Below, one piece after another: positions 1 through 64,000 of a stretch of 64,000 nucleotides of DNA. The DNA is from a virus. The DNA lies in the IMG/VR virus record IMGVR_UViG_3300039065_000016. The stretch is one strand, 5' to 3'. Position numbers and translations under genes: made by a program. The notes under the pieces are model-generated. The model was given only the letters and a program-made list of their open reading frames with translations. It had not been told where the DNA came from and ran no database searches. Every line of letters starts with the position of its first letter. The stretch's first letter is position 1.

Positions 1-579
1 CATACCTTCCCAATCTTTCCGATATATGGCCAAGTTCTCCACAGGGCCATCCTCGCCGGTTGAGTCCATGAGATAGAAGTACAGACCGGTCGCCTCGTCC
101 CACGGCTCATCATCATTGAATATGTAGCGAAGCATGCGATTGATATATGCAATCGAGCCGTTCGAAATCAGCGCTACATATCTTAGCTGAAGCACTTTCC
201 TGATTTCGTCCAAGTTGAGAATTTCGGCATTGCCGCCACCGTAGAAGTTGCCGCCCGGCGATGCGTCTGCCGGTGGCGGAACTTGTGTACCGCTATAGAT
301 GAAGTTCTGGCGTAGCCGACCGAATGCCCAAGAACTGTTTTTTGGATATAGGCCGAATCCTTTCGACGGCGTGCCGAGGATGATGCACCACACCATGAGG
401 CCGAACGGGTTGGCGGTCTTCAGGTTGAAAACGTCGCGCTCCCAGTTAACCCAAAACTGACGACTGAAACGGTCATACCATTGAGCTTTTCGCTGAACCA
501 AGCCGGTGATCCCAGGGGCCTGGTTATGGAGCCACTTCAGCGCCTGTTGAATATCAGAATTGTACGCGGGCAGAGTCAT
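1..579 (-). CDS. virion structural protein of the baseplate/fibre-attachment block, N-terminal 193 codons only (gene runs off window start)
   Basis: ATG at 579..577 overlaps the TGA of the upstream baseplate-J ORF (ATGA). Frame stays open to nt 1 (MTLPAYNSDIQQALKWLHNQAPGITG...). Absent from the ORF track only because no stop lies inside the window. Confidence 0.6.
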   Translation of the reverse strand, partial: MTLPAYNSDIQQALKWLHNQAPGITGLVQRKAQWYDRFSRQFWVNWERDVFNLKTANPFGLMVWCIILGTPSKGFGLYPKNSSWAFGRLRQNFIYSGTQVPPPADASPGGNFYGGGNAEILNLDEIRKVLQLRYVALISNGSIAYINRMLRYIFNDDEPWDEATGLYFYLMDSTGEDGPVENLAIYRKDWEGM

Positions 580-1829
580 ACGAAAGTCACCCTAACGTTG
601 CCAACCGAAATGGTAGCCTGACCGAATGCGCTCATGACGTACTCAGGCGAGAAGTCGCCGGGGGCCGGGGCCGGCGATCCAGCCGGGACGCAAGCCACCT
701 GGCATAGTTTAATGTAGATTCCGGGAATCTCGCGAGCGATGGCCCCGGCCACTTCAAAGGCAGACAGACTCGCGCCGACGACCAATCCCTCTTCGCCCTC
801 CACTTTCCCCTGGGCGTAATTTACAACTGCGTTTTGGATTGCTTCCGGAGCGACCGAGGAAGAGCCTTGCTGAACGGTGACGTTTACATATCCGTCATAC
901 ATGATCGGAGTAGTCCACTTCACCACATACTTCCGACCGGATGCCGGGTCGCGAACAGGAACGCCAGTAGGCCCATCCACAGGGACGCCGTTGTCGGCCG
1001 CGCCATAGTCCCAGGGAGTCCCGCCGTTGTGGGCCGCCCACAGAGCATCTGCGACAGCCTGCTTATCCGGATTTCCGGCGACGCAGACCCAGACCGCATA
1101 CGGAAGGGTGAATGATACGCCGTTGACAACTTGAACCGTGCCGGTGTTGTTTTCGATGACGTTGACCGAGGTAACGTTGGGCACGGCGCTGACATACGCT
1201 TTAATGGCCAAAGTCGAGTTGCGGCCTTGGATCGCCAGACGATTGACGCGAGCATTCTTCAATTCTGCATCGGTCATTTGGCGGCTGCCAGGATCGACGC
1301 GAGTTGAAGCGATGACTTTCGCCCCGGCCCAACCGATGGTTCCATCGATGATGATCAGATTTCCTACGGGAAGAGGGATGTTTCCATAGTCCTGCGATTT
1401 TACGTCGATGGTGGCGACTCCGGTTGCCGGAATCAGAACGTCACTCATGACCGTGAAAATCGCTCCGGCCGGAGTCTGCACACGCGACCCGGTGGAAATT
1501 CGGGTCTGGCTGCGGCCGGTCACCTGGACGCCATAGCCGAACGTCGAAAGATCAGAGCCGCGCTCGATTCCCATCAGCGCACAGATGGCGTCCAGGAACG
1601 TTCCGAAAGACACGTTTGGGTTGATGGTATTGGCGATGCGAGCTTCATTCCTCATCACGCTAGAACGCGCAATGGTTTCAGCCGCGACCAGAGTTCCCTG
1701 GGGCGTTGAGGCCGCCAGGTTGATATTGGCGCCGAGGGCTGCCCTGAATTCCGCTTCAACGTCCTTCAGAATATCAGCAGTATCGGCGACTATGACTCCA
1801 GTATCTACTATGTAGTCATAATTAGCCAT
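576..1829 (-). CDS. baseplate J-like protein (P2 gpJ / T4 gp6 class)
   Basis: 417-aa track ORF directly after the spike gene. Segment GSRQMTDAELKNARVNRLAIQG resembles the conserved acidic/Arg block of Baseplate_J proteins. An alternative upstream start at 1875 is discussed in findings. Confidence 0.65.
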   Translation of the reverse strand: MANYDYIVDTGVIVADTADILKDVEAEFRAALGANINLAASTPQGTLVAAETIARSSVMRNEARIANTINPNVSFGTFLDAICALMGIERGSDLSTFGYGVQVTGRSQTRISTGSRVQTPAGAIFTVMSDVLIPATGVATIDVKSQDYGNIPLPVGNLIIIDGTIGWAGAKVIASTRVDPGSRQMTDAELKNARVNRLAIQGRNSTLAIKAYVSAVPNVTSVNVIENNTGTVQVVNGVSFTLPYAVWVCVAGNPDKQAVADALWAAHNGGTPWDYGAADNGVPVDGPTGVPVRDPASGRKYVVKWTTPIMYDGYVNVTVQQGSSSVAPEAIQNAVVNYAQGKVEGEEGLVVGASLSAFEVAGAIAREIPGIYIKLCQVACVPAGSPAPAPGDFSPEYVMSAFGQATISVGNVRVTFV

Positions 1830-1834
1830 TACAA

Positions 1835-1843
1835 CCCCCCCCC
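1835..1843 (-). repeat. homopolymer G9 on the coding (-) strand (C9 on + strand)
   Basis: acaaCCCCCCCCCgctg. Lies 5 nt upstream of ATG 1829 and downstream of an AAGGAG + ATG at 1887..1873. Confidence 0.95.
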
Positions 1844-1885
1844 GCTGTTAAATCAGAAAAATCAAAACTAGCCATGAAATTCTCC

Positions 1886-2575
<690 letters not shown>

Positions 2576-2606
2576 CTAGTATAGCCTTCCCAGGCTCGCT
2601 TAGGAA

Positions 2607-3140
2607 TTATCCCTTTTTGATTCTGTTCTGTGATGCTTCGGACGCTAGAGCCTCATTCACGCTCTTCGCAGTCATGATGTCAATCATCTTAAAGGCATCT
2701 TGAGTCGAATAATACTCTTCCAGCTCGCGCATAGAAGCTGACCCATTCGCCACCAAACTTGCGACCACGGAAGGCGAATGGGCCGTCTTCACGCTTTTGA
2801 TATCTTCTACAAATCTTGATGGAATTTTGACCCCTGTCCAATCTTTGAGGAAGCCAAAGTTCCAATCTATGACCAGTTCAGACAAAAGCGCAAGCACTTG
2901 TACGGGAGCTATTACGTTCGCCCGGTCAATTACATAAAGATTTATGTTCGCAGCGGTCAAGGGAAGCCAAACGCCTTCCGGTTGTTCCTCCGTATGGGCC
3001 AACACGTCGGTCCCTTTGAGCAATTCTTCCGGAGGAACATCATGGATTCCCGACATCATCCTGAGTCCATCGACCGCAGAGAATTGCCGCGAGTTGTAGT
3101 GCACGCCGAACATATTGAATGATTTGATTTCCCTGGCCAT
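2607..3140 (-). CDS. tail/baseplate assembly protein, function unassigned (177 aa)
   Basis: Track ORF. Start shares nt 3140 with the upstream stop (translational coupling). Lies in the tail block. Confidence 0.7.
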   Translation of the reverse strand: MAREIKSFNMFGVHYNSRQFSAVDGLRMMSGIHDVPPEELLKGTDVLAHTEEQPEGVWLPLTAANINLYVIDRANVIAPVQVLALLSELVIDWNFGFLKDWTGVKIPSRFVEDIKSVKTAHSPSVVASLVANGSASMRELEEYYSTQDAFKMIDIMTAKSVNEALASEASQNRIKKG

Positions 3141-4003
3141 TACGCTGCTGGGCTCCCCATGACTTTGATATAGAACGGCCGATCCCGGCTGGCCAAATCA
3201 TACTCTAGAGCGGTGATCACATAGTTGCCGTTGACGCTTGGATTCATGAGAGATTCGACCGCGACACCGCCAGCCACGCGAATCGACGGTTCAAACAGAC
3301 ACTGAAATTCCACGCCCCATTCCGACCATGAAGGGATGCCGACGAATGAGTTGATGTTGGCAACTTCATCAGGACGAATGACCTTATCCCGGTCCTTCAC
3401 GACCAGAATGTCATCATCGACGAACGCGGCCACATCCGGCATGTACATATCCTGAATCGATGCCAGGATTGCCGACGCGACAGTGATCGACCGGCCCGGA
3501 TTCTTCAAAACTTGATCATTGTAGCTGGTGTCGCAGATGAAGTTAAGCCCCATTTCATTTGCGCCCCATTCGACGAACTTTACAAACGTCGTGTTGGCTG
3601 GCGGCATATTTCGAATAGTCTTCGTCCTATCGATTTGCCTTGTGTAGCATTGGATGCGAATTCCAATATCCGGTGGCGGCGAAATGACATCGACAATTGC
3701 CACTTCGCCGACAAATACTCTGGAAACTTGTTCGCGGCCCTGATCGGAATAACCGGCCTCAACCGATACTCTGATCATCAGTTCGTCTTCCATGCCTACT
3801 TGACGCTGCCGGTGCTTCCACGCTGTGAACTGCGACAGAAGAGACTCGCGCAATTGCGTCGTGAGTCCAAAGATTTCCAGGGTAGCTCGGTTTTGAATTC
3901 GCAATGCAGCCTTCATAATCCGGACCCGAACATCCAGGTCTTCACGGATGATTTCGGGTCCATAGGGCATATTGAATGTGACTCGCAGAATTCTCTTTTT
4001 CAT
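3140..4003 (-). CDS. tail/baseplate protein immediately downstream of tape measure (287 aa), function unassigned
   Basis: Track ORF. Start overlaps the tape-measure stop at 4003. Position corresponds to distal-tail/hub proteins in other myophages. Confidence 0.7.
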   Translation of the reverse strand: MKKRILRVTFNMPYGPEIIREDLDVRVRIMKAALRIQNRATLEIFGLTTQLRESLLSQFTAWKHRQRQVGMEDELMIRVSVEAGYSDQGREQVSRVFVGEVAIVDVISPPPDIGIRIQCYTRQIDRTKTIRNMPPANTTFVKFVEWGANEMGLNFICDTSYNDQVLKNPGRSITVASAILASIQDMYMPDVAAFVDDDILVVKDRDKVIRPDEVANINSFVGIPSWSEWGVEFQCLFEPSIRVAGGVAVESLMNPSVNGNYVITALEYDLASRDRPFYIKVMGSPAA

Positions 4004-6585
4004 CAGTAGAGTATCTTAGTTGCAGAATCGTTTTGGGAGTCCTGGATGGCAGTGGTCAGCTGTTCTGCGGTTTGCCTGCTGAAGATTTCGCGAGCCTCTT
4101 CTGGAGAATTCGCGCCGGTGACGTTTACCAACATATCAATTCGACCGATTGTCAGTTCCTGGCCGCGCTCTGGAGCGCTCTTCAGAAGCTTCTCCCCATA
4201 CGTCCTGAGAATATCCATTTCTCGCGATGCGGCGTTAACCTTGGCAGTAGCTTCGGCGAGCTTGGCTGGAGAAAGGAATACATTGTTGGCCTCTGTCGCA
4301 GCGGCTTTGATTTCCTGCTGTTTGCCCAAGATGGCCTGGTTGTATCCGAACAGCAAGTCGGAACGGCTGATTTCGCGGCGCATAATTTGGTTAGGATTAA
4401 CACCGATGACTTGGGCAATAGCTCCGGCAGTGAGTTGGGCCTGGATGTTCTGCTTTGTCTCGCCACGAACCTGGTTCGGGAATTTCCGGAATCCAGAGTC
4501 CGCCCGGTCGGCGTCTTGGCGCTGAGACATTTTAAGAATTTCGCCGTCACTGCGGTCTGGCATGCGGTCGATGATGCGAATCTCCGGCCGGACAACTCTG
4601 TCGTCATATCGACGAGCTTCGCGGCGATCATCCTCCTTCCTGCCCTGGTCCGGAGCTTCCAGCCTTCCGCCGTCATAGGGGCGAATGTCCATGTCGCCAC
4701 CTTCTGGCGCGAACGTCTCGTTGGCGACCGTCATGGCCGCGGCCTTCTGCTTGCGCTGGGCTTCCTCCATCAGTTCAATTGGTGCGCTCATCACCAAACC
4801 AGGATATGCGCGAGTCCTTGGCCCCCAGTTCTTCGGGTCGAGGCCGCCATGGTAGTAGGTCAACGCCAATCGCATGTCGCCTTTGGCCCGGTCCAGGTTT
4901 TCCCGCAATAGGCGCGTTCCACCGAGGATGTTTTGGCGTGGGTCATACACATCGGTGATTCCATACGCCTTGGCAATTTCCGGCATCAGCTGCATGAGGC
5001 CTTTCGCCCCGGCTTCGCTGGTCGCCCTAGCGTTGAATCGGCTTTCAGTGTATATGAGCTTCTTGATGTCCATCTCAGGAATGTTGTACATCTTAGATGC
5101 ATCTTTGATGATGTCATTGATGTACGATGGCACGTTGATCGGCTCGGCCTTGCGCTGCGGCGAGAACATCCTGTTTCGCAGAGACTGGGCGCCAATAGGC
5201 TCGCCGAATACTTGACCGGCCGCGCCACTCTTCGACTGATCGTAGATCGCGTGCGGATAAACCCCTGTTGCTCGCGAAGTCGGTGCGGTGCTTCCCATGC
5301 CCACTGCGCGCCCGATTTCCCCCGCCCATGCCGCCCATGCTTGACGCTCGTCAACGGCATTGGCGAACGATGACACGGCTCCGCTGAACATGTTGATCGC
5401 CACCGCGAAATCATTCGTTGACTTCGTAGTCTGGTCGGCCAATTTCTCCAGCTCTTTCATGGACTTCGTAGCTTTGTCCTGGTCTTCCTGTTTCTTGGCC
5501 AGGTCTTCGCTGGTTTGGCCTTGGGAGCCTGGGACCTTTGACTTGTCGATTAATCCGGCCTCTTCCATGCCGCGCCGAGTGCCCCAGGAGGCCAGACGAC
5601 CTAGCAGAGCACCAGGACTGAGAAGGGACAGGATATCGCCGCCCACAGTGGCCTTTCCGGTGATTCCATCGTCCCAGCGGGCTTTCGTGTCCTTGGCGAA
5701 TTCTTCCACTTCATTGGGAATGGCCTGGACAATTTTGTCGATGATTTCGATCAACTTGGTGAATGCAGGCGCGAGTTTTTCGCCAACGCGGTTTTCCAGA
5801 GTCGTGAACGTTTGGTTGAGGTTTGCCAAAGCATCATTGAACTTCTGAATGTTTGACTCGCCCCTGACCCTAGCCTGAAGCTCTTCTGACGTCATCTCAG
5901 TGACTTTGCCCATTGCCGGGCCGATCTTCGCCAGGGTGCTCAGATAGTCCCGCGAGACGCCGAGGGCATCAGCATATGCCGAAATCTCGTCCGGTTTCAA
6001 CTTGGCCATCTTCGTGGCCAGCTCAGTGATGATGTCGTTGAGCGGCCTCATGCCTTTCTGGAAGCTTCCGACATCTACGCCGGCCATGCGCAGAATCCGC
6101 GCCTCTGGGCCGACCCGTCCGATATCGCGATAAGCTCGCCGGAAAGTGTCGGCCAGATTTTTGGTCATTTCCGCGCCCTGCTCGCGGCTGATCGTTCCTC
6201 CAGACTGGCGGGCCAGTTTCCGCTGGTACTCTTCCAGCCGCGCCGGGGCGATGCCGATATCCATCGCCTGGATGCGCTGCTGGTTGTACTGGTCCCTGGT
6301 GTTCATGAACGCCTTGACGCCGGCCGCGACCAGGGCCACGCCAGTAGCGCCTATCGCGAGCTGGGCGTTCATCCCGCGAATCGCGCTCGTTACGGCGTCC
6401 ACCTGCGGAACCACGCGGCCGAGTTCGGTTGCAGCGCCGTCTGCGAAGTGGCGCAAATCTTGAAGGCCACTAGTCGATGCGCTGTTTACGCGCCTGATCT
6501 GATTCTGGAGACGTTCCAGATTTCGTTCGGCTCTGGCCGTGTCGGCCTCATACCGAAGTATGAATTCATCCAAATCACTAGACAT
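4003..6585 (-). CDS. tail tape measure protein with internal soluble lytic transglycosylase (SLT) domain
   Basis: 860 aa, the longest ORF of the tail block, with Ala/Gln-rich helical regions. Carries the SLT motif IYTESRFNARATSEAGAKGLMQLMPEIAKAYGI ... ALTYYHGG (catalytic E-S, GLMQ, Y-x-x-G). Confidence 0.85.
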   Translation of the reverse strand: MSSDLDEFILRYEADTARAERNLERLQNQIRRVNSASTSGLQDLRHFADGAATELGRVVPQVDAVTSAIRGMNAQLAIGATGVALVAAGVKAFMNTRDQYNQQRIQAMDIGIAPARLEEYQRKLARQSGGTISREQGAEMTKNLADTFRRAYRDIGRVGPEARILRMAGVDVGSFQKGMRPLNDIITELATKMAKLKPDEISAYADALGVSRDYLSTLAKIGPAMGKVTEMTSEELQARVRGESNIQKFNDALANLNQTFTTLENRVGEKLAPAFTKLIEIIDKIVQAIPNEVEEFAKDTKARWDDGITGKATVGGDILSLLSPGALLGRLASWGTRRGMEEAGLIDKSKVPGSQGQTSEDLAKKQEDQDKATKSMKELEKLADQTTKSTNDFAVAINMFSGAVSSFANAVDERQAWAAWAGEIGRAVGMGSTAPTSRATGVYPHAIYDQSKSGAAGQVFGEPIGAQSLRNRMFSPQRKAEPINVPSYINDIIKDASKMYNIPEMDIKKLIYTESRFNARATSEAGAKGLMQLMPEIAKAYGITDVYDPRQNILGGTRLLRENLDRAKGDMRLALTYYHGGLDPKNWGPRTRAYPGLVMSAPIELMEEAQRKQKAAAMTVANETFAPEGGDMDIRPYDGGRLEAPDQGRKEDDRREARRYDDRVVRPEIRIIDRMPDRSDGEILKMSQRQDADRADSGFRKFPNQVRGETKQNIQAQLTAGAIAQVIGVNPNQIMRREISRSDLLFGYNQAILGKQQEIKAAATEANNVFLSPAKLAEATAKVNAASREMDILRTYGEKLLKSAPERGQELTIGRIDMLVNVTGANSPEEAREIFSRQTAEQLTTAIQDSQNDSATKILY

Positions 6586-6588
6586 GAA

Positions 6589-7017
6589 TTACTCCGGCTT
6601 GCTGGCGAGTCCTTCGGCGATTTTCATAGCTGGCCCAATGAGCTTGGACGCCTCGGCCAGAAATGCGATTGCCATCTGCGAACCGGCTTGCTCCCAATAG
6701 TCCGGGCGGTCGGCGTGCGTTGTCGGATCGATGCCGTTGTGCTTGAGGACGGAATCGAAGACGAATTCAACGTTCTTCCAGTTGCCGAGGTGGTTGTTGA
6801 TGACCGCAGCAGTAGTCAACGGAATTTCGGAATCATCGTTACCGAGAATGACTTTGGCATAGCTCAGGATTTCCATGGTGAAAGCGCGGCGGAAGTCGGC
6901 ATCCTTGCTGACTGCGAACTCGACGAAACGGCGCTGGAGTTCCCAGCCGTCCAATGCCGACCACGCCTCGATTTGTACGCGAGTTTGGCGGCCATCGGGA
7001 AGGTTGATTTCAAGCAT
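6589..7017 (-). CDS. tail assembly chaperone candidate (142 aa)
   Basis: Track ORF immediately upstream of the tape measure. GAGGA SD before ATG 7017. Call is by position only. Confidence 0.5.
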   Translation of the reverse strand: MLEINLPDGRQTRVQIEAWSALDGWELQRRFVEFAVSKDADFRRAFTMEILSYAKVILGNDDSEIPLTTAAVINNHLGNWKNVEFVFDSVLKHNGIDPTTHADRPDYWEQAGSQMAIAFLAEASKLIGPAMKIAEGLASKPE

Positions 7018-7026
7018 GATACATCC

Positions 7027-7620
7027 TCAGAAATAACTGGTCACGCGATTATATAGCGATTTTGCGGCCGAAGATATCGAATCGCCGGTGGCTCCCAAGT
7101 CTAGCAAATTTGCATCGGAAAGGGACTGAATCTGCACGCCATAAGTTGGGCGATCTTGAGGGAAAGCCGGATCAAATTCATTCAATACTGGAGGCTCAAC
7201 CTGCTCGAATTCCATGTTGATCTCAGCCGCATTTAGCATGTCAGGAGATTGATCTACATCGAGCGTCATGATGGCCATTTTATCAGCCAATATCGACTTG
7301 GAAGTGATGGCGAAAGTCGAGGTATTGTCATTAAAAGCATTCATGATACTTTCAACTGTGGACAAGTCTGGACAGATGGCATTGATGCGAAGCCGCACTG
7401 GCTGAATGATCTTCCCGTTCTTCACATCAACGTCCAGCGCTTCGGTATACACCTGAGCTTCCGTCTGGTCTTTCGTCGCCAAAGGCTTCGACACTACGGA
7501 AGCCGGTGAGTAAATTTCCACTTTCTTGACTTGGAGACTCTTCCAAACGGGAAGTTTGGTTAAATCATCACGGATGGTGAGAGTAGGCGTGTTGAGAATG
7601 GCCTTGAGGAAAGAGTTCAA
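7027..7620 (-). CDS. tail protein / assembly chaperone candidate (197 aa)
   Basis: Track ORF, second gene upstream of the tape measure. Call is by position only. Confidence 0.5.
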   Translation of the reverse strand: MNSFLKAILNTPTLTIRDDLTKLPVWKSLQVKKVEIYSPASVVSKPLATKDQTEAQVYTEALDVDVKNGKIIQPVRLRINAICPDLSTVESIMNAFNDNTSTFAITSKSILADKMAIMTLDVDQSPDMLNAAEINMEFEQVEPPVLNEFDPAFPQDRPTYGVQIQSLSDANLLDLGATGDSISSAAKSLYNRVTSYF

Positions 7621-7628
7621 TTGGCACC

Positions 7629-8168
7629 TCAGAACAAGTCTGCGGCGTTCTGGACGCCGTTCACTGCGTAGTCGAACAGGTCACTGGCCGAGCCCACAAC
7701 GTCTTCGGCCAGGGCCAACCCTCGGTCGATTATGGAAGAGTCTCCAGCATTCCTGAACATGATTGGTTTGGGATTCTGAACGAGCACTTGGGAAAATGTC
7801 AGCCGCGCAGGAGTTGCCGATATCATTTCTGGCGTCTGATTAAGCGCTTCGCTGGTACACATCATCCGTTCGAATACCATGCCGCGAGTGATGACTTTGT
7901 ACAGCGTATCACGATCCAGGAGCAGTTGATTAATCTGATCTACGACATCAATTGAAGGGCAGAATACCTCAACGATTATCTCCATAGGATGGACCGTTCT
8001 GGAGTCCATCTTTGTCGTACCGTCTTCCAGCATGTGGCGCTGCCCTACAGAAGAAAACCGGGTGTTAACCCGGCTTATCCTCAAATCCGCAGCAACTAGC
8101 TGGTTTGTATTCTGATCTACAATCGAAAAAGACCGCGAGCTTAGGAGGCTGGTGAAAATCCCTAACAT
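7629..8168 (-). CDS. tail-associated hypothetical protein (179 aa)
   Basis: Track ORF. ATGA overlap with the upstream gene at 8168. Confidence 0.65.
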   Translation of the reverse strand: MLGIFTSLLSSRSFSIVDQNTNQLVAADLRISRVNTRFSSVGQRHMLEDGTTKMDSRTVHPMEIIVEVFCPSIDVVDQINQLLLDRDTLYKVITRGMVFERMMCTSEALNQTPEMISATPARLTFSQVLVQNPKPIMFRNAGDSSIIDRGLALAEDVVGSASDLFDYAVNGVQNAADLF

Positions 8169-8671
8169 CAGATCACCTCCAGAACCGATTGAATAACGTT
8201 AGAAATAGCTTGACGCGCAGTCTGGGCGCCGAGATAGTTGCCGAAAACAAAAGTATACGTGTTGCCTTTGCGCCGTCCGGTGTTCTGGATGGTATCTATG
8301 GCCGGACCCTTGATGATAGTTCCGTTGGACAGAACAGTGCGGCCGCCATCGGGAAGAGTTGCAACAAGAGTCGTCATGTCTGGAATGACGCCTGGAAGGA
8401 ATCGAAATGATCCCTTTTTGGAATTTAGAAGGATGCGAAGATTAATATCATCTTCGCTCCCTGCGATTACGGATATGGACACTTCCAAAGGGGCCGCCTT
8501 ATCGAAGGCAAACAGACCGCCATCATAAAGCATCTCATACCCGAACGGCTCCAGCTCTTTGGATGATATCGGACTCTCATCATCAGCGAACTTCGACAAG
8601 GAAAACCCCATCGGGAACGACGAGGTTGAAACTATCACAATTCCCGTGCCGAAGCCGCTGACGTTGATCAT
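8168..8671 (-). CDS. tail tube-like protein, paralogue of 9781..10233
   Basis: N-terminus MINVSGFGTGIVIVSTSSFPMGFSLSKFADDESPI aligns by eye with MINISAFGSIAQFTASRTFPNGFTVTEFADDADPI of the tube gene. Further matches occur along the length (..LEV...VI...E....L..LL......G...V...PDG...). Confidence 0.6.
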   Translation of the reverse strand: MINVSGFGTGIVIVSTSSFPMGFSLSKFADDESPISSKELEPFGYEMLYDGGLFAFDKAAPLEVSISVIAGSEDDINLRILLNSKKGSFRFLPGVIPDMTTLVATLPDGGRTVLSNGTIIKGPAIDTIQNTGRRKGNTYTFVFGNYLGAQTARQAISNVIQSVLEVI

Positions 8672-8680
8672 GTCGAGTCC

Positions 8681-9109
8681 TTACTTGCTGGTGGTTTTGC
8701 GAGCCGTGGGCTTGGTAGTGGCGGTGGCCTCTTTAGCGGCTGCAGAGGCCTCTACCTCGGTCTTTTCTTCCTTGGTAGTAGTCGGGGGCGTCTCGGACCC
8801 TTTCTCGTCGCCTTGGCCCTCTGCAGGGGCTTCCTGGGCGCTTTCCGGGGTCGATCCGGCCGCAGGGGTGCCGGTCGATGCCGGAGCTGGGATGGCACCG
8901 CCGTTGTCGACATTCGGATCGACGTTCACCGGGGGAACGGGAATACCGGCCGACGAAGAGTTGCCCTTGCCAGTGTTCTTTTCGCGGTCCAGGCCTTCCA
9001 GGTCTTCGACCGACGGGTTGAAAGAAGGCAGCGGGTCCAGGAGCGGCGGGTTTTTGCCGTCCAAGAATAGTTGGGTGCCGTTGGCGTATTGGATGCGGAT
9101 GGTACTCAT
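8681..9109 (-). CDS. hypothetical tail-block protein with low-complexity P/T/A/E-rich C-terminus (142 aa)
   Basis: Track ORF in tight spacing with its neighbours. Confidence 0.6.
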   Translation of the reverse strand: MSTIRIQYANGTQLFLDGKNPPLLDPLPSFNPSVEDLEGLDREKNTGKGNSSSAGIPVPPVNVDPNVDNGGAIPAPASTGTPAAGSTPESAQEAPAEGQGDEKGSETPPTTTKEEKTEVEASAAAKEATATTKPTARKTTSK

Positions 9110-9110
9110 T

Positions 9111-9461
9111 TCAAACTCCTGCAGTTACAGGCCCGTGGATGGTGATGACTTTCGCATCGACGCCGAAGACTTCACCGGTGATGTCGATGTCAAGTTGCTC
9201 GATGCCGGTCACGTCCGGCGATGACAAAATTGCATCCGCGATGGATTTGCGAGCATCATCATAGCTCTTCTGCGGCGAGAAGATATATTCAAAATATCCC
9301 ACACCGGCGTCCACATCGAAAATGTTTTCGCCGGTGCGCATGAGCATCGCCGCCCGAACGTCCTGGGCGCACGCTTCTACATCCCTGAGAATGACCATGT
9401 TTCCATTGTCGTCCAAAAGGATGTCATTGTTCACCCCGGTTCTGATCGTTGATGTGCTCAT
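9111..9461 (-). CDS. hypothetical tail-block protein (116 aa)
   Basis: Start trimmed to ATG 9461, which forms an ATGA overlap with the stop of 9458..9781 and follows AGGAAAG. The track start 9548 would overlap the upstream gene by 90 nt. Confidence 0.6.
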   Translation of the reverse strand: MSTSTIRTGVNNDILLDDNGNMVILRDVEACAQDVRAAMLMRTGENIFDVDAGVGYFEYIFSPQKSYDDARKSIADAILSSPDVTGIEQLDIDITGEVFGVDAKVITIHGPVTAGV

Positions 9462-9781
9462 TCTTTCCTCGTGGCCAGCGCCTGATATTCTGCGAACTCG
9501 ACACCGTCCAGATAGAACAGGTTTATGCCGTCGCCGAACAACGTCCAATCGGCGTCACGGTCGAAAACGAAATTGCCATAGTCGGGTCGATACTGGTGGC
9601 TATACTGGAGAAGCGGAATTCCGCCGAAGCAGCGGACCCCATGACAAACGATCACGCCGTCGCGGCTGATATCGGCATTCATCATATCCAGATTCTGGTA
9701 CAGACGAATCTTCCAATAGCTGCTGCCGGCGTTAAATGAGATCGCCTGATTCGGGACTGCTGTCAGCGGAATCTTCTTCAT
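9458..9781 (-). CDS. hypothetical tail-block protein (107 aa)
   Basis: Track ORF. Start shares nt 9781 with the tube gene stop. Confidence 0.6.
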   Translation of the reverse strand: MKKIPLTAVPNQAISFNAGSSYWKIRLYQNLDMMNADISRDGVIVCHGVRCFGGIPLLQYSHQYRPDYGNFVFDRDADWTLFGDGINLFYLDGVEFAEYQALATRKE

Positions 9782-10233
9782 CAGCTAGTACCGGCTTTGA
9801 CTACTTTCTCGAAACGGAATCGATACGGCTTCGTCTTCAGGCGGCCAACGCTCGCCACCGCATTGATCAGAACGCCGTCGATGGGAGTGCCGTTGGTACA
9901 GGTGATTTTGCTACCGTCCGGCATCGCCACGACCAGACCGATGACATCACGAGCACCCGACTTGTCTTTTCCGGTGCGGTTGGCATCCAGCAGGACGGCC
10001 AAGTTGCGCTCACCCTCGGTGTTCGGGATGACGTTGACGACGACTTCCAGGATGTTGGCCCGGTTCCAAACCACCATATCGCCATTGAGGCCGACGCCGG
10101 TATCAGCCGCAGTGAACGGCGGGCTGTCGATGGGGTCCGCATCATCAGCGAACTCGGTCACCGTGAATCCGTTCGGGAAGGTTCTGCTTGCCGTGAATTG
10201 GGCAATCGAGCCGAACGCAGAAATGTTGATCAT
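9781..10233 (-). CDS. tail tube protein
   Basis: 150-aa ORF directly downstream of the sheath-sized gene. Has a paralogue at 8168..8671. Confidence 0.6.
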   Translation of the reverse strand: MINISAFGSIAQFTASRTFPNGFTVTEFADDADPIDSPPFTAADTGVGLNGDMVVWNRANILEVVVNVIPNTEGERNLAVLLDANRTGKDKSGARDVIGLVVAMPDGSKITCTNGTPIDGVLINAVASVGRLKTKPYRFRFEKVVKAGTS

Positions 10234-10261
10234 TGCTTATTCCTCACTCCATTCATGGAAG

Positions 10262-10288
10262 GTTGCGGCGGTCGAGTCCGCCGCAAAC
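10262..10288 (-). terminator. GC-rich stem-loop between sheath and tube genes (attenuator or mRNA-stabilising hairpin; no U-tract)
   Basis: gttgcggcgg-tcgagt-ccgccgcaa(a)c. A 10-bp stem lying 3 nt after the sheath stop. Confidence 0.35.
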
Positions 10289-10290
10289 CG

Positions 10291-11805
10291 TTAGATCATT
10301 ACATCCGATCCTTCGACGAAGCGGATTGCGTCGCCCTTCGAATAGATCAGGGTGTAGTTGGCCTTCCACTCGGTCAAGCCGGTGTTGCTGTTGGTATAGC
10401 TGGAGAAGGTGATGTTGATCCAATAACCCAAGGTTTGGACTTGACGCCAGGCGCGACGATCACCGGTGATTTGGGTGATGTACTGCTGTTGGACGGCGCT
10501 GATGTCCTTGCCATAGGTGAAAGTGCCGTTGGAAGTCGCCTTGTCCAGAACCGGCTGGAGGACGGCCAGAGTCATCGCTTCGCCGACCATGCTGGCCGGA
10601 ACGGCGTTCACGTTCAAGAACAGATCCAGAAGGGCCTGGGCGATGGCGGACTTCAGCCAGATTTCGTTGGCGTAGACGTTCATGTCCACCGCATCGGTCG
10701 GACCGCCGCACAGAATGCCGCGCTGGTAGAACGCGAGCTGTTGGCCGTTGGCCTGGGTGACGCCGATGTAGTTGCCCCGGCTCTTGTCGACGGTGTTCGC
10801 AACGGTATCGTCGGACACGGTGATGTTGCGGCCAGGGAACTGATAGTACATGTAGTTCTGCGAAGCGCCCGGCTCGTCATAGTTGGTGGCGGCCAGGATT
10901 TCGCTGGGACACTGCTCAACGAAGTCGTTGGAGGCAGTCGCAGACAGAACGTTCAGCGCGGTTCCGGAGTTGCCCTTCACCAAGTCGAAAAGAGCGCCGA
11001 GATTCGCCAGAGAGGTCGCAACCGTATAGATGAACTGGTTGTTCTGAGCCGCGTTCCAGGCCGACACGGCCTTGATCTGATCGTTGTCGAGGGTCGCCCC
11101 GGCGAACAGGAACGAGCCGAAGTTGTTGCTGACATTGGTGCTCTTGGCCACGGCCGCGTCTGGGAGGTCGGCAGCCTGACCGGCGACGTTCACGACGTTG
11201 GAGGTGGACCAGCCGAGGGCGGTGGACATGTCCTGCGGATCGGCCGATTTCGCCACGGCCAGAACGCCGGTGCCGATGGTAGCGCCGACCAAGGTGAACT
11301 GGTTGGTATTCGGATTCCAGGTGACGGTGGCTTGGGCCAACTGCGGATCGGTATTCTTGCGGATTTCGGTCTGAATGATCGACGCCACGTTGTCCATGGA
11401 GGTCGCGGCGGACGTATCGATGGCCGTGATGTTCTGCTCAGACGCGCCGACCATGATGGTCAGAACGCCTGCGGAAAAGCCGGCGAAATCGGCGATGGTC
11501 TTCGGCAGGTTGTCGCCAACTACCATCGGCGCGATGGCGGTGTTGACCCAGCGAGCGAAGCTGATGCTGGACGGGGAATTGACGCTCTTGCTGATGAACT
11601 TGAAGTAGGCCGCAGCGCGCTGATATTCTTCAGACTGGGCGCCGAAGTAAGACATCACCGCGTTGGCATTGTCGAACTCGATGACGATTCCAGGCGGAAT
11701 GACGTTGTTGGTGGTCATGACGCGCAGAATCAGCTTTCGGCCTGCGACCGGAGCGCCTGCGCCTACGCCGGAAATGATCCGGATATAACGGCTCTGACTG
11801 ATCAC
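10291..11805 (-). CDS. contractile tail sheath protein
   Basis: 504-aa ORF immediately upstream of the tube gene. Size and position are typical. No motif-level proof. Confidence 0.6.
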   Translation of the reverse strand: MISQSRYIRIISGVGAGAPVAGRKLILRVMTTNNVIPPGIVIEFDNANAVMSYFGAQSEEYQRAAAYFKFISKSVNSPSSISFARWVNTAIAPMVVGDNLPKTIADFAGFSAGVLTIMVGASEQNITAIDTSAATSMDNVASIIQTEIRKNTDPQLAQATVTWNPNTNQFTLVGATIGTGVLAVAKSADPQDMSTALGWSTSNVVNVAGQAADLPDAAVAKSTNVSNNFGSFLFAGATLDNDQIKAVSAWNAAQNNQFIYTVATSLANLGALFDLVKGNSGTALNVLSATASNDFVEQCPSEILAATNYDEPGASQNYMYYQFPGRNITVSDDTVANTVDKSRGNYIGVTQANGQQLAFYQRGILCGGPTDAVDMNVYANEIWLKSAIAQALLDLFLNVNAVPASMVGEAMTLAVLQPVLDKATSNGTFTYGKDISAVQQQYITQITGDRRAWRQVQTLGYWINITFSSYTNSNTGLTEWKANYTLIYSKGDAIRFVEGSDVMI

Positions 11806-11821
11806 TGGATGATCTCCTGGT

Positions 11822-12403
11822 TTATGTTACTCTGCTGCTAATCGACTGGAGCATGTGAGCCGTATCGACCAGCGGTCTGTTGAAACCCTTTCTCCTGACC
11901 GTAGATGCTGAGTTAGCCACCCATGGCCCGGTCCTTATGCTTCTGGCTATGTATCCTTCCAACGCCAGGCCGATCTGGGCAAGCGCTTGATCCGGCGTGA
12001 TTTGTCCTCTGGCCAGCCTCATGGCTATTCGATTCTGGATTGCGGCGCGATCTGCGGAAAATAAGTTCCAAGCATATCGCATAAACGGTCGAGCCGGGAT
12101 TGTAATCCTGTGAGGTTTTGTTACCTCGGTTTCTCCCGGAAAATCGTTTCTGACGAACCGAACGCCAACAAACCGACCCCGAACAATGGCGTCCCTAATA
12201 TACCTGGTCCCGCCCGGATGGTCGATAGTTCCGCCGTACTCATTGAGGCGCGCGATTCTCGCGACTTGTATTCCGACCGATCCGCCCGCCTTATCAGGAT
12301 ATCGAGCGGTGGAATACCATCCGGCCGAAACGGACCTGCCGCGCATGGCTCTTAACATCTGCAGGTGCGCGGCGATCAGTTCTGAATCGCGTCTCAGGAT
12401 CAT
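11822..12403 (-). CDS. HK97 gp10-like head-tail connector / tail completion protein
   Basis: ARIARLNEYGGTIDHPGG ... ITIPARPFMRYAW resembles the conserved E-[FY]-G and IPARPF blocks of the HK97 gp10 family. Lies between the connector genes and the sheath. Confidence 0.5.
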   Translation of the reverse strand: MILRRDSELIAAHLQMLRAMRGRSVSAGWYSTARYPDKAGGSVGIQVARIARLNEYGGTIDHPGGTRYIRDAIVRGRFVGVRFVRNDFPGETEVTKPHRITIPARPFMRYAWNLFSADRAAIQNRIAMRLARGQITPDQALAQIGLALEGYIARSIRTGPWVANSASTVRRKGFNRPLVDTAHMLQSISSRVT

Positions 12404-12951
12404 ATGCCTATCAGCGCCCCATCGGCTGAATATGCTGCGTTTTCGTGCAGACGAATATACTGATTGTAAGTTACAACCATGTCAAAACTTGGGTGGAATT
12501 CGAACTGATGATTGTCATTTTCGAATGCCTCGTTGGATATATGAGACACGCGAAGGATAAGGAAGTCCAGTTCCTTGACTCGCTGAATGGTGGACCGAGC
12601 CTGGAAATAAGCTCTCACGTAATTGGCGATATCGGCTGCCGTGACTACGTGATCCATCTCAGGATTCTGCCAATGAAGGGAACTTATCTGAAAAGTCGTC
12701 TCGACATGCTGTCGAGTAATTTCTACATATTTTCTGGCGACGTTGTCCAGATACCAATCGGTTGCCGGCCAGCCGCGAGGGATGTCAAATAGCTTCTGGA
12801 AGAAGATGGTAGGCTTGGTTGACGTGCCCTGTTGGGTCGGCTGGGCTTTCTGCACAACCTCAAAATCAGGAAACTGCAAAGTTTCTTTGGCTGACGTCAT
12901 GGCGGAAGTAAGCTCGACCACCAATTTTTCTATCAGTTCGCCGTCGAACAT
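12400..12951 (-). CDS. neck/connector-block hypothetical protein (183 aa)
   Basis: Track ORF with a 4-nt overlap to the downstream gene. Confidence 0.65.
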   Translation of the reverse strand: MFDGELIEKLVVELTSAMTSAKETLQFPDFEVVQKAQPTQQGTSTKPTIFFQKLFDIPRGWPATDWYLDNVARKYVEITRQHVETTFQISSLHWQNPEMDHVVTAADIANYVRAYFQARSTIQRVKELDFLILRVSHISNEAFENDNHQFEFHPSFDMVVTYNQYIRLHENAAYSADGALIGI

Positions 12952-12958
12952 AAGCCAC

Positions 12959-13357
12959 CTAGAAAGTCAGGGTTCCGTCTTCAGCTAGTTTGGCTGTACC
13001 GATATCCACGGCTAAGCAGACTCCCCAGCCGTCCTGATAAAACCAAGAGCCTTGAGACTCTAGTTGAAAAACTCTTCCGGTCCAGATGAACTGGTCGCCG
13101 GCCAAATCTCGATCCAAGTCAACCATCTCAAAGTTGGCAAAGATCATGACGTAATTTCGTTGAAACTCCAGATTGAACTGGACATACTGATCGCGACGAA
13201 CCCTTTGGATGGAAGCGGCCAATTGGAATGGCTCGCCAAACACAGAAACGTACTGCGCCTGGCTATTCTTCGTCCTCTGCTCGAATTTGCGATACTGAAC
13301 GAACTGCGTTCCTATGACGCTAAATGCCATACGCAGCAGATTCGCTCCAGGGATCAC
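12959..13357 (-). CDS. neck/connector-block hypothetical protein (132 aa)
   Basis: Track ORF with a 4-nt overlap to the upstream gene. Confidence 0.65.
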   Translation of the reverse strand: MIPGANLLRMAFSVIGTQFVQYRKFEQRTKNSQAQYVSVFGEPFQLAASIQRVRRDQYVQFNLEFQRNYVMIFANFEMVDLDRDLAGDQFIWTGRVFQLESQGSWFYQDGWGVCLAVDIGTAKLAEDGTLTF

Positions 13358-13821
13358 CAGAACGTCCCTCCAACCTTACGGAATCCTCGACGTTCTGGAA
13401 GGCCGCCGATGTAGAATCCGCCAACTGCCTTGACACTCAGGAGCGCCCACAGTTCCTGACCGTAAGGCGTCCCGGAAAGCCACCACTGCCAACCGTTCTT
13501 GGCAGGGGGCGCGAGCTTGGCAACGCTGACCTCGCCGACCGTAGCGCTAGTGATGAAACCGCCTTGAGTCCCGCCTGCTGTGACCCCGCCACCGGCCGCG
13601 CCCTGAACTTGCATCGTCGACAGCGAAAGGAGGTGGGCCGTCAGCAGATACAGACAGGCCTCCAAGGCTTTGCCATTGAGAATTCGGTATGGAGAATCCC
13701 GATCAGAAATGAATTCGCACGCAATGTCGAAGTACAGCTGCAGGCGCACATCCGGATAGGAAGCCGGATCAGTAAACTCCGGAAACAGCGTTCGAAACTT
13801 TTGCTCGTCGAAAATTACCAT
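13354..13821 (-). CDS. head-tail connector protein (DUF4054-like)
   Basis: N-terminus MVIFDEQKFRTLFPEFTD...LEACLYLLTAHLLSL resembles DUF4054-type connector proteins as I remember them. Position after the capsid genes fits. Confidence 0.5.
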   Translation of the reverse strand: MVIFDEQKFRTLFPEFTDPASYPDVRLQLYFDIACEFISDRDSPYRILNGKALEACLYLLTAHLLSLSTMQVQGAAGGGVTAGGTQGGFITSATVGEVSVAKLAPPAKNGWQWWLSGTPYGQELWALLSVKAVGGFYIGGLPERRGFRKVGGTFW

Positions 13822-13835
13822 ACCGAAACCCTCGG

Positions 13836-14273
13836 TTAAACCCGGAACTCTTGTTCCTGGGAAGCGCTGGCAGTAGTCACTTTGATCTTCTGCTTCAGGC
13901 GAGTAGAATCCAGAGGTTGGAAGCCATCGCGCTCCATGGTGCGAGTCTCTTTCGCAATCCGCTGGTGGTCATTGGTGATGTCGGTTTTCACGACTCGCAG
14001 ATATCCCTTCTCCATGTGTCGCATGAAGATTTTGTTGGACTGAAGCAGTTCGAAATCGGAATCGCTCACCGCCGTGCAATCGCCCTGCGGCGTCCAGATC
14101 GGGCGCCCGGATGCGTCGGAAATCATGTCGCCGAAGCCGGAGGTTTCGGATGCGATACCAGCGCGGCCGCGAATCAGCACCTTTCTCTGGAGGCGAGGAT
14201 TGGACGGATCAGAGGTGTCATACGCATTGTAAGACACGGATTGAGTCATTGCGGAAACGATGTAAACAGTCAT
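13836..14273 (-). CDS. head-associated hypothetical protein (145 aa)
   Basis: Track ORF, first gene after the capsid terminator. Confidence 0.6.
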   Translation of the reverse strand: MTVYIVSAMTQSVSYNAYDTSDPSNPRLQRKVLIRGRAGIASETSGFGDMISDASGRPIWTPQGDCTAVSDSDFELLQSNKIFMRHMEKGYLRVVKTDITNDHQRIAKETRTMERDGFQPLDSTRLKQKIKVTTASASQEQEFRV

Positions 14274-14329
14274 TGGCGTAGTCCTATTAATTATGCCCTA
14301 ACCGGCCCCTACAACCGAGTCAGAGTCAG

Positions 14330-14359
14330 AGTGAACAAAGGCCGGAAGCCCGGCCTTTG
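14330..14359 (-). terminator. hairpin terminator/attenuator after the major capsid gene
   Basis: On the - strand: caaaggccgg-gctt-ccggcctttg followed by ttcactc. A 10-bp stem lying 16 nt after the capsid stop. Confidence 0.55.
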
Positions 14360-14374
14360 GTGAGTCAGCATCGG

Positions 14375-15523
14375 TTAGATGCCGAGGTAGCGCACCACAG
14401 CCCAAGGGCGTTTGCAAAGAGCACCGGCGGTGCCGTTGGAGAAATCCTCCACATACGACTTCGCCCGCTTTTCGACGCCAAGGGTGATGAACTTGCTCTG
14501 AACCAGCTGGCTGAACACGCTGCCGCCATCGGTGCTGCCATCGACGGACGCGTCCACTTCTTCGACGAAGAGGACCAGGGCGTCTTCCGGCGTTTGGCCC
14601 TGCATCTGGACGCCGGACAGCTCCGGAGCCGACACGATCCGCATCTTCGGATAGGTCTGTTCGATCCAGTCAGAAACCGAAATGCCGTAAGGCGTGGTCA
14701 CCGACAGGTAGTCCACTTTGCTGGTGGCCAGGGCCATGGTGATCTTCTCGGCCTTCGGGTCGATCTGGTCTTGGCTCTGGATGCGCAGCTGGCGGACGGC
14801 CTCACGGATATCGCCGATGATGCCTGCCCAGTCGGCAGTGGCCCAGCCCTGGCTCGGCGGAGTCTGGAATGGCGGCAGGTTGGGGTCATTCAGGAAACCA
14901 TAGGTGCGGTTGCCCAGGCCGCTCTGCCAGCCGTAAAAACCGATGGCGTTGCGGAAGATTTCCAGACCGATGGCCGCCTGCTGACGCTTGGCCTCTGCGC
15001 TGTTCAGGCGAATGGCCGAAGCGCGGCCCTCTTCCAGAGTACCCACGAGCAGACCCAGCTCACCACGAACGATGGTGCGGCGCTCGAAGTTGGCGTTCCA
15101 GCTGGTCAGCGGGATGTTGGTGTGGTCACCGTATTCCACCGCAGTGCCGGCCGGCTCAACGATACCCTGAACGATTTCCTGGTCTTCCCAGGAGCCAACG
15201 GTGTCGATGCCGATGATCTCATCGATTTTCCGCGCGGCGGTCATGACCTTCACGAACCCAGGCAACCAGGTCTGAAGGAACTGGATGGGGGTCGGGATGG
15301 ACGGCGTGGTCACCGGGGCGGTGAAGTTGCTGTCCATGGCCGAGCCGGAACGGAATGCGCCGGCCTTCGCCAAGGCCTTGATCTGGTCCTGGACGACGGC
15401 GTGATCGAATACCAGGCCGATGCGACTCAGGGCGGCCACGGCTTCGTGGGTGACGTTCTTCAGGTCGAATGGTTTTGCGTGACGGCCTGCGAGGCGCGAA
15501 TGGGTCTTACTGATATGGCTCAT
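14375..15523 (-). CDS. major capsid protein
   Basis: 382-aa ORF with a strong SD (GGAGG), preceded by scaffold-type genes and followed by a hairpin. Size and position are typical of an HK97-fold capsid protein. Confidence 0.7.
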
Positions 15524-15532
15524 GACGCCTCC

Positions 15533-16168
15533 TTACTGCGTGAGCTGGACGATGGTAACGCCAGCTACCAGATTTCCCGCCGACTGGGCAGGCAGGCTGA
15601 TGGCATTGACGATACGCGCGTTGGGGATTTGAACCAGGCCGGTTGGCATGGCGCCGGCCTTGAAACCGACCAGGGCGCCGGCCGGCAGGCCCAGGGCGTT
15701 GTCGGCGGTAGGCAGGTTGTTCGGTACATATGCCACCGGATCGCCGTAGCTCAAATCCAGAGCGGCTTCTGCGCCGTTGAAGATTTCGACGACCAGGCCG
15801 GTGGCCATGTCGAAGAACTCGCCTTCGGAACCGTCGGGCAGGTCATAACTGGGAGCCAGGGAATCGCCGGCCGACCCGTACAGAGCATAATGCTTCGGGT
15901 GACCGAGGATGCCGAAGAAGGTCGCGCCGCCGACCACGACTTCAGAAGCGCGCGCGGCAACGGTCTTCGGCTGGCCTTCACCGAGGGAGCCGACATCACC
16001 TGCGTAACCAAACGCGCGACTGATGCGGTTGGGGCCGGTGGCAGTCGCGGCCGGAGTGACCGATGCCAACGCCATGATCCGACCCGGCCGCGCACGCTTC
16101 GGGCCGTCCTCGATCAGATCACCAGGAAAACCAGGAGTGTACTGGCGATAGACTTGTTTCTGGAACAT
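15533..16168 (-). CDS. capsid decoration/cement or auxiliary scaffold protein candidate (211 aa, Gly/Ala-rich)
   Basis: Track ORF between the scaffold/protease and capsid genes. GGGGGAG SD. Confidence 0.45.
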   Translation of the reverse strand: MFQKQVYRQYTPGFPGDLIEDGPKRARPGRIMALASVTPAATATGPNRISRAFGYAGDVGSLGEGQPKTVAARASEVVVGGATFFGILGHPKHYALYGSAGDSLAPSYDLPDGSEGEFFDMATGLVVEIFNGAEAALDLSYGDPVAYVPNNLPTADNALGLPAGALVGFKAGAMPTGLVQIPNARIVNAISLPAQSAGNLVAGVTIVQLTQ

Positions 16169-16171
16169 GGG

Positions 16172-17608
16172 TTACTCCCCCTTCAGGTAACTGTCCAGCT
16201 CGGCGCACTGCGGAGCAGAACTGGCCGAATCCTGGGCTTTCGATTGACGGCTGGCCGCGCCACGAGCAGCTTCGACGCCTTTCAGGTACATGTCGAGCGC
16301 CAGAACTTCCTGGCCCTTCTCACAGCTGATCGCCAGCTTCTTCACGCCGTAAACAGCGACTTCAGCCGAGTCCATAGCTCGGTGGTCGAACGCACCAACC
16401 ACGGAACTAAGACGCTTGTAGAGGCGATCTTTAGCAGCAATGTCGCGATAGAGACCACGAATTGCAGCATCTTGCGCGTTCTTTTGTGCCATTTCAGGAA
16501 GTTCCTCGCTGTTATCCTTGCCCTCACCACCATCGTCGCTGGCGGTTTGCGCGCCGCAGAGGATGCTCTGTTCTTCCAAGCCCTCGACGACATCTTGACC
16601 TTCGCCATGTTCTTCGTCCGCCTCTTCGGCTACCGTGCCTTCCAGTCGAGCCAGAATGGCCTTGACCTGGGAGATCAGTTCGGCGACTTCGCCTTCACCG
16701 GACATTTCGGATGCGGCACCTTCTTGCTGTTCCGGCTCGACGGCGACCACGGCCGGATCGACAACGGACGGCGCTTCTTCGTGCTCTTCGTCGTCTTCCT
16801 GAGCGCCTTCCAGAGTCGGATGCTCGGTCATGTGCTCGCTGTCGGTCGGTTCGGCCGGAGCGGTTGCGCCTTCCTGATGCTCCGGCTCCTGCGCCTCTTC
16901 GCCCAGGAACTTCTGGACAGATGCAGAGAGCTTCGGCCACAGGGCGCGCAACTCTTCGACCGCCGAATCAGCAGCTTGTCCTGCGCGCTGGACAGGAGTC
17001 TTCTGCTTGGCTTTCTTGAGACCCATTTCATTACCCTCATCGGATGGTCTGAAATCAAAACTGAGATGGTCAAAGCACAGACCATCCAATACTCTGGCCC
17101 CCGGCACACGACCCTCTTTTACCAGGGCGATGTGGTTGCCGCGCATCTTGTCCTGGACGACTTCATAAGGCGTTCCATTCCAGATGCCGGGTTGCTCAGT
17201 GTAGCGGCAACTATAGCCTAGGGACAGATCTTCCTTGCCCCTTTCCAGCTGATTCTGCATGTTGCGGGAATAGATGCGGATATCGCCGCGAGCCCATGGA
17301 GCTTCGTAGTAGGCGTTGGCTGTGATGATGCCTTCCACGCCTTTGTCTTCGGGAGCCACGCCATCGTCATCGCCGTCGAATCCCGACAGCATTTCGTGCT
17401 CGTCGATCAGCGGGAGATTCTTCAGAGATTCGATGTACTCAGGATCGCTAACGGCAGACTCCGGACGATACACGTTGACAATCCGCATCGGATCGCCCGG
17501 AAGACCGAGTTGACCGGCAGAATATTGGAAAATGCCATAAGAGCTGATTGGACAGCCCTCGATGGTCATATATCCATTTTCGTCAATTTTTCTTTTCGAC
17601 TTTGCCAT
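16172..17608 (-). CDS. prohead scaffold / protease-like protein
   Basis: 478 aa. The N-terminal ~200 aa resemble DUF2213-type prohead proteins (from memory). A long E/D/A-rich acidic segment typical of scaffolds follows. Sits upstream of the capsid gene. Confidence 0.55.
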   Translation of the reverse strand: MAKSKRKIDENGYMTIEGCPISSYGIFQYSAGQLGLPGDPMRIVNVYRPESAVSDPEYIESLKNLPLIDEHEMLSGFDGDDDGVAPEDKGVEGIITANAYYEAPWARGDIRIYSRNMQNQLERGKEDLSLGYSCRYTEQPGIWNGTPYEVVQDKMRGNHIALVKEGRVPGARVLDGLCFDHLSFDFRPSDEGNEMGLKKAKQKTPVQRAGQAADSAVEELRALWPKLSASVQKFLGEEAQEPEHQEGATAPAEPTDSEHMTEHPTLEGAQEDDEEHEEAPSVVDPAVVAVEPEQQEGAASEMSGEGEVAELISQVKAILARLEGTVAEEADEEHGEGQDVVEGLEEQSILCGAQTASDDGGEGKDNSEELPEMAQKNAQDAAIRGLYRDIAAKDRLYKRLSSVVGAFDHRAMDSAEVAVYGVKKLAISCEKGQEVLALDMYLKGVEAARGAASRQSKAQDSASSAPQCAELDSYLKGE

Positions 17609-17640
17609 CGTTAATTCGAAGAGTCGTGGACTATGGCTGT

Positions 17641-17669
17641 ATTATATACGCAGGACATCTAAGGGTAAA
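17641..17669 (-). promoter_or_regulatory. sigma70-type promoter for the scaffold-capsid operon
   Basis: - strand TTTACC-17 nt-TATAAT (rc of 17664-17669 and 17641-17646), ~33 nt upstream of ATG 17608. The short leader has no obvious SD. Confidence 0.55.
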
Positions 17670-17896
17670 TAAGCGGAACAATAATTCGATGTAGCCGCGA
17701 CTGTTAATTTACACTAGAATCTGTATTGTGACCTAATTACCGGACTTCCTCAGCCGCGAAAACTGGTAAATTGGTTTCGGAAATTTGACGGGATTTGTCT
17801 AGGCCTACTGCCGCAAGACTTTCAATCTTTAAACTAATCCAAATTACCAATTTACCGATTAAAAATTGAATTTCAATGCGTATAGAGCATATCGAT

Positions 17897-17917
17897 TAAC
17901 GTTATATTATAACGTTA
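17897..17917. repeat. perfect 10-1-10 palindrome TAACGTTATA-t-TATAACGTTA
   Basis: Read directly. A third AACGTTA lies at 17939-17945. Copy B has only a half-site (GGTAACGTCC, 37550-37559). Confidence 0.95.
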
Positions 17918-18038
17918 CTTATAGATGAATTCTATTAGAACGTTATTCCTAATTTCCCATGCTATATACTTTTGCGGCATGCGGCGAAATCGGAAATTAG
18001 GAATTTAGCCTGTTAAAGCCTTGCGGCAGTAGGATTTC

Positions 18039-18072
18039 CAAATTACCGCTATTTCCCAGAAACGGTAATTTG
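18039..18072. repeat. 10-bp perfect inverted repeat CAAATTACCG-N14-CGGTAATTTG
   Basis: Arms at 18039-18048 and 18063-18072. Confidence 0.9.
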
Positions 18073-18099
18073 CGGCTATCCGGACCAGAATTTTTAGTC

Positions 18100-18113
18100 A
18101 GAATCCGGATTCT
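18100..18113. repeat. perfect 14-bp palindrome AGAATCCGGATTCT
   Basis: Read directly. A related AATCAGGATT lies at 18136-18145. Confidence 0.95.
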
Positions 18114-18257
18114 CGCGGCATCATCCGCCGAAAGCAATCAGGATTGAGACGCCGATGATGGCCAGATCAACTGCGGCAAACTTCAGGCTGAAGAATCCGC
18201 CGTTAATATTGGCCTTGATCACATCGGTCGCGAGTCGGCGTATGCATGTCTTTCGGT

Positions 18258-18464
18258 TCATTTCACGAGCCTCGACAGCGAGTCTACCAGGGCGCGAAGA
18301 TCAGCGACGAGTTCATGCGAACAATCTTTCGCCTTCTTCTCTTTCTCGCTGCGCTGGACGGAATAGGCTATGGCGACTGCCTGTTTCGGGTCTTTCCCTG
18401 CTTCAATCTCCCGCTTGATGTTTTCAGAACGGGCTTCATTGGAAGTTCCATGGACTAACGGCAT
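18258..18464 (-). CDS. small conserved-looking hypothetical protein (68 aa)
   Basis: Track ORF. AGGAG SD 7 nt upstream of ATG 18464. Follows the head-morphogenesis gene. Confidence 0.65.
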
Positions 18465-18483
18465 ATCGCACTCCTATCGATGA

Positions 18484-19320
18484 CTAAATGATCGGGATTT
18501 TTCTGCACCGGCAGTTAATCGCCCAACCTGGCGGTCCTTGGTCGGCCTTTGGACCTTCCCAAAGTCTAGGGTCATTCAGTTTGAATCTTTTCCCGTCCTT
18601 TTCCAGGTGGGTATGGCGAGGCGTCTTCCCTGCCGAAGAGTGCATCCATTCGAACTCTTCGACTCCATTCTCTGCCATTCTCTCATCACTCAACGAACTG
18701 TAAAGTTTACTGGTTTGATCTCTTGCGATGAGTTCGATTCGGTTTTCAGAAAACTTTCCGACTTCTCGAAGTGCATTTGTTATTCCAGAAGTTCCTTGTT
18801 CCTCTGGGTTTGGGGAAGTCAGAGACAACATTACAGATGTGTAAATTTTCTCGTGGACTTCCTCTTGAATGTTGGTGATGAGGGTATGGTTGTAAGTAGT
18901 CGCGGCTTCCAGGGTGTTCCTGACGCTCTCATTGTATGAAGCTCGCGGCTGATCGACGCCGGCCACCGACAGGCTGTGTAGAGTCGCAGCGGTCGCGGCT
19001 TCGTCGGCCCGATTGACGAACTCCGGGGCGATCTTGGCCGCGAAACCTTCAAAGATGCGATTCCATCGCTGCTGAAGGCTTCGCAGAGTCATCTTGAACA
19101 GGACGTTCACCGATTCGTCTTTCGCGAAAAACCGTTCTGCCGCAGGCTGGGATATGGCCTTCTCGATTTCACTTCGATAATCGGCGATCATGAGTCTGGC
19201 CATATCCTTCATTTGCTTTCGATACCAGGCTTCGATTCCAGCAGAAGGAATTATGGGCTTGCCTCTTCCGACTGGAAGAGGCCCCCGGCGTTCGCGTTTC
19301 TTGGAGGCTTTGAACGCCAT
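18484..19320 (-). CDS. head morphogenesis protein (SPP1 gp7 / Mu gpF family)
   Basis: C-terminal GPPGWAINCRCRKIPI matches the conserved CRC motif of this family. Start set to ATG 19320 (TGATG overlap with the portal stop). The track start 19365 is an alternative. Confidence 0.75.
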   Translation of the reverse strand: MAFKASKKRERRGPLPVGRGKPIIPSAGIEAWYRKQMKDMARLMIADYRSEIEKAISQPAAERFFAKDESVNVLFKMTLRSLQQRWNRIFEGFAAKIAPEFVNRADEAATAATLHSLSVAGVDQPRASYNESVRNTLEAATTYNHTLITNIQEEVHEKIYTSVMLSLTSPNPEEQGTSGITNALREVGKFSENRIELIARDQTSKLYSSLSDERMAENGVEEFEWMHSSAGKTPRHTHLEKDGKRFKLNDPRLWEGPKADQGPPGWAINCRCRKIPII

Positions 19321-21617
19321 CACTTGCCTCCAAATGGCTTCGTCGTGTCGCCATTTGCCAGCCAACGACGGAAGGCGGGCAGATCAACTTCATGGATGGA
19401 GCCGAGTCCATCCCAGCCCGGACGGAAGCAAGACAGATATCCAGACTTGGCGTCGTTAATGTTGTTGAAACCGAGCATGCACTTGTGCTCGTCGAATTGC
19501 CCATCTTTGTTCACCTGGTTGACGACGAAGACCCGTTTCGAACCAAGGTTCGGGCCTACGAAGCAATCGACCTCATCCCCATCAGCCCCCTTCGTACCTT
19601 TGATGAATCCATAGTGGTGCTTCATCTGGACTCGCCAGCTCCCGTCCTTCCCTTGCCGGATACTTCCGCGCGGATTTTCGATCAAGGTAGTAATTCCATT
19701 GACCTTGATCCTCTGGAGTTCAGAATGATCACGAGGGCCGACGATGCGGTTGGACGAAAACACCGAAGGCTCCATACCCGATACGCTCGGCTTTGACGTT
19801 CTCTTCAGACCTGGCGCGTCATCCTGCTCTATGTCCACGCCGTCCGGAGCCTGCGCGTCGTCCAGGGCTTCGAGTTTCGACAGTAGATCGGACAGCAGGT
19901 TCCGAAGCTCGGCCCTGGGGTTCGGCCGCGACGGCGGTGTAGCGGCCTCGCCGGCCCCTTCCTCGGCCGCTTTCGCGAGGGGCTTAGTACCGCGTGGAGC
20001 GGCCGGAACTGGGTCGCCTGCGCCTTCTACGGCGCCCGCTTGGGCTTCGGCTCGCTCGGCCTCGCCTTTCGCCTTCGCCGACTGTGCACCGGCCTTTTCG
20101 AGTTCGGCCAGGTTTTCCGGAGACATGCCCGGCTCGGTTTCGGCCTGATCGTCGGTGAGTCGATTATAGCCGGAGCGCGGATCATCACGCAGGCGCTCGC
20201 GGACTTCATCCGGAGACACGACGCCGGAATTGATATAAATTTCATCAGTAGCAGCCTTCTTGTTGTTCAGCTCGGCTTGTTGCTGGCTGGTTGTGGAATC
20301 CACAGGGTTCCAGACGATTTCCAGCTGTACATCGATTGCTTCCGATTTTGCCAGCAGCAAATAATGACGCTCAAGCAGCGGGTCGAATATATGCTCTTGA
20401 ATCGATTCCAACTCTTCGTGATAAGAAATCGTCTCGTGCTCACCAGTCGCGTTGAATCCTTTGGGAGAAGTGCCGAGTAGCTTCGTCGCAGGAGTCTTGG
20501 CGATGGCCGCAACCAGCTGATATTGGTTCATGATGACGCTGTCGAAATCGGACAGGTTCGTATCGAACTGCTCCATGGTTTCATCAATACCAATAACTTT
20601 CACGCCATGGTTGTCTCGATTGGCGATCCAGAACGCCAGACGGGCGTTGAAGGCATCCTCATTCGCGATGGCCTTTTCCACGTCAACGTGAATGGTGCTG
20701 GTTCGCTTCGACATCGCCAGCAACGGCGCTTCGTTCGCAGTTCGCTCGGCAGCATACACGCGCTCGTAAATGCGCTGGGTGAGCGGGATGCCTCCGAAAA
20801 TGTATGTCGGCTTCAGGATATCTGGCGGCTGCGGCCCACGAACGACCACCAGATGGCTGCGATGATACTTCTTCCCGCTGATGATCCAAAAATCGGGCTC
20901 ATAGAAGTGTTCGGCAGACGGGTCTGCCGTGGACTCTGCGGTCAGCTGAGGCATTGCCCAATATGGATCTATCTGGGAAATTCCCTTGTACGAGCCGGGC
21001 GCTATTCCGTCTGGGTTGAATGGCTTCTCATAGTAGTCCGGATCGTCAGACTCAACGACGAACAGAGCGATTCGAACGCCGAAGACGTTTTTGAATCGGT
21101 TCAATTCGACGAGGTTGTCTTTGACGCGAAACTCCATGTCGCGCCGAGCGATCAGCGCGCTTTGTTCATCAGACAGCTTCCGGCCATCCGATTTGAGTTC
21201 CCATCCGTTCCGCGCGGCGTCTTCGCCTGACATGGAGCAAGCTTTGTCGACCAACCAGTGTTGAGAAATGATGGCGCAAGCTTGGTATCCGATGAATCCT
21301 TGGGAGTTATACCAGTCCTGCAGCATGGTCGGAACTACATAGGGATTCTGGCCGCCAGCGGCAGCTTTCGCGGCTGGGGTGGGTCCGTCACCATACGCAC
21401 TGTCCATTGCGACGGATAGGCCCGGCTCCAGGAAATCCTTCACGCTACGGATGACCGGGGCTTTCTCCGGCTCGACATTCCAGCCGCGAATCTTCCCCAG
21501 CTTAATCATAGGGTCGAGCGGATCGTGTTGAGGGATTCGTGCGACTTTCTCCGGCGCCGATTCAGAACAGGCAACATTATCCTTTTTGCGCCCGAATATC
21601 CAGGAAAGTTTAAACAT
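19320..21617 (-). CDS. portal protein with C-terminal pyrophosphatase-like extension
   Basis: 765-aa first ORF of the late block, directly upstream of the Mu-F-like gene. The N-terminal ~500 aa are of portal size. A low-complexity A/E/P linker is followed by a ~125-aa domain (see findings). Confidence 0.7.
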   Translation of the reverse strand: MFKLSWIFGRKKDNVACSESAPEKVARIPQHDPLDPMIKLGKIRGWNVEPEKAPVIRSVKDFLEPGLSVAMDSAYGDGPTPAAKAAAGGQNPYVVPTMLQDWYNSQGFIGYQACAIISQHWLVDKACSMSGEDAARNGWELKSDGRKLSDEQSALIARRDMEFRVKDNLVELNRFKNVFGVRIALFVVESDDPDYYEKPFNPDGIAPGSYKGISQIDPYWAMPQLTAESTADPSAEHFYEPDFWIISGKKYHRSHLVVVRGPQPPDILKPTYIFGGIPLTQRIYERVYAAERTANEAPLLAMSKRTSTIHVDVEKAIANEDAFNARLAFWIANRDNHGVKVIGIDETMEQFDTNLSDFDSVIMNQYQLVAAIAKTPATKLLGTSPKGFNATGEHETISYHEELESIQEHIFDPLLERHYLLLAKSEAIDVQLEIVWNPVDSTTSQQQAELNNKKAATDEIYINSGVVSPDEVRERLRDDPRSGYNRLTDDQAETEPGMSPENLAELEKAGAQSAKAKGEAERAEAQAGAVEGAGDPVPAAPRGTKPLAKAAEEGAGEAATPPSRPNPRAELRNLLSDLLSKLEALDDAQAPDGVDIEQDDAPGLKRTSKPSVSGMEPSVFSSNRIVGPRDHSELQRIKVNGITTLIENPRGSIRQGKDGSWRVQMKHHYGFIKGTKGADGDEVDCFVGPNLGSKRVFVVNQVNKDGQFDEHKCMLGFNNINDAKSGYLSCFRPGWDGLGSIHEVDLPAFRRWLANGDTTKPFGGK

Positions 21618-21651
21618 TTTAATTCCATGCGGTTGCTGGTTGTGTGCACTT

Positions 21652-21679
21652 ATTATAGGGGAAACATCAAACGTTCAAA
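21652..21679 (-). promoter_or_regulatory. sigma70-type promoter for the portal/late block
   Basis: - strand TTTGAA-16 nt-TATAAT (rc of 21674-21679 and 21652-21657), ~35 nt upstream of ATG 21617. Confidence 0.5.
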
Positions 21680-21741
21680 AGAGATTCAAACAGATACATC
21701 ACATTAACAGTCGCAACTAATCAGTTATGAGAAAATAATTC

Positions 21742-21770
21742 TTTACGGGAACTTTTCGGCAGATTAGACT
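21742..21770 (+). promoter_or_regulatory. sigma70-type early promoter (divergent from the portal promoter)
   Basis: TTTACG-17 nt-TAGACT, 27 nt upstream of ATG 21797. Confidence 0.5.
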
Positions 21771-21796
21771 CTAATTATCAACCAATGGAGATTAAC

Positions 21797-22198
21797 ATGA
21801 ATCCTCTTCTTCCTATCGTACATATCGTGTTGAAGGACGGCGAAGTTCTGGGCGTGTTCGACTGCGACAAATCTGCGAAGTGGTACAGCAATGTGAAAGA
21901 CGCAGTTGTGGATTCCTGGGTAGTGGAATCGCCGAACAGCTCGCGCTCGCGCCTTGTCAGAAAAGAGTGCTATGAAGTCGGAGATCACGTCATGTATCGC
22001 GATGAGCACGGCGAAGGGCACGGCCGCATATTGGCTGTCGAACCTCGCGGTGAATCGGCGCGTGACGAGAAAGAATTGTACCACCTGTATCAGATCAATA
22101 GCGACGATCCGTCCGTGGACATTTGGATGCTCGACGCAGACATCATCGGCATTTATCCCGACGAAAAGCGCTTTACTTCTGAAGAGCAGATGGAATAA
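21797..22198 (+). CDS. hypothetical early protein (133 aa)
   Basis: GGAG 6 nt upstream of ATG 21797. The track start 21785 lacks an SD. Confidence 0.65.
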   Translation: MNPLLPIVHIVLKDGEVLGVFDCDKSAKWYSNVKDAVVDSWVVESPNSSRSRLVRKECYEVGDHVMYRDEHGEGHGRILAVEPRGESARDEKELYHLYQINSDDPSVDIWMLDADIIGIYPDEKRFTSEEQME

Positions 22199-22229
22199 AA
22201 TCTGCTCATCTACCAAAGAGGGTGAAGAA

Positions 22230-22553
22230 ATGGCAAGCATCACAGTATGGATCGCCACTGCTTTCCTTTGTACTGGCGATGGCTGTGTCCAGATGCCGGA
22301 TCATACCAGCAGACGGTTCGACAGCAAAGCTCAGTGCGAAGACGTCATGCTAAGAGCGATTGATAAGATGTGGGAGCGACATCAACTGGTTGTTCGGGCC
22401 GTTTGCACGCCTTATTTCCTCAGCAGTACAGAAGTTCCCGGCTTTTACAGTCCGCCGCCCCAGCCGCCCACTGGTCTGAACCATATGTGGGACAGTTGGA
22501 TTCGCGGCGGCAGCATCCCGTCTTATGAGCCGGGAAGGGGTTGGAGCGAATGA
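22230..22553 (+). CDS. hypothetical early protein (107 aa) with N-terminal hydrophobic segment
   Basis: Inner ATG of track ORF 21954..22553, preceded by AGAGGGTGAAG. The upstream part of the track ORF overlaps the previous CDS. Confidence 0.6.
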   Translation: MASITVWIATAFLCTGDGCVQMPDHTSRRFDSKAQCEDVMLRAIDKMWERHQLVVRAVCTPYFLSSTEVPGFYSPPPQPPTGLNHMWDSWIRGGSIPSYEPGRGWSE

Positions 22554-22753
22554 AGCCGCGCCGACCGGAAGTGCGGGTCAGTCTGGAAACTGCCCTGTGG
22601 ATGTCGACATCCGCTGCGCTGCTCGCGGCGATAATCTCTAGCGCGGTTTTCCCGCCTTCGACGATTCAGTGTCCGGAAGAAAGACCGCCTGCGGCCGAGC
22701 GTTTCCACCATCCGGAAAACAGCAAATTCTTTCCTCACACACAAAAAGGATAG
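22550..22753 (+). CDS. small membrane protein (67 aa)
   Basis: ATGA overlap with the previous stop. One hydrophobic helix (LWMSTSAALLAAIISSAVF). Confidence 0.55.
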   Translation: MKPRRPEVRVSLETALWMSTSAALLAAIISSAVFPPSTIQCPEERPPAAERFHHPENSKFFPHTQKG

Positions 22754-22758
22754 TGAGT

Positions 22759-23070
22759 ATGAAATATGTAGTGATGAAGATGACGGTCCGGGGAATGTCT
22801 CGTGAAGTTCCCGTAATCTTCCCCGACTTAATCAGTCACGTCAACATGGCCGCGAGTGCGTTGGTGGCCCTCGACGCCGAATGCGAAGGCTTCAAGAAGG
22901 CTGGCGATAAAGTTGACATCACAGTGGTGTCGGCAGGCTTTCTGTCTTCCATGGATATTAATGGAAATTGCAACGGCCAGTCGGATTCGTTGAACGGTTT
23001 GAAGTCGAGAGAATCGGTGGATGACGAACTCATTCGCATGATCGACTACACTCATGGTTACGTCGGTTAA
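22759..23070 (+). CDS. hypothetical early protein (103 aa)
   Basis: Inner ATG of track ORF 22669..23070, preceded by AAAGGATAGTGAG. Confidence 0.6.
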   Translation: MKYVVMKMTVRGMSREVPVIFPDLISHVNMAASALVALDAECEGFKKAGDKVDITVVSAGFLSSMDINGNCNGQSDSLNGLKSRESVDDELIRMIDYTHGYVG

Positions 23071-23311
23071 GGCTCGCTGCCTTTCCTGCGACAGACGAGC
23101 CGTCCTGGACGAACGAAAACTGAAGTCGAAGCGCCCACCAGCATGTAGGTGGTGTGGAGGATCGACATGGCGAATCGTCAAAGAAGTTACTTGTTACGGT
23201 TCGTGCAGGCATTATCCCCATAGGGCAGGATCGGTCGGGTGCATACTCGACCGCTCAGGCTCAACAACAATTGTCGAGCTTCCTGGAGCCTCAGACGATT
23301 TCCCTTTCTGA
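23054..23311 (+). CDS. putative zinc-ribbon protein (85 aa)
   Basis: Two CxxC pairs (C9/C12, C31/C34). Weak RBS. Overlaps the previous CDS by 17 nt. Confidence 0.4.
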   Translation: MVTSVKARCLSCDRRAVLDERKLKSKRPPACRWCGGSTWRIVKEVTCYGSCRHYPHRAGSVGCILDRSGSTTIVELPGASDDFPF

Positions 23312-23318
23312 GGTGAAT

Positions 23319-23666
23319 ATGGCTACTAAGGCCGATTTGGAATTGGAAGTTCAGCAGCTTCGACGAGTAGTCAAGTCTCGCGAATTCGAAATTGAAAAGT
23401 TGCAGAGCCGACTGAGGCGCCATCATGACATGATTCGCCGGGTCCGACTCTATCTTTGGAGCCGTTTGCTGATTCATCGCCGGACCGCCGAAACTCTGGA
23501 AGTCGGCGACAGCATTGCCAAGACCATCGCGGCGAAGCGTCACAGGGTCGCTAACGACGTTCTTGGAATCATCCAGCATCTGAATGACTACTGCGACAGC
23601 TATGCTGAGTATGACTACAACGACGGCGCTGAGCATGGGTTTAAGATCAGCAGCGACATTTATTGA
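23319..23666 (+). CDS. coiled-coil early protein (115 aa)
   Basis: Inner ATG of track ORF 23154..23666, preceded by GAGGTG. Confidence 0.6.
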   Translation: MATKADLELEVQQLRRVVKSREFEIEKLQSRLRRHHDMIRRVRLYLWSRLLIHRRTAETLEVGDSIAKTIAAKRHRVANDVLGIIQHLNDYCDSYAEYDYNDGAEHGFKISSDIY

Positions 23667-23677
23667 TCGTCAGCAAC

Positions 23678-23688
23678 CCGACGAACGG
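23678..23688 (-). promoter_or_regulatory. CCGTTCGTCGG box (reverse orientation)
   Basis: + strand reads CCGACGAACGG. Intergenic, and overlaps the left arm of the hairpin at 23686-23706. Confidence 0.6.
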
Positions 23689-23713
23689 TAGCGTGAAGTG
23701 CTACCGCGTTTCC
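23686..23713 (+). terminator. weak intrinsic terminator candidate
   Basis: cggtagc-gtgaagt-gctaccg followed by cgtttccattt. Lies 20 nt after the stop at 23666. Confidence 0.4.
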
Positions 23714-23729
23714 ATTTATGGAGTATAGT
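23701..23729 (+). promoter_or_regulatory. early promoter (degenerate -35) with conserved leader
   Basis: GTGCTACCG..-17 nt-TATAGT, followed by CATCGAAACG and AACAGGAG before ATG 23769. Confidence 0.4.
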
Positions 23730-23768
23730 CAACCCATCGAAACGAACTTTCCAAACAGGAGAATCGAT

Positions 23769-24701
23769 ATGAACGCAGCAGAGAATCTGTTCAACGGCTT
23801 CGAAGACCTGGGCGATGACTTCGCTACCGTAGAGGTCAACAACGAAGCGCCGAAGACCCTGGAAGAGGTGTCCATGGGTGCCCGCCCGAACTCCTGGAAG
23901 GAACCGAAGCTGTATCGCGAAAAGTGCCCCAAATGCGCAGGCACTGGCCTGTACCGTGGTCCTTCGTCTTATGGTCGCGCCTGCTTTGCCTGCGGCGGCG
24001 TTGGATATAAAGAGTACAAGAGCAGCCCGGAGCAACGCGCCAAGAGTCGTGCTAAGGCTGCAGAAAAGCGCATCGAGAAAGTCCAGAAGGCCGAGCAATA
24101 TCGCGGCCTTAAAATTCAGGCTTTCGAAGCCGCTCACCCGGACATCATCGAGTGGTGGACCGACAACTCTTTCAGTTTTGCCCAGAGCCTTAAGGATTCT
24201 CTTTACAGATATGGCTCCTTGACCGAAAATCAGATCGCTGCTGCGAAACGAGCTATCGAAAACCTCGCCAAACATCGCGAGAAAGTGGCCGCGCAGGAGG
24301 CTGCTGCGCCGACTCTGGACATTTCCGGAATCGAGAAGGCGTTTGAGAAGGCGAAAGACTCTGGCATCAAGCGCCCGAAAATGCGTCTGGCTGGCGAAGG
24401 TGAGGAGCCTCTCATCGTTGTGGTCAAAGAGGCTAGCGCTAACAGCCGGAACGCCGGGAGTCTGTATGTCCTGGGCGACATCTACCTCGGCCGGATCACT
24501 AACGGCAAATTCATCAAGAGCCGCGACTGCACCGACACAGAGTATGGCGATATCCTGAAGATGTTCGAAAAGCCAATGGAATCGGCAGTCGCCTACGGTC
24601 GGAAGACTGGTCAATGCTCCTGCTGCGGTCGCGAGTTGACCAATCACGCATCCATCGAAATGGGCATCGGCCCCATCTGCGCCGGAAAGTTCTTCGGATG
24701 A
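23769..24701 (+). CDS. zinc-finger early protein (DnaJ-type CxxCxGxG repeats plus C-terminal CCGR...GIGPxC motif)
   Basis: CPKCAGTG and CFACGGVG near the N-terminus. C-terminal CSCCGRELTNHASIEMGIGPICAGKF resembles the DUF6011-type motif as I remember it. Start at ATG 23769 follows AGGAG. Confidence 0.65.
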   Translation: MNAAENLFNGFEDLGDDFATVEVNNEAPKTLEEVSMGARPNSWKEPKLYREKCPKCAGTGLYRGPSSYGRACFACGGVGYKEYKSSPEQRAKSRAKAAEKRIEKVQKAEQYRGLKIQAFEAAHPDIIEWWTDNSFSFAQSLKDSLYRYGSLTENQIAAAKRAIENLAKHREKVAAQEAAAPTLDISGIEKAFEKAKDSGIKRPKMRLAGEGEEPLIVVVKEASANSRNAGSLYVLGDIYLGRITNGKFIKSRDCTDTEYGDILKMFEKPMESAVAYGRKTGQCSCCGRELTNHASIEMGIGPICAGKFFG

Positions 24702-24793
24702 TCCACCTTACAATCAAAGCCATGGCCTGGTTCGCCCTCCTATGGGCGACCGGCTTGGCCATCGTAACCTTTACCATCCACTTCTGCTACTGA
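24698..24793 (+). CDS. tiny hydrophobic protein (31 aa; below ORF-track cut-off)
   Basis: ATGA overlap with the previous stop. MIHLTIKAMAWFALLWATGLAIVTFTIHFCY forms one TM helix. The next gene's SD follows its stop. Confidence 0.4.
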   Translation: MIHLTIKAMAWFALLWATGLAIVTFTIHFCY

Positions 24794-24802
24794 GGATTAT
24801 CC

Positions 24803-25390
24803 ATGGACACCGTCCCTGATCCGATGAAGGACAGAATCACGCTGCACGGCCTGGGCTTCATCCAGGTCCAGCTCCCGGCCGGGCGCCTCCATGTGTGGCA
24901 TCCGGAGCTGCCGCGCCGGCTTTGTTTCCATCACTCTTCCATCCACGATCATCGATTCGATTTCGAGTCCTTGGTTCTGGTTGGGTCTCTGGAGAATACA
25001 AATTATTACGTGGACCGTTCGGCGCGTCTCGGTGAATTGACTCATGAAGGGTATGAGCATTCTTCGGCTCGCCAGGCCTGCGGCGGTCGCGGTTGGGAGC
25101 CTGTAGGCTCTGTATGTCTGCGCCAGAGGCAAGAATTCATCATTGGTGCTGGACAGCAATATTCGATGTCGGCTTATGTTCCTCACAGGACGAATCCGCT
25201 CGGTGACGGTCGCGTGGCCGCTCTCATGCGAAAAGGCGCCGTTCACAAATGGCCGGCCACTTCCTATGTAACCCTGGGAGTCGATCCTGAAACCGACTTC
25301 GACCGTTATCAGTGGTCGGTTCCGACGCTCTGGGAGGTCGTCATTGATGTCCTCGGCGGCGCCGAATTCCAAATCCCATCCATCCCTTGA
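24803..25390 (+). CDS. hypothetical protein (195 aa) with His-rich motif, possible metal-binding fold
   Basis: Track ORF. GAGGA SD. HHSSIHDHRFDFES and a later H-x-T/H pattern. Function not assigned. Confidence 0.65.
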   Translation: MDTVPDPMKDRITLHGLGFIQVQLPAGRLHVWHPELPRRLCFHHSSIHDHRFDFESLVLVGSLENTNYYVDRSARLGELTHEGYEHSSARQACGGRGWEPVGSVCLRQRQEFIIGAGQQYSMSAYVPHRTNPLGDGRVAALMRKGAVHKWPATSYVTLGVDPETDFDRYQWSVPTLWEVVIDVLGGAEFQIPSIP

Positions 25391-25407
25391 CCGAAGGAAC
25401 CAAAAAA

Positions 25408-25845
25408 ATGAAGAAATTCTGTATCGACATCACCAATGGTCTGGCCGGCTTCATCATCTGGGGCGGCGCCATCATCCTGGCGGCTTCCGTCTTCCTCATC
25501 GGTCCGCTGGCCATCCTTCTGACCGGAGCCTGGGTCGTCTGCACGGCCGTAGTGTTCGCACTCTGGTTCGCCGTCGCCGGCATCTACGAAGAGTCGCAAA
25601 AGCAGACCGAGTATTTGAAATCCATAGCGTCTATCCAGGCACGCGAGCGCGGCGCCGGCTTTGGTCCAGAAGACGCCGGGCCCAGCGCCAGCGCCCCGGC
25701 GAATCCGGTAGAGCACAAACTCAGTCATCCCAAGCTGAAGCCTGGCGCGCAATTGGTCTCTGCAGTCGTGTTCTTCGCAGTTCTCATCGTTGTCCTGGCC
25801 GCAGGCGATTGGATCTGGAGCTATTTCCAGGCTCTTCCGAAATAG
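25408..25845 (+). CDS. integral membrane protein (145 aa, 3-4 TM helices)
   Basis: ATG 25408 follows AAGGA. The track start 25387 is TTG and sits inside the previous stop. Confidence 0.65.
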   Translation: MKKFCIDITNGLAGFIIWGGAIILAASVFLIGPLAILLTGAWVVCTAVVFALWFAVAGIYEESQKQTEYLKSIASIQARERGAGFGPEDAGPSASAPANPVEHKLSHPKLKPGAQLVSAVVFFAVLIVVLAAGDWIWSYFQALPK

Positions 25846-25858
25846 TGGAAGAAAATGC

Positions 25859-25887
25859 TTTACTTCCATTCTGGATGAAGGCAGAAT
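25859..25887 (+). promoter_or_regulatory. early promoter/leader cassette
   Basis: TGCTTTACT (TTTACT 25859-25864)-17 nt-CAGAAT. Exact leader 16-mer CATCGAAACGCGAAAC at 25893-25908. Confidence 0.55.
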
Positions 25888-25930
25888 AGCTCCATCGAAA
25901 CGCGAAACCTTCAGACAAAAGGAACCGACC

Positions 25931-26710
25931 ATGACCGACCAGAACGAATTCACTCCTGAAGCCATCGAGAAGGCGAAAGATCGCATTCGCAAGCTGACTG
26001 CGATGGCGGCCGACTCTTCCAGTCCGCACGAAGCTGCCATCGCGGCAGAACGCGTGAAGAAGCTGAAGGATAAATATGACCTTCACGACTTCGAAGTGAC
26101 CGGCGAGATTCGCGAAGAATTCGACGAGCAAATTGCTACTCGCTACTATTCCGCAATCCCGAACTGGATGAAGTTCTTCTCTGTGGCAGTGGCGACGTAC
26201 AATGATTGCATCATGGATTTCGTCGGTGGCATCAACAATCACCGAGCATCGGCGAAGGCGTCCAGGAGCGCTCGCGACGGCAGCACCACCAAGCGCTGGG
26301 GCCATGCCGTCCGCTTTAAAGGCTACAAATCTGACGTTGAGCTAGCGGTGAACATGTTCAACTCCCTGGTCGAGGCAGTAGACCGTCTGTGCCGGGAATA
26401 TCAGAAGGCTCAAGGTTTCGAGCGGTTCAACGTCAAGGTCGCCGCGCAATTTAAGCTCGCCGCGACCCAGGAAATCAGCTATCGCCTCAGATCCATCACC
26501 CGGAAACGTATGGAGCTGGTTTCTTCGGCCGGAACGTCTCTGGTGGTGGTTAAGGAAGCTGCGGTCCACGAACATTTCGGCGATCCGGGTTACAAGAAGT
26601 CTAATGTTACCAAACTCATGCGTCTGGAAGACAGTGACGGTCGGCGCGCCTACGCTGCCGGAACCAATGCCGGACGCAATATGGAAATCGTTCGGTCGGT
26701 GGAGGATTAA
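25931..26710 (+). CDS. DUF2786-like N-terminal domain protein (259 aa)
   Basis: RIRKLTAMAADSSSPHEAAIAAERVKKLKDKYDL matches the K-L-L-A-L-A...NE-EA pattern of DUF2786 from memory. Start is the inner ATG after AAGGAA. Confidence 0.6.
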   Translation: MTDQNEFTPEAIEKAKDRIRKLTAMAADSSSPHEAAIAAERVKKLKDKYDLHDFEVTGEIREEFDEQIATRYYSAIPNWMKFFSVAVATYNDCIMDFVGGINNHRASAKASRSARDGSTTKRWGHAVRFKGYKSDVELAVNMFNSLVEAVDRLCREYQKAQGFERFNVKVAAQFKLAATQEISYRLRSITRKRMELVSSAGTSLVVVKEAAVHEHFGDPGYKKSNVTKLMRLEDSDGRRAYAAGTNAGRNMEIVRSVED

Positions 26711-26712
26711 CC

Positions 26713-27147
26713 ATGAGTCTTCCTAGCGACAAAGTGATGCTGCGAATCGTCCAGTCCATCCTCGCGATCCTCATCGGGATCGCTTGGGCCTGCTCCGACT
26801 ATGGAGTCGTGGCCGCCGAACTTCCTCCATCGCTGCAGGCCCATCCCGCGAGGCCAGGGCACAGCGAAGTCTCGGCCCGCGACCCTAGGTTGGTCGAGGC
26901 CGAAAAAGCGCGGGAAGAGGCCTTAGAATATGTCCTGTCGCTGCGCCCGGAAGTTATCGAGGCGAAAACCCGCTTCGCGGCCGAGGCGGCGCAGCAAGGG
27001 CTGTCAACCAAGGAGTACGCTGAGCTGCAGAATCAAGCGAGCATGCTCTCAGGAACGCTATTGGCATTTGCAGTATTTATGTTGGCTGGAACGCTATTGG
27101 CGTTTGCAGTCTTCTTGTTCATCTTCATCAAGACGACCAGGCTTTGA
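26713..27147 (+). CDS. membrane-anchored protein (144 aa) with duplicated C-terminal TM helix
   Basis: Track ORF. N-terminal hydrophobic segment. C-terminus GTLLAFAVFMLAGTLLAFAVFLFIF. Confidence 0.6.
   Translation: MSLPSDKVMLRIVQSILAILIGIAWACSDYGVVAAELPPSLQAHPARPGHSEVSARDPRLVEAEKAREEALEYVLSLRPEVIEAKTRFAAEAAQQGLSTKEYAELQNQASMLSGTLLAFAVFMLAGTLLAFAVFLFIFIKTTRL
27052..27110 (+). repeat. in-frame tandem duplication (period 36 nt)
   Basis: GGAACGCTATTGGCATTTGCAGT at 27052-27074 and GGAACGCTATTGGCGTTTGCAGT at 27088-27110. Confidence 0.9.
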
Positions 27148-27192
27148 ATAGGCCTGGGTAGACCACAAACCCCCAGCCAAAAGAGAATTACC

Positions 27193-27543
27193 ATGAAGAA
27201 AGAACCGATTCACCTCAGCTCTATGGCCTCGGCCCGCGCCATCGATGCGGAATTCGCATTCCGGATGGACGAGTTCATGGCGCGTGTAGCGAAAGAGCAC
27301 GAAGCGCTCGCCGCTCGTCTGAATGCCGAGAATGAAGCGCTCTGGGGCGAAATCCGCGCTGTCGCCGGCCTGAGTGCCACCGACTTCCCGAACATCGCCA
27401 TGGCGCACGACACTTCCGATGGGAAGCTCTATGTCATGGACGCCGACGAGTTGGAGCGCGTCCGCCAGGCCTGCCCGTGCCCGGACTGCGCATCCGCTCG
27501 CGCAGAAAGAATGCCGTCGCAAGCCAGTGGAGGGATTCACTAA
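27193..27543 (+). CDS. hypothetical early protein (116 aa)
   Basis: Track ORF. AAGAGAA upstream. C-terminal CPCPDC. Confidence 0.6.
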   Translation: MKKEPIHLSSMASARAIDAEFAFRMDEFMARVAKEHEALAARLNAENEALWGEIRAVAGLSATDFPNIAMAHDTSDGKLYVMDADELERVRQACPCPDCASARAERMPSQASGGIH

Positions 27544-27761
27544 TGACTCTGAAGCTATCTTCCGTTCACGTTCGAATCGACGGACCTGACGGAAAGGTTC
27601 TGTCGGAAGGCCGCGCAGAGTTCTCCGGAACTGCATTTTGGATCGCTGCGCAACGCGAAATGCAGCTCAGGCACCTCGTCGGAACTTCATTCGAAGGTGC
27701 CCTGACCTATTTGGCCGATAACGGCTATAACGTAACATTCAGCAAAGGTGAAAAGCGATGA
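27543..27761 (+). CDS. hypothetical early protein (72 aa)
   Basis: TAATG overlap with the previous stop. Inner start of track ORF 27477. Confidence 0.55.
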   Translation: MTLKLSSVHVRIDGPDGKVLSEGRAEFSGTAFWIAAQREMQLRHLVGTSFEGALTYLADNGYNVTFSKGEKR

Positions 27762-28141
27762 TCGAAAGACACATTGTGGATGCGGAAGTCGTCGAGCGGA
27801 TTCGTTCTCTTCGCATGCGACTCAACGTCCTGGACGAAACCCTGCAACGGGCCGTCGACATGGCGATGCTCAGTCACCAGAAATCTCTGCAAGACCTTCG
27901 AACCTATGAAGCTCAGCTATGGGATGCGCTCAACGCCCGTTACGGCCTGTCCGTCGAGAAGACTTATGACCTGCGTTTCGAGGGCGAAGAAGCCGTGCTG
28001 GTCGAGGTGCCGCCCGGCGACGGACAAGGCGATGACTTCATCGTCGAGTCGGAAACCGAAGCGCTCGCAGCAGGCCAGAAAGCTCTGGAAGTCGGCGAGG
28101 CCGTTGCGTCGACACTCAGCGCCAGGAACCGCACCGAGTAA
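27758..28141 (+). CDS. hypothetical early protein (127 aa), helical/acidic
   Basis: ATGA overlap with the previous gene. Followed by a strong terminator. Confidence 0.6.
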   Translation: MIERHIVDAEVVERIRSLRMRLNVLDETLQRAVDMAMLSHQKSLQDLRTYEAQLWDALNARYGLSVEKTYDLRFEGEEAVLVEVPPGDGQGDDFIVESETEALAAGQKALEVGEAVASTLSARNRTE

Positions 28142-28148
28142 GACCAGA

Positions 28149-28176
28149 AGCCCGGATCGCTCCGGGCTTTTCTGTG
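28149..28176. terminator. bidirectional intrinsic terminator between convergent early operon and terL
   Basis: agcccgga-tcgc-tccgggct followed by tttctgtgttt on the + strand. terL stops at 28178 on the - strand. Confidence 0.7.
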
Positions 28177-28177
28177 T

Positions 28178-29560
28178 TTAGAAGTCGAAGAAACCTTTGG
28201 GCTTCCTGATCGGCAGAATGGCCGACATGATCACCGAATCAGCGATGTTCGGCGACTTGATCTTACGCTTCTCGCGCATATCCTTCTTGGACTCGACTTT
28301 GAATCGGCCGTTCATATCCAAGTCTTTGCGCGGCGAGGAAAGCTCGATACATAGCTGATTTAGTTTGTCCGGGTGAATTGTTTCAGAGTTGATCGAAATC
28401 AATTCGTCGAATGGATAAACCTTTCCATGGACAACCGCCTCGTAAGTCTTCCGGAATCTTGTCGCGACTTCTTCCCACTTTTGCGCCTTGATGTTGCTAA
28501 AGTGATCTTTGTTCTTGATCGTAGTGTGCGGCAGCTTCATGTAAATATCATCAGGCTTATCTACAGCGCCGCCCGCGTTGAATGGATCATAGGTCAGTTT
28601 GAAGTCTGGGCTGGAGTCATTCAATTCGGCGAACTTAGACCCGACGTGAGCGCCGACGCCGATGGAGTCATAAGTGACCGAGGCGCCTTTCATCTTTGCC
28701 AGATTGTAAACGCGACTGGACGACTTGAGCAACTCATCTTCCAGACCATCCCATTCGTCCACTTCCATGATGACGTTGCCGTGCATGAGAGTCGTGGCGT
28801 TCGCATCCTCGCCGTCATCCGCAACGTCGAAGCCGATGCGCTTCGACCCGGCCGGCTCCCAGCCGAGTTTTTTGTGGGCATCAATGGCAGCAAGGATGAA
28901 CTTGAGGTTGATGACGGATTTGTCGCCGCCCGTCTTCGGAATCCCTCCATATATGTGCTCGGCCTGGTCCTTGTCGCGCTCATAAGCTTCGTGGATGACC
29001 TTGAGCATCGTCTCACTGAGAAACGGATTTTCGTTCCAGTTGATCATCTTGACGAAGGCGTCTTTGGGTGGCTTCACCACGAAGTTCTGATACACGAAGT
29101 CTGTTACTTCGTTCGGGTTGAAGATGATCCAGATTTCTGAGTTCTCTTTCCGAATGGTCGGCTCAATGACTTCCCACTGTTCCTGGGTAAGGTAGTGAGC
29201 TTCCTCAAGCCAGAGAATGTCAATGCCTTCGGTGGACTTGATTTCCGACAGGTTACGGGCGATCCCATAGAATAAGAATTCTGATCCTGTCCTCTTGTGC
29301 TTGATCGAGTTCTTCGTGAAAATGAACTCGCCGTTGTACTCAGAATTCTCAATCTTGTCCTTGATCAACGTGTAGACCGATTCGCTGATGCGGTTCTGAA
29401 ACTGGCGAGCACAGAGGAACTTGAGTCTATAGTTGGCCGCGAGGTAAACGGCGATACCGCCTGCGTCGTGTGACTTCGAAGACGCCCGGCCGCCATAAAT
29501 GACTTTGTAACGGGCGCGAGTTCGCCAGACCGCTCGCAGTGCAGGGTTGAGTTTGTACAT
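28178..29560 (-). CDS. terL: terminase large subunit
   Basis: Walker A-like YGGRASSKSHD, Walker B-like IDILWLEEAH and a C-terminal nuclease-sized domain. Start set to ATG 29560 (MYKLNPALR). The track start 29623 is non-ATG. Confidence 0.8.
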   Translation of the reverse strand: MYKLNPALRAVWRTRARYKVIYGGRASSKSHDAGGIAVYLAANYRLKFLCARQFQNRISESVYTLIKDKIENSEYNGEFIFTKNSIKHKRTGSEFLFYGIARNLSEIKSTEGIDILWLEEAHYLTQEQWEVIEPTIRKENSEIWIIFNPNEVTDFVYQNFVVKPPKDAFVKMINWNENPFLSETMLKVIHEAYERDKDQAEHIYGGIPKTGGDKSVINLKFILAAIDAHKKLGWEPAGSKRIGFDVADDGEDANATTLMHGNVIMEVDEWDGLEDELLKSSSRVYNLAKMKGASVTYDSIGVGAHVGSKFAELNDSSPDFKLTYDPFNAGGAVDKPDDIYMKLPHTTIKNKDHFSNIKAQKWEEVATRFRKTYEAVVHGKVYPFDELISINSETIHPDKLNQLCIELSSPRKDLDMNGRFKVESKKDMREKRKIKSPNIADSVIMSAILPIRKPKGFFDF

Positions 29561-29625
29561 TCTAATCAATCCGGTGTCAGCAATAGGTCGAGTATATCGA
29601 CGCCGCAACAGACGGTCGAGCACAA

Positions 29626-29636
29626 CCGTTCGTCGG
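29626..29636 (+). promoter_or_regulatory. CCGTTCGTCGG box
   Basis: Exact 11-mer, intergenic. Followed after 4 nt by CATAAT (29641-29646). Lies 26 nt upstream of the -35 at 29663. Confidence 0.6.
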
Positions 29637-29662
29637 TGAACATAATTTTATTGTTAATACAC

Positions 29663-29691
29663 TTTACTTCCATTCTGACCAACGGCATAAT
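29663..29691 (+). promoter_or_regulatory. early promoter/leader cassette
   Basis: TTTACT-17 nt-CATAAT with the spacer TCCATTCTG shared with the cassettes at 25859 and 29994. Leader variant CAGCGAAACGAAAG. Confidence 0.6.
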
Positions 29692-29759
29692 CTCTTCAGC
29701 GAAACGAAAGACTGTTTGTCCGTAATGATGCTAGCTATAACAATCCAAAGGAGATTCCC

Positions 29760-29948
29760 ATGATTGAACGTCTGCGCCGATTAGAAGCCGAGTATGAACG
29801 CATCGAAAGGGAGTGGGGCGGCCTGGCCCGGTATGAGCTGGAAATGCTAAGAATCGAAATCGACTCCGAAAAGAGACAATCCGAAGTCAACGGATACCTG
29901 TCAGTCTTCGGATGCGGACACGCCTTCCATGGGAGGAAATATTCCTGA
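29760..29948 (+). CDS. hypothetical early protein (62 aa)
   Basis: Track ORF. AAGGAG SD. Confidence 0.6.
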   Translation: MIERLRRLEAEYERIEREWGGLARYELEMLRIEIDSEKRQSEVNGYLSVFGCGHAFHGRKYS

Positions 29949-29993
29949 CGAACAGACCGCTCGTCCACTTTGAGAAATATTTCACAATTCTGC

Positions 29994-30022
29994 TTTACTT
30001 CCATTCTGAATAGCGTCATAAT
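29994..30022 (+). promoter_or_regulatory. early promoter/leader cassette (best consensus copy)
   Basis: TGCTTTACT-17 nt-CATAAT. Exact leader CATCGAAACGCGAAAC at 30028-30043, then CCAAAACAGAGGAACGCAGAAATG. Confidence 0.65.
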
Positions 30023-30067
30023 CTCTTCATCGAAACGCGAAACACTCCAAAACAGAGGAACGCAGAA

Positions 30068-30214
30068 ATGACCAAATCCCAGATCAACGATCAAATCCGC
30101 TCCGCCAAGATCGCCATCAGCGAGGCAGAAATGGAAGGCCTGCGCGGCCAGGCTATGATCGCCCTGAAAGCTAAGCTGACCACCCTCAAAGCTCAGTACA
30201 AACTCGCCAAATAA
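30068..30214 (+). CDS. small helical protein (48 aa; below ORF-track cut-off)
   Basis: ATG 30068 sits at the end of the conserved leader (AGAGGA SD). MTKSQINDQIRSAKIAISEAEMEGLRGQAMIALKAKLTTLKAQYKLAK. Stop at 30212-30214. Confidence 0.5.
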   Translation: MTKSQINDQIRSAKIAISEAEMEGLRGQAMIALKAKLTTLKAQYKLAK

Positions 30215-30226
30215 GGGGCCAGAAAA

Positions 30227-30529
30227 ATGACTAAGCAGATCAATATCGGCGTCAGCAACTTCGACGAAGCTTTCATCCAGCACATCATCAGCGGCGGTTT
30301 CCTCTTCGATGTCGACGACTATGAAGTCGCAGACCGCATCCTGCTGAATGTGGATGGCGAACCGGCTATCCAGTTCGAACTGAATGCCGAACTGTGGAAC
30401 GAAGAGACTCTGGGCATTCCGATGGACATCGACAGTGACGAGTTCGCCGATGAGCTTCAAGATTGGGTCGAGTCTAAGGTCAATTTCGCCTTCGAAGAGT
30501 GGCTGAGCGCGGACGAAGGCGAAGAGTAA
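30227..30529 (+). CDS. highly acidic early protein (100 aa)
   Basis: Track ORF. By my count 27 D/E against 3 K/R. Confidence 0.65.
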   Translation: MTKQINIGVSNFDEAFIQHIISGGFLFDVDDYEVADRILLNVDGEPAIQFELNAELWNEETLGIPMDIDSDEFADELQDWVESKVNFAFEEWLSADEGEE

Positions 30530-30535
30530 TCATCA

Positions 30536-30557
30536 GGCGCGGCCGGTTGGTCGCGCC
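30536..30557 (+). promoter_or_regulatory. intergenic stem-loop (9-bp stem, GGTT loop), no U-tract
   Basis: ggcgcggcc-ggtt-ggtcgcgcc. Homologous to the hairpin at 34191-34219, including flanks (TAATC...ACAGGAG). Confidence 0.5.
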
Positions 30558-30575
30558 ATTCACAGGAGAATTGTC

Positions 30576-31493
30576 GTGTCCAAGCCAATCCCTTTCAACA
30601 GCATCGACGGTGACGTCAAGTTCAAGCTCGAAGTCGTGGGTGAAGCAGAAATCGTCCTAGTGGATGTAAGCGTCAGCACCTCCCAGTTTCGAAAGTTCTG
30701 GCCGATAGCAGATAGCCTCTGCTGGGACGAAGAGAAGGCCGAGTTCGTTCCTCGATACAAATCTTCTTACTTGCAGGGCGCTACTGAGTTTTCCAACCGC
30801 GCCCTCCTGGCGTTCGCCGCTGGACAGTATTATCTGCGGGCCGATCAGGGACGGAAAGACGAATCCGAAGGCGTGACTTCTGACGAAAGCCTGACGGCCA
30901 TGGAGCTTGATCGGGAGAACTCGCGTCTGGACGAATGCCTGCAAAACTCCATCGCTCGCGAAGACAAGACGGCCGAGGTGAATCGCCAGCTTCAACTCAG
31001 AATCAGAGATTTGGAGGCCGAAGTCGAAACGAAGAACTCGGCCATCAAGGGCCATCAAAGAAGAATCGACGAACTGCTGAAGCACTCGCAGAACTTGTCC
31101 GCGCAGAACGTCGAATTTTCGCTGGAGCTGGAGTCCAAGAAGACTCTTCTGGAAGCACTCGACAAGAGCCTGGAAACCCTCATGGCCGACAAAGACAGGC
31201 TCGAAACAGCAGCGAAATCGGCCATCGATCTGGAAAACAAAGCTGCCGAAACGAATAGCCAGCTCGCCCTTCGAATCCGCGAGCTGGAGGCCGAGCTGGA
31301 GTCCCAAAAGGCGCTCCGGGAAGAGTCTGACAGAAGCCTGGACGGAAGCATCGCCAATGCCAACAATCAATACAAGTTGGCTTGCGAAGCGCGCGAAGCA
31401 TTGTCGCGGGCGCGCGAGGATGCCGAGTTCTATCGCATCGGCATGCAAAGGATCGCGGAAATTGCGAACCGCAAACCTTTCGAGGACTGCTGA
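30576..31493 (+). CDS. coiled-coil protein (305 aa) with internal repeat
   Basis: GTG start 7 nt after AGGAG. KTAEVNRQLQLRIRDLEAEVETK and KAAETNSQLALRIRELEAELESQK are internal repeats. Confidence 0.65.
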   Translation: MSKPIPFNSIDGDVKFKLEVVGEAEIVLVDVSVSTSQFRKFWPIADSLCWDEEKAEFVPRYKSSYLQGATEFSNRALLAFAAGQYYLRADQGRKDESEGVTSDESLTAMELDRENSRLDECLQNSIAREDKTAEVNRQLQLRIRDLEAEVETKNSAIKGHQRRIDELLKHSQNLSAQNVEFSLELESKKTLLEALDKSLETLMADKDRLETAAKSAIDLENKAAETNSQLALRIRELEAELESQKALREESDRSLDGSIANANNQYKLACEAREALSRAREDAEFYRIGMQRIAEIANRKPFEDC

Positions 31494-31495
31494 TC

Positions 31496-31684
31496 GTGCA
31501 GAAATATTGCCTGCACCATATCCCTCGGCCCGGAACGCTCCAGTTCGAATTCGAACGGATTGCCAGTTCCAAACTCGGCATCAATGACGGCTGCCTGTCT
31601 CTGTCATCCGATGGCGAGCGCTATCTGAACGATCACATTGACTGGCTCTGGCGACAGTTCCTGGCTTCCAGAAATTTCAGATAA
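31496..31684 (+). CDS. hypothetical protein (62 aa)
   Basis: GTG 31496 lies 9 nt after GAGGA. It is an inner start of track ORF 31382. Confidence 0.4.
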   Translation: MQKYCLHHIPRPGTLQFEFERIASSKLGINDGCLSLSSDGERYLNDHIDWLWRQFLASRNFR

Positions 31685-31699
31685 TTCTCTCAAAAGTGC

Positions 31700-31728
31700 T
31701 TTACTCGATGAGGTGTCTGAGGTATAGT
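31700..31728 (+). promoter_or_regulatory. early promoter embedded in a 12-bp inverted repeat
   Basis: TTTACT-17 nt-TATAGT. CTCGATGAGGTG (31704-31715) and CACCTCATCGAG (31729-31740) are perfect reverse complements. Confidence 0.65.
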
Positions 31729-31763
31729 CACCTCATCGAGTGAATAAACCAAAGAGGTGTGAG

Positions 31764-31949
31764 ATGACTAAAGCCGAGCAACTCCTTAAAGCCCGTCTGG
31801 AAGACATCGCCAATGCGGCAGTACGTCGTGAGCGCCTTGACTGGGCCACAGCCTATACTTTCGACGATGGAAGCTCCATTCAGTGCCGCAAGCTGTCGGG
31901 TCGCTCGGCCTTCGCCCGCAACGGGTGGAGCCTCGGCTCCATCGACTGA
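31764..31949 (+). CDS. hypothetical early protein (61 aa)
   Basis: ATG after AGAGG. The track start 31740 is GTG inside the promoter palindrome. Confidence 0.55.
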   Translation: MTKAEQLLKARLEDIANAAVRRERLDWATAYTFDDGSSIQCRKLSGRSAFARNGWSLGSID

Positions 31950-32004
31950 CCAAATCGTCCGGCTTCCTGACCTTACAGAATATCAAATAATTTCGCAGAA
32001 GTGC

Positions 32005-32033
32005 TTTACTCGATGAGGCGACTTAGATATAGT
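32005..32033 (+). promoter_or_regulatory. early promoter embedded in an inverted repeat (second copy)
   Basis: TTTACT-17 nt-TATAGT. TCGATGAGGCG (32010-32020) pairs with CACCTCATCGA (32034-32044) with 1 mismatch. Leader CATCGAAACGCGAAC. Confidence 0.65.
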
Positions 32034-32073
32034 CACCTCATCGAAACGCGAACGTCCAAAAGAGGATTGTGAA

Positions 32074-32274
32074 ATGACATCTCAATTCAACGCCTACGAA
32101 CGGCTAATCATCGAACTCCAGACCCGTTCCAAATATCGTCGCGCCGGTGGGAAGTTCGCGCCGGTTGACGGCACCCAGACCGGACCATGGGGTCCGGTGG
32201 ACAACGAACTTTGGGCGAAGCTTGAGGCCGAAGTCGAAGCCATCTACACCAGCAAACAGGAGCGCAAAGCATGA
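32074..32274 (+). CDS. hypothetical early protein (66 aa)
   Basis: Track ORF. AGAGGA SD. Confidence 0.55.
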   Translation: MTSQFNAYERLIIELQTRSKYRRAGGKFAPVDGTQTGPWGPVDNELWAKLEAEVEAIYTSKQERKA

Positions 32275-32486
32275 TCAAGCAAGACCTGTACAAGCAGATC
32301 GCCTTCGCGGCGATTGGCTCCGGCATCAAGATGTTCGTCAAGCTTTACTGCAACGACACCATCCTGGAAGTCATCGGCGTCGAGGAAGCCCACATTGATG
32401 GGACGACTCGGCTGCGTTACACCGGTCGCGCCGATGGTGTCGATGTTCATTTCTTCATCAATGAAATCGACATGGTGATGGTATGA
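32271..32486 (+). CDS. hypothetical early protein (71 aa)
   Basis: Track ORF. ATGA overlap. Confidence 0.55.
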   Translation: MIKQDLYKQIAFAAIGSGIKMFVKLYCNDTILEVIGVEEAHIDGTTRLRYTGRADGVDVHFFINEIDMVMV

Positions 32487-32683
32487 GCGGCCATTCGATG
32501 TTCGACTTTGAAGTCGATTTCAATAGCGCCACCAATAGCGCCACCATGGAAATCGATCCCGGTTCATTCTATGTAGGCTTCGGGTTTGGCGCGACTGCTC
32601 TGTCAGTCCTGATCTATGTAGACGGAGTTTGGGTGAGCGAACGGACGGCATGGATTCCAGATCCAAAGGAAATATCGCCATGA
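32483..32683 (+). CDS. hypothetical early protein (66 aa)
   Basis: Track ORF. ATGA overlap. Confidence 0.55.
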   Translation: MSGHSMFDFEVDFNSATNSATMEIDPGSFYVGFGFGATALSVLIYVDGVWVSERTAWIPDPKEISP

Positions 32684-32892
32684 GCAAGCGCAAAAACGAT
32701 CAAGGCGGCTGGGCGCAACCCGGCAATGCTCGCAAAGTCCACTTCTTCACGTCGGACGGCCGCAGTCTGTGCAAGCGCTGGCTGTATCTCGGCAAGACTT
32801 ACAGCGAGCTGCCCGACCTGGAAGTCACCTGCGCGATCTGCGAGAAGAAGCGCCAGAGTCCTTTCGAGAAATACTGCGACACCATTTTCTAA
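32680..32892 (+). CDS. hypothetical early protein (70 aa), basic N-terminus, CxxC
   Basis: ATGA overlap with the previous stop. Inner start of track ORF 32629. Confidence 0.55.
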   Translation: MSKRKNDQGGWAQPGNARKVHFFTSDGRSLCKRWLYLGKTYSELPDLEVTCAICEKKRQSPFEKYCDTIF

Positions 32893-32923
32893 CGTTCAAG
32901 CCTTCAAAAACCGAGGAACCGCC

Positions 32924-33571
32924 ATGAAACTCTACCATGCAAAAGTCAGCCCTCCATCCTTCTATCGCCACAACCAGACCGACGAAGAGCGGAAAGCGCT
33001 GGAGGCGGAATACATCAGCAAACTCCACGTCCTCCTGGGGAACCTGGAAGGCGTAACAATCGGGAATCCTGGTGAGCGGAACTGGGAGCCGTCCACATGG
33101 AGCAACGACGTTCCCGTGATGTGTAATGAAATCGGCCTGGGCCGTCTGACCGCTTCGGCCTGGGATCTGGACAAGGACTATCCGTACACCATCATCAGCT
33201 TGGTCCTTCTCTGGGACGATGTTGACCCGGAAGCCGCTCTGCGGCCAATGCTGGAGCGCCTGGAGCTGGCCGCGAGCCGGTTGGCTGGCAGGTCCGAAGG
33301 CTACATCAACCAACCACAGATGGTGGACGGCATCGAAGGTTGGAACTCGCACACCAGCTCGGCCATCCCTGGTCCGAATCTCCAGAGCGTCAACCGTCTC
33401 CTGCTCAAGGAAGACTGCTGCACGGACGAACTCCAGCATGCCCTGGACGCAGGATGGCGCCTTCTCGCCGTTTGTCCGCAGGAAGCGCGTCGGCCCGATT
33501 ACATCCTGGGTCGATTCGATCCGACTCCACCGCCCGGTCCCCGTGGAGCGGCCAGGAGCATAGAAGGATGA
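32924..33571 (+). CDS. hypothetical early protein (215 aa)
   Basis: Inner ATG after GAGGAA in track ORF 32726. Confidence 0.65.
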   Translation: MKLYHAKVSPPSFYRHNQTDEERKALEAEYISKLHVLLGNLEGVTIGNPGERNWEPSTWSNDVPVMCNEIGLGRLTASAWDLDKDYPYTIISLVLLWDDVDPEAALRPMLERLELAASRLAGRSEGYINQPQMVDGIEGWNSHTSSAIPGPNLQSVNRLLLKEDCCTDELQHALDAGWRLLAVCPQEARRPDYILGRFDPTPPPGPRGAARSIEG

Positions 33572-33900
33572 CTATGGTAGGGCCGACAGGCAAGCGCTAT
33601 TGGCTCCGATATGAAACCAGATACTGGGAGTGTCTTGACGGACAAACCCTGCGGCTGGTCTTCGTCATCAACGGTCGCCGGTACGAGGTCAATCGACGAG
33701 TGAATGTCGACATCCTGTCCAGTCGGCGCAGGTTCGAATCTTTCGGCCGAGTCCTGGCAAGGATGGAAATCAGCCTGTGGTTCGCAGTGTGCGAGCAAGA
33801 AGGGCCATGGCGCGGTAGCGTAGCCATAAGCGATACCGCACTTTGGTTCCACCTGACGGGAGAATTGATACACAAATGCTTTACTCGGCGGCCAAAATAA
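33568..33900 (+). CDS. hypothetical early protein (110 aa)
   Basis: ATGA overlap. Its 3' end carries the next promoter. Confidence 0.55.
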   Translation: MTMVGPTGKRYWLRYETRYWECLDGQTLRLVFVINGRRYEVNRRVNVDILSSRRRFESFGRVLARMEISLWFAVCEQEGPWRGSVAISDTALWFHLTGELIHKCFTRRPK

Positions 33901-33909
33901 GGGCATAAT
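33880..33909 (+). promoter_or_regulatory. early promoter
   Basis: TGCTTTACT-18 nt-CATAAT, then CTCTTCACC. Confidence 0.55.
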
Positions 33910-33959
33910 CTCTTCACCGGCTGAGAAGTCGGACCCAAAGTCCAAAAAGGAATCTAGAA

Positions 33960-34184
33960 ATGTACAGAACTCCCTCGTCCAAGTTCACGTTCATCTGCAA
34001 CGGCCTCGCCCAGAACACAGAGGTAACGATCCTGCTCCGGACGCAGAAGCCAGAAGATGTATGGGTGGTGCACGAAGCTACATCTGCTGACCTGATTCGC
34101 ATCCATGAACGCAGCAATCCGCGCCGTCGCCGTACCATCAGCATCCTCGACGTGGACGCCGTGTCCATCCTTCACAAACGTTAA
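33960..34184 (+). CDS. hypothetical early protein (74 aa)
   Basis: Track ORF. AAAGGAA SD. Confidence 0.55.
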   Translation: MYRTPSSKFTFICNGLAQNTEVTILLRTQKPEDVWVVHEATSADLIRIHERSNPRRRRTISILDVDAVSILHKR

Positions 34185-34190
34185 TCCATC

Positions 34191-34219
34191 GGCGCGGCTG
34201 GGTTGGTTCCGGTCGCGCC
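34191..34219 (+). promoter_or_regulatory. intergenic stem-loop, homologue of 30536-30557
   Basis: ggcgcggctgg-gttggtt-ccggtcgcgcc (11-bp stem including G-U pairs), followed by tcttcaaACAGGAG. Confidence 0.5.
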
Positions 34220-34239
34220 TCTTCAAACAGGAGTGTGTC

Positions 34240-34461
34240 ATGGCCAAAGTTGTGAGAGTTGATGAGCTGAAAACTGGCGACGAAATTCTGATTAAGCTCA
34301 GAGCAGATGCCGCAGCAAGGAACAAGGCTATTGTACTTTCTGTCGAATGCTGGCGCGACGAAATCACCCTGGAGCTCACCTGCCCGGCCGGCGACTACTG
34401 GGAAGACTGGCGCGGTAAATATCGCGCATATGACAAAGTCGTTCTGTTGAAGCGCGACTAA
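34240..34461 (+). CDS. hypothetical early protein (73 aa)
   Basis: Inner ATG after CAGGAG in track ORF 34105. Confidence 0.55.
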   Translation: MAKVVRVDELKTGDEILIKLRADAAARNKAIVLSVECWRDEITLELTCPAGDYWEDWRGKYRAYDKVVLLKRD

Positions 34462-34511
34462 CAGCAACCAGCCTCTGCGACTCGGCAGGGCTTTCTCACT
34501 GGAGACCATTG

Positions 34512-34829
34512 ATGTCTGACAAAGAACAAACAGCAAATGCTCATTACTGGGTGACGGTCAGTCCGACAGATCTGTCCAGCGCGTCGGCCGCGCAGCGACT
34601 CTGCGAAACGATCCAACTGAACATGACGCGAGGCGTCGCAGCCTACATCAAGTTCTACGGCTCGAAAGGCGAAGCTCTGGTGACGCGAGTCATTCCGAAC
34701 CAGTGCGAACTCTTCGTGAATGACGAGGCAGGAACGAATCGTCGCCGAACTGCGATTATGATCGAGTACATACGCTTCAAAATTCCGGCCGGAATGTCCC
34801 TGGTCGATCACATCAAGCAACCTTACTGA
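34512..34829 (+). CDS. hypothetical early protein (105 aa)
   Basis: ATG after GGAG. The track start 34509 is TTG. Confidence 0.6.
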   Translation: MSDKEQTANAHYWVTVSPTDLSSASAAQRLCETIQLNMTRGVAAYIKFYGSKGEALVTRVIPNQCELFVNDEAGTNRRRTAIMIEYIRFKIPAGMSLVDHIKQPY

Positions 34830-34838
34830 GGGCGCATC

Positions 34839-35444
34839 ATGCTATACATATGGGAAGATCAAGATATCCATCACGGCACTGAAACTGTCGCATTCGTCGG
34901 CGAGGCCAGGTCCAACTATTTGATCATCGGATTCAAACTCGGCGATCTGTTCGCTGTTGCCGAAGAGGCCACTGGCCAGATCGTGGTAAGCCCGCTGTCT
35001 CGGCAAGGGGCGGCGGAGTGGCTGAACCTCAACGGCCACATGCCTGCCGAGATCATCAGCCACGGCCCTGGTAATCACAAGAATCCGTATGTCTGGGCAG
35101 ACTCCATCGCTTTGAAAACGCTGCCGAACTATCCGAACATGCGCTGCGTCACCACTCCATTCATGGGCGTCGATCCCGCAGAACCAGGCAACGACACGAC
35201 GGTTTACCACGAACCGAAAGCGCCGAGCCTTCCCGATCTTCCAGAAGGGCCGATGTCTCCGCCGGCGCCTCCAGTACCTCCAGTTCCGAAAGCGCCAAAA
35301 GCTCCGCCACCTCCGCAGGTAAGCAGGCGGCCTGAACCGCTGGGTCTTCGGTCCGGAGCCATACCGTCAAGTTCGTCACCCGCGTCGGACAACGACAAGC
35401 CCGGCGACCTACCAATCGAGCCGATCACGGTCCCGACTTTCTGA
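34839..35444 (+). CDS. hypothetical protein (201 aa) with Pro-rich C-terminal half
   Basis: Track ORF. PPAPPVPPVPKAPKAPPPPQ. Followed by a strong terminator. Confidence 0.65.
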   Translation: MLYIWEDQDIHHGTETVAFVGEARSNYLIIGFKLGDLFAVAEEATGQIVVSPLSRQGAAEWLNLNGHMPAEIISHGPGNHKNPYVWADSIALKTLPNYPNMRCVTTPFMGVDPAEPGNDTTVYHEPKAPSLPDLPEGPMSPPAPPVPPVPKAPKAPPPPQVSRRPEPLGLRSGAIPSSSSPASDNDKPGDLPIEPITVPTF

Positions 35445-35463
35445 CCGTCGCACCATCGTCCAG

Positions 35464-35496
35464 AAAACACCGCAGCCTGTCCTGCGGTGTTTTCAC
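35464..35496 (+). terminator. intrinsic terminator
   Basis: aaaacaccgcag-cctgtc-ctgcggtgtttt (12-bp stem including its own U-run). Confidence 0.75.
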
Positions 35497-35505
35497 ATCC
35501 GACAA

Positions 35506-35516
35506 CCGTTCGTCGG
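35506..35516 (+). promoter_or_regulatory. CCGTTCGTCGG box
   Basis: Exact 11-mer, and the 15-mer ACAACCGTTCGTCGG is shared with 29622-29636. Followed after 3 nt by CATCAT. Lies 28 nt upstream of the -35 at 35545. Confidence 0.6.
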
Positions 35517-35544
35517 GTTCATCATCATTCTGCTAAAATAAATG

Positions 35545-35573
35545 TAGACACGCAGCATCGATCTAGGCATAAT
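35545..35573 (+). promoter_or_regulatory. early/middle promoter
   Basis: TAGACA-17 nt-CATAAT. The leader ends with CCAAAACAGAGGATCGCAGAAATG, almost identical to the 30045-30070 leader. Confidence 0.5.
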
Positions 35574-35636
35574 CTCTTTCAACGGGGCGACAAACCGAAG
35601 CCCGAAAGAAATCTTCCAAAACAGAGGATCGCAGAA

Positions 35637-36251
35637 ATGACCAACTCCATCAAAACCTTCGGCGACATCCAGAACGCAGAAATGAAAGAACTGGTCGCCT
35701 TCTACAACTCTCACAACGCCGATGCGACTGTAAAGCGCTTCTCCGACCGCAAGACCGCCGAGCGTCGCTGCCTCGCCATCCTGAACGCTCTGCCGGCCGA
35801 GGAAGAAGCCTTCCAGGAAGAGGAAGCCCCGGCCAAGGTTTACAAAACCCGCACTTCCAAGAAGAAGGAAGAAGAGAAGGCCGAGGAAGAGAGCCTGAAG
35901 CCGGAAGAGGAAATCACCGAAGAGGAAGCGCTGGAAGAAATCAGGAAGATGCGCGAAGAGGCGAAGAACGCTCCAGAGAAGGCCAAAGAGGCCAAAGACC
36001 TGTCGGCAGCCATCGCCAACTCCTGGAAAGACCCGGAAGTCTCCAGAAAGCGCACTCAGCGTCATGGAGTTGCCGTTACCGTCAAAGGCAAGCGCGGTGA
36101 GTTCCGGTCCACCAACGCAGCATTCATCGAGTTCGGCCTGCCCTCTTCGAAGCACATCCGCTTCCGCATGCAGCTGAAGGAAGCCGGCAAGTTGACTTTC
36201 GAGCACGAAGGCGTCAAATACAACTTCGAAATCATCGAAGCTGGAGAATAA
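35637..36251 (+). CDS. hypothetical protein (204 aa) with central E/K-rich helix
   Basis: ATG at the end of the conserved leader. Track ORF 35487 trimmed. Followed by a terminator. Confidence 0.65.
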   Translation: MTNSIKTFGDIQNAEMKELVAFYNSHNADATVKRFSDRKTAERRCLAILNALPAEEEAFQEEEAPAKVYKTRTSKKKEEEKAEEESLKPEEEITEEEALEEIRKMREEAKNAPEKAKEAKDLSAAIANSWKDPEVSRKRTQRHGVAVTVKGKRGEFRSTNAAFIEFGLPSSKHIRFRMQLKEAGKLTFEHEGVKYNFEIIEAGE

Positions 36252-36264
36252 GAAACCCAAAAAG

Positions 36265-36308
36265 AAAGCCCCGGATTCTGAACTAGAGTCCGGGGCTTTG
36301 TCGTTTCT
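36265..36308 (+). terminator. intrinsic terminator
   Basis: aaagccccgga-13 nt loop-tccggggcttt followed by gtcgtttct. Confidence 0.7.
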
Positions 36309-36413
36309 GATTGTTATTGGTCGGCTTCCTAGAACAGCCCTAGAATCGTTTTTCGTCCCAACCCGCTACCGTCGCCTTAGTTCGGTCCGATTCGGGCCTA
36401 GAACGATGTTATT

Positions 36414-36992
36414 TTATGTCTGAATGGGGTTGGCGCGGTCTTCCTCGGTCGGCTCCGGCGTCGGGGACGGGAAATCGCCCTCTTCGCCGTCCTGCACATA
36501 GCCATTGGCTTCGGCCGCAGCAGCGACGGTGGCGGTCTGAGCCTCGGCTTCTGATGCGTAGAAGTCGGCCAATCCGCGACCTACCCTGGTCTTACCAGAC
36601 TCGTCAACGAACGTGATTTCGGCCAGAACGTTCAATTCCTTGATGGCCGACAGACGGCTGGAGTCCTTGACGGTGGGATCACGAACCATCTGGAGAAGTT
36701 CGTGAAGCGCCGTCTTTGGATTCCATAGATCGGACGTTCTGGTCGCATTCAGCTTGGCTTTGAATTGCTTGCGATAGTACGGGTTGGACTCCATCGCGAA
36801 GATGCGGGCCTGGGCCGGGCCATCCATGTGCTCTTCGCCCCAGATCGCTCTGAAGACCCGCCAGGAGCTATAGCCTTGAACGCGCAGGTCGATGTACAGA
36901 TCGAAACGCTTCTGGTTGATCGCCGCGAACTGCGGATCAGCGAATTCCTGTGGCGTGACTAAATCGTCGGGGCTGTAATATTTGGCGGTCAT
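36414..36992 (-). CDS. terS: putative terminase small subunit
   Basis: 192 aa. N-terminal FDLYIDLRVQGYSSWRVFRAIWG...ARIFAMESNPYYRKQF looks like the HTH region of Terminase_2-type small subunits. DSSRLSAIKELNVLAEI resembles their oligomerisation helix. Acidic tail. Call rests on pattern recognition only. Confidence 0.45.
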   Translation of the reverse strand: MTAKYYSPDDLVTPQEFADPQFAAINQKRFDLYIDLRVQGYSSWRVFRAIWGEEHMDGPAQARIFAMESNPYYRKQFKAKLNATRTSDLWNPKTALHELLQMVRDPTVKDSSRLSAIKELNVLAEITFVDESGKTRVGRGLADFYASEAEAQTATVAAAAEANGYVQDGEEGDFPSPTPEPTEEDRANPIQT

Positions 36993-37170
36993 TTGTTGCT
37001 GCGTCCCTGGAGTTCGATTCTTGGACCGTCGCGGTGGCTGGGTAGGTGGCTGGGACCTGGTGCTTGCCGCGACACTGAGTATGGCGCGATTGTACTATGG
37101 GGCCAGGGAGCGCGTCTATGGGCTGCTTGTGGGTGGCCTGTAGGTCTGGGTGGGTTTGATGGTGAATGAG

Positions 37171-37200
37171 TGTTAGGTGGTGTTATAGGATGTTATATGG
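37171..37200 (+). repeat. three TGTTA repeats at exact 10-nt phasing
   Basis: tgttaggtgg tgttatagga tgttatatgg. Further TGTTA copies at 37272 and 37284. Confidence 0.9.
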
Positions 37201-37444
37201 GCGGTCTGCTGGCGGGTGAGGGTCGGATTGGTGGGTGGCGGGCGATGGTGGCGGTGAGTGTTTGGATTGAATGTTAAATCGGATGTTAGGAATATGTCCA
37301 GGTGAGCGATTCTGCCCTGTGACCAAATTTCCGGTTCCGCTCGTCGAGTTTTGGCCCCTGCCGCTTAGTCCGCCGTGGTGTTGCCGCTGCCCATGGTTTG
37401 GAAGGACGGAAGTTTCCGGCGACCCTGCCGCGAGTTGAGTGGAA

Positions 37445-37727
37445 TCGGAAACTCGACGGGTAGTGTACCGGCTTAGTGCCGCGAGGCTTTCAAAGACTAA
37501 ACTATTCCAAATTACCAAATTACCATTAATTTTATTAATTTTAAAGATAGGTAACGTCCGTGATAGATTTTTTCTATTAGGATTGTGCAATCGATTTTCG
37601 CTGTAGAATAGTTTTAAACCATGCTCGAAAAACCGGGAATTAGGGAATATGGCCGCAAACCCGCGCGGCAGTAGGCCTCCCATCTTCCCAGTCAGAATAG
37701 CAATCCAGGAATTTGCGGCTATTTCCA
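37445..37727. repeat. AT-rich non-coding module, copy B
   Basis: Colinear with 17777-18081. Block spacings agree within 1-3 nt, apart from a 26-nt palindrome-bearing insertion in copy A. Confidence 0.85.
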
Positions 37728-37904
37728 CACAAAAATCCACCTCAAACCCACAATTTCTCAACATTTCACGCAAAATCCAACCATCATACACTCCAGACCA
37801 ATACCGAAATCTATTAACTTCCCATAATACGCCATCGCCACGCCAACCTAATTCCCACATAGCTTTCAAGCCTCACCCGTTCACAAGCTAAATTAATGTT
37901 CTCC

Positions 37905-37936
37905 GCGACAAAGAAAAGACCGCCCGAAGGCGGCCT
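37905..37936 (-). terminator. intrinsic terminator after the helicase gene
   Basis: - strand reads ccgcc-ttcg-ggcgg followed by tcttttctttg. Lies 26 nt after the stop at 37962. Confidence 0.6.
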
Positions 37937-37961
37937 AATCCACTCCAACTCAATCGACCTA

Positions 37962-39701
37962 TCAGAAATCCTCGCCCAATATCTTGGCTCGCTCTGCCCG
38001 TACTGCTCGAATTTTTGCCATGGCAGCCTCATCGGTCATATCCGGATCGCCCTTTCTCAACAGATACACCAGCGCATCATTGAATGGCGGCAGCGTCGTC
38101 TGCATATTCTTCGACCAGTCAGGCGCGACCTTATCCACAGGCAGGCACCATCCATTCAGGCCGTTCTTATTCGGAATGAATCCCAGCGCTTTCAGGTGTG
38201 GAGTTAAATGGCGAGAAATCGGCTTCTTCCTGGCGAGAATATCGAACCACTTCAGAATGGAAACGGTGTCTGCCCTCCACCCAGGAGTCTTGGAATTCCC
38301 ACCAGGCTTAACCTCTTCGAACTCACAACTGATCAGGACATTGATCAGATACATATCAATCGTATCGTCGCGAACCACGCCGCGCGCATTCTCCATTTCC
38401 GAAATAGAGAAGTTCTGGACTTCGCGGTTTGCTTCCGACACCATATTCAGGTAGCCATCGACGCCGTGCTCTTCGATCCATGCGCGGCATTCAGCCATCG
38501 CTTGCCAGAATTTGCGGCCGAAGTCGGTGAAGTCCACCTTGAACGGTTCATTGCCATCGCCCGGCTTAACCCAGTTCGGCTTTCCATCCTCATCGGGCAG
38601 TTGCGCAACAAACATAGGATAGAAACGTCGGTTACCAGAGTCGTCCCGCTGGAGTCCATCGTAGCCGTTGCCGTCCATGATGGTGATCCATTGTCGCTTG
38701 ATCGTTTCGCCCGGCTCAAACTTCTGGTCGAATGTATCAGAAGACCGCACCAAGAACTCCTTGATGCGTTCCATGTCGCCCTTTTTGAAGCCGGACATTT
38801 CCCCGACGTTCGCAATGACCGAGTTGCCGGTGATGTTGCGCAGGAATGGTGTCTGGTCGTGTCGGCTCAGGTCGAGCTGGACGGGAGCCAGATCGCGACC
38901 GCCCGACAGTTCCTTGCAGATCAGCAGGCCGAAATAGGATTTCCCCGCATCCTGCCCACCAATCAACGCCAGCGAGATCGGCGCCGAGATTCCAGGATAG
39001 TTGATGCGGCAGTACAGGCTCAGCCAGAAATACTTGCTCACCATCCGGTTCAATTCGGTGTCGAATGGCTTAAAAAGATCGATCAGCAACGTGCTAATTC
39101 GCTCTTCGCCGTCCCACTCCGGTATCTTCTTCTCGAACGTCTCTATCAGCGAGTTGCGGCGGTATCGACGCGCCCAAACGCAGCAAGTCTCAATCGTCTT
39201 CTTAATCGAGGGATCGTCCAAGGCCGCAGCCGCGAGGGCGCCCATCAGGTCAATCGGGTCGAGGGTCTTGTTGTTGAACGCCACGCCGCGATGGTCCACC
39301 AGCCGTCCGCGAAACTCGTCGAAGTGCGGATGCGGGACGGTTCCATCACCCTTGCAGAACAAAGTATCGTACACCGCGAGATAGTTGCTGTCGGAAGTCG
39401 AGCTGTATTTAGTGATGAAGTCATCGAACGGCCCTTTCACCACCCGGCTGACCGGAAGATCGAACGCCTGGTCGAGCATCAACAATCGCGCTCGCTTTCT
39501 CAAGTCTGGTTCCGCATACGCCTCGGCGTATCTTGCCGCCTTTTGTGCGCGGTGCGTTTCGTTCCTCGCAATCGCATCATCGGCCGCCTTGCTCGCGGCG
39601 GTCATCAAAGGGTCCATTCCAGCATCTTCTATCTGTGTGAGATCGAACTCACTGGACCCTGATTCGTCATCATCAAAAATATTATCTTCGTCGATAATCA
39701 T
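37962..39701 (-). CDS. VirE/VapE-type primase-associated replicative helicase (P-loop NTPase)
   Basis: 579 aa. Walker A LIGGQDAGKSYF. Overall layout resembles VapE/P4-alpha C-terminal helicases from memory. Adjacent to the primase gene. Confidence 0.6.
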   Translation of the reverse strand: MIIDEDNIFDDDESGSSEFDLTQIEDAGMDPLMTAASKAADDAIARNETHRAQKAARYAEAYAEPDLRKRARLLMLDQAFDLPVSRVVKGPFDDFITKYSSTSDSNYLAVYDTLFCKGDGTVPHPHFDEFRGRLVDHRGVAFNNKTLDPIDLMGALAAAALDDPSIKKTIETCCVWARRYRRNSLIETFEKKIPEWDGEERISTLLIDLFKPFDTELNRMVSKYFWLSLYCRINYPGISAPISLALIGGQDAGKSYFGLLICKELSGGRDLAPVQLDLSRHDQTPFLRNITGNSVIANVGEMSGFKKGDMERIKEFLVRSSDTFDQKFEPGETIKRQWITIMDGNGYDGLQRDDSGNRRFYPMFVAQLPDEDGKPNWVKPGDGNEPFKVDFTDFGRKFWQAMAECRAWIEEHGVDGYLNMVSEANREVQNFSISEMENARGVVRDDTIDMYLINVLISCEFEEVKPGGNSKTPGWRADTVSILKWFDILARKKPISRHLTPHLKALGFIPNKNGLNGWCLPVDKVAPDWSKNMQTTLPPFNDALVYLLRKGDPDMTDEAAMAKIRAVRAERAKILGEDF

Positions 39702-39837
39702 GTTAGGTTTGCCGCCTTCTGCTTTACATGATCGGATTCAACATTGCCTCTACATATTGAGGCGAAAGGGACGGCTATTATCTCCTACCTAAACCGGCAT
39801 AGCTAATAAGTTCCGTCCCCATCCGAAAATTTCTGTA

Positions 39838-39848
39838 CCGTTCGTCGA
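39838..39848 (+). promoter_or_regulatory. CCGTTCGTCGA box (1 mismatch)
   Basis: Intergenic, abutting the stop of 39849..40034. Followed after 1 nt by TAAAAT (39850-39855). Confidence 0.5.
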
Positions 39849-40034
39849 TTAAAATACGTCAAACGCCACGACGAACCAGAACGTCAAAGCAGAAAGGCCG
39901 AAGAAGAAGCACAGAAGCGACGCGAGGAAGTTTGCGACTTGTATTTTCCATCCCTTTAGGCCTTCGAAGAAGATGATAAGGCCGAGGAACAGCAAGCCAA
40001 TGGCTGTGATCAGGATTCCAGGATCGTTTTGCAT
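39849..40034 (-). CDS. small membrane protein (61 aa, 2 TM helices)
   Basis: Track ORF. GAGGAG SD 7 nt upstream. Strongly hydrophobic. Confidence 0.6.
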   Translation of the reverse strand: MQNDPGILITAIGLLFLGLIIFFEGLKGWKIQVANFLASLLCFFFGLSALTFWFVVAFDVF

Positions 40035-40039
40035 ATTGT

Positions 40040-41116
40040 CTACTCCTCACCGATGTGACGGCGGTTGATTCTTTCCAATTGTTCGACGATATAGGGTAGC
40101 ACGACTTCATCCGTGAAGGCCGCCCACGTCCGGCGATGCTCTTTGCGGCAGGTATCGTGGCCGCAACCGAACACATATTCGTGCTCGGCTCCAGGGATCG
40201 GTCCGCGAAAGTAGGCGCCAAATGGATCGCCATTTGTATGCTCGTCTCCCCATGGGCAGCGGATGCGATATTTACCGGACATATTCTGTTGGACTTGGCC
40301 GCCCGCTGCCTCGCCCATTTTGTATTTCGTGCAGATGTGCTCGGCATACTTTAGCCACACCTGGTCATAAACCCAATCGTCGCGGTTTATCTCCACCTTC
40401 TTCATCTGTGGCATGATGATGCGGACGCCGAAGGCCTGGGCGATTTCCTCTGGCGAGTAGCGCTTGGAATAGTCTGCGTGATACAAACGCACGAGTTCGG
40501 GCTTGCCGTTTTCGTCGGCATACTTGAAGTTGCCGTCTTCCCCGCGCTTATTGTTGAAGCCGAATGGCATGCGACCATAACGGCTTACGTCTTTGACGGT
40601 GTTGTCGCCGCCTTTCTTTAGCACCTGGTCCACGAACGAATAGAGCAATGCCTTAAACTGGAGCATGTGGGACATCGGCTCTTTGAAGAAATACCAGAAC
40701 TGGTAGTTGTTCGGCGAAGTCTCCACAATCGCGGTCGGCTCCAGGCGCTCGCGGAACTCGTCGCGGTTGAAGTCGCCCTTGGACCCTTTGCCGGAGCCGA
40801 TGTCATCGACCATTAACGCCAGTCCGTGGCCGAAAGAGGCCTCGCCGCGCCAGTATCGCATCTGGCCAGTCTTCGGGTTGGGCGTCTTGATGGATGACGA
40901 TATACAGGCATAAGCGTTGGATCTGGAATTGATGTACTTGCCTTCCTTCCAGGGCACGGGCCACCAGCCTGCGTTGAGCTTGCGGCCGTTTTCGTCGGTC
41001 TGGACTGTGGCCTCTTCAGCGTAGCCGACCATCACCCGTTCGTCTTCCGGAATCCCTCGGCCGAGTTCTCTCAGGAATTCTTCGGCCTGGGCCAATCTTA
41101 TTTCGTGAGGCTTCAT
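40040..41116 (-). CDS. DNA primase, RepB'/archaeo-eukaryotic-primase-like, with C-terminal Cys/His cluster
   Basis: LALMVDDIG and ETSPNNYQFWYFF resemble the catalytic motifs of RepB'/AEP primases as I remember them. C-terminal CPWGDEH...GCGHDTC. Confidence 0.5.
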   Translation of the reverse strand: MKPHEIRLAQAEEFLRELGRGIPEDERVMVGYAEEATVQTDENGRKLNAGWWPVPWKEGKYINSRSNAYACISSSIKTPNPKTGQMRYWRGEASFGHGLALMVDDIGSGKGSKGDFNRDEFRERLEPTAIVETSPNNYQFWYFFKEPMSHMLQFKALLYSFVDQVLKKGGDNTVKDVSRYGRMPFGFNNKRGEDGNFKYADENGKPELVRLYHADYSKRYSPEEIAQAFGVRIIMPQMKKVEINRDDWVYDQVWLKYAEHICTKYKMGEAAGGQVQQNMSGKYRIRCPWGDEHTNGDPFGAYFRGPIPGAEHEYVFGCGHDTCRKEHRRTWAAFTDEVVLPYIVEQLERINRRHIGEE

Positions 41117-41562
41117 GCGAGCCGCTCCGGGCGCCCTTTGCGTCGAGGCACTTCCACGAATTGTCGCTTGCCGCCGGCCTTACCGGCATAGCTTGTCCTT
41201 CCTTCGTTGATCTGGTCCCAAGCTTCAGTGACCTTGTGCTGCCGCGCCTTTTCTAGCGCCGGGGGAATCTTCGCATCATCGATGCCGCGAACCCACATGA
41301 ACATCAGGAACGTCGCCAGGTCCAGGAGATTGTTCTCATTGCCCTTCAGCGCATGTTCGGCGAATCCATCCAGCAGAACATTTTCGTCGCAATCGATCCA
41401 TCCGCCTCGGCCCTTGTCGCGGGAGCGCTGCAACTTCTGGCGGATCGCCGTTGCGAACATGGACAGAGCATACTCGTCCTGCGCTTCAGGCTTTGCCTTC
41501 CTGAGAACGTCGAGGCTGGTCATGATGACTCCATCTACTGGTGAAGGTTTCTTCGGTTCCAT
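41113..41562 (-). CDS. hypothetical replication-block protein (149 aa)
   Basis: Track ORF with 4-nt and 1-nt overlaps to its neighbours. Confidence 0.6.
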   Translation of the reverse strand: MEPKKPSPVDGVIMTSLDVLRKAKPEAQDEYALSMFATAIRQKLQRSRDKGRGGWIDCDENVLLDGFAEHALKGNENNLLDLATFLMFMWVRGIDDAKIPPALEKARQHKVTEAWDQINEGRTSYAGKAGGKRQFVEVPRRKGRPERLA

Positions 41563-42614
41563 TACACGGACTCCTTGTTAGTCGCGGCGTTGATGTACGC
41601 ATCCAGCAGCTTTTGTGTATCGGTGCGGGCTATGCCGTTGTACAACAGCGCCATTACGGCATCGTGCATCGCCTCAGTCTCCTTAACCGGAATTAGGGCG
41701 TAACCATCCGGCACGCTGTGACTCGCCACAGGACCGGTATACAAAGGGGTCAAGAATTCGTAAGGTGGCTCTTCCGCCCAGCAGGCCGGATGGTCCAGTC
41801 CAATATAGATGTAGCTTCCACCGGGTTGGCTTGGATCGAGCAATGGCGCAAGTTCCTTTTTGCGGGCGTACCCTATGATTTGCGGGTGTTGTTTGTAGGG
41901 TTGCGTCTCCGCAAGCTTAGATTCAAGCTCCGCTATCCTGACCAACGCGGCGTCGCGCTCTATGACGATCTTCTGGGCAGCTTTGATGCTGGCGTGGTCA
42001 CCATGAACTAGCAACTTGCCGTCGCCGTCGCCTACGCCCATGGTACATTCGTGGGCGGTCTGTGCCGCTGCCAGTGCTTCGTTGAGCCGGAATCCTTCGT
42101 GTACCCAATCAGTCAACTTTCCTTCCAGCTCAGCGACCCTGGCCAGAGCTGTATCGCGTTCCGCCTTATAACGGCAATAAGTGTGGCCGTATTCATCACC
42201 GACCACGCCGTCGCAATAGCTTGCTGCCAGTTCGCTCCCGCGCTTTTCCGATGCTTCAAGTTCCTTTTCCAGACGAGCGATGGTTTCTAGTTGCTTAGCA
42301 AGTCGATCAGAATCGGACTTACCTGGCTCATGGCGGCATGGGCTGGGATTAAATTGCTGTTCAGGCTCTTCTGTCAGAGTTTCCTGCATTGCCAGGATTC
42401 GTTTTTTCCCGGCGTCAGTTATGCTCCAACAAGGCTGACTGCCGAACATGTATCCAGCTACAGAATCATCCCAGGACAAATTTACGAGTCCCATTCGTCT
42501 CAGAGCCTTCAAGGTTGAATCAGTCGAAGGACCGTGAATCCAATTGTAAGAATTCCTAGACAGCCCTAGCAGAGCTTCAACTTGCCTATGACTCAGCTTC
42601 ATCAAATCTGGCAT
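41562..42614 (-). CDS. winged-helix-like N-terminus plus coiled-coil protein (350 aa)
   Basis: Start trimmed to ATG 42614 (GAGGT SD); the track start 42698 overlaps the upstream gene. Internal repeat ALARVAELEGKL / ALVRIAELESKL. Confidence 0.6.
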   Translation of the reverse strand: MPDLMKLSHRQVEALLGLSRNSYNWIHGPSTDSTLKALRRMGLVNLSWDDSVAGYMFGSQPCWSITDAGKKRILAMQETLTEEPEQQFNPSPCRHEPGKSDSDRLAKQLETIARLEKELEASEKRGSELAASYCDGVVGDEYGHTYCRYKAERDTALARVAELEGKLTDWVHEGFRLNEALAAAQTAHECTMGVGDGDGKLLVHGDHASIKAAQKIVIERDAALVRIAELESKLAETQPYKQHPQIIGYARKKELAPLLDPSQPGGSYIYIGLDHPACWAEEPPYEFLTPLYTGPVASHSVPDGYALIPVKETEAMHDAVMALLYNGIARTDTQKLLDAYINAATNKESV

Positions 42615-42624
42615 ATCACTAACC

Positions 42625-43410
42625 TCAATTACAAATGGCGATATTGAGCACTTTATCACGACCGGCCGCGAACCTCTCCAGGAAGTCCACCAGGTCATTC
42701 AAGATGGTGCCAGCTCGGCCTAGTTTGTGATTGATCAGGAGTTGCGCGACTCGGTGGCCGACGAATGTTCCGGCAGGAATCTGCGGCCATGCTTCGCCGA
42801 TACTTTTGAGCACTGCATCGGTATAGCTTTTGTCTGCGCCGGCTTTGTGGTGGGCGAGTATCGTGAGATCGCGAACATATCGATTGATTATCCGCCGCAG
42901 GAATTCGTCTTCAGTCCCGGCCAGGGCGCCGCATTCACGAAGCTGACGCAGGAGGCGCCACCCCAGGTTACGCTTCCATTTCTCGGCGAATTCTTCGGCC
43001 TCTGCGAATGACGCACGCATGATGCTCTCGACTGGGATGGTGATCGCGCCGCCTTCTTTCGTCCCAGTTTCCAGAACTGCCCATTCACCGTGCTTGCGGT
43101 GCTCGATGAATCCGATGAGCATTCCGACGTTCGTTTCAGATTCCGCCATCCCAGTCACGCGAACGACGGAATGGCGCGGGAACGCTTTCGATCCATAGAG
43201 GCTGGACTGGGAATTGACCCACCCGGCCATGGCCAAGTCGGAGGCTTCCGCATGGATCAGCTCGCGACGGATGCGAACGGCCAGAGCCGGGTCCAGCTCG
43301 CGACTGCGACGCAGGTAGCCGGGCTTTAGGTTCGGGTCGCGAGTCTTGTCGACATTGGGATTCGGATTGCCGACCGGGAGTTGGTCGCGGGAAATCTTGC
43401 ATTCTTGCAT
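42625..43410 (-). CDS. hypothetical protein (261 aa), first gene of the minus-strand replication block
   Basis: Track ORF, downstream of the promoter at 43522-43548. Confidence 0.6.
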   Translation of the reverse strand: MQECKISRDQLPVGNPNPNVDKTRDPNLKPGYLRRSRELDPALAVRIRRELIHAEASDLAMAGWVNSQSSLYGSKAFPRHSVVRVTGMAESETNVGMLIGFIEHRKHGEWAVLETGTKEGGAITIPVESIMRASFAEAEEFAEKWKRNLGWRLLRQLRECGALAGTEDEFLRRIINRYVRDLTILAHHKAGADKSYTDAVLKSIGEAWPQIPAGTFVGHRVAQLLINHKLGRAGTILNDLVDFLERFAAGRDKVLNIAICN

Positions 43411-43521
43411 TTAATGTATCCTCTGTTTTGGAGGGCAGTACAGGCGGCGGCGCTAGTATCGGCCACTTTCCTGCCGAAGTAAAGTCGGATTAAATTAGCT
43501 CGCTTTGACGAGTCAGCTGAT

Positions 43522-43548
43522 AGTATACTCTTCTTGCGCAGAGGTAAA
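43522..43548 (-). promoter_or_regulatory. promoter for the minus-strand replication block
   Basis: - strand reads CTGCTTTACC-15 nt-TATACT (or 17 nt to TACTAT). Shares the TGCTTTAC -35 context with the + strand early promoters. Confidence 0.45.
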
Positions 43549-43577
43549 GCAGAACTGTACGTTATAAGGAACATTCC

Positions 43578-44000
43578 ATGGCGGAACATATTTTTACTCA
43601 CGAAGGTACTGTGGTGTTTGAGGGCCGGTCCCGGACGGTGAAGCTCCGGCGTGGCAACCACCACTGGGTAGACCCCGATAGACATCGCTATAGCCCACAG
43701 GACGGCCGCGCCGCTTCCCAGGCTGTCAAGGGTGCGGTCTTGGTCCTTTCGACCGTCCGCTGGCTCCCTGGGGCGAAGAAGGCCGCAGAGCAACTTAAGG
43801 CCTTCCCTTATAAAGGAAGGGTCCATGCGCTCGGTGCTGCTTGGCACTATGTCCTGTTGCGGCGCACGAAAAACTTCTATGTCGATCCGCACGGCCGCAA
43901 ATATCGTCGTGATACTGGGTGGTCTGTGGACGGTCTGCTTAAACTGAGTCTCAATTCAATTAAACCTAGCGTTGGAGAACGCAAATATGTCAGCATCTAA
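43578..44000 (+). CDS. basic hypothetical protein (140 aa)
   Basis: Track ORF. AAGGA SD. Overlaps the helicase start by 14 nt. Confidence 0.5.
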   Translation: MAEHIFTHEGTVVFEGRSRTVKLRRGNHHWVDPDRHRYSPQDGRAASQAVKGAVLVLSTVRWLPGAKKAAEQLKAFPYKGRVHALGAAWHYVLLRRTKNFYVDPHGRKYRRDTGWSVDGLLKLSLNSIKPSVGERKYVSI

Positions 44001-45174
44001 CTTCACCGTCGATCAGATCGAAGAGCGATTCGGCTTCCGACCTAATAGCCAGCAGATCGACGCGATAAATTCCGTCGTTAACTGGTATCGCGGTTGGTGT
44101 GATCGAGCGCACCGCCGTCAGGTCTATCGACTCGCCGGTTTTGCAGGAACTGGTAAGACTTCTATTGCGAAGATCATCGCCGAACTTTGCTGCTCGATGG
44201 ACTGGACAGTCTTCATCGCGCCGACCGGAAAGGCCGCCGCGCGGCTTCGTGAGAAAGGTTGCGTCAATGCCCGGACTCTTCACAGCTTTATCTATCGACC
44301 GATTGGTGAAGATGAAGACGGCGAAATCATGTTTGCCAACAAAGACTCGCTCGACGAGAAACCGAAGTTGGTAGTTCTCGACGAGTCGTCCATGATCGGC
44401 GAGTGGGATGAAGAGCGCCTGTTGTCGCACCGAATTCCGGTTCTGGAGATTGGCGACTTTGGCCAAGTTCCTCCTGTACGCGGCGTCCAGATTTTCCACG
44501 AGAACAGCTGTGACACCATCATGACCGAAATCGAGCGCAACGCTGGCAATATCGTTCGGGCGTCGATGTTCGTCCGCCAGGGAAAGCGCCTGCCCTGCCG
44601 CGAGTATGACGACATATTGGTCCGGGCCGGCTTCGATATGTCGGATGATGAAATGCGGACGTTCCTGGACGATGATGGCGTGATTCTTTGTGCTTACAAC
44701 AATACTCGCCGTCGCTTGAACGCACGCGCTCGCCGAATCCTCGGCTACAAAGGTGCGCAGCCGGGAATCGGCGAGAAGCTGGTATGCACTGGGAACCAGC
44801 ACGAATATGGAATCATGAACGGCGAACAAGCCATTCTGCTGGACTTCAAGCCGGTTCCTGAAGGGCAAGAAGATGATGACGAGCCTGATGAAATGTTGTT
44901 CGCCAAAGTTCGCATTATCGGTACGAACTTTGAACGCTGGGTTAAGTTCAATCCTCTGAGTTTTTCGGTCGAGGAAGACGTGCGGCTGGAGGCGCAGAAG
45001 GCCATTGGCGGATTCGACTTCGGATGGGCGATGACGTTCCACAAGTCGCAGGGATCAGAATGGAAACGGGTCGCCATGTTAGAAGAAAACTTGCCGTCCA
45101 TCCCTTATAGTCAGTTGATGTATACTGGGATAACTCGCGCAATCGAATACTTACTGTTCTTGCGTAAAAGCTAG
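43987..45174 (+). CDS. RecD/Dda-like SF1 DNA helicase
   Basis: GFAGTGKTS (Walker A), LVVLDESSM (Walker B) and C-terminal AMTFHKSQGSEW. ATG 43987 follows GGAG; the track start 43972 is TTG. Confidence 0.8.
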   Translation: MSASNFTVDQIEERFGFRPNSQQIDAINSVVNWYRGWCDRAHRRQVYRLAGFAGTGKTSIAKIIAELCCSMDWTVFIAPTGKAAARLREKGCVNARTLHSFIYRPIGEDEDGEIMFANKDSLDEKPKLVVLDESSMIGEWDEERLLSHRIPVLEIGDFGQVPPVRGVQIFHENSCDTIMTEIERNAGNIVRASMFVRQGKRLPCREYDDILVRAGFDMSDDEMRTFLDDDGVILCAYNNTRRRLNARARRILGYKGAQPGIGEKLVCTGNQHEYGIMNGEQAILLDFKPVPEGQEDDDEPDEMLFAKVRIIGTNFERWVKFNPLSFSVEEDVRLEAQKAIGGFDFGWAMTFHKSQGSEWKRVAMLEENLPSIPYSQLMYTGITRAIEYLLFLRKS

Positions 45175-45210
45175 GAACTTCTCGAACATAAATAAGTTCC
45201 CTAGAGTTTG
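45171..45210 (+). terminator. hairpin after the helicase gene (weak terminator candidate)
   Basis: ctaggaactt-13 nt-aagttc(c)ctag followed by agtttgg. Confidence 0.35.
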
Positions 45211-45334
45211 GACTTTCCCGAAAGAAAATATTTAGGAAAGTTCAGGCTAAGGGTATTCCCTTCTTCAATTAGTTTAGAGATAATCCCCGCACAGGCCAAT
45301 AAGCCATCCCTTTGAACATTCCCGGAGTAAGAAC

Positions 45335-46225
45335 ATGGAACAGAAGGACCAGAACGAACAGACCCAAGGCGAAGAGCTGACCAAGGAACAAGCAGCTACC
45401 CTGCGCAAGGCCGAGAAGGCCGCTGAGCGCCAACGTAAAGAGCGCGAGCGCGCCGAGAAGGCCGAGGCCAAGGCCAAGGAAGCCGAGCAGAAGAAAGCCG
45501 AGCGCGAAGAGAAGCGCAAGGCCGAGCGCGAGAAGAAGGAAGCCGAGCGCGCCGAGAAGGCGAAGGAAAAGGCCGCCGCCAAGGAAGCCGAGCGTGCTGA
45601 AAAGGCCAAGGCCAAGGAAGCTGAGCAGGCCGAGAAGGCCAAGGCGAAGGAAGCCGAGCGCGAGCAGAAGAAGGCCGAGAAGGAAGCCGAGCGCGCCAGG
45701 AAGGCCGAAGAGAAGAAAGCCGCGCAGGAAGCCCAGAAAGCAGCCCGCGAAGAAGAGCGCAAGCGCCTGGCCGAAGAGAAGAAGGCAGAGCGCGAAGCCG
45801 AGAAGAAGCGTCGCAAGGAAGAGCAGGAAGAGCGCCGCGCGAAGGCAGAAGCCCGTCGCGAAGACCTGAAGTCCAATGGTTCGCGCCGTCCGCGTGCCAC
45901 CCACTTCATCCCGACCGGCGACGGTCATGGAACCCCGCAGGCCTTCTCGACTCGCGGCAAGGTGTTCGCTTACATCAACGAGCACTGCACCGTTGGTGAG
46001 CCGGTCGAAATCGAATCCTTCGGCGAGAAGGTGGCCCACTTGCTGTACGGCACCTCGGTTCGCAGCTACCTGAGCAAGCTGGAAATCATGGGCTGGGTCG
46101 ATCTGGTTGCCATCGCTTCGAAGGAAGACGAAGCTGGCCAGGGCGATGACGAGAAGGCCGATGAAGGCCAGGAGCACGACGGTGAAGGTCAGGGCGCCGA
46201 CGGTTCCGATGGTGAAGAAGAGTAA
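45335..46225 (+). CDS. E/R/K/A-rich single-helix protein with C-terminal winged-helix-like domain and acidic tail (296 aa)
   Basis: Track ORF. GGAG SD. Residues ~20-190 are almost only A/E/K/R/Q. C-terminal ...VRSYLSKLEIMGWVDLV... is followed by a D/E/G tail. Confidence 0.7.
   Translation: MEQKDQNEQTQGEELTKEQAATLRKAEKAAERQRKERERAEKAEAKAKEAEQKKAEREEKRKAEREKKEAERAEKAKEKAAAKEAERAEKAKAKEAEQAEKAKAKEAEREQKKAEKEAERARKAEEKKAAQEAQKAAREEERKRLAEEKKAEREAEKKRRKEEQEERRAKAEARREDLKSNGSRRPRATHFIPTGDGHGTPQAFSTRGKVFAYINEHCTVGEPVEIESFGEKVAHLLYGTSVRSYLSKLEIMGWVDLVAIASKEDEAGQGDDEKADEGQEHDGEGQGADGSDGEEE
45400..45870 (+). repeat. low-complexity codon repeats (GCC GAG / AAG GCC / GAA GCC ...)
   Basis: Reiterated aaggccgag / gaagccgagcg units are visible throughout the segment. 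Confidence 0.8.
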
Positions 46226-46262
46226 GCCGCCGCTCTTCTGAGACCGAATCGTCTAGCTCTTC

Positions 46263-46293
46263 AAGGGACTCATGAAAATGGGTCCCTTTTTTA
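46263..46293 (+). terminator. intrinsic terminator
   Basis: aagggac-12 nt-gtccctt followed by ttttatc. Confidence 0.7.
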
Positions 46294-46329
46294 TCCTCCC
46301 AAGTTCTGTACACTCATAAGGAACATCTC

Positions 46330-47331
46330 ATGATTCCTGATCACAAAGTTATCATCGTGGGAGCCGGACTCGCCGGCCTGATCGCCGCGCATCGTTTCCC
46401 TCAAGCCCAAATCATCGACGCGGCGACGCCGACGAGCAAGGAACGCCACAACGCGCTCTTGCGGTTCCGCTCACCAGTCATCGGCCAACTCACCGGCATC
46501 CCGTTCCGCGAAGTCACCGTACACAAGGCCATCTACATTGACGGCGAGTTCGTTTCCCAGCCGCGCATCGACTACTGCAACATGTACTCCAGGAAAGTAA
46601 CGGGCGGCCTGTCGGATCGGTCCATCTGGAATATGGCGACCGAAAAGCGTTGGATCGCGCCGGCAGACTACTATGAGCAGCTGGTCGCTAAGCTAGCGAA
46701 TCGCATCAGCTGGGGCAGGCCTTTCGACGCCTCTTTCTTCCAGTTCCTTCGCCGGCAAGATGATCACGTTAATATCATCAGCACAGCACCATTCCGCGCC
46801 AATCTGGCTGCGGCAGGGCTGGACCTGGGGATCGACCCGTCATTCGGCGAAGGAACCTCCATCGTCGTGAGTCGGTACAAGCTTTCCATTCCTTGTGATG
46901 TCTTCCAGACGGTGTATTTCCCTGGTCCCGAAGTGGGAACGTTTCGAGCGTCCATCACCGGCGACACCCTTATCGTCGAATCCGTTACTAAGGGCATCGT
47001 GGAGACTGCGGCTGGTGAAATCGAAACCATCGAATGGGACAGCAACTGGGACCTGGATGAAGTTTGCTCGGCCTTCGGCATCAGGAAGAAGAATCTCATT
47101 CCGGACGGCGAGCCGACCGTCCAGACCAAGGGTAAAATCATTCCGCTCGGCCGCGACGAGCGCGAATCCATGATCTGGAATCTCACCCATGAAGCCGGCA
47201 TCTTCTCGCTCGGTCGGTTCGCGACCTGGCGAAACGTCCTTCTGGACGATCTGGTTTCGGACATGGACGTCATCGAGCGCCTGATGACTTCTTCGTCTTA
47301 TCAGAAGGCCAAGAAGATGTTCGTGAAATAA
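46330..47331 (+). CDS. FAD/NAD(P)-binding flavoprotein, GLF/UDP-galactopyranose-mutase-like
   Basis: N-terminal KVIIVGAGLAGLIAAHRF (GxGxxG Rossmann motif). C-terminal FSLGRFATWRNVLLDDLVSD resembles the GR-x-G/A-x-Y/W-x-Y-x-x-M-D motif of GLF-type enzymes. Confidence 0.55.
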   Translation: MIPDHKVIIVGAGLAGLIAAHRFPQAQIIDAATPTSKERHNALLRFRSPVIGQLTGIPFREVTVHKAIYIDGEFVSQPRIDYCNMYSRKVTGGLSDRSIWNMATEKRWIAPADYYEQLVAKLANRISWGRPFDASFFQFLRRQDDHVNIISTAPFRANLAAAGLDLGIDPSFGEGTSIVVSRYKLSIPCDVFQTVYFPGPEVGTFRASITGDTLIVESVTKGIVETAAGEIETIEWDSNWDLDEVCSAFGIRKKNLIPDGEPTVQTKGKIIPLGRDERESMIWNLTHEAGIFSLGRFATWRNVLLDDLVSDMDVIERLMTSSSYQKAKKMFVK

Positions 47332-47345
47332 TTTACACAAAGTGC

Positions 47346-47374
47346 TTTACTTCTGAGCCAGGTGAGAGTAGTAT
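47346..47374 (+). promoter_or_regulatory. early promoter/leader cassette
   Basis: TGCTTTACT-17 nt-TAGTAT. Exact leader CATCGAAACGCGAAAC at 47380-47395. Confidence 0.6.
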
Positions 47375-47420
47375 TCCCTCATCGAAACGCGAAACCCTTC
47401 AACCAAAAGGAATCGACAAA

Positions 47421-47651
47421 ATGGCCCGCGAAGTAACCTTCTCCACCGACAAAAACACCACCAAGACCTACGCCACCAAGGCCAATCTCGAACGCGCCAT
47501 CGCCAAGGCCGAATGGCTCGGTGAAAGTGCACGCTACTTCATCCACATGACCGAGGATGGCCGCCTGACCCCAGTGTTCCTTCTTAACAGCCTTCCTGCG
47601 GGAGCTGGCGCGGTGTGGTGCGCCCAGCACGGCTGGAATGTGATAGGTTAA
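47421..47651 (+). CDS. hypothetical protein (76 aa)
   Basis: Track ORF. AAAGGAA SD at the end of the conserved leader. Confidence 0.6.
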   Translation: MAREVTFSTDKNTTKTYATKANLERAIAKAEWLGESARYFIHMTEDGRLTPVFLLNSLPAGAGAVWCAQHGWNVIG

Positions 47652-47869
47652 TGGCAGTCGATCCTCGCGAGGCAGCGCTCAAGCGGGCGCTGCTGGCTTT
47701 CTTCAGGGCCACAGATGCCCTTGGCGGCGGGAGTCTCACAATAACGGCCCGGATCGTCGGGCCAGAAGGCGACAGGAAGCTTCGCGCCAGTTATTTCCTG
47801 AATGGCGAGAAGCTGAGCCTGTCCGATATCATCGCTAAAGTGGAGGCCGAAGATGGGCCGGATCGTTAA
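47651..47869 (+). CDS. hypothetical protein (72 aa)
   Basis: TAATG overlap. Inner start of track ORF 47615. Confidence 0.55.
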   Translation: MAVDPREAALKRALLAFFRATDALGGGSLTITARIVGPEGDRKLRASYFLNGEKLSLSDIIAKVEAEDGPDR

Positions 47870-48071
47870 CATCAAAGTAGTCATTTCTCGCACGACCGAG
47901 CGCGACTCCATGGGTGCGCCGTACATCCATGAGTCTTACCGCACTTTCACCTTCGGCGCCGCTACAACGTTGGTTGCGGCCATCGACTGGGTGAAAAGCC
48001 AGTGCCCGGAAATCGTGGATATGATCATCTACGAACCGGAGACGGTGGCTGCTCAGCAGGAGCGCTATTAA
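47853..48071 (+). CDS. hypothetical protein (72 aa)
   Basis: Track ORF. GGAGG SD 7 nt upstream. Confidence 0.55.
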   Translation: MGRIVNIKVVISRTTERDSMGAPYIHESYRTFTFGAATTLVAAIDWVKSQCPEIVDMIIYEPETVAAQQERY

Positions 48072-48337
48072 TGTACGCACCAGACCATCCTGAAGAGGTT
48101 CCTATGTCTTTCCTCGAAATGCAAATCGACCCGCCGCAAACGCGACAGACAGCGCCGTCTTTCGTGCTGGTAGGCATCCTGTACCTGATTGGCGATGGAC
48201 GCCTGGACGATAAGCCTTTCACTTCGTTCAACCTGTCGTTCGGCAGTCGCGAAGAGGCCGAGCGCGCCCGCGACAAGATTATTGAGCATTACCTGGACCG
48301 TCGCGATATTCGCGCCGAAATCATCCGCTGCTACTGA
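48071..48337 (+). CDS. hypothetical protein (88 aa)
   Basis: TAATG overlap. An alternative start at 48104 follows GAAGAGG. Confidence 0.5.
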   Translation: MYAPDHPEEVPMSFLEMQIDPPQTRQTAPSFVLVGILYLIGDGRLDDKPFTSFNLSFGSREEAERARDKIIEHYLDRRDIRAEIIRCY

Positions 48338-48348
48338 GGATTACAGTA

Positions 48349-48555
48349 ATGTCCATTGAACTGGTGTACCGGACCTCTGATGGCACTATCTTCTCGTCCA
48401 TGTGCCACGCCGAAGAGTATGAAGACCGTCTGGAGGCGTGCAAATTGCTGGCCGAAGAGATCGACAGATACGGTCTACACAAGGAAGATGCACAAGCGTT
48501 GGCCATTGCGCTGACGGAGAAATTCACTTTCACGCCAATTCCGGAAGATTTCTGA
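48349..48555 (+). CDS. hypothetical protein (68 aa)
   Basis: Track ORF. GAGGA SD. Confidence 0.55.
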   Translation: MSIELVYRTSDGTIFSSMCHAEEYEDRLEACKLLAEEIDRYGLHKEDAQALAIALTEKFTFTPIPEDF

Positions 48556-49472
48556 TGAAAATTTCTCTGATCAGTTATACTCAGAACGCCTGGGAACTTC
48601 TCCTGGGCACAAAATCCACCCGCATGCGCGGCCAAGACCCGGCGACCATGACCGAAGCCGAAAAGCTCGACCACTGGAAGTACATGCTGGACACCATTCG
48701 CTCGCCATTCGAATTCGTGGACTTCATCTTCCAGATCGAGGGCGTCAGCAAGAATTTCACTCATCAACTCGTTCGGACTCGGACCGGGGCTTACCAGCAG
48801 GAAACCAGTCGCGCTCTGGAGGTTAGCGCCGTTGTTCAGCCGGAAGCGTTCCGCTGGGATTTCGATGAGAAGGCTACGGCCAATGGTGAGCCGGACCCGA
48901 CCTATCACGCTCGTGAAGAGCTGAACCGCCTGTGGCATGATGCAATCGCCGACGCGCAGACCAGTTACCAGAAGCTCTTGGAGGCCGGCGCATCGCTTCA
49001 GGATGCTCGTGCCATCATCCCTTCCAACATGGAAACGAAGATCGCGGCCAAATTCAATCTGCGCACTCTGAGCGACATGGCGAAAGTTCGCCTGTGTGTT
49101 CGTACGCAAGGTGAGTATCAGGAAGCCTTCCGCGAAATGCGCCGACTGGTTCTGGAAGTCTATCCTATGTTCGATAGTCTGCTCCAGCCGCACTGCGTCG
49201 CCACTGGCTCCTGTGCCTTCCCGCGCTATGGATCGAAGGTTCTGAATGAAGATGAGATTCATGAGCAATCCTGTGACCGCTTCATGTCCGCTCTGGAGAC
49301 GAAGCCCGGCCAGATTCCTGTTGTTGAGTTGCCGGTGAAACCGATCTATCAGTGCAAGTTCTATCGTCCATGGATGGATCGCTCGGCCGAGCAGGAAGAG
49401 CTGCGCCGCGAGTTCTGGGGATCGGAGAAACAAGAGGCCAATCCTGTAGCGGTCAATGGGAAGTCAATGTAG
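48555..49472 (+). CDS. thyX: ThyX-like flavin-dependent thymidylate synthase (divergent signature motif)
   Basis: The N-terminus MKISLISYTQNAWELLLGTKSTRM and FEFVDFIFQIEGVSKNFTHQLVRTRTGAYQQETSRA follow the ThyX layout. The RHRxxSxxxxSxR motif reads RTRTGAYQQETSR. TGATG start overlap. Confidence 0.6.
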   Translation: MKISLISYTQNAWELLLGTKSTRMRGQDPATMTEAEKLDHWKYMLDTIRSPFEFVDFIFQIEGVSKNFTHQLVRTRTGAYQQETSRALEVSAVVQPEAFRWDFDEKATANGEPDPTYHAREELNRLWHDAIADAQTSYQKLLEAGASLQDARAIIPSNMETKIAAKFNLRTLSDMAKVRLCVRTQGEYQEAFREMRRLVLEVYPMFDSLLQPHCVATGSCAFPRYGSKVLNEDEIHEQSCDRFMSALETKPGQIPVVELPVKPIYQCKFYRPWMDRSAEQEELRREFWGSEKQEANPVAVNGKSM

Positions 49473-49473
49473 C

Positions 49474-49665
49474 ATGAAGATCATCATCGAGAAGGTTGGT
49501 GATGTCGCACAAGTCGAAGTGACCAACGGCGGCGAATCAATTCGCGTCACCATGAACGTGAAATCGTTCGATCTGGTCCAGAACGGTGAGCTGTTCCGTC
49601 TAACTTCCGATGGCGCTTTCATCGAGAAAACCATCACCCAGAAAGCAGAAAGCGAGGAAATCTGA
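49474..49665 (+). CDS. hypothetical protein (63 aa)
   Basis: ATG 2 nt after the thyX stop. The track start 49456 overlaps thyX. Confidence 0.5.
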   Translation: MKIIIEKVGDVAQVEVTNGGESIRVTMNVKSFDLVQNGELFRLTSDGAFIEKTITQKAESEEI

Positions 49666-49667
49666 AT

Positions 49668-50708
49668 ATGGCACGAAAACCCAAGAATGGCATCATGATC
49701 TTCGATCTGGACGGATGCGTCTTCGACGATAGCCACCGTAAAAGCTTCGCCCTGGAAAAGCAATGGGACGAGTACCATTCCCGCCTCGACAAGGACAAGC
49801 TCAATCCGCATGCAGTAGCACGAATCCGTAACGCCATCGACGCCGACCTGATGATTTTCTTCATCACCGGCCGAACCGACAACAACTATTTCCAGACCAG
49901 GGCGAAAATCCATCGCGACCTGGGTATCGCCGAACATCGCGAATATGAGCTCATCATGCGGGAGTATGGAAGCACCCAGCCGGCGCCGGAGTTCAAGCGC
50001 TCAGTCGCGCTAGATATTTTGAAGAAGATCGACGGCCTGACAAAGATCGTCGCGGCATTCGATGACCGCCAGGATATCATCGACGCCTACAAGGGCCTGG
50101 GCATCGACGCCTATATCCTGGACCTGGAAGGCTGCGATGCGCCGTTCTTCGCCGTCGCGGCCGATAGCGATCCCGGTAGCGCGCCCAACGACATAGCAGG
50201 CGAGCCGTTCCCGGTCGCCCCGGACTCCGCCCCTACCCTCGACGAGGCGTTTGCGCAGGCCCCGTCTCCGCTCTACGAAGCACCGGCCGAAGAGCCAGCC
50301 GAAGAGCCGGCCGAAGAGCCGACCGAAGACGCAGCAGCGCCGTTCGCCATGGAATCCGCCTGGCCTGGTGACGGTGATGCCGATCCCGATGATTTCGTGG
50401 AGGATGTTCTCAACAACCTGTCCTCAGCCGCAGAAATTTTCCGCGACCGCCAGAGCGCTTATGGTCGAAATGATCTGATGTATGGCAAGATCATGGAAAT
50501 CCTCTTCCCGAATGGCATGGTGGCGAAGACCGCAGATGATCATCGGCTCGCCCTGTTCGTGATGCATACAGTTGGCAAACTCACTCGCCTGGCGAATAGT
50601 GGGTTTGAGGATGACGATTCGGTATTTGACTTGATCAACTATTCAGCGTTCGTCCACGCCACCATGCACTCCGGCCGCATCACGCCGAAAGACGGACAGA
50701 AGGCATAA
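49668..50708 (+). CDS. HAD-superfamily phosphatase fused to an all-alpha NTP-pyrophosphohydrolase-like C-terminal domain
   Basis: IMIFDLDGCVFDD (DxDxV motif I), FFITGRTD (motif II) and AAFDDRQD (motif IV). A (PAEE)n linker follows. The C-terminal FRDRQSAYGRNDLMYGKIMEILF...KLTRLAN...DDDSVFDLINYSAF looks MazG/DUF6378-like from memory. Confidence 0.6.
   Translation: MARKPKNGIMIFDLDGCVFDDSHRKSFALEKQWDEYHSRLDKDKLNPHAVARIRNAIDADLMIFFITGRTDNNYFQTRAKIHRDLGIAEHREYELIMREYGSTQPAPEFKRSVALDILKKIDGLTKIVAAFDDRQDIIDAYKGLGIDAYILDLEGCDAPFFAVAADSDPGSAPNDIAGEPFPVAPDSAPTLDEAFAQAPSPLYEAPAEEPAEEPAEEPTEDAAAPFAMESAWPGDGDADPDDFVEDVLNNLSSAAEIFRDRQSAYGRNDLMYGKIMEILFPNGMVAKTADDHRLALFVMHTVGKLTRLANSGFEDDDSVFDLINYSAFVHATMHSGRITPKDGQKA
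50283..50330 (+). repeat. 12-nt tandem repeat x4 (encodes PAEE PAEE PAEE PTED)
   Basis: ccggccgaagag ccagccgaagag ccggccgaagag ccgaccgaagac. Confidence 0.9.
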
Positions 50709-50735
50709 ACCCTGCGCCGTTGCGGTATACTCTTC

Positions 50736-50766
50736 AGGCCGGTCGCGAAAGCAGCCGGCCTTTCGA
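50736..50766 (+). terminator. weak hairpin after the HAD-fusion gene
   Basis: aggccgg-12 nt-ccggcct followed by ttcgac. Confidence 0.3.
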
Positions 50767-50783
50767 CATAAGAGGGAACAGAC

Positions 50784-51338
50784 ATGAGATTCGCCGTATG
50801 GGATACTGAGACCACAGGACTCCCGTTCCACCAGAGGGTAAGTCTGAGAAAGCAACCGAGGATCATTGAATTCGCCGGAGTGATCACCGATGGCGAGACG
50901 ATTTTGGATGAAGTCGAGTTCATTTGCAACCCTGGGATTGTGATAGAAGAAATCATTACAAAGATCACAGGCCTGAAGAATGAAGACTTAATCAAACACC
51001 CATCGTTCCTCGATCAACGCCAGAAAGTTCGCGATTTCTTTTCGAAGGCCGACGCAAATATTGCCCACAACCTTCCATTCGATAAATTCATGCTTACCTG
51101 CGATTTGGCTCGCGGAAAGCTCGGCCTGGAAGAAGTCAACTTCCCATCGCTCGATATCTGTACTGTAGAAGAGTCGGCGCCATTGTTCGGCCACCGCATG
51201 CGGCTGCAGCATCTGTATGAGCACTACTGCGGCCCTTATGTTCAGAAGCACCGGGCATTGGACGACGTGCGGCTGCTCCACGAAGTTTGCAAGCGCATGG
51301 GAGTATATCGAGCATATCAAGCAATGGAGGCCGCATAA
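50784..51338 (+). CDS. dnaQ: DnaQ-like DEDDh 3'-5' exonuclease
   Basis: FAVWDTETTG (Exo I), AHNLPFDKFML (Exo II) and HRALDDVRLL (Exo III). TAATG coupling to the polymerase gene. Confidence 0.8.
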   Translation: MRFAVWDTETTGLPFHQRVSLRKQPRIIEFAGVITDGETILDEVEFICNPGIVIEEIITKITGLKNEDLIKHPSFLDQRQKVRDFFSKADANIAHNLPFDKFMLTCDLARGKLGLEEVNFPSLDICTVEESAPLFGHRMRLQHLYEHYCGPYVQKHRALDDVRLLHEVCKRMGVYRAYQAMEAA

Positions 51339-54300
51339 TGTCTTTCCCTCAACTCCGCGTTCGCTCCGGCTACTCATACGGCGCCGCATATGGCAGGTTT
51401 CCGGAAATCATTGAGCGCGCCAAAGAAATCGAATCGCCCTTTGTCGCCATCGTCGATGATGGGACATGGGGCCACGTCCGCTGGGAGCAGGCTGCCACCA
51501 AGGCAGAACTTCCTCGCGGATTCGGCATGGAAATCCCGATCAAATGCGCCGATGATGGTGACAAAGAGCTGAAACTGAAAGCCTGGGCGCTAGCCAAAGA
51601 TACCAGAAAGTTCTATCGCCTGACGTCCAAAACTGTCCAGAATCAAGGATTGTCTCCCCAAGAATTCCAGGATGCTGACGGCGTCATCAAGTTCGCCGGC
51701 GAGGCCTATGCCTACTTGGACTTGGCCGGAATCGATTACATTGACATCAATCCTGCGTCGATGGTAGCCGCACACGGCGCTATGGAGACGGCCAGGGCGT
51801 TCGGCAAGCCTGTGGTGATTACCTCCTACAACGACATGCCGTCCATCGACCATGCAGATTTTGCTTCGGCCTGGAAGGTTCGGGAATCGGTCGGCCTTCG
51901 CCACATCGCGACTGAGGAAGAGTTGTGGGCCCGTCTTCGCCATATCATGACCCGCGAAGAGTTCGACAAAGCCGTTGCCAATACGCATGCGGTGGTCGAG
52001 CAGCTGGTCGACGTAAAGCTGGCGAAAGCGCCGATGATCCACCTGGATGGTGATATCGTCGCCCTGGCTCGCGAGGGCCAAGCCTACCGTCTCAGTCGCG
52101 GCCACATCAAGGAATGGACCCAAGTTTACGAAGATCGGTTCCAGGAAGAAATCAAGCAGATTCAGCTGAAAGACTTCGACAGCTACTTTCTGGTTGTGGC
52201 CGATCTGGTTGCCTTCGCCAAGAAGCATATGCTGGTCGGTCCGGCTCGCGGCTCTTCGGCCGGCTCTTTGGTCTGCTACCTGCTGGGAATTACCGAGGTC
52301 GATCCGCTCCCGCATCGCCTTCTCTTCCAGCGCTTTATCGACATTTCCCGTTCCGATCTTCCCGATATAGATATCGACTTCGCCGATACCCATCGCTATC
52401 TAGTGTTCGAATATCTCCAGCAGAAATACGGCACTTGGAACGTGGTAAAGCTTGGGAACATCAACACACTAAAGGCCGCGTCGGTTATCGCTCACGTCGG
52501 AAAGCGCTTCGGCATTCCATTCCATGACACCGACAACATCAAAAACTCGATCATCGAATATACTTCGGCGGACGAACGATATGGAAAAGGATTGGAGGAC
52601 ACTTTCGAAAAGACTCAACCCGGCCGCGACTTCCGCGAAAAGTATGAGATTGCGTCCGCCTGCATGGGCGACCTCGAAATTCACCCATCCCACTCCGGCG
52701 TCCACGCGGCAGGCATCCTGGTCTGCAACGATGAAGTAATCGATTTCTGTACGGTTACTTCTGAAGGCGTCGCGCAGCTCGACAAGCCTGATTCGGAATA
52801 TTTGAATCTTCTCAAGATTGACGCGCTAGGTCTTCGAACGCTGGGCGTAATTCAAGATGCGAATTGCGTGACGGCGCAAGAGTTGTACGACTTGCCGCTG
52901 AACGACAAGGCGGTTTTGGATGTTCTCAACGAAGACAAGATGTCAGGCATCTTCCAGTTCGAAGGCCAGGCCGTCCGCTCGGTCGCCAATGCGATAAACA
53001 TCACCGCGTTCGAAAACATCGACCACATCACGGCGCTCGCTCGTCCGGGTCCGTTGTCTTCGGGCATGGCCACGAAATACATCGAGCGCGTAGCCGGTCG
53101 CGAGCCTGTGACCTATACCATTCCGCAGGTCGAGCAGTATTTGTCGGGGACGTATGGCGTGTTCCTGTACCAAGAACAGATCATGTCAATTGTTAAGGAC
53201 ATTGGTCAGTTCGACTGGGAACAAACGTCGGCGATCCGGAAAGCGATGTCGGCGCGGAAGGGCGAAGAGTTCTTCAACAAGCGCCGAGAATTGTTCATCG
53301 AGGGCGCCAAGACCATAGGCGTCGCCCCGGAAGACGCTCACCGAGTTTGGCAGGAAATGGTGACATTCGGCGCCTGGGGATTCAACCGCTCCCACTCTGT
53401 AAGCTATGCCGTGGTGACGTACTGGACTTGCTACATGAAGCGGTATCATCGCCTGGAATACGCGGCCGCGTGCCTTCGGGCGGCGAAGGACGACCAGCAA
53501 ACTGTGTCTATCCTTCGCGAATTGGCCAAAGAAGGCGTAGAATATACGGCCCTGGACCCGGAGCATTCCGAACTCAACTGGGTTGTAGCGGACGGACGCC
53601 TGATCGGCGGCATCATGAACGCCAAAGGCTTCGGCCCGGCTAAGGCCGAGCGATTCTTGCGTCTTCGCGAGGAAGTCAAGGCCGCGAGGATCGCCCTGGC
53701 CAATTGCCCGATTTCGGCGCAGGATGTAGAGGATAAGGCCGATGACGTTGCCGCGCTGGAAGCCCAGATTCTTTCGGCGAAAGTAAGCAGAGACAAAGAA
53801 CTGGAGAAGCTACTCAAAGCTGATCTCAAGGAGTTGAAAGCTGAACTGAAGGAGTTGAAGGCGCAATATAAAGAGCTGGCCGGCTCCCATCTTAAAACGC
53901 TTCAGGATTGGGAGAAAGTTGCCGCGAGTTTGTCGAATTCTGAGGTTCAATTCGCGGATTTGAATGAATCTCATACGCTCTGGGGTCATGCCTATGACAA
54001 TCCTGAGTTGGTTGGGGTGACTTCCGGAAATCCCATTCAGAACATTCGTGATATCCGCGATGGCGACGATGGCCTAGTTATCGTCAAGCTGGTAAAGAAA
54101 GTTCTGTCGGATGAGAATGAACCGATCCGCCAGAAGAAGAGGGCTGACCAAGGAAAGAATCCGGTGTACAAAGGCCAGTCGCAGTTCCTCGATTTGATGT
54201 GCGTGGATGACTCGGTTGACCAACCGATTCGTTTCAGGATTCGCCCTGAAAAATATCTTCAGTACGGTAAGAATATCGCCGAAGGTACGCCTACCGGCTC

Positions 54301-54445
54301 TTGGTTCCTCATCAAAGGATGGAAGCTCAGCGGAATCGATATGTTCATCGTGAAGGCCGTCAAGCGGATATTGACCGAACGCGAGAAAGCAAAGTTGGCA
54401 GCGCAAGCAGAGAAAGATTCCGAAGAGGGGAATGGCGATGAATGA
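51338..54445 (+). CDS. dnaE: C-family DNA polymerase (Pol III alpha-like)
   Basis: GPARGSSAGSLVCYLLGITEVDP and FQRFIDISRSDLPDIDIDF match the Pol III alpha palm signatures. The N-terminal PHP-like QLRVRSGYS lacks the His/Asp ligands of HLHVHSxYS. Start ATG 51338 (track 51287 trimmed). Confidence 0.85.
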   Translation: MSFPQLRVRSGYSYGAAYGRFPEIIERAKEIESPFVAIVDDGTWGHVRWEQAATKAELPRGFGMEIPIKCADDGDKELKLKAWALAKDTRKFYRLTSKTVQNQGLSPQEFQDADGVIKFAGEAYAYLDLAGIDYIDINPASMVAAHGAMETARAFGKPVVITSYNDMPSIDHADFASAWKVRESVGLRHIATEEELWARLRHIMTREEFDKAVANTHAVVEQLVDVKLAKAPMIHLDGDIVALAREGQAYRLSRGHIKEWTQVYEDRFQEEIKQIQLKDFDSYFLVVADLVAFAKKHMLVGPARGSSAGSLVCYLLGITEVDPLPHRLLFQRFIDISRSDLPDIDIDFADTHRYLVFEYLQQKYGTWNVVKLGNINTLKAASVIAHVGKRFGIPFHDTDNIKNSIIEYTSADERYGKGLEDTFEKTQPGRDFREKYEIASACMGDLEIHPSHSGVHAAGILVCNDEVIDFCTVTSEGVAQLDKPDSEYLNLLKIDALGLRTLGVIQDANCVTAQELYDLPLNDKAVLDVLNEDKMSGIFQFEGQAVRSVANAINITAFENIDHITALARPGPLSSGMATKYIERVAGREPVTYTIPQVEQYLSGTYGVFLYQEQIMSIVKDIGQFDWEQTSAIRKAMSARKGEEFFNKRRELFIEGAKTIGVAPEDAHRVWQEMVTFGAWGFNRSHSVSYAVVTYWTCYMKRYHRLEYAAACLRAAKDDQQTVSILRELAKEGVEYTALDPEHSELNWVVADGRLIGGIMNAKGFGPAKAERFLRLREEVKAARIALANCPISAQDVEDKADDVAALEAQILSAKVSRDKELEKLLKADLKELKAELKELKAQYKELAGSHLKTLQDWEKVAASLSNSEVQFADLNESHTLWGHAYDNPELVGVTSGNPIQNIRDIRDGDDGLVIVKLVKKVLSDENEPIRQKKRADQGKNPVYKGQSQFLDLMCVDDSVDQPIRFRIRPEKYLQYGKNIAEGTPTGSWFLIKGWKLSGIDMFIVKAVKRILTEREKAKLAAQAEKDSEEGNGDE

Positions 54446-54848
54446 TCGCGAAACGAAAGCCGCGAATGCGTTTAAGCAACGCTCGCTAGGCAGAATCCTG
54501 GTCGATTTCCTGGAGACGCGCCGGTCCGGCATGTCCGATTCGATATGCCTGAATCGTCACGGTGTCCAGTTTTGGGTCGAGTTCAAGGCTCTGGAAGCTT
54601 GGCCAAAGCGCACCTCTACCTGCCCAATGGCGCGCTGTTTCGAGCCTGGGCAAATCCCTTTCCTTCGGGAGCGGATCGGCTGGGGTGGTCGCGGCTTCGT
54701 TCTGGTGAAAATCGGAACCGATTGGCTGCTCCTGAATCCAATGCTCGATCTGTTCGATCTTAACAGCCGCGACCTGGTGGAAGTCGCGAGTCATGCAGAA
54801 GGACTGGACAACATCATTCAATTTCTCGCCGATCTGGAGAACAAATGA
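54438..54848 (+). CDS. VRR-NUC / PD-(D/E)xK-type nuclease
   Basis: SDSICLNRHGVQFWVEFKA gives a D...E-x-K pattern. The typical position immediately upstream of an SNF2 helicase fits. ATG 54438 lies 7 nt after GAGGGG. Confidence 0.5.
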   Translation: MNDRETKAANAFKQRSLGRILVDFLETRRSGMSDSICLNRHGVQFWVEFKALEAWPKRTSTCPMARCFEPGQIPFLRERIGWGGRGFVLVKIGTDWLLLNPMLDLFDLNSRDLVEVASHAEGLDNIIQFLADLENK

Positions 54849-56404
54849 AAGCCAAAACCTTTCCAGTCAAGGGCATGAAGACCGAGGCGATGCAACACCA
54901 GTTCAATGCCCTGGAGGCTTCCCTTAACAAAAGGAATTTCGCATACCTGATGGAGCAAGGCACCGGGAAGACCTGGACTACTTTGGCAGACTCAGTTAGG
55001 CTCTTCCTGCAAGGAAGGGTTGACGCGCTGCTCATCGTCGCCCCCAAGGGCGTACACACGAACTGGATTCTGCGCGAGATTCCCACCCACGTTGCTATCA
55101 AGACTCTGTGCGTGGATTGGCGCGGCCGACCGACTTCCAAAAAGGCCAGGGCGCGTCTGGATCGTCTGTATGCCGAGACATTCGCTGATGAAAAAGTTCT
55201 TCGGGTCTTTGCCATAAACGTCGATGCCATCAACCATCAGTCTGGCTATGACGAAGTGGAGCGATTCCTTAAGACGTTCAAAGTCTGCGCAATTGTGGAT
55301 GAATCAACGAGGATCAAGAACCCACAGGCCAAACGAGCGAAAAAGATCGTAAAGCTGGGCGAGAAGGCCGTGGCGCGCCGCATACTCTCTGGTACGCCTC
55401 TGACGCGAGCGCCTACGGATTTGTTTATGCAGTTTCAATTCCTGCGTGATGGAATTCTGGGGACGAAATCCTATCGCGCGTTCGTGGCTGAATTTTCCGT
55501 TCTGGTTCCAAGTGACGACCCGCGAATGGTCGCCATCATGCGCAAATTGGATGGGAAGAGCACTGTTCCACCTCAGCTCGTCGAAAAAGACGATTTTGGG
55601 CGACCAGTATTCCGAAATCTTGACAAACTGCGGTCCCTGATCGAGCCGCACAGCTTCCGGGTCACGAAGAAAGAGGCATTGCCATTCCTGCCAGAAAAGG
55701 TTTACAAGCGCATATATTTCGAAATGTCGCCGGAGCAAAGGAAGATTTATCAGCGCGTTGAAGAGGACTACCATTTCGTGCTCAAGAACGAAGATTTCAT
55801 GCTGGATGTATCGTTCGATGCAGCAGCAGCGCGTTCGAAACTCAAGCAAGTGGCGTCCGGCTATATCAACGTCTATGGGGAACCGGTGATCCTGCCGCCC
55901 GAAGACAACCCGCGATTCGCGGTATTCACCGACCTTCTGGAGGGTCTGTTGGAGGAAGACCCGGAACGGTCTATCATCATCTGGGCCATGCGGATTCACG
56001 AAATCGGCCAGATCGCTGCGTATCTTGAGGCCCAAGGAATTTCGTTTGGAGCCTATTATGGCGAGACCAAAGAGGCAGAACGAGAAAAACTGATCGATGA
56101 TTTTCAGGCAAAGCGCGTCCAAGTCTTCCTGGGAAACCCGGCCGCTGCTGGGATCGGAATCACGCTCACTGCCGCAGACGTGGCAATTTACTACACGACC
56201 GACGAAGACAACGAGTTGCGGATGCAGTCCGAAGACAGAAACCATCGCATCGGGACCATCAACTCTGTCCTGTACTTCGACCTCATCTGTCTGGACTCCA
56301 TCGACGAGAAAATCCAGGTTAGCTTGGAGTGGAAGCGCAATCTTGCGAGTTATGTCGTCGATGGAGTGTTCGAGGCTGACGTTAGCACTCGCGACGAAAT
56401 TTAA
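54845..56404 (+). CDS. SNF2-family helicase/translocase
   Basis: MEQGTGKTW (motif I), AIVDESTRIKN (motif II), LSGTPL (motif III) and QSEDRNHRIGT (motif VI). ATGA overlap. Confidence 0.8.
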   Translation: MKAKTFPVKGMKTEAMQHQFNALEASLNKRNFAYLMEQGTGKTWTTLADSVRLFLQGRVDALLIVAPKGVHTNWILREIPTHVAIKTLCVDWRGRPTSKKARARLDRLYAETFADEKVLRVFAINVDAINHQSGYDEVERFLKTFKVCAIVDESTRIKNPQAKRAKKIVKLGEKAVARRILSGTPLTRAPTDLFMQFQFLRDGILGTKSYRAFVAEFSVLVPSDDPRMVAIMRKLDGKSTVPPQLVEKDDFGRPVFRNLDKLRSLIEPHSFRVTKKEALPFLPEKVYKRIYFEMSPEQRKIYQRVEEDYHFVLKNEDFMLDVSFDAAAARSKLKQVASGYINVYGEPVILPPEDNPRFAVFTDLLEGLLEEDPERSIIIWAMRIHEIGQIAAYLEAQGISFGAYYGETKEAEREKLIDDFQAKRVQVFLGNPAAAGIGITLTAADVAIYYTTDEDNELRMQSEDRNHRIGTINSVLYFDLICLDSIDEKIQVSLEWKRNLASYVVDGVFEADVSTRDEI

Positions 56405-56498
56405 TATGTAAATCAGTAGCCGTATCAAGGAAGATGCGGCATAATATCTACTCAATACTTAGTTCAAGTAAGGGAACATCACTAAGTTGGAGGCTGAC

Positions 56499-57119
56499 AT
56501 GAGCGAGCAAGAATTGGAAGTTCCGGAGTATCTGAAGGACAATGCGCCGGGCGAAATTGACTATTTCGGCGTCATGGATGAAATGGCAGTCGAAGCTACC
56601 GACATCGGCCATCGACTGCTGAACTTGGTGGACAAGGCTTCGCAGCTGGACGGCGAAATCCTCGAATTGCAAAAGGCGCTGGCCGAAAAAGAAGAAGAGC
56701 TGAAGACCCTCAAGCGCAATACCATTCCTGAACTTCTGGAGGAACTCGGCCAGAAGACCACGACTCTGGCTGATGGCCGCACGGTAAAAGTCGAGCCGAA
56801 AGCCATCATTTCCGTCAAGGAAGAGAACAAGTCGAAGTTCTGGAAGTGGCTGGAAGACACAGACAACGACGGCATCATCAAGACCAAAGTTCTGGCAGAA
56901 TTCGGTCGCGGAGAAATGGAAGATGCGAAGAAGGCGGCCGAAGCGATCATCGAAGCCGGCTATGACGCCACCATCAACCGCGATGTTCACTACCAGACCC
57001 TCCAGGCGTTCGGTCGCGAGTACCTGGAGAAGGGCGAAGAGTTGCCAGATTTCATCGGCGTCCACGAATATAAAGAGGCCAAGATCACGAAGCCGAAGGT
57101 GAAAAAGAGCAAATCTTAA
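56499..57119 (+). CDS. coiled-coil protein (206 aa), Gam/Gp157-like layout, function unassigned
   Basis: ATG 6 nt after GGAGG (the track start 56487 is TTG). An N-terminal coiled coil is followed by a beta-rich segment. Confidence 0.6.
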   Translation: MSEQELEVPEYLKDNAPGEIDYFGVMDEMAVEATDIGHRLLNLVDKASQLDGEILELQKALAEKEEELKTLKRNTIPELLEELGQKTTTLADGRTVKVEPKAIISVKEENKSKFWKWLEDTDNDGIIKTKVLAEFGRGEMEDAKKAAEAIIEAGYDATINRDVHYQTLQAFGREYLEKGEELPDFIGVHEYKEAKITKPKVKKSKS

Positions 57120-57131
57120 CATGTAATTTGC

Positions 57132-57159
57132 TTTACTTCGCTGCAACTTCCGTTATTAT
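57132..57159 (+). promoter_or_regulatory. promoter for the SSB-candidate gene
   Basis: TTGCTTTACT-16 nt-TATTAT. Confidence 0.55.
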
Positions 57160-57207
57160 AAACCCACAGTTAGCGATAACTGAAATTCGACAAACAAGGA
57201 GCCTAAC

Positions 57208-58104
57208 ATGGCTGGCAAGAAAACCGAGACTTCCGAAGCAACCGAAGAAACCAAGGCCGTTGCAGTGGCCAACGGCGGCGCCGTCGCGACTACTGACGTT
57301 CCCGACTTCATGGACCTGGGCGCGTATGACGGCGCTGGTTTCGAAGGGGCTGACGCAGATTCCTATGCCATTCCCTTCATCCAAGTGCTGCAAAAGATGT
57401 CGCCGCAGGTCGATGAAGACGACCCGAAATACATCGAGGGCGCGAAGGCCGGCATGTTCCTGAATACCGTCACCGGCAAGATTTACGACGGCAAAACCGG
57501 TCTGCTGATCATCCCGGCCGCGTATCGTCGCGAGTTCATTCGCTGGGCCGGCCGCGATGCCGAAGGCGGTTTCAAAGGGTCCATCAGCGTCGAAGACTTC
57601 AAGGAAATGATGAAAGACCCGACCAAGGTGAAGGAAGTAGAAGGGCGACTGTACGCGCCGAACGAAGACGGTTCGGTAAGCGACAAGAAATCTGATTACT
57701 TCGCCGACACCCGTGGCCATTACGTCATCGTCATCGATCCGGAAACCGGCGATTTCGGCCAGGCCCTGATCTCCCTGTCGTCTTCGCAGATCAAGGCCTC
57801 GAAGAAGCTCATGACCGCGCTGTCCCAGAAGAAAGTCCAGACTCCGCAGGGCCTGCGCACCCCGCCGACTTTCGCCAACCTGGTCCGCATGACCACCGTC
57901 GGTCTGTCGAACGACAAGGGCAGCTGGTCCGGCGTCCAGTTCGAACTGGAAGGCCTGGTGAAAAACCCGGATCACTTCAAGGCTGCGGCCGATCTGTACA
58001 AGTCGTTCGTCGGCGGCGAAGTGAAGGTGGACTACAGCAAGCAGGAACAGCCTCGCGGCGACACCGGCGGCGTTGGCGGCGCTACCGAAGCCGAAGAGTT
58101 CTAA
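57208..58104 (+). CDS. single-stranded DNA-binding protein candidate (298 aa)
   Basis: AAGGAG SD. Has its own promoter and terminator. The C-terminal acidic tail ends in Phe (GGATEAEEF), as in T7 gp2.5 and bacterial SSB tails. No fold-level evidence. Confidence 0.4.
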   Translation: MAGKKTETSEATEETKAVAVANGGAVATTDVPDFMDLGAYDGAGFEGADADSYAIPFIQVLQKMSPQVDEDDPKYIEGAKAGMFLNTVTGKIYDGKTGLLIIPAAYRREFIRWAGRDAEGGFKGSISVEDFKEMMKDPTKVKEVEGRLYAPNEDGSVSDKKSDYFADTRGHYVIVIDPETGDFGQALISLSSSQIKASKKLMTALSQKKVQTPQGLRTPPTFANLVRMTTVGLSNDKGSWSGVQFELEGLVKNPDHFKAAADLYKSFVGGEVKVDYSKQEQPRGDTGGVGGATEAEEF

Positions 58105-58117
58105 CGTCAACGGCCAG

Positions 58118-58148
58118 AGAAAGGCGCTGTAATGGCGCCTTTCTTTTG
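58118..58148 (+). terminator. intrinsic terminator
   Basis: aaaggcgc-7 nt-gcgccttt followed by cttttg. Confidence 0.75.
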
Positions 58149-58159
58149 AGGAATCGAAA

Positions 58160-58765
58160 ATGGACTGGAAGGACATAGGTAGTAAGATCGGCGCTGCTGC
58201 CCCGGCCCTGGGGTCGCTCCTGGGTGGGCCTGCAGGCGCCGCCGTTGGCGCTATCGTCGCGACGGCTCTAGGGTCGAAGGCCGACCCAGCATCGGTCGCG
58301 AGCGCTCTAGACGCGAATCCGGAGGCTCTAGCGCGCCTCGCAGAACTCCAGAGCGCCGAGCGTGTTCGTCTCCAGGAACTGGCCATCCAGGCCGAACAAA
58401 ACCGTCTTCAGTCTGAGCAGAACCAGCTCCAGGCCGAACTCAGCCAGTTCGCCGCCGAGGCGGCAGACAGAGATTCGGCGAGAAGGCTTGCCGCGCAACA
58501 AAATGACTTCGTTCGCCCGGCGATAACCTTCGCTCTTCTGACCGGTTCCATTCTCATCATCATCGCAATTTTCACATTCGGCCGCGAGGCGCTGATGGAC
58601 CCGACTTCCTCTGTCGCCATCGGCACTATCATCGGCTATTGGTTTGCCGAACTGAAGTCTGTTATGGCCTTTTACTTCGGCACCACTAAGGACGGATCGC
58701 GCCAGAGCACGGCGTCCATCATCAACGCAGTCAAATCCCAAATACAGAAGGAATCGAAAGAATGA
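58160..58765 (+). CDS. holin-like membrane protein (gene-transfer-agent-type holin family candidate)
   Basis: Gly/Ala-rich N-terminus (GAAAPALGSLLGGPAGAAVGAIVATALG), a coiled coil and two C-terminal TM helices. The family assignment is from memory. Confidence 0.45.
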   Translation: MDWKDIGSKIGAAAPALGSLLGGPAGAAVGAIVATALGSKADPASVASALDANPEALARLAELQSAERVRLQELAIQAEQNRLQSEQNQLQAELSQFAAEAADRDSARRLAAQQNDFVRPAITFALLTGSILIIIAIFTFGREALMDPTSSVAIGTIIGYWFAELKSVMAFYFGTTKDGSRQSTASIINAVKSQIQKESKE

Positions 58766-59316
58766 TCATCGAACGAATCATGAATAGCGAACTCCATGAC
58801 CTGGTGGTAAAATGGGGTGCCGACCGTAACCTGATCAAAGGCTCTTCGGCCAAAGATCAGTTTCTCAAGCTGGTAGAAGAATTCGCAGAAGTTTGCGAAG
58901 CCTACATCCAGAATGACACCGCCGAAGTGAAAGACGGCATCGGCGATGTCATGGTCGTGGCCACCATCATGGCCGCGCAGCTCGGCGAAAATCTGTTCGA
59001 CCATATGTCAGCCTTCGTCTTGGCGGTCGAGCGCCGCCCGTCCTACGGCGAAGATCTGAAATTACTCGGCGACCTGGCCGGCTCGCTGGCTCGCGGAAAT
59101 CAGTGGCTTGCCATCAAGAGCTTGGTCATGGCAGTCGCATCCCTGTTCGACGCGGCAGAAGAGCACGACACCAGCATGCTCGAATGCTACCAGGCGGCCT
59201 ACGACACCATCAAGGATCGCAAGGGCGTAATGTACAACGGCGTGTTCATCAAGGAGTCGGATGAGCGCTATGCATCGATCATGGCCGAGCTGAATCACGC
59301 CAACGAAACCATCTGA
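58762..59316 (+). CDS. mazG: MazG-like nucleotide pyrophosphohydrolase
   Basis: KLVEEFAEVCEAYIQND...DGIGDVMVVATIMA gives the EExxE...D metal-binding pattern. ATGA overlap. Confidence 0.65.
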   Translation: MIIERIMNSELHDLVVKWGADRNLIKGSSAKDQFLKLVEEFAEVCEAYIQNDTAEVKDGIGDVMVVATIMAAQLGENLFDHMSAFVLAVERRPSYGEDLKLLGDLAGSLARGNQWLAIKSLVMAVASLFDAAEEHDTSMLECYQAAYDTIKDRKGVMYNGVFIKESDERYASIMAELNHANETI

Positions 59317-59334
59317 TCCGGCTTACCGCCATTC

Positions 59335-59360
59335 AGCCCGGTTCGCCGGGCTTCTTTCTG
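59335..59360 (+). terminator. intrinsic terminator
   Basis: agcccgg-ttcg-ccgggct followed by tctttct. Confidence 0.65.
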
Positions 59361-59369
59361 GAGTACTGT

Positions 59370-60281
59370 ATGAAACCCATGCTCGCATCGAACTATGACC
59401 CGGAACTTCTGGACGGCCAGTTGCCGATGTACTTTTCTCCGAAGATCGATGGTTTTCGCTGTTTCATATTTGAAGGCGAAGCCTTGACGCGAAGCCTAAA
59501 GCCGCAGACCAACCAGTCCATCCGTGAATATCTCAGCGATGCAATGTTCGATGGCCTGGATGGCGAACTGGTCTGCGGCGACATCAGAGACCCGAAAGTA
59601 TTCCAGAAGTCGTCCGGCGACCTTCGCCGTCGCGACGGTGAACCGGATTGGTCTTTCCACGTGTTTGACGATTTCACCGATCCGCGCGCGCCGACCGAAG
59701 AGCGACTGGCCAGAGCTGCCGAGCGCGTCAGCTTTCTGAAGAACTGCATCGGCTATGAGAGGATTCACCTAGTCGAGCAGGAACTGGTCACCTCCATCGA
59801 ACAGTTCAGCGAAGTCGAACGTCGCCACACAGGACTTGGATTCGAAGGCTCCATGGGCAAGCGCGCTGATGGCGCATACAAGTTCGGGCGCTCTACTGCC
59901 AAGGAAGGTTACTGTGTCAAGGTTAAGCGCTATGACTATGATGAAGCAGAGATTGTTGACGTCGAAGAGCTGATGCACAACAACAACGAAGCATTCACGG
60001 ATGAGCTAGGTCGCACGGCCCGCTCCAGCCATGCGGAAAATCTGGCCCCATCAGGCATGGTTGGAGCATTCGTCTGCCGCAACGAGGTTTTGTGGCCTGG
60101 AGTTACCTTCAATGTGTCGGCGTCCAGCCTGACCCACGACGAGAAAAAACGGCTCTGGAATGACAGGGAACATCTCAAGCGCCAGGTCATCCGATTTAAG
60201 CACTTCTCCCATGGCGCCAAGGATAAGCCACGACACGCTGTCTTCGACTGCTGGCTGGACGGATGGGGTGCCAGCCACTGA
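59370..60281 (+). CDS. lig: ATP-dependent DNA ligase
   Basis: Adenylation motif I FSPKIDGFR (KxDG). At 303 aa it is the size of a minimal phage ligase. EG-x-M and K-x-K-type motifs follow (FEGSMGK, CVKVKR). Confidence 0.8.
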   Translation: MKPMLASNYDPELLDGQLPMYFSPKIDGFRCFIFEGEALTRSLKPQTNQSIREYLSDAMFDGLDGELVCGDIRDPKVFQKSSGDLRRRDGEPDWSFHVFDDFTDPRAPTEERLARAAERVSFLKNCIGYERIHLVEQELVTSIEQFSEVERRHTGLGFEGSMGKRADGAYKFGRSTAKEGYCVKVKRYDYDEAEIVDVEELMHNNNEAFTDELGRTARSSHAENLAPSGMVGAFVCRNEVLWPGVTFNVSASSLTHDEKKRLWNDREHLKRQVIRFKHFSHGAKDKPRHAVFDCWLDGWGASH

Positions 60282-60304
60282 TTCTAGCGTACACTAGAGC
60301 GAAG

Positions 60305-60351
60305 AAAACCCGGACTCCTTACCCTAAAGGCGATCCGGGTTTTCTCGTTTT
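60305..60351 (+). terminator. intrinsic terminator (large loop)
   Basis: aaaacccgga-19 nt-tccgggtttt followed by ctcgtttt. Confidence 0.55.
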
Positions 60352-60560
60352 AATGTCGACAAATTAAGCCTTAGACCGGACTCGGCCGCCAGAGTTCCTT
60401 GGCCAGAAAGAAGGCGATTTAATATCGCGGTGCGTATCGTTAAACAGTTAAGCGCGAGCATTTTCGTCGAGTTATAATAGCGCCCGACCCTTCCGATTAA
60501 CACAGCGCATCCCCAAGCCATTATCGGGGTGAGGAGAAGACCGCAAACAGAGGACTAAAC

Positions 60561-60812
60561 ATGAAACGCAAAGAGCATCGCAAGCGCTTTCGGCCAAGAA
60601 TAAGCCCAAGGCTCCGGGAAGAGTTGATATCCGTTCTGACAAAGATCATAGGCGAGACAGTTAAGGATAAAGTGGTAAGAGCGCTGTTAATCGGCGTTTT
60701 GAGTTCGCTAGGGAACTATGTGGACTCAGTTACCCAGGAAGAGTCCGTCGCGCCTACTGAAGTCAGAAAGATTGAAGAGGCAAAGCCGGAAAGCAAAAAG
60801 GCCGCTGAATAA
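60561..60812 (+). CDS. hypothetical protein (83 aa), very basic N-terminus
   Basis: Track ORF. AGAGGA SD. Confidence 0.5.
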   Translation: MKRKEHRKRFRPRISPRLREELISVLTKIIGETVKDKVVRALLIGVLSSLGNYVDSVTQEESVAPTEVRKIEEAKPESKKAAE

Positions 60813-60827
60813 GCGGCCTTTCTTTTC
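60797..60827. terminator. bidirectional intrinsic terminator
   Basis: aaaggccgct-gaata-agcggccttt with cttttc on the + strand and tttttgcttt on the - strand. Separates the convergent 60561..60812 gene and the endolysin gene. Confidence 0.75.
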
Positions 60828-60835
60828 GGAGAAGA

Positions 60836-61498
60836 TCAGGAGCCTTGATTGATCGCGGCGACGGTCTTCACATATCGGTTTATCCGGAGCTGACCGTGGT
60901 TCGCATCGTTCGGCGCAGCGCCGTTGATGGTCTTCACGACCATAGAGAAGTTGTTGGATTCCGCCATGGGTATGCAGCGATTGCGCCAGAAGAACCATGC
61001 CGAAGACATCGACGCGCCGGCAGGAGTTTCCAGCAGCTCCGGCTTCTCCAGAACGTCCATGCCGGAGTCTTCGGCAAACAGGGCATAGTTCGATTTCCCG
61101 GTCAGCTGAATCAGTCCGCGACCGCGATACTTCCAGCCGTCCCCGTCCTGCTCGCATCCATTACCCATGCGGTCAGCGTACACGTTGTTGGCGATGGCGA
61201 CCGGATTGCGAGCCAGGCGGTTCGCCAGAGCGTTCGGTACATACGGACGGACACGCGGGTCCACGGCATATCGGCGCGGCCAAGTGTTGGCCAGTCCTTG
61301 AGCGCTGTAGTTGAGATTCTCCACCAGACTCACCAGTCCACCGGATTCGACACCGATGTTGGCGAGGTAAGCCGCGATGGCTCGCGGCGACTCGATCTGG
61401 AATTTATCCATGGCCGCCTGGATGTCATCCAGCCACTTGATCGCCCGATCCGTGGTACACCCGGTTCCGGTGATCAAAATATCCTTCGTTATTTTCAT
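60836..61498 (-). CDS. endolysin, glycoside hydrolase family 19 (chitinase-like)
   Basis: AAYLANIGVESGG and YRGRGLIQLTGKSNY are the GH19 catalytic-region motifs. 220 aa. ATGA overlap with the upstream gene. Confidence 0.8.
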   Translation of the reverse strand: MKITKDILITGTGCTTDRAIKWLDDIQAAMDKFQIESPRAIAAYLANIGVESGGLVSLVENLNYSAQGLANTWPRRYAVDPRVRPYVPNALANRLARNPVAIANNVYADRMGNGCEQDGDGWKYRGRGLIQLTGKSNYALFAEDSGMDVLEKPELLETPAGASMSSAWFFWRNRCIPMAESNNFSMVVKTINGAAPNDANHGQLRINRYVKTVAAINQGS

Positions 61499-61926
61499 CA
61501 GTACTCCTGATTTTTGAACATTGTTTTCAGAGCCATGGGAAGTCGCGGCCGATCCCCGCTATTCCAGTCGCGAATCTGCTGCCTCCAGTGAACGAGGGCT
61601 GCGATCAGCCCAGGGCCGTCCGTGGTTTCGATACCCAGCCGTCTCTGCTCGTCGTGACGATCTATGGGCCAGCGGGTATCCCGAAGGATAGCCCGCTTTT
61701 CCCTGGCTCGTATAGCGTCCTGCAAGGCCTTCTCCCGCTTCGAATCGACCGGGGCGATAGGCCCGTGCTCCCCAGATAGAATCGCAGCGTATATGGCCCT
61801 TCCGTGGGCCTCCACGTCTTGCGGATTGGCGGTGAACGGCACTTCACCGATTCCCTCGAAAGTCACCATGGCGTGGATGTTTACTGCGTCCAGCCAACGT
61901 GGGTTTCTGATCCGCGTCCATCTCAT
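61498..61926 (-). CDS. tail fibre assembly chaperone
   Basis: 142 aa, immediately downstream of the fibre gene. FTANPQDVEAHGRAIYAAILSGEHGPIAP and the later ...ALVHWRQQIRDW fit the Tfa layout. Confidence 0.55.
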   Translation of the reverse strand: MRWTRIRNPRWLDAVNIHAMVTFEGIGEVPFTANPQDVEAHGRAIYAAILSGEHGPIAPVDSKREKALQDAIRAREKRAILRDTRWPIDRHDEQRRLGIETTDGPGLIAALVHWRQQIRDWNSGDRPRLPMALKTMFKNQEY

Positions 61927-61927
61927 T

Positions 61928-64000
61928 TTACGTCACTCGCTGGAAAAGGGTCGCGGAGTCAGGGGTGTTGGCGTCTCTGTTGACTACATATCCCATGCAG
62001 CGCCAAGTTCCGGCAGGTTTTTGACCGCTATTGTAGTTTGCGGCGCAAGACGAGTAGATGAGAATGGAACCGTCCACTACCACTCCGGGTTGAACGGTTG
62101 CGATTGGAGCGGCATTATCCAGAACCGCGAAAATGCCATAGGAACCGACTCCGCCCAGACCGACCTGAACCAACGCCTGGTTGATGTAGTTGTTGTAGTT
62201 CCCGGCGTGGATGACTGGGTAGGCGTTTGCCCCCAGGTTTCCACCACCTACTTTGAGAACGTTGTCGGTATCCAAGCCGAAGTTGACGAAGATACTTCCA
62301 CCACGCTCGAAAGTGACTGCGGCCGCTTGCCCTGAATGCGCGCCATTCTGTAGGTTGATGGCACCAACTCGACCGGACGAAGCGATGCCGCTACCAGTAC
62401 CCGAAATGCGGTTGAAGATCATGTTGCCGTTGGTGGCGTTCGCGGCGTTCAAATCCACTTTCGTCGCCGGATCAAAGTTTCCGGATCGCCAGACGGTTTG
62501 GCCGTTCCAGGACGGCGCGGTCGGGTTGGACGCCCAAAGATTCATGATGTTGCTGGAATCGGCGATTTCCCTGGAGTTGTTGCCGAGCGATCCGCCGCCC
62601 CATTTCAGCTTGTTGTCGGTATCGATGCCGAAGAACGCGCCCCAGTTCCCAGGGCGAATAAACGCGATCACAGCAGGCTTAGCAGATGGCCCAGTCGGCG
62701 AGTTATAAATCGTCAGGGGCGCCTGGGAATAGTCGGACAGAGACGCGATTGGTGCAAACGGCAGGGTTCCGCTGAATATCGCAGTGCTGCTAGTCTCCTG
62801 CGTGCCGGCTTTGATGGTTAGCTTTGTGTTCGGGTTGAAGTTCCATTCACCCCAGAACCATTGACCTCCCCAAACAGGAGCGCCAGACATTCCATTGACG
62901 TGATTCCGAATATTCGACTCGTCAGTGACCACATAGGAGTTATTGCCGAGCGACCAGCCTGCTCGCTTCAATTGGCCGTCCTTGTCCATTCCCAAATACC
63001 AGCCGGTTTGGGAGTTGTCGAAGTAGATGGCCGCAGGCTCGCCACCCCCTCTACCGAAGATTTGAAGAGCTGCGTTTCCATACGATGCAGTTGTGGAGCT
63101 GGAGCCCCAGGTGTTCATATTTCCGGTATTGCTGGTGGTATTACGAATTCCGGTCGGCCCCGAAATATTGTTGGTAGTACCGACAGTGAGCTTGGTGGCC
63201 GGATCAAAGTTTCCGGAGTCCCACGGAACATATTGTCCAGCAAACAGAGGGCGATTGTTGAATATGACGTTCGTGGACGCCCAGTCCCATCGCATGACCT
63301 GCGAGCGATAAGAGCCGTCCGGGTTGGTGGTATTGACTGCGATAACCGCGTTGTTGTTGGCGTCCACACCTTGTGCGAAGGTGAATTTCCAACCGGGCTG
63401 ATCGGCAGTTGTGTTCTGCCAAAGGGGGCCAGAGTTCGCGATGTACGCGAGGTTTTTCGCAACATCCAGTCGCGGCTGGAGGAATGTAACATTCGACCTG
63501 CTGAACAGGATATCCTGGGTAGGACCAGCGGACCCCTGGCGAGAATAGAACGCCATCGACCCATCAGCTTCAGAGATAAAGCGATAGTCGAAGTCTTTGG
63601 CGCGGTTGTTGTTGAAGTGGAAATCGATGAAAGGACGAGCGTCAGACAACTCCAGATTGGCGAACCACGGTGTGGTGTCTTGGATGGCGACGTTCGGCTT
63701 GTTGACGACGTCAGCCCAGTCCACTTCAGTCAACTTTTGGGACGCGACATAGTCCTTAACCTGTTTCCAGCTGGGAGCCTGATAATCTTGATCGGCGTTG
63801 CCTACTTGGATGCGCGGCGCGCCTGCGAGAATCCTCCAACGGTCGCCGGTGGCGTCGAATACAAGCTCAGCAATGAGTCCTTGACCGAGTTCTCCACCAG
63901 TCAACGGGAAGTTTGCCGCGCCGACGATGGCCTTGGCGCCAAATCCGGAGACGTTGATGGTGGAGGCGCCGGTGTTAACGGTGTTGAACTTGACCCGAAG
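61928..64000 (-). CDS. tail fibre protein (5' end beyond window)
   Basis: The frame of track ORF 61928..63904 stays open upstream to nt 64000 (LRVKFNTVNTGASTINVSGFGAKAIVGAANFPLTGGELGQG...). That is a typical fibre N-terminal region, so 63904 (TTG) is not the true start. Three internal repeat units. Confidence 0.75.
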   Translation of the reverse strand, partial: LRVKFNTVNTGASTINVSGFGAKAIVGAANFPLTGGELGQGLIAELVFDATGDRWRILAGAPRIQVGNADQDYQAPSWKQVKDYVASQKLTEVDWADVVNKPNVAIQDTTPWFANLELSDARPFIDFHFNNNRAKDFDYRFISEADGSMAFYSRQGSAGPTQDILFSRSNVTFLQPRLDVAKNLAYIANSGPLWQNTTADQPGWKFTFAQGVDANNNAVIAVNTTNPDGSYRSQVMRWDWASTNVIFNNRPLFAGQYVPWDSGNFDPATKLTVGTTNNISGPTGIRNTTSNTGNMNTWGSSSTTASYGNAALQIFGRGGGEPAAIYFDNSQTGWYLGMDKDGQLKRAGWSLGNNSYVVTDESNIRNHVNGMSGAPVWGGQWFWGEWNFNPNTKLTIKAGTQETSSTAIFSGTLPFAPIASLSDYSQAPLTIYNSPTGPSAKPAVIAFIRPGNWGAFFGIDTDNKLKWGGGSLGNNSREIADSSNIMNLWASNPTAPSWNGQTVWRSGNFDPATKVDLNAANATNGNMIFNRISGTGSGIASSGRVGAINLQNGAHSGQAAAVTFERGGSIFVNFGLDTDNVLKVGGGNLGANAYPVIHAGNYNNYINQALVQVGLGGVGSYGIFAVLDNAAPIATVQPGVVVDGSILIYSSCAANYNSGQKPAGTWRCMGYVVNRDANTPDSATLFQRVT

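What the first reader, a model, noticed from the sequence alone, without database searches (positions are those of the whole stretch)
17777..18081. Two colinear copies of a ~300-bp AT-rich non-coding module, 19.7 kb apart (copy B at 37445-37727)
Seen directly: the only two long gene-free stretches of this tightly packed genome share the same blocks, in the same order and on the same strand. The shared blocks (copy A / copy B start) are:
- TCGGAAA(T/C)T(T/C)GACGGG at 17777 / 37445
- ..TGCCGC.AG.CTTTCAA...TAAACTA.T in both copies
- CCAAATTACCAA(T/A)TTACC at 17839 / 37507
- TTCTATTAG at 17930 / 37572
- GG(G)AA(A)TTAGG(G)AAT at 17992 / 37635
- GCGGCAGTAGG at 18023 / 37665
- AATTTGCGGCTAT at 18067 / 37710
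Block-to-block spacings are 62/64, 31/29 and 44/45 nt. The one larger difference is 91 versus 65 nt, explained by a 26-nt insertion in copy A that creates a perfect palindrome.
CAAATTACC-type words occur at least 8 times in both orientations across the two copies.
Both copies lie on the 5' side of minus-strand virion/packaging genes (the scaffold-capsid operon and putative terS).
No reading frame is conserved. The frame that is open in copy B is stopped in copy A, and substitutions are not third-position biased.
Inference: this is a functional DNA or RNA element. It could be a replication origin with iterons, a binding platform for a phage late-transcription factor or packaging protein, or a pair of sRNA genes. 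I know of no described function for such a module.
Basis: partly seen in the sequence, partly recalled or inferred. Interest (0 to 1): 0.8.

Follow-up and report, generated by a model that had tools for sequence, protein, structure and literature searches.

The report
Twin packaging-start modules in a phage
The two look-alike non-coding stretches are real: one is where this Pseudomonas phage's DNA-packaging enzyme makes its first cut, just upstream of the small-terminase gene, and the other is an apparently uncut twin in front of the head-protein genes, a pairing kept in three related phage genera and not yet explained.

Summary
The window is a Pbunavirus (PB1-like) genome. The reported colinear similarity is real: local score 77 against 20±2.3 in shuffles, and the part beyond the strongest 86-bp block is still significant.

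Both copies share one layout. An AT-rich core is flanked by iterons (CCAAATTACC) and by GCCGC boxes that point inward.

Copy B lies upstream of terS, whose product matches the solved E217 small terminase (PDB 7UXE). Its core holds the fixed virion-DNA end reported for JG024 ('pac 59,376') and for Ab27/28/29, equivalent to window 37593. It also carries an experimentally mapped σ70 start site (14-1 P040) that the iterons overlap.

The key new result is comparative. Serratia phage MyoSmar and E. coli phage WFC have the same two-copy design at the same two places (upstream of terS and upstream of the head protease). Their iterons are genus-specific and occur nowhere else in the genome. The GCCGC polarity is the same. 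Their terminal-repeat boundary lies in the core of the terS copy.

So copy B is the packaging-initiation (pac) region. Copy A is a co-evolving twin with no conserved cut site. It probably binds the same protein, most likely TerS, but its role is unknown. The origin and transcription-factor readings are not excluded. The sRNA, ORF and mobile-element readings are rejected.

The parts
17732..18125 (.).
   Evidence: Conserved along its whole length in 12 pbunaviruses. Genome-wide maximum of the inward GCCGC polarity score.
17777..17792 (+). Box X of copy A (TCGGAAATTTGACGGG)
   Evidence: Shared with 37445-37460.
17804..17822 (.). Left arm of the long-range inverted repeat of copy A (CCTACTGCCGCAAGACTTT), carrying the inner GCCGC box
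   Evidence: pair I1: 19 nt, 95% complementary to 18015-18033, 192 nt apart. The arms change together between clades, CAAG/CTTG versus CGAG/CTCG.
17839..17856 (+). Tandem iterons of copy A (CCAAATTACCAATTTACC)
   Evidence: The word family is almost confined to the two modules.
17857..17991 (.). AT-rich core of copy A, including the perfect 21-nt palindrome at 17897-17917
   Evidence: GC 33-38% against 55% for the genome. Palindrome is pair I9. The palindrome was earlier predicted as a σ70 promoter in JG024, but no start site was found there in 14-1.
17992..18005 (.). Inverted iteron variant of copy A (GGAAATTAGGAATT), partner of 17945-17960
   Evidence: pair I2.
18015..18033 (.). Right arm of the long-range inverted repeat of copy A (AAAGCCTTGCGGCAGTAGG)
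   Evidence: pair I1. Annotated as 'repeat_region' in phages antinowhere and cory.
18038..18079 (.). Outer inverted iteron pair (CAAATTACCG / CGGTAATTTG) and the AATTTGCGGCTAT block of copy A
   Evidence: pair I7. The 13-mer is shared with 37710-37722.
17634..17669 (-). σ70 promoter of the protease-scaffold-capsid operon (equivalent of 14-1 P014; start site about 17634). It lies outside the module, about 140 bp downstream of it.
   Evidence: TTTACC-17-TATAAT. Same sequence as the 14-1 P014 start site at 13257.
16172..17608 (-). Head-maturation protease gene, first gene of the head operon downstream of copy A
37445..37727 (.). Copy B, between terS and the VapE/VirE-type primase gene
37445..37460 (+). 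Box X of copy B (TCGGAAACTCGACGGG). It lies in the 5' leader of the terS mRNA.
37470..37490 (.). Left arm of copy B (GGCTTAGTGCCGCGAGGCTTT). The equivalent of the 14-1 P040 start site falls at about 37490 on the minus strand.
   Evidence: pair I1: 21 nt, 81% complementary, 166 nt apart. P040 start site at 14-1 position 59399; mapped to the window by reading the sequence.
37491..37540 (-). Promoter region equivalent to 14-1 P040 (σ70 type, extended -10 TGGAATAGT in the window). The tandem iterons at 37507-37524 lie upstream of and abutting its extended -10 element.
   Evidence: Supplementary Table S3 of Putzeys et al.. Transcription unit TU045 runs 59399-60626 and covers terS.
37507..37524 (+). 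Tandem iterons of copy B (CCAAATTACCAAATTACC)
37525..37634 (.). AT-rich core of copy B
   Evidence: Invariant across 12 genomes between 37525 and about 37610.
37593..37594 (-). Fixed virion-DNA end (pac cut). The packaged DNA starts at 37593 and runs towards terS: GCGAAAAT^CGATTGC on the minus strand.
   Evidence: JG024 'putative pac site 59,376' maps here. Position 1 of the Ab28, TH15, E2005-C and fHoPae01 records is at 37593, and of PA8P1 at 37591. Pa204, SIIA-P1 and PB10 start at 37592-37593. Essoh et al. based the Ab27/28/29 start on reads with a single fixed end.
37635..37677 (.). Right-hand iteron variant (GGGAATTAGGGAAT) and right arm (AAACCCGCGCGGCAGTAGGCC) of copy B
   Evidence: Exists as two alleles in the genus; the window allele is the one that resembles copy A.
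37710..37722 (+). AATTTGCGGCTAT block of copy B
36993..37320 (-). GT-rich tract (CA-rich in the terS leader RNA), with the proximal σ70 promoter (equivalent of 14-1 P041; start site about 37082)
37720..37900 (+). Mirror-image CA-rich tract between copy B and the primase terminator
   Evidence: pairs I2-I4. The same layout is seen in MyoSmar and Gekk3-15.
36414..36992 (-). terS (small terminase)
   Evidence: PDB 7UXE 'Small terminase', E = 2.8e-121. 43% and 41% identical to the MyoSmar and WFC homologues.
37962..39701 (-). VapE/VirE-type primase gene and its terminator (37917-37936)
   Evidence: PF05272, E = 1.6e-22. Terminator.

Best explanation
The two modules are paralogous copies of the phage's packaging-initiation (pac) recognition region.

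Each copy is a quasi-palindromic platform of about 250-400 bp. An AT-rich core is flanked on both sides by genus-specific iterons (here CCAAATTACC / GGTAATTTGG) and by GCCGC boxes that point towards the core.

Copy B, upstream of terS, is the working pac site.
- Shown, from published end mapping and record starts: virion DNA has a fixed end at 37593 and the packaged DNA runs from there towards terS. That the terminase makes this cut is inferred.
- Shown in the relative 14-1: copy B also holds a σ70 promoter that makes a long-leader terS mRNA.
- Inferred: because the iterons lie just upstream of and abut its extended -10 element, the protein that binds them should repress this promoter.

Copy A, upstream of the protease-scaffold-capsid operon, is a second platform.
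- Inferred from its co-evolution with copy B: it is bound by the same recognition protein.
- Inferred, not shown: that protein is most likely the decameric TerS.
- Copy A lacks a conserved cut site and shows no sign of being a DNA end.

The role of copy A is not established. The two most likely options are:
- an operator that ties head-gene expression to the amount of TerS;
- a synapsis partner of pac, as in the T4 'twin-ring' model.
For: The duplication is real and is the best intragenomic match.

Packaging context of copy B:
- terS identity: PDB 7UXE, E = 2.8e-121.
- Fixed end in the core: JG024 pac 59,376 (long reads plus an extra restriction fragment, PMC10913387) maps to window 37593.
- Essoh et al. 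(PMC4482731) saw reads with one fixed end and no DTR. Ab28 record position 1 is window 37593.
- At least eight records from several laboratories start at 37591-37593, and about 18 of 281 records are split at that point.
- The sequence around the cut is invariant in 12 of 12 genomes.

Same design in two other genera, with no nucleotide similarity to this one:
- MyoSmar: 54859-54909 vs 3464-3515, E = 7e-10. The iteron ACGAAAAGTA occurs only in the two modules.
- WFC: three matches, E = 3.5e-7 to 1.8e-4. The iteron ACGGATGATAC occurs 8 times, all in the two modules.
- In both, one copy is upstream of terS and the other upstream of the head protease.
- In both, a physical genome end lies in the core of the terS copy. 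MyoSmar has its PhageTerm DTR boundary at 3559. WFC position 1 and the PhageTerm position 1 of Mansfield are the same nucleotide.

GCCGC polarity in the six modules:
- Left of centre there are 19 GCCGC and 0 GCGGC. Right of centre there are 1 and 16 (Fisher p = 2e-9).
- The innermost inverted pair is about 187-213 bp apart in four of the six modules and brackets the DNA end in all three terS-side copies.
- Each module is in the top 0.2-1.1% of its genome for this score.

Promoter:
- 14-1 P040 start site and transcription unit TU045.
Against: - No experiment shows which protein binds the iterons. The TerS review (PMC9611059) states that E217 TerS showed no appreciable DNA binding in vitro.
- Copy A has no known function. 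No fixed end is reported there and 279 of 281 records run through it intact.
- Aeromonas phage Gekk3-15 and Xanthomonas phage FoX7 have only one module, so a second copy is not essential to this packaging system.
- The layout (iterons, AT-rich core, inverted boxes, next to a primase gene) fits a replication origin equally well. [quoted passage not shown]
- Some of the record starts at 37593 may follow earlier records rather than new measurements.
- PhageTerm on phage Banzai found no peak at all.
Confidence: 0.5

Rival explanations
1. The modules are two replication origins, or an origin plus a cis-acting partner. A phage initiator or the primase-helicase binds the iterons and opens the AT-rich core. 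The inward GCCGC boxes are priming or loading sites on opposite strands. On this view the pac cut merely happens to lie in the same open region.
For: - Each module has iterons in both orientations, an AT-rich core and inverted flanking boxes.
- Copy B lies directly downstream of the VapE-type primase gene here, in MyoSmar and in Gekk3-15. FoX7 has an iteron-rich AT region directly after its primase-helicase gene, 3.3 kb from terS.
- Two distant iteron sites bound by one replication protein have precedents in SPP1 oriL/oriR and P4 ori/crr (my own knowledge).
- The SCUT-S1 authors raised the origin idea.
Against: - In WFC the module stays with terS and is 9 kb from the primase gene, which has no gap after it.
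- The only direct data concern virion DNA ends, which are a packaging feature.
- Cumulative GC skew has its minimum at about window 43,500, the divergent early promoters, not at either module. The Banzai study places the skew minima in the DNA polymerase gene and at about 52 kb.
- The P040 transcript runs away from the AT-rich core, unlike promoter-plus-unwinding-element origins.
Confidence: 0.2
2. The modules are shared upstream regulatory regions of two late transcription units (terS and the head operon). A phage transcription factor or a host nucleoid protein such as MvaT/H-NS binds them and times or boosts the nearby σ70 promoters. On this view the pac function uses only the unshared core of copy B.
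For: - Both copies lie 140-400 bp upstream of mapped σ70 promoters of late genes (14-1 P014 and P041). Copy B contains a further promoter, P040.
- WFC has strong σ70-like promoters downstream of both of its copies (read from the sequence).
- 14-1 is thought to redirect host RNA polymerase through gp12, which binds the α subunit. AT-rich upstream DNA is what the α subunit contacts.
Against: - The other σ70 promoters of 14-1 (26 in the published σ70 motif) do without such a module.
- No start site was found at the equivalent position in copy A, and its -10 element has decayed.
- The DNA end falls between the shared arms in three genera, which suggests the arms position the cut.
- No candidate factor has been identified.
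Confidence: 0.2
3. Copy A is a decaying relic of an old duplication of the pac region, kept only by chance or by occasional gene conversion, with no function of its own.
For: - Gekk3-15 and FoX7 manage with one module.
- The right arm of copy B shows mosaic alleles, one of them like copy A, so sequence exchange between the copies does happen.
Against: - Copy A is conserved along its whole length in the 12 aligned genomes, and a 171-bp query from it matches 281 records, 279 of them at 80% or more of its length.
- A second copy persists at the same place in three genera and shares the genus-specific iterons of its partner, although the genera have no nucleotide similarity to each other.
- Copy A has the strongest GCCGC polarity in the genome.
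Confidence: 0.05
4. The regions encode small RNAs or small proteins (for example the 'ORF75' annotated over copy B in some records), or they are copies of a miniature mobile element.
For: - Some GenBank records annotate hypothetical proteins over both regions, and a PHROG family (phrog_18478) exists for the copy B frame.
- Each module is bounded by inverted repeats.
Against: - The open frame varies from 115 to 229 codons, in different frames, among close relatives. It is explained by stop-poor CA-rich composition.
- There is no Pfam hit, no Rfam hit and no tRNA.
- The published 14-1 tables list no short transcript or terminator in either module.
- There are only two copies, always at the same two syntenic places. 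No target-site duplication is seen, and the homology runs beyond the inverted arms.
Confidence: 0.03

Closest known systems
pac region of Bacillus phage SPP1 (pacL-pacC-pacR), from my own knowledge and the TerS review PMC9611059
   Same: - It is a region of a few hundred bp at the start of the terS transcription unit.
- TerS contacts repeated boxes on both sides of the place where TerL makes the first cut.
- It overlaps the terminase promoters.
- Packaging is headful, with one fixed end.
   Different: - SPP1 has one pac site, with no second copy elsewhere in the genome.
- Here the flanks are symmetric, with inverted arms and inward GCCGC boxes.
- TerS binding has not been shown here.
pac site of phage P1 (clusters of hexanucleotide elements on either side of the cleavage region), from my own knowledge
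   Same: Two clusters of short oriented words flank a central cut region of about 160-200 bp, next to or inside the small-terminase (pacA) gene.
   Different: - The P1 words are Dam-methylation sites, and P1 has an IHF site in the centre.
- No IHF consensus is present here.
- P1 has a single copy.
T4 gene 16 / gene 19 pac-like sequences and the 'twin-ring pac synapsis' model (review PMC9611059; details from my own knowledge)
   Same: - Two homologous short DNA sites several kb apart, one in or near terS and one among the head and neck genes.
- They are proposed to be brought together by stacked TerS rings.
- The C-terminal helix of E217 TerS was proposed to link two rings.
   Different: - The T4 sites are about 24 bp, lie inside coding sequence and are about 3 kb apart. 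T4 has no unique pac cut.
- Here the sites are about 300-bp non-coding modules 19.7 kb apart, and one of them is a defined cut site.
Two-site iteron systems of replication: SPP1 oriL/oriR bound by G38P, and P4 ori/crr bound by the α primase-helicase (my own knowledge)
   Same: Two distant non-coding regions share the same iterons and an AT-rich segment. One lies next to the replication gene and one lies among late genes.
   Different: - Those sites are defined by replication assays.
- Here the only experimental signal is a packaging end.
- In WFC the module travels with terS, not with the primase gene.

Membership tests
Headful pac site (applied to copy B) | Lies in or next to the small-terminase gene | tested here: met
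   terS matches PDB 7UXE. The module lies 450-730 bp upstream of its start codon, on the same transcript.
Headful pac site (applied to copy B) | Virion DNA shows one preferred fixed end at the site, while the genome is otherwise circularly permuted | tested here: met
   This rests on published data mapped onto the window:
- JG024 pac 59,376 maps to 37593.
- Essoh et al. reported reads with a fixed end, and the Ab28 record starts at 37593.
- The genome is reported as permuted.
I could not re-analyse the raw reads.
Headful pac site (applied to copy B) | Repeated recognition elements flank the cut | tested here: met
   Iterons and inverted GCCGC arms bracket 37593. The same holds for the DTR ends of MyoSmar and WFC.
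Headful pac site (applied to copy B) | Sequence-specific binding by TerS | not testable with these tools
   The literature reports no appreciable DNA binding by E217 TerS in vitro. The review passage read here does not say which DNA was tested.
Headful pac site (applied to copy A) | A preferred DNA end at the site | tested here: not met
   - 279 of 281 records run through copy A intact. Only the E215 record opens there, which chance can explain.
- The MyoSmar and Mansfield records annotate a single PhageTerm DTR and no end at the protease-side copy.
- The ATCGAT word in copy A is not conserved and is common in the genome.
Iteron-type replication origin | Iterons plus an AT-rich unwinding region | tested here: met
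Iteron-type replication origin | Strand-composition switch or marker-frequency peak at the site | tested here: not met
   The cumulative GC-skew extremes lie elsewhere (Banzai study). Skew is a weak test in phages. Marker frequency could not be tested.
Iteron-type replication origin | Linked to the initiator or primase gene across relatives | tested here: inconclusive
   Adjacent to the primase gene in Pbunavirus, MyoSmar, Gekk3-15 and FoX7. In WFC it is 9 kb away and stays with terS.
σ70 promoter region | Experimentally mapped transcription start with -35/-10 elements | tested here: met
   Met for copy B only: 14-1 P040. No start site maps inside copy A. The nearest, P014, lies outside the module.
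Described RNA family or small RNA gene | Covariance-model match, or a discrete short transcript | tested here: not met
   No Rfam match at E ≤ 1. The 14-1 transcription-unit and terminator entries retrieved include no short RNA or terminator in either module (Table S7 itself was not read).
Miniature inverted-repeat mobile element | Terminal inverted repeats at the element ends, target-site duplication, dispersed copies | tested here: not met
   The homology runs beyond the inverted arms, no duplication flanks them, and there are only two copies at fixed syntenic sites in all genomes.

The most novel reading that the evidence does not exclude
Packaging initiation in this phage lineage uses two sites. 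Decameric TerS rings loaded on the pac module (copy B) and on its uncut twin 16-20 kb away (copy A) pair with each other. This is the synapsis proposed for T4 but never tied to defined DNA sites. The phage would then sense concatemer state, or couple expression of the head operon to packaging, through a DNA loop between the terS and head-gene regions.
Probability: 0.15. Interest if true: 0.8.

Novelty: new variant of a known kind. Interest (0 to 1): 0.6.

Why it matters
How small terminases recognise viral DNA is still unsettled, and the solved E217 TerS showed no DNA binding in vitro.

This analysis supplies a concrete DNA substrate for that protein. It defines the iterons, the inward GCCGC boxes and a cut point. 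The layout recurs in three genera with co-varying iterons, which amounts to a natural specificity-swap experiment.

The second copy, uncut and co-evolving in front of the head genes, is not part of any standard pac model. If it binds TerS, it would reveal either a regulatory role for TerS or a two-site recognition mechanism.

Pbunaviruses are leading therapeutic phages, and engineering platforms for them already exist (JG024, R26). That gives two practical consequences:
- Knowing the pac region and its twin matters for genome design and for assessing transduction risk.
- The proposed tests are feasible now.

Tried and rejected
- **Short iteron scan of IMG/VR.** The hits were almost all chance matches. 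A 32-base specific pattern found only three pbunavirus contigs, so I used GenBank phage records instead.
- **RNA readings.** There are no Rfam hits and no tRNA. The transcription-unit and terminator entries retrieved from the published 14-1 tables show no short transcript or terminator in either module. I did not build covariance models, because the only transcript starts inside the module and continues into terS.
- **Coding reading.** The frames are not conserved. The only family hits are PHROGs of unknown function built from such annotations.
- **Origin by GC skew.** The extremes lie elsewhere.
- **IHF site in the core, as in P1 or λ.** There is no consensus match anywhere in the window.
- **ATCGAT as a shared cut signal in copy A.** The word occurs 32 times in the window and is not conserved in copy A.
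- **A vestigial second DTR boundary about 3.6 kb from copy B.** Nothing convincing was found.
- **A third polarity peak at window 57.9 kb.** It lies inside a coding region and is taken as chance.
- **The Lokareddy et al. E217 terminase paper.** It is not held in the library, so its DNA-binding result is cited through the review.
- **The position of the SCUT-S1 'Pac site'.** It is given neither in the text nor in the GenBank record.
Full report
**Identity of the window**

The window is a nearly complete Pbunavirus (PB1-like) genome of Pseudomonas aeruginosa. At copy A it is 99.5% identical to phages E79 and misfit, and 283 phage records match both regions. It runs in reverse orientation relative to the reference phage 14-1.

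- Copy A lies between the small gp20/gp21-like genes and the head-maturation protease gene (16172-17608, minus strand).
- Copy B lies between the VapE/VirE-type primase gene (37962-39701, minus strand; PF05272) and a 192-codon gene (36414-36992, minus strand).

- The strongest part is an 86-bp match, 17777-17862 vs 37445-37529, at 78% identity. E is 3e-13 against the whole window, and it is the best non-self hit.
- The local score is 77, against 20.0 ± 2.3 in 500 dinucleotide shuffles.
- After removing that block, the remaining about 270 bp still align colinearly far above shuffles and above 632 other windows of the genome (34 against 3.4 ± 1.7).
- The 26-nt extra segment of copy A and its perfect palindrome (17897-17917) are real.
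- No frame is conserved. The long open frame over copy B that some records annotate as a protein ranges from 115 to 229 codons, in different frames, among 12 close relatives. It is a by-product of a stop-poor CA-rich composition.

**Anatomy**

Each copy is more than a string of shared words. Both have a long-range inverted repeat:

- Copy A: 17804-17822 and 18015-18033, 19 nt, 95% complementary, 192 nt apart.
- Copy B: 37470-37490 and 37657-37677, 21 nt, 81% complementary, 166 nt apart.

These arms enclose tandem iterons (CCAAATTACC-type), an AT-rich core and inverted iteron variants. AAATTACC occurs six times in the window, five of them in the modules.

The pentamer GCCGC lies on the top strand to the left of each core, and its complement GCGGC lies to the right. 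All boxes therefore point inward. The polarity score of copy A is the genome-wide maximum, and copy B is in the top 1%.

Alignment of 12 pbunaviruses shows the following:

- Copy A is conserved throughout.
- Copy B is conserved from terS up to about 37640.
- Beyond that, copy B exists as two alleles. The window allele resembles copy A. The 14-1 allele differs, and its right arm is the exact complement of its left arm. This points to sequence exchange between the copies.

**What the neighbours are**

The gene downstream of copy B is the small terminase. It matches PDB 7UXE, the decameric TerS of pbunavirus E217, with E = 2.8e-121. The TerS review notes that this gene lies far from terL. It also notes that the protein showed no appreciable DNA binding in vitro.

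**Published transcription data**

ONT-cappable-seq of phage 14-1 (PMC10914365; tables in the supplement of bioRxiv 10.1101/2023.10.13.562163) maps a σ70-type start site, P040, at 14-1 position 59399. Its promoter sequence is ATTAATAAAATTAATAGTAATTTGGTAATTTGGTATACTTTAGTATTTGA.

- This lies inside the conserved block of copy B.
- The tandem iterons lie just upstream of and abut the extended -10 element.
- The start falls in the left arm, equivalent to window position about 37490 on the minus strand.
- The transcript (TU045) runs 1,227 nt through terS.
- A second promoter, P041, lies close to terS.

In copy A no start site maps at the equivalent place, and the -10 element there has decayed. The head operon is served by P014, which lies outside the module. 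No terminator or short RNA is reported in either module.

**Published DNA-end data**

Several independent sources place a fixed DNA end in the core of copy B.

- The JG024 rebooting study (PMC10913387) concluded that the genome is circularly permuted. [quoted passage not shown] I fetched JG024 and mapped that base to window 37593, in the centre of copy B.
- Essoh et al. [quoted passage not shown] The Ab28 record starts at window 37593 and runs towards terS.
- TH15, E2005-C and fHoPae01 also start at 37593, and PA8P1 at 37591. Pa204, SIIA-P1 and PB10 start at 37592-37593. Pa193 and PaP1_EPu have terS about 600 nt from position 1.
- About 18 of 281 records are split at this point.

The sequence around the cut (GCGAAAAT^CGATTGC on the minus strand) is invariant in my 12-genome alignment. 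Some of these starts may copy earlier conventions, but at least two rest on independent read evidence.

By contrast, 279 of 281 records run through copy A intact.

**The decisive comparison**

Serratia phage MyoSmar (Myosmarvirus) and E. coli phage WFC (Wifcevirus) share gene order and a 41-43% identical TerS with the window. They have no nucleotide similarity to its modules. Both nevertheless have the same two-copy design at the same two places.

MyoSmar:
- The gap upstream of the head protease matches a site upstream of terS (54859-54909 vs 3464-3515, E = 7e-10).
- The 10-mer ACGAAAAGTA occurs three times in the genome, all in these two regions.

WFC:
- The protease-upstream gap (15927-16349) matches the terS-upstream gap in three segments (E = 3.5e-7, 1.2e-6 and 1.8e-4).
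- The 11-mer ACGGATGATAC occurs eight times in the record, all in these two regions.

The inward GCCGC polarity is present in all six modules. Left of centre there are 19 GCCGC and 0 GCGGC, and right of centre 1 and 16 (Fisher p = 2e-9). Each module is in the top 0.2-1.1% of its genome.

This polarity is opposite to what the flanking G-rich and C-rich composition would produce, so it is not a composition artefact.

In both phages a physical genome end lies in the AT-rich core of the terS copy, between the innermost inverted GCCGC pair (about 190-200 bp apart):
- MyoSmar: the PhageTerm terminal-repeat boundary at 3559.
- WFC: position 1 of the record, which is the same nucleotide as the PhageTerm-defined position 1 of phage Mansfield. 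In both, terS is at 361-834.

The window's 37593 lies between the equivalent pair (37478 and 37665).

More distant relatives with this TerS family have only one module:
- Aeromonas phage Gekk3-15 has it in the terS-primase gap, with the same layout of a GT-rich tract, an iteron core and a CA-rich tract.
- Xanthomonas phage FoX7 has an iteron-rich AT region after its primase gene.
- Neither has a detectable second copy.

**Interpretation**

Shown:
- The duplication is real.
- The shared architecture is real.
- Copy B holds the fixed packaging end and a terS promoter.
- A second copy upstream of the head operon is maintained in three genera, with iterons that change together with those of the terS copy.

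Inferred:
- Because the iterons are genus-specific yet identical between the two copies of one genome, both copies are read by the same rapidly evolving DNA-binding protein.
- Because the shared arms bracket the cut in three genera, that protein is most likely the pac-recognition subunit, TerS.
- Binding at the copy B iterons would occlude P040 and so autoregulate terS.

Copy A has no conserved cut site and no sign of being an end. I therefore read it as an uncut binding platform. It could act as an operator linking head-gene expression to TerS, or as a synapsis partner of pac.

Confidence:
- That copy B is the pac region: about 0.8.
- That both copies bind one factor: about 0.65.
- That the factor is TerS: about 0.45.
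- The whole statement: 0.5.

**Rivals**

- **Replication origin.** The layout also fits an iteron origin, and two-site iteron systems exist (SPP1 oriL/oriR and P4 ori/crr, from my own knowledge). Against this, the WFC module stays with terS 9 kb from the primase gene, GC-skew extremes lie elsewhere, and the only experimental signal is a packaging end.
- **Shared late-gene regulatory region.** This is possible, since both copies lie upstream of σ70 late promoters. But the other σ70 promoters of 14-1 lack such modules, and the DNA end sits between the shared arms.
- **Relic, sRNA, small-protein and mobile-element readings.** These are contradicted by conservation, by the Rfam and transcript data, by frame instability and by the fixed syntenic positions.

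**Comparison with known systems**

Copy B works like the SPP1 and P1 pac regions, where recognition repeats on both sides of the cut lie next to terS. By three of four defining features it is a pac site. The fourth, TerS binding, is untested.

No pac model I know of includes a conserved second, uncut copy. The nearest idea is the T4 gene 16/gene 19 'twin-ring synapsis'.

[quoted passage not shown] I found no description of the paired module, within the library I could search.

**Verdict**

- It is a new variant of a known kind.
- Interest is 0.6. It is not categorically new. It gives a defined DNA substrate for a solved TerS that has resisted DNA-binding assays, and it poses a testable puzzle in the conserved twin.

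Noticed in passing
window 36993-37320 and 37720-37900; MyoSmar L131:3740-3870; Gekk3-15 48100-48400 and 48700-48950 (record coordinates, L141): Copy B is flanked by mirror-image skewed tracts: GT-rich on the terS side, which makes the terS mRNA leader CA-rich, and CA-rich on the primase side. The same layout recurs in MyoSmar and Gekk3-15. The CA-rich composition creates a long stop-free frame that many records annotate as a hypothetical protein (ORF75, phrog_18478). That frame is not conserved.
   Followed up: partly
window 37635-37730, compared with L004 (14-1), L125, L127, L129 and L048: The right arm of copy B exists as two alleles in the genus. One resembles copy A (window, billy, PA01, Pa-J, JG024). 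The other has a different word order, and its GC box is the exact complement of the left arm (14-1, PA5, LBL3, E2005). This suggests gene conversion or recombination between the two modules or between phages.
   Followed up: partly
MyoSmar 3531, 68676, 68708 (record coordinates); WFC 3735, 3832 and 68542, 68587; window 37462: (A)GTGTAC words lie within about 30-150 bp of both terminal-repeat boundaries in MyoSmar and WFC. TAGTGTACC occurs in copy B of the window. AGTGTACG occurs only three times in MyoSmar, all next to the two boundaries. This may be a terminase cut-related signal.
   Followed up: partly
window 17937-17938 (NC_042080.1 / MF490241.1, phage E215): The E215 record is opened inside the core of copy A. 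With 281 records and arbitrary starts, one such case is expected by chance, so I give it no weight. The raw reads would be worth checking for a fixed end.
   Followed up: no
FoX7 record coordinates 53540-53960 (L135:22540-22960): Directly after the primase-helicase gene, Xanthomonas phage FoX7 has an AT-rich region with five copies of GGCGTTATT(T)AA in both orientations, and GCCGC to the left with GCGGC to the right. It lies 3.3 kb from terS and has no second copy. It may be the single-copy ancestral form of the module or a separate origin.
   Followed up: partly
window 17732, 17839, 17948, 18038: CCTAATTACC-like words in copy A recur at spacings of 107, 109 and 90 bp, roughly ten helical turns. 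This would suit DNA wrapped on a ring-shaped protein. I did not test it statistically.
   Followed up: no
window 17804-17822 / 18015-18033 across the 12 genomes: The two arms of copy A, 192 nt apart, change together between clades (CAAG with CTTG, CGAG with CTCG). PA01 is a mixed case. There are too few independent events to separate base-pairing from gene conversion.
   Followed up: partly
window 21551-21750 and 45051-45200: The only other AT-rich stretches of the window are the divergent promoter regions, equivalent to 14-1 P012/P013 and P036-P038. The minimum of cumulative GC skew lies near the second of them.
   Followed up: no

What the first reader, a model, noticed from the sequence alone, without database searches (positions are those of the whole stretch)
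36993..37961. 970-nt gene-free island upstream of putative terS with mirror-image GT-rich / CA-rich arms and helically phased TGTTA repeats
Seen directly, the island has four parts.
(i) 37100-37300 is strongly G+T-rich on the + strand. It carries TGTTA at 37171, 37181 and 37191 (exact 10-nt phasing, one helical turn) and again at 37272 and 37284. It also has (T/C)GGATTG words (37224, 37263), GGCGATGG, and five GGG runs between 37199 and 37242.
(ii) 37300-37445 is a GC-rich core.
(iii) 37445-37727 is the AT-rich module copy B.
(iv) 37730-37900 is C+A-rich, and its reverse complement reads like arm (i). The rc of 37736-37750 is TGGGTTTGAGGTGGA, against TGGGTTTGATGGTGA at 37151-37165. The rc of 37771-37800 is TGGTCTGGAGTGTATGATGGTTGGATTTTG, against TAGGTCTGGGTGGGTTTGATGGTG at 37141-37164.
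The island is therefore a large imperfect inverted repeat with short iterons, flanking an AT-rich centre.
Inference: that layout is expected for a replication origin or a packaging-recognition (pac/cos) region next to terS. The G-runs could also form G-quadruplexes on the + strand. Nothing here codes convincingly.
Basis: partly seen in the sequence, partly recalled or inferred. Interest (0 to 1): 0.7.

Follow-up and report, generated by a model that had tools for sequence, protein, structure and literature searches.

The report
Phage packaging start site beside terS
The gene-free island is the DNA-packaging start (pac) region plus the promoters and leader of the small-terminase gene of a PB1-like Pseudomonas phage, a site already mapped in close relatives, although its conserved internal layout and a second copy elsewhere in the genome have not been described.

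Summary
The window is a Pbunavirus (PB1-like Pseudomonas aeruginosa myophage), reverse-complemented relative to GenBank records. The island 36993-37961 is real and non-coding. It lies between a VapE-like primase/helicase gene and a gene 96% identical to the solved E217 small terminase (PDB 7UXE).

In JG024, long reads pile up at 59,376, which maps to window 37593 (AT^CGAT). At least eight GenBank Pbunavirus records begin at 37592/37593 and read toward terS. Relatives with direct terminal repeats (MTx, WFC, Kyle) have their physical left end 357-377 nt upstream of the terS homologue.

The cut sits in a ~110-nt almost invariant AT-rich core. Two sigma70 start sites mapped in phage 14-1 (P040, P041) fall in the island.

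The "large imperfect inverted repeat" is not supported: the arms mirror each other in composition only (p~0.13). The TGTTA phasing is real and invariant. The G-runs are not conserved.

Apparently undescribed:
- Direct GCGGC boxes start ~100-130 nt after the end in all four lineages.
- Mirror G+T/C+A composition is kept in MTx.
- A second copy of the cut-spanning module lies upstream of the head-protease gene.

An origin role is untested. TerS binding to these elements is inferred only.

The parts
37962..39701 (-). VapE-like primase/helicase gene (14-1 gp75 homologue). It forms the upstream boundary of the island.
   Evidence: phrog_4630 'DNA primase' with E=0, and PF05272 VapE-like domain.
37917..37936 (-). 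Rho-independent terminator of the primase gene.
   Evidence: 8-bp stem with 6 GC pairs plus a T-run. A terminator is annotated at the same place in LBL3 and CEB_DP1.
37730..37900 (.). Arm (iv). It is C+A-rich on the + strand, so G+T-rich on the gene-sense strand. Its sequence is hypervariable but its composition is conserved.
   Evidence: G 6% / C 35%. Mean pairwise identity over 37616-37900 is 0.70, with at least 3 allelic types. MTx has a similar G+T-rich arm after its primase terminator.
37657..37677 (+). Right arm of the 21-nt inverted repeat. It carries an inverted GCGGCA box at 37665-37670.
   Evidence: I1. The box is invariant and the arm scores 0.87 identity, while its flanks score 0.64-0.65.
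37505..37614 (.). Near-invariant AT-rich core that contains the terminase cut.
   Evidence: Mean pairwise identity 0.967, with 89% of columns invariant across 17 Pbunavirus sequences. terS third codon positions score 0.87.
37590..37595 (-). ATCGAT. This is the inferred packaging-series initiation cut (first packaged base 37593 or 37592). Packaging runs toward lower coordinates.
   Evidence: The JG024 long-read start pile-up at 59,376 +/-5 and an extra ~15-kb XbaI band map here. Records 109, PB10, fHoPae01, PaP1_EPu-2019 and SIIA-P1 start here, as do Ab28, PA8P1 and BrSP1. Essoh 2015 reports fixed-end reads.
37501..37529 (-). Distal sigma70 promoter, homologous to 14-1 P040 (-35 TTAATG, -10 AATAGT). 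The inferred TSS is 37489. The spacer holds two tandem GGTAATTTGG words (37507-37524).
   Evidence: 14-1 TSS at 59399(+), with TU045 reaching through gp76, aligned to the window. The word CCWAATWWCC occurs 8 times in the window, all in modules A and B, against 0.61 expected.
37470..37490 (-). Left arm of the inverted repeat. It carries GCGGCA box 1 (37477-37482).
37359..37431 (-). GCGGCA boxes 2-4 (37426-37431, 37382-37387, 37359-37364).
   Evidence: All three are invariant. Boxes in the same orientation and at similar distances occur in the MTx, WFC and Kyle leaders.
37140..37300 (-). Arm (i). It is C+A-rich and G-poor on the sense strand. It holds the invariant phased TAACA x3 (37171-37195) and x2 (37272-37276, 37284-37288), and a variable C-rich tract (37205-37260).
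   Evidence: As RNA or ssDNA it is unstructured.
37089..37118 (-). Proximal sigma70 promoter, homologous to 14-1 P041 (TAGACG N18 TACAAT). The inferred TSS is 37081, giving an 89-nt 5' UTR.
   Evidence: scan. 14-1 TSS at 59807(+) with TU046.
36414..36992 (-). terS (small terminase).
   Evidence: 96% identical to PDB 7UXE 'Small terminase', E=2.8e-121. The E217 TerS decamer is described in the review PMC9611059.
17740..18090 (.). Module copy A. It is a paralogue of the cut-spanning module and lies between the small ORFs that follow the Mu-F-like gene and the head-protease gene.
   Evidence: 75% identity to copy B. It has its own inverted repeat, with one compensatory change in relatives. Paralogous internal modules exist in MTx (63% over 324 columns) and, by shared words, in WFC.

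Best explanation
The island is the packaging-initiation (pac) region of a headful-packaging Pbunavirus, fused to the promoter and leader region of its small-terminase gene.

Shown, in close relatives:
- Virion DNA is circularly permuted.
- One class of molecules begins at a fixed nucleotide, which maps to AT^CGAT at window 37592/37593.
- The molecules read toward terS.
- Two sigma70 transcription starts lie in the island and both give terS mRNAs.

Shown here:
- The cut lies in a ~110-nt almost invariant AT-rich core, bracketed by a conserved 21-nt inverted repeat.
- Downstream lie an array of same-orientation GCGGCA boxes, a C-rich/G-poor tract with invariant helically phased TAACA repeats, the proximal promoter, and then terS.
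- The same order (end, ~100 nt AT-rich, GCGGC boxes, C-rich tract, promoter, terS) is found at the physical left end of distant relatives with direct terminal repeats.

Inferred mechanism:
1. The TerS decamer, possibly with a host DNA-bending protein, recognises the repeated boxes and words on the concatemer.
2. TerS positions TerL to cut in the easily melted AT-rich core.
3. Packaging then proceeds unidirectionally through terS, and later cuts are headful.
For: - Identity of the phage: 283-285 Pbunavirus records match at 80-98%.
- terS: PDB 7UXE. terL is at 28178-29623.
- JG024: 36 of 161 reads longer than 30 kb start at 59,376 +/-5. Coverage dips upstream of that point, and an extra ~15-kb XbaI fragment fits a pac fragment. 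That position aligns to window 37593.
- Eight GenBank records from several laboratories start at 37592/37593 oriented toward terS.
- Essoh 2015 saw reads with a single fixed end and no DTR in Ab27-29.
- Guo 2019 placed a PhageTerm pac site in an AT-rich region of SCUT-S1.
- In MTx, WFC and Kyle the terS homologue is the first gene, 357-377 nt from the left end; for MTx this end is the left boundary of a DTR annotated as predicted by PhageTerm.
- GCGGC boxes: 15 sense against 0 antisense across four leaders, with 1.35 expected in shuffles. The first box lies at +102 to +128.
- Conservation: the core scores 0.967, the TAACA block 1.0, and the boxes 0.969 against 0.904 for their surroundings. terS third codon positions score 0.87.
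- Promoters P040 and P041 and transcription units TU045 and TU046 in 14-1.
Against: - No reads or virion DNA of this particular phage were available, so the cut is placed by homology. The core is about 99% identical.
- Some record starts may have been copied from earlier records rather than derived from reads.
- The Banzai study found no significant PhageTerm peak. The JG024 authors themselves ask for Southern confirmation.
- E217 TerS showed no appreciable DNA binding in vitro, so the proposed role of the boxes and repeats is untested.
- The TAACA block lies about 400 nt from the cut and 92-114 nt upstream of the P041 start. It could instead be a transcription-factor site.
Confidence: 0.8

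Rival explanations
1. The island is, or also contains, the phage replication origin. On this view the AT-rich centre is the unwinding element, the CCWAATWWCC words and GCGGCA boxes are initiator iterons, and the adjacent VapE-like helicase-primase and RepB-like primase act on them. Copy A would be a second origin or a cis-acting replication region, like P4 ori/crr.
For: - The island lies directly downstream of the primase/helicase genes.
- The AT-rich centre is flanked by repeated words found nowhere else in the window and by an inverted repeat.
- Two copies exist.
- Guo 2019 raised the same possibility for the AT-rich pac region.
Against: - There are no replication data.
- The genome-scale cumulative GC-skew minima lie at about 43.1 and 52.9 kb of the window, not here. 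The Banzai study places its candidate origins at its own two GC-skew minima, inside the replication-gene region; I did not map those coordinates to the window.
- The strand running 5'->3' away from the centre is C-rich, the opposite of the usual leading-strand G excess.
- The arms form no hairpins of the ssi type used by RepB' primases.
- In DTR relatives the homologous position is a physical genome end, which packaging explains directly.
Confidence: 0.15
2. The island is only a transcriptional control region for terS, made of two promoters, activator sites and a long leader with Rho-dependent attenuation. On this view the fixed read ends are a preparation artefact, or a nick or fragile site in AT-rich DNA, rather than a terminase cut.
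For: - Two mapped sigma70 starts with a ~500-nt and an ~89-nt leader.
- The C-rich/G-poor unstructured leader resembles a rut site.
- The phased TAACA repeats lie 92-114 nt upstream of the P041 start.
- Module copy A also precedes a late operon (protease, scaffold, capsid), next to promoter P014.
Against: - The same nucleotide was found with different sequencing chemistries and by different laboratories.
- A matching restriction fragment was seen.
- The position is homologous to the physical ends of the DTR relatives.
- The transcription functions are real, but they do not exclude pac. Both probably coexist.
Confidence: 0.07
3. The two modules are copies of a small non-autonomous mobile element with terminal inverted repeats. 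On this view it inserted twice and has no function of its own.
For: Two copies of roughly 300 nt, each with 19-21-nt terminal-like inverted repeats.
Against: - Both copies occur at the same syntenic sites in essentially all 283 Pbunavirus records.
- Paralogous pairs exist at the same two sites in MTx, with a different sequence.
- Module B's core is more conserved than coding DNA.
- I did not look for target-site duplications or for further copies in other genomes.
Confidence: 0.03

Closest known systems
Putative pac site of Pbunavirus JG024, Ab27-29 and SCUT-S1 (Ipoutcha 2024 PMC10913387; Essoh 2015 PMC4482731; Guo 2019 PMC6521218)
   Same: It is the orthologous locus. JG024 59,376 aligns to window 37593 within a core that is about 99% identical. 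Both are circularly permuted headful genomes.
   Different: Those papers give only a coordinate, or the phrase 'an AT-rich region'. None describes the inverted repeat, the GCGGCA boxes, the phased TAACA repeats, the mirror arms or the second module. SCUT-S1's site could not be located from its record.
Bacillus phage SPP1 pac (pacL-pacC-pacR) and P1 pac
   Same: A headful series-initiation cut in a central segment, flanked by repeated recognition elements on both sides, and located at or next to the small-terminase gene (from established knowledge and review PMC9611059).
   Different: There is no sequence similarity. Here the elements spread over about 500 bp. The cut is outside terS. TerS binding has not been demonstrated, and E217 TerS bound DNA poorly in vitro.
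Lambda cos (cosN-cosB with R sites, then Nu1)
   Same: The order is the same: cut site, then an array of same-orientation repeated boxes, then the small-terminase gene. Packaging proceeds through that gene (established knowledge).
   Different: Lambda makes staggered nicks that give cohesive ends at every genome unit. Pbunavirus uses the site only to start a headful series.
Left end (left boundary of the direct terminal repeat) of Myosmarvirus MTx and left record ends of Wifcevirus WFC and Kylevirus Kyle
   Same: Homologous terS (39-42% identity) is the first gene, 357-377 nt from the end. The layout is shared: ~100 nt AT-rich, then 2-4 sense GCGGC boxes from +102 to +128, then a C-rich tract and a sigma70 promoter. 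MTx also has the G+T-rich arm after the primase terminator and an internal paralogue of the junction.
   Different: MTx (DTR predicted by PhageTerm, per its annotation) and, as inferred from a duplicated terS match in their records, WFC and Kyle package unit genomes with fixed ends and multi-kilobase terminal repeats. The lineage-specific words differ: CCAAATTACC in Pbunavirus, GTAACCCAATATAGA in MTx, GATGATACG in WFC.
T4 gene 16 / gene 19 pac-like pair ('twin-ring pac synapsis' model of Black)
   Same: Two related sequences several kilobases apart in one genome, proposed to be bound together by small-terminase rings (review PMC9611059). E217 TerS has a C-terminal helix proposed to stack rings.
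   Different: This is purely an analogy. No data link module A to TerS, and T4 has no unique pac cut.

Membership tests
pac site of a headful-packaging phage | A class of virion DNA molecules starts at one fixed position and in one direction. | tested here: met
   Tested through relatives only. JG024 long reads map to 37593. Eight record starts fall at 37592/37593. Essoh 2015 reports fixed-end reads. No reads of this phage were available.
pac site of a headful-packaging phage | The genome is circularly permuted and terminally redundant, and restriction digests show a sub-stoichiometric pac fragment. | not testable with these tools
   Literature on relatives only. JG024 gives a circular restriction map plus an extra ~15-kb XbaI band. 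Banzai and R26 are reported as permuted. Ceyssens 2009 claimed fixed ends, as cited.
pac site of a headful-packaging phage | The site is recognised by the small terminase. | not testable with these tools
   E217 TerS showed no appreciable DNA binding in vitro. The candidate elements (GCGGCA boxes, TAACA repeats, CCWAATWWCC words) are inferred from conservation and enrichment.
pac site of a headful-packaging phage | The site lies in or next to the terminase genes. | tested here: met
   The cut is 601 nt upstream of the terS ATG. terL is 6.8 kb further on.
Iteron-type replication origin | An AT-rich unwinding element next to repeated initiator-binding words. | tested here: inconclusive
   An AT-rich centre (26-37% GC) and exclusive repeated words are present. 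The same features are expected of a pac site.
Iteron-type replication origin | Genome-scale strand-composition switch, or a marker-frequency peak, at the site. | tested here: not met
   Cumulative GC-skew minima lie at about 43,150 and 52,935, not at 37.5 kb. Marker frequency could not be tested.
RSF1010-type oriV (RepB' primase with ssiA/ssiB) | Hairpin-forming single-strand initiation signals on opposite strands. | tested here: not met
   Both strands of both arms fold at only -1 to -4 kcal/mol as DNA, with z-scores between -0.3 and +0.6.
Structured non-coding RNA or riboswitch in the terS leader | Thermodynamically unusual or covarying structure, or a match to an Rfam family. | tested here: not met
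   RNA fold z-scores are -0.85 and -0.30. There is no Rfam hit even at E<=1. By eye, most relatives in the alignment carry a G-to-A change in the 5' arm of the 10-nt stem 37342-37351/37449-37458; I could not confirm that the partner arm is unchanged, so covariation was not properly tested.
Protein-coding gene (F8 ORF075 / JG024 gp77 / E217_00077) | A conserved reading frame with excess variation at third codon positions. | tested here: not met
   Variable sites by codon position are 85/84/82. The open frame ranges from 72 to 235 aa and shifts between genomes. 14-1, LBL3 and others leave it unannotated.

The most novel reading that the evidence does not exclude
Terminase recognition in this phage clade may be a two-site system.

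The evidence:
- The cut-spanning module (inverted repeat, AT-rich centre and lineage-specific words) exists twice per genome: once at the pac or terminal site, and once about 20 kb downstream in front of the head-protease/scaffold/capsid operon.
- The pair is kept in Pbunavirus and Myosmarvirus. In Wifcevirus it is indicated by shared words.
- The sequence of both copies changes together between lineages.

That pattern suggests one lineage-specific DNA-binding protein, most simply the TerS ring, binds both. This could serve pac synapsis or concatemer gauging, as proposed for T4, or it could couple packaging initiation to head-gene expression.

The conserved mirror G+T/C+A arms would then give the cut a built-in polarity.
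Probability: 0.2. Interest if true: 0.6.

Novelty: already known. Interest (0 to 1): 0.33.

Why it matters
Pbunaviruses are among the most used therapeutic phages against Pseudomonas aeruginosa, and they are being rebuilt synthetically.

- Knowing exactly where packaging starts, and in which direction, matters for genome design. It also matters for judging the risk of generalized transduction and for interpreting sequencing coverage.
- The location itself is already in the literature for close relatives.
- This analysis adds a testable parts list: the invariant core, the inverted repeat, the GCGGC boxes, the phased TAACA repeats, the mirror arms and a second module. It also shows that the same architecture marks the physical ends of distant relatives with direct terminal repeats.
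- That gives a concrete DNA substrate for the unresolved question of what the structurally solved E217 small terminase recognises.

Tried and rejected
- Large inverted repeat between the arms: local and global alignment against dinucleotide shuffles was not significant.
- ORF075 as a gene: rejected on codon-position and frame tests.
- G-quadruplex: the G-runs lie in the most variable tract, which carries indels.
- Structured RNA: fold z-scores are near zero, and there are no Rfam hits at the gathering threshold or at E<=1.
- tRNA or tmRNA: none found.
- ssi-type hairpins: none found.
- Genome-scale GC skew as an origin marker: the extrema lie elsewhere.
- Chi-like end protection as the reason for the G+T-rich arms: there is only one Chi-like octamer in the island (GCTGGCGG at 37208; GCTGGTGG in most relatives). 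The 17 such sites in the window are spread evenly. The idea is left as unsupported.
- IMG/VR scan with TerS: only 4 loci returned, so GenBank records were used instead.
- The E217 terminase paper (PMC10026623) is not held.
- The published version of the ONT-cappable-seq paper has no held supplements, so the bioRxiv version was used.
- The SCUT-S1 record does not start at its reported pac site, so that report could not be placed on the map.
- AlphaFold model of TerS (pLDDT 72.8): it was not taken to a fold search because the PDB sequence match was already decisive.
Full report
**What the window is.**
- The island and its flanks match 283-285 GenBank records of Pbunavirus (PB1-like Pseudomonas aeruginosa myophages) at 80-98% identity.
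- The window is the reverse complement of the usual GenBank orientation, so the genes around the island are on the minus strand.
- The gap 36993-37961 lies between a VapE-like primase/helicase gene and a 192-aa gene. The primase/helicase gene is 37962-39701(-) (phrog_4630, PF05272). The 192-aa gene is 36414-36992(-).
- That 192-aa gene has no Pfam hit, but it is 96% identical (E=2.8e-121) to PDB 7UXE 'Small terminase', the E217 TerS decamer.
- terL is 28178-29623(-), 6.8 kb further along, with opposite-strand genes in between.

**Checking the observation.**
- Every literal statement about words and positions is correct.
- The three TGTTA at exact 10-nt spacing are unique in the window, with none expected in shuffles.
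- The composition of the arms is extreme: G 45% / C 10% against G 6% / C 35%.
- The AT-rich module has a second copy at about 17740-18090, 75% identical.
- The arms are not similar in sequence beyond what their composition gives: score 24 against 20.1 +/- 3.0, p~0.13.
- The genuine inverted repeat is a 21-nt pair, 37470-37490 / 37657-37677, around the AT-rich centre. Its paralogue in copy A is 17804-17822 / 18015-18033.
- The 228-aa ORF that several records annotate here (F8 ORF075, JG024 gp77, E217_00077) is not a gene. In a 17-genome alignment its variable sites fall 85/84/82 over the three codon positions. The figures are 18/9/63 in terS and 52/30/136 in the primase gene. The open frame also ranges from 72 to 235 aa.

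**Transcription.**
- ONT-cappable-seq of phage 14-1 (Putzeys et al., bioRxiv 10.1101/2023.10.13.562163, Tables S3 and S5) reports two sigma70-type start sites in the orthologous gap.
- P040 (59399+) gives a 1227-nt unit through gp76 (terS). P041 (59807+) gives a 920-nt unit.
- Aligned to the window, P040 is at 37501-37529 with its start at 37489. That is inside the AT-rich module.
- P041 is TAGACG-N18-TACAAT at 37089-37118 with its start at 37081. The consensus scan also found it.
- The left half of the island, about 37489 to 36993, is therefore a transcribed terS leader.
- In this phage the P040 -10 element is AATAGT rather than TATACT, so its strength here is inferred.
- The leader shows no unusual RNA structure (z = -0.85 and -0.30) and no Rfam match.

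**Packaging.**
- Ipoutcha et al. 2024 (PMC10913387) found that 36 of 161 JG024 nanopore reads longer than 30 kb start at 59,376 +/-5. They also saw a coverage dip at 50-60 kb and an extra ~15-kb XbaI band that fits a pac fragment. They concluded that the genome is circularly permuted and packaged by the headful.
- In alignment A2 that position is window 37593, in ATCGAT at 37590-37595.
- Five GenBank records that I fetched (109, PB10, fHoPae01, PaP1_EPu-2019, SIIA-P1) begin at window 37593 or 37592 and read toward terS. Ab28, PA8P1 and BrSP1 do the same.
- Of the 283 records, 32 fail to span the island. Only 4 fail to span copy A.
- Essoh et al. 2015 reported reads with a single fixed end and no DTR for Ab27-29.
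- Guo et al. [quoted passage not shown] I could not place that site, because the record starts elsewhere.
- Contrary or weaker data exist. Banzai gave no significant PhageTerm peak. Ceyssens 2009 claimed fixed ends (cited).
- The cut is thus experimentally indicated in close relatives and placed here by homology.

**Conservation.**
- The 17-genome alignment shows that 37505-37614 has mean pairwise identity 0.967, with 89% of columns invariant. terS third codon positions score 0.87.
- About 20 nt upstream of the cut (37616) conservation collapses to about 0.70, with at least three divergent allelic types.
- Within that variable stretch the right inverted-repeat arm (0.87) and its GCGGCA box (1.0) stand out against flanks of 0.64-0.65.
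- All five TGTTA/TAACA pentamers are invariant.
It has a 39-nt tandem duplication in E217 and a 12-nt deletion in F8.

**Repeated elements.**
- CCWAATWWCC occurs 8 times in the 64-kb window, against 0.61 expected. All eight are in modules A and B.
- GCGGCA occurs five times in sense orientation downstream of the cut (+112, +163, +207, +230, +524) and once inverted upstream.
- The two densest 600-nt windows for GCGGCA in the whole sequence are the two modules.

**Distant relatives.**
- TerS homologues at about 39-42% identity occur in Myosmarvirus, Wifcevirus, Kylevirus and others.
- In MTx (DTR predicted by PhageTerm), WFC and Kyle the homologue is the first gene, 357-377 nt from the left end.
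- Their leaders share the Pbunavirus order. About 100 nt of 73-83% A+T come first. Then come 2-4 GCGGC boxes, all in sense orientation, starting at +102 to +128. A C-rich/G-poor tract follows, then a sigma70 promoter, then terS.
- Across the four lineages there are 15 sense boxes and none antisense, against 1.35 expected in shuffles.
- MTx also has, after its primase terminator, a G+T-rich arm (G 38%, T 40%, C 11%) like arm (iv).
Its cause is unexplained.

**The second module.**
- In MTx the gap upstream of the head-protease gene (16658-17013) is a collinear paralogue of the concatemer junction. That junction is the last ~140 nt before the repeat plus the first ~115 nt of the genome. The match is 63% over 324 columns, and the local score is 50 against 21 +/- 2.6 in shuffles.
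- WFC's equivalent gap shares GATGATACG words with its left-end leader.
- This is the same arrangement as Pbunavirus copies A and B.
- The words differ between lineages but agree within a genome. That points to one lineage-specific DNA-binding protein acting at both sites.
- In copy A the inverted repeat shows one compensatory change among five genomes.
- None of the records I checked individually starts in copy A. No start site was reported at the position paralogous to P040, but P014 lies about 200 nt downstream.

**Interpretation.**
- The best-supported reading is a pac region fused to the terS control region (confidence 0.8 for the site).
- It is inference that TerS reads the GCGGCA boxes, the words or the phased TAACA repeats. 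E217 TerS bound DNA poorly in vitro. The TAACA block could equally be an activator site 92-114 nt upstream of the P041 start.
- An additional origin function is not excluded, but it has no positive evidence beyond layout. It also fails the two indirect tests available.
- A Chi-like end-protection role for the G+T-rich arms was considered and found unsupported.

**Novelty and score.**
- The pac location next to terS is already published for close relatives, so the finding as stated is 'already known'.
- As far as the searched literature shows, the following appear undescribed: the conserved architecture across genera, the mirror arms, and the duplicated cut-spanning module. They justify a modest interest score.

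Noticed in passing
window 17740-18090 (within the gap 17609-18120): This is a second copy of the cut-spanning module, 75% identical, with its own 19-nt inverted repeat and four CCWAATWWCC words. It lies upstream of the head-protease gene. Paralogous internal modules exist in Serratia phage MTx and, by shared words, in E. coli phage WFC. Its function is unknown.
   Followed up: partly
window 37616 (boundary), 37616-37960: Conservation changes sharply about 20 nt upstream of the cut. The sequence is near-invariant downstream. Upstream there are at least three very divergent allelic types, which nevertheless keep the G+T-rich composition and the inverted-repeat arm.
   Followed up: partly
window 37205-37260: The C-rich tract is an indel hotspot. 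E217 and one IMG/VR genome carry a 39-nt tandem duplication. F8, KPP22M2 and WP1 carry a 12-nt deletion. PBJ duplicates 16 nt of the P041 -10 region (about 37095).
   Followed up: no
window 37208-37215: A Chi-like octamer is present: GCTGGCGG here, and the canonical E. coli Chi GCTGGTGG in most relatives. It is oriented so that RecBCD entering at the pac end would meet it. It is a single site and is not enriched.
   Followed up: partly
window 25839-25908, 29643-29712, 29974-30043, 47326-47395: A four-copy repeat, GCTTTACTTCC...ATAAT...CATCGAAACGCGAAAC. It matches the strong early sigma70 promoters P001, P006 and P028 mapped in phage 14-1.
   Followed up: partly
window 31688-31739 and 31993-32044: Two 88%-identical 52-nt elements with a promoter-like CTTTACT...TATAGT and an embedded hairpin (GATGAGGTG...CACCTCATC).
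   Followed up: no
window 19320-21617 (-): The portal protein carries a C-terminal inorganic-pyrophosphatase-like domain (PF18823).
   Followed up: no
window 45435-45760: A long imperfect coding repeat rich in Glu, Lys and Ala (33-nt period).
   Followed up: no
L033 2901-3095 (MTx 68400-68594): The MTx annotated ORF gp103 lies mostly in the G+T-rich arm between the primase terminator and the genome end. It is probably spurious, like ORF075 in Pbunavirus records.
   Followed up: no
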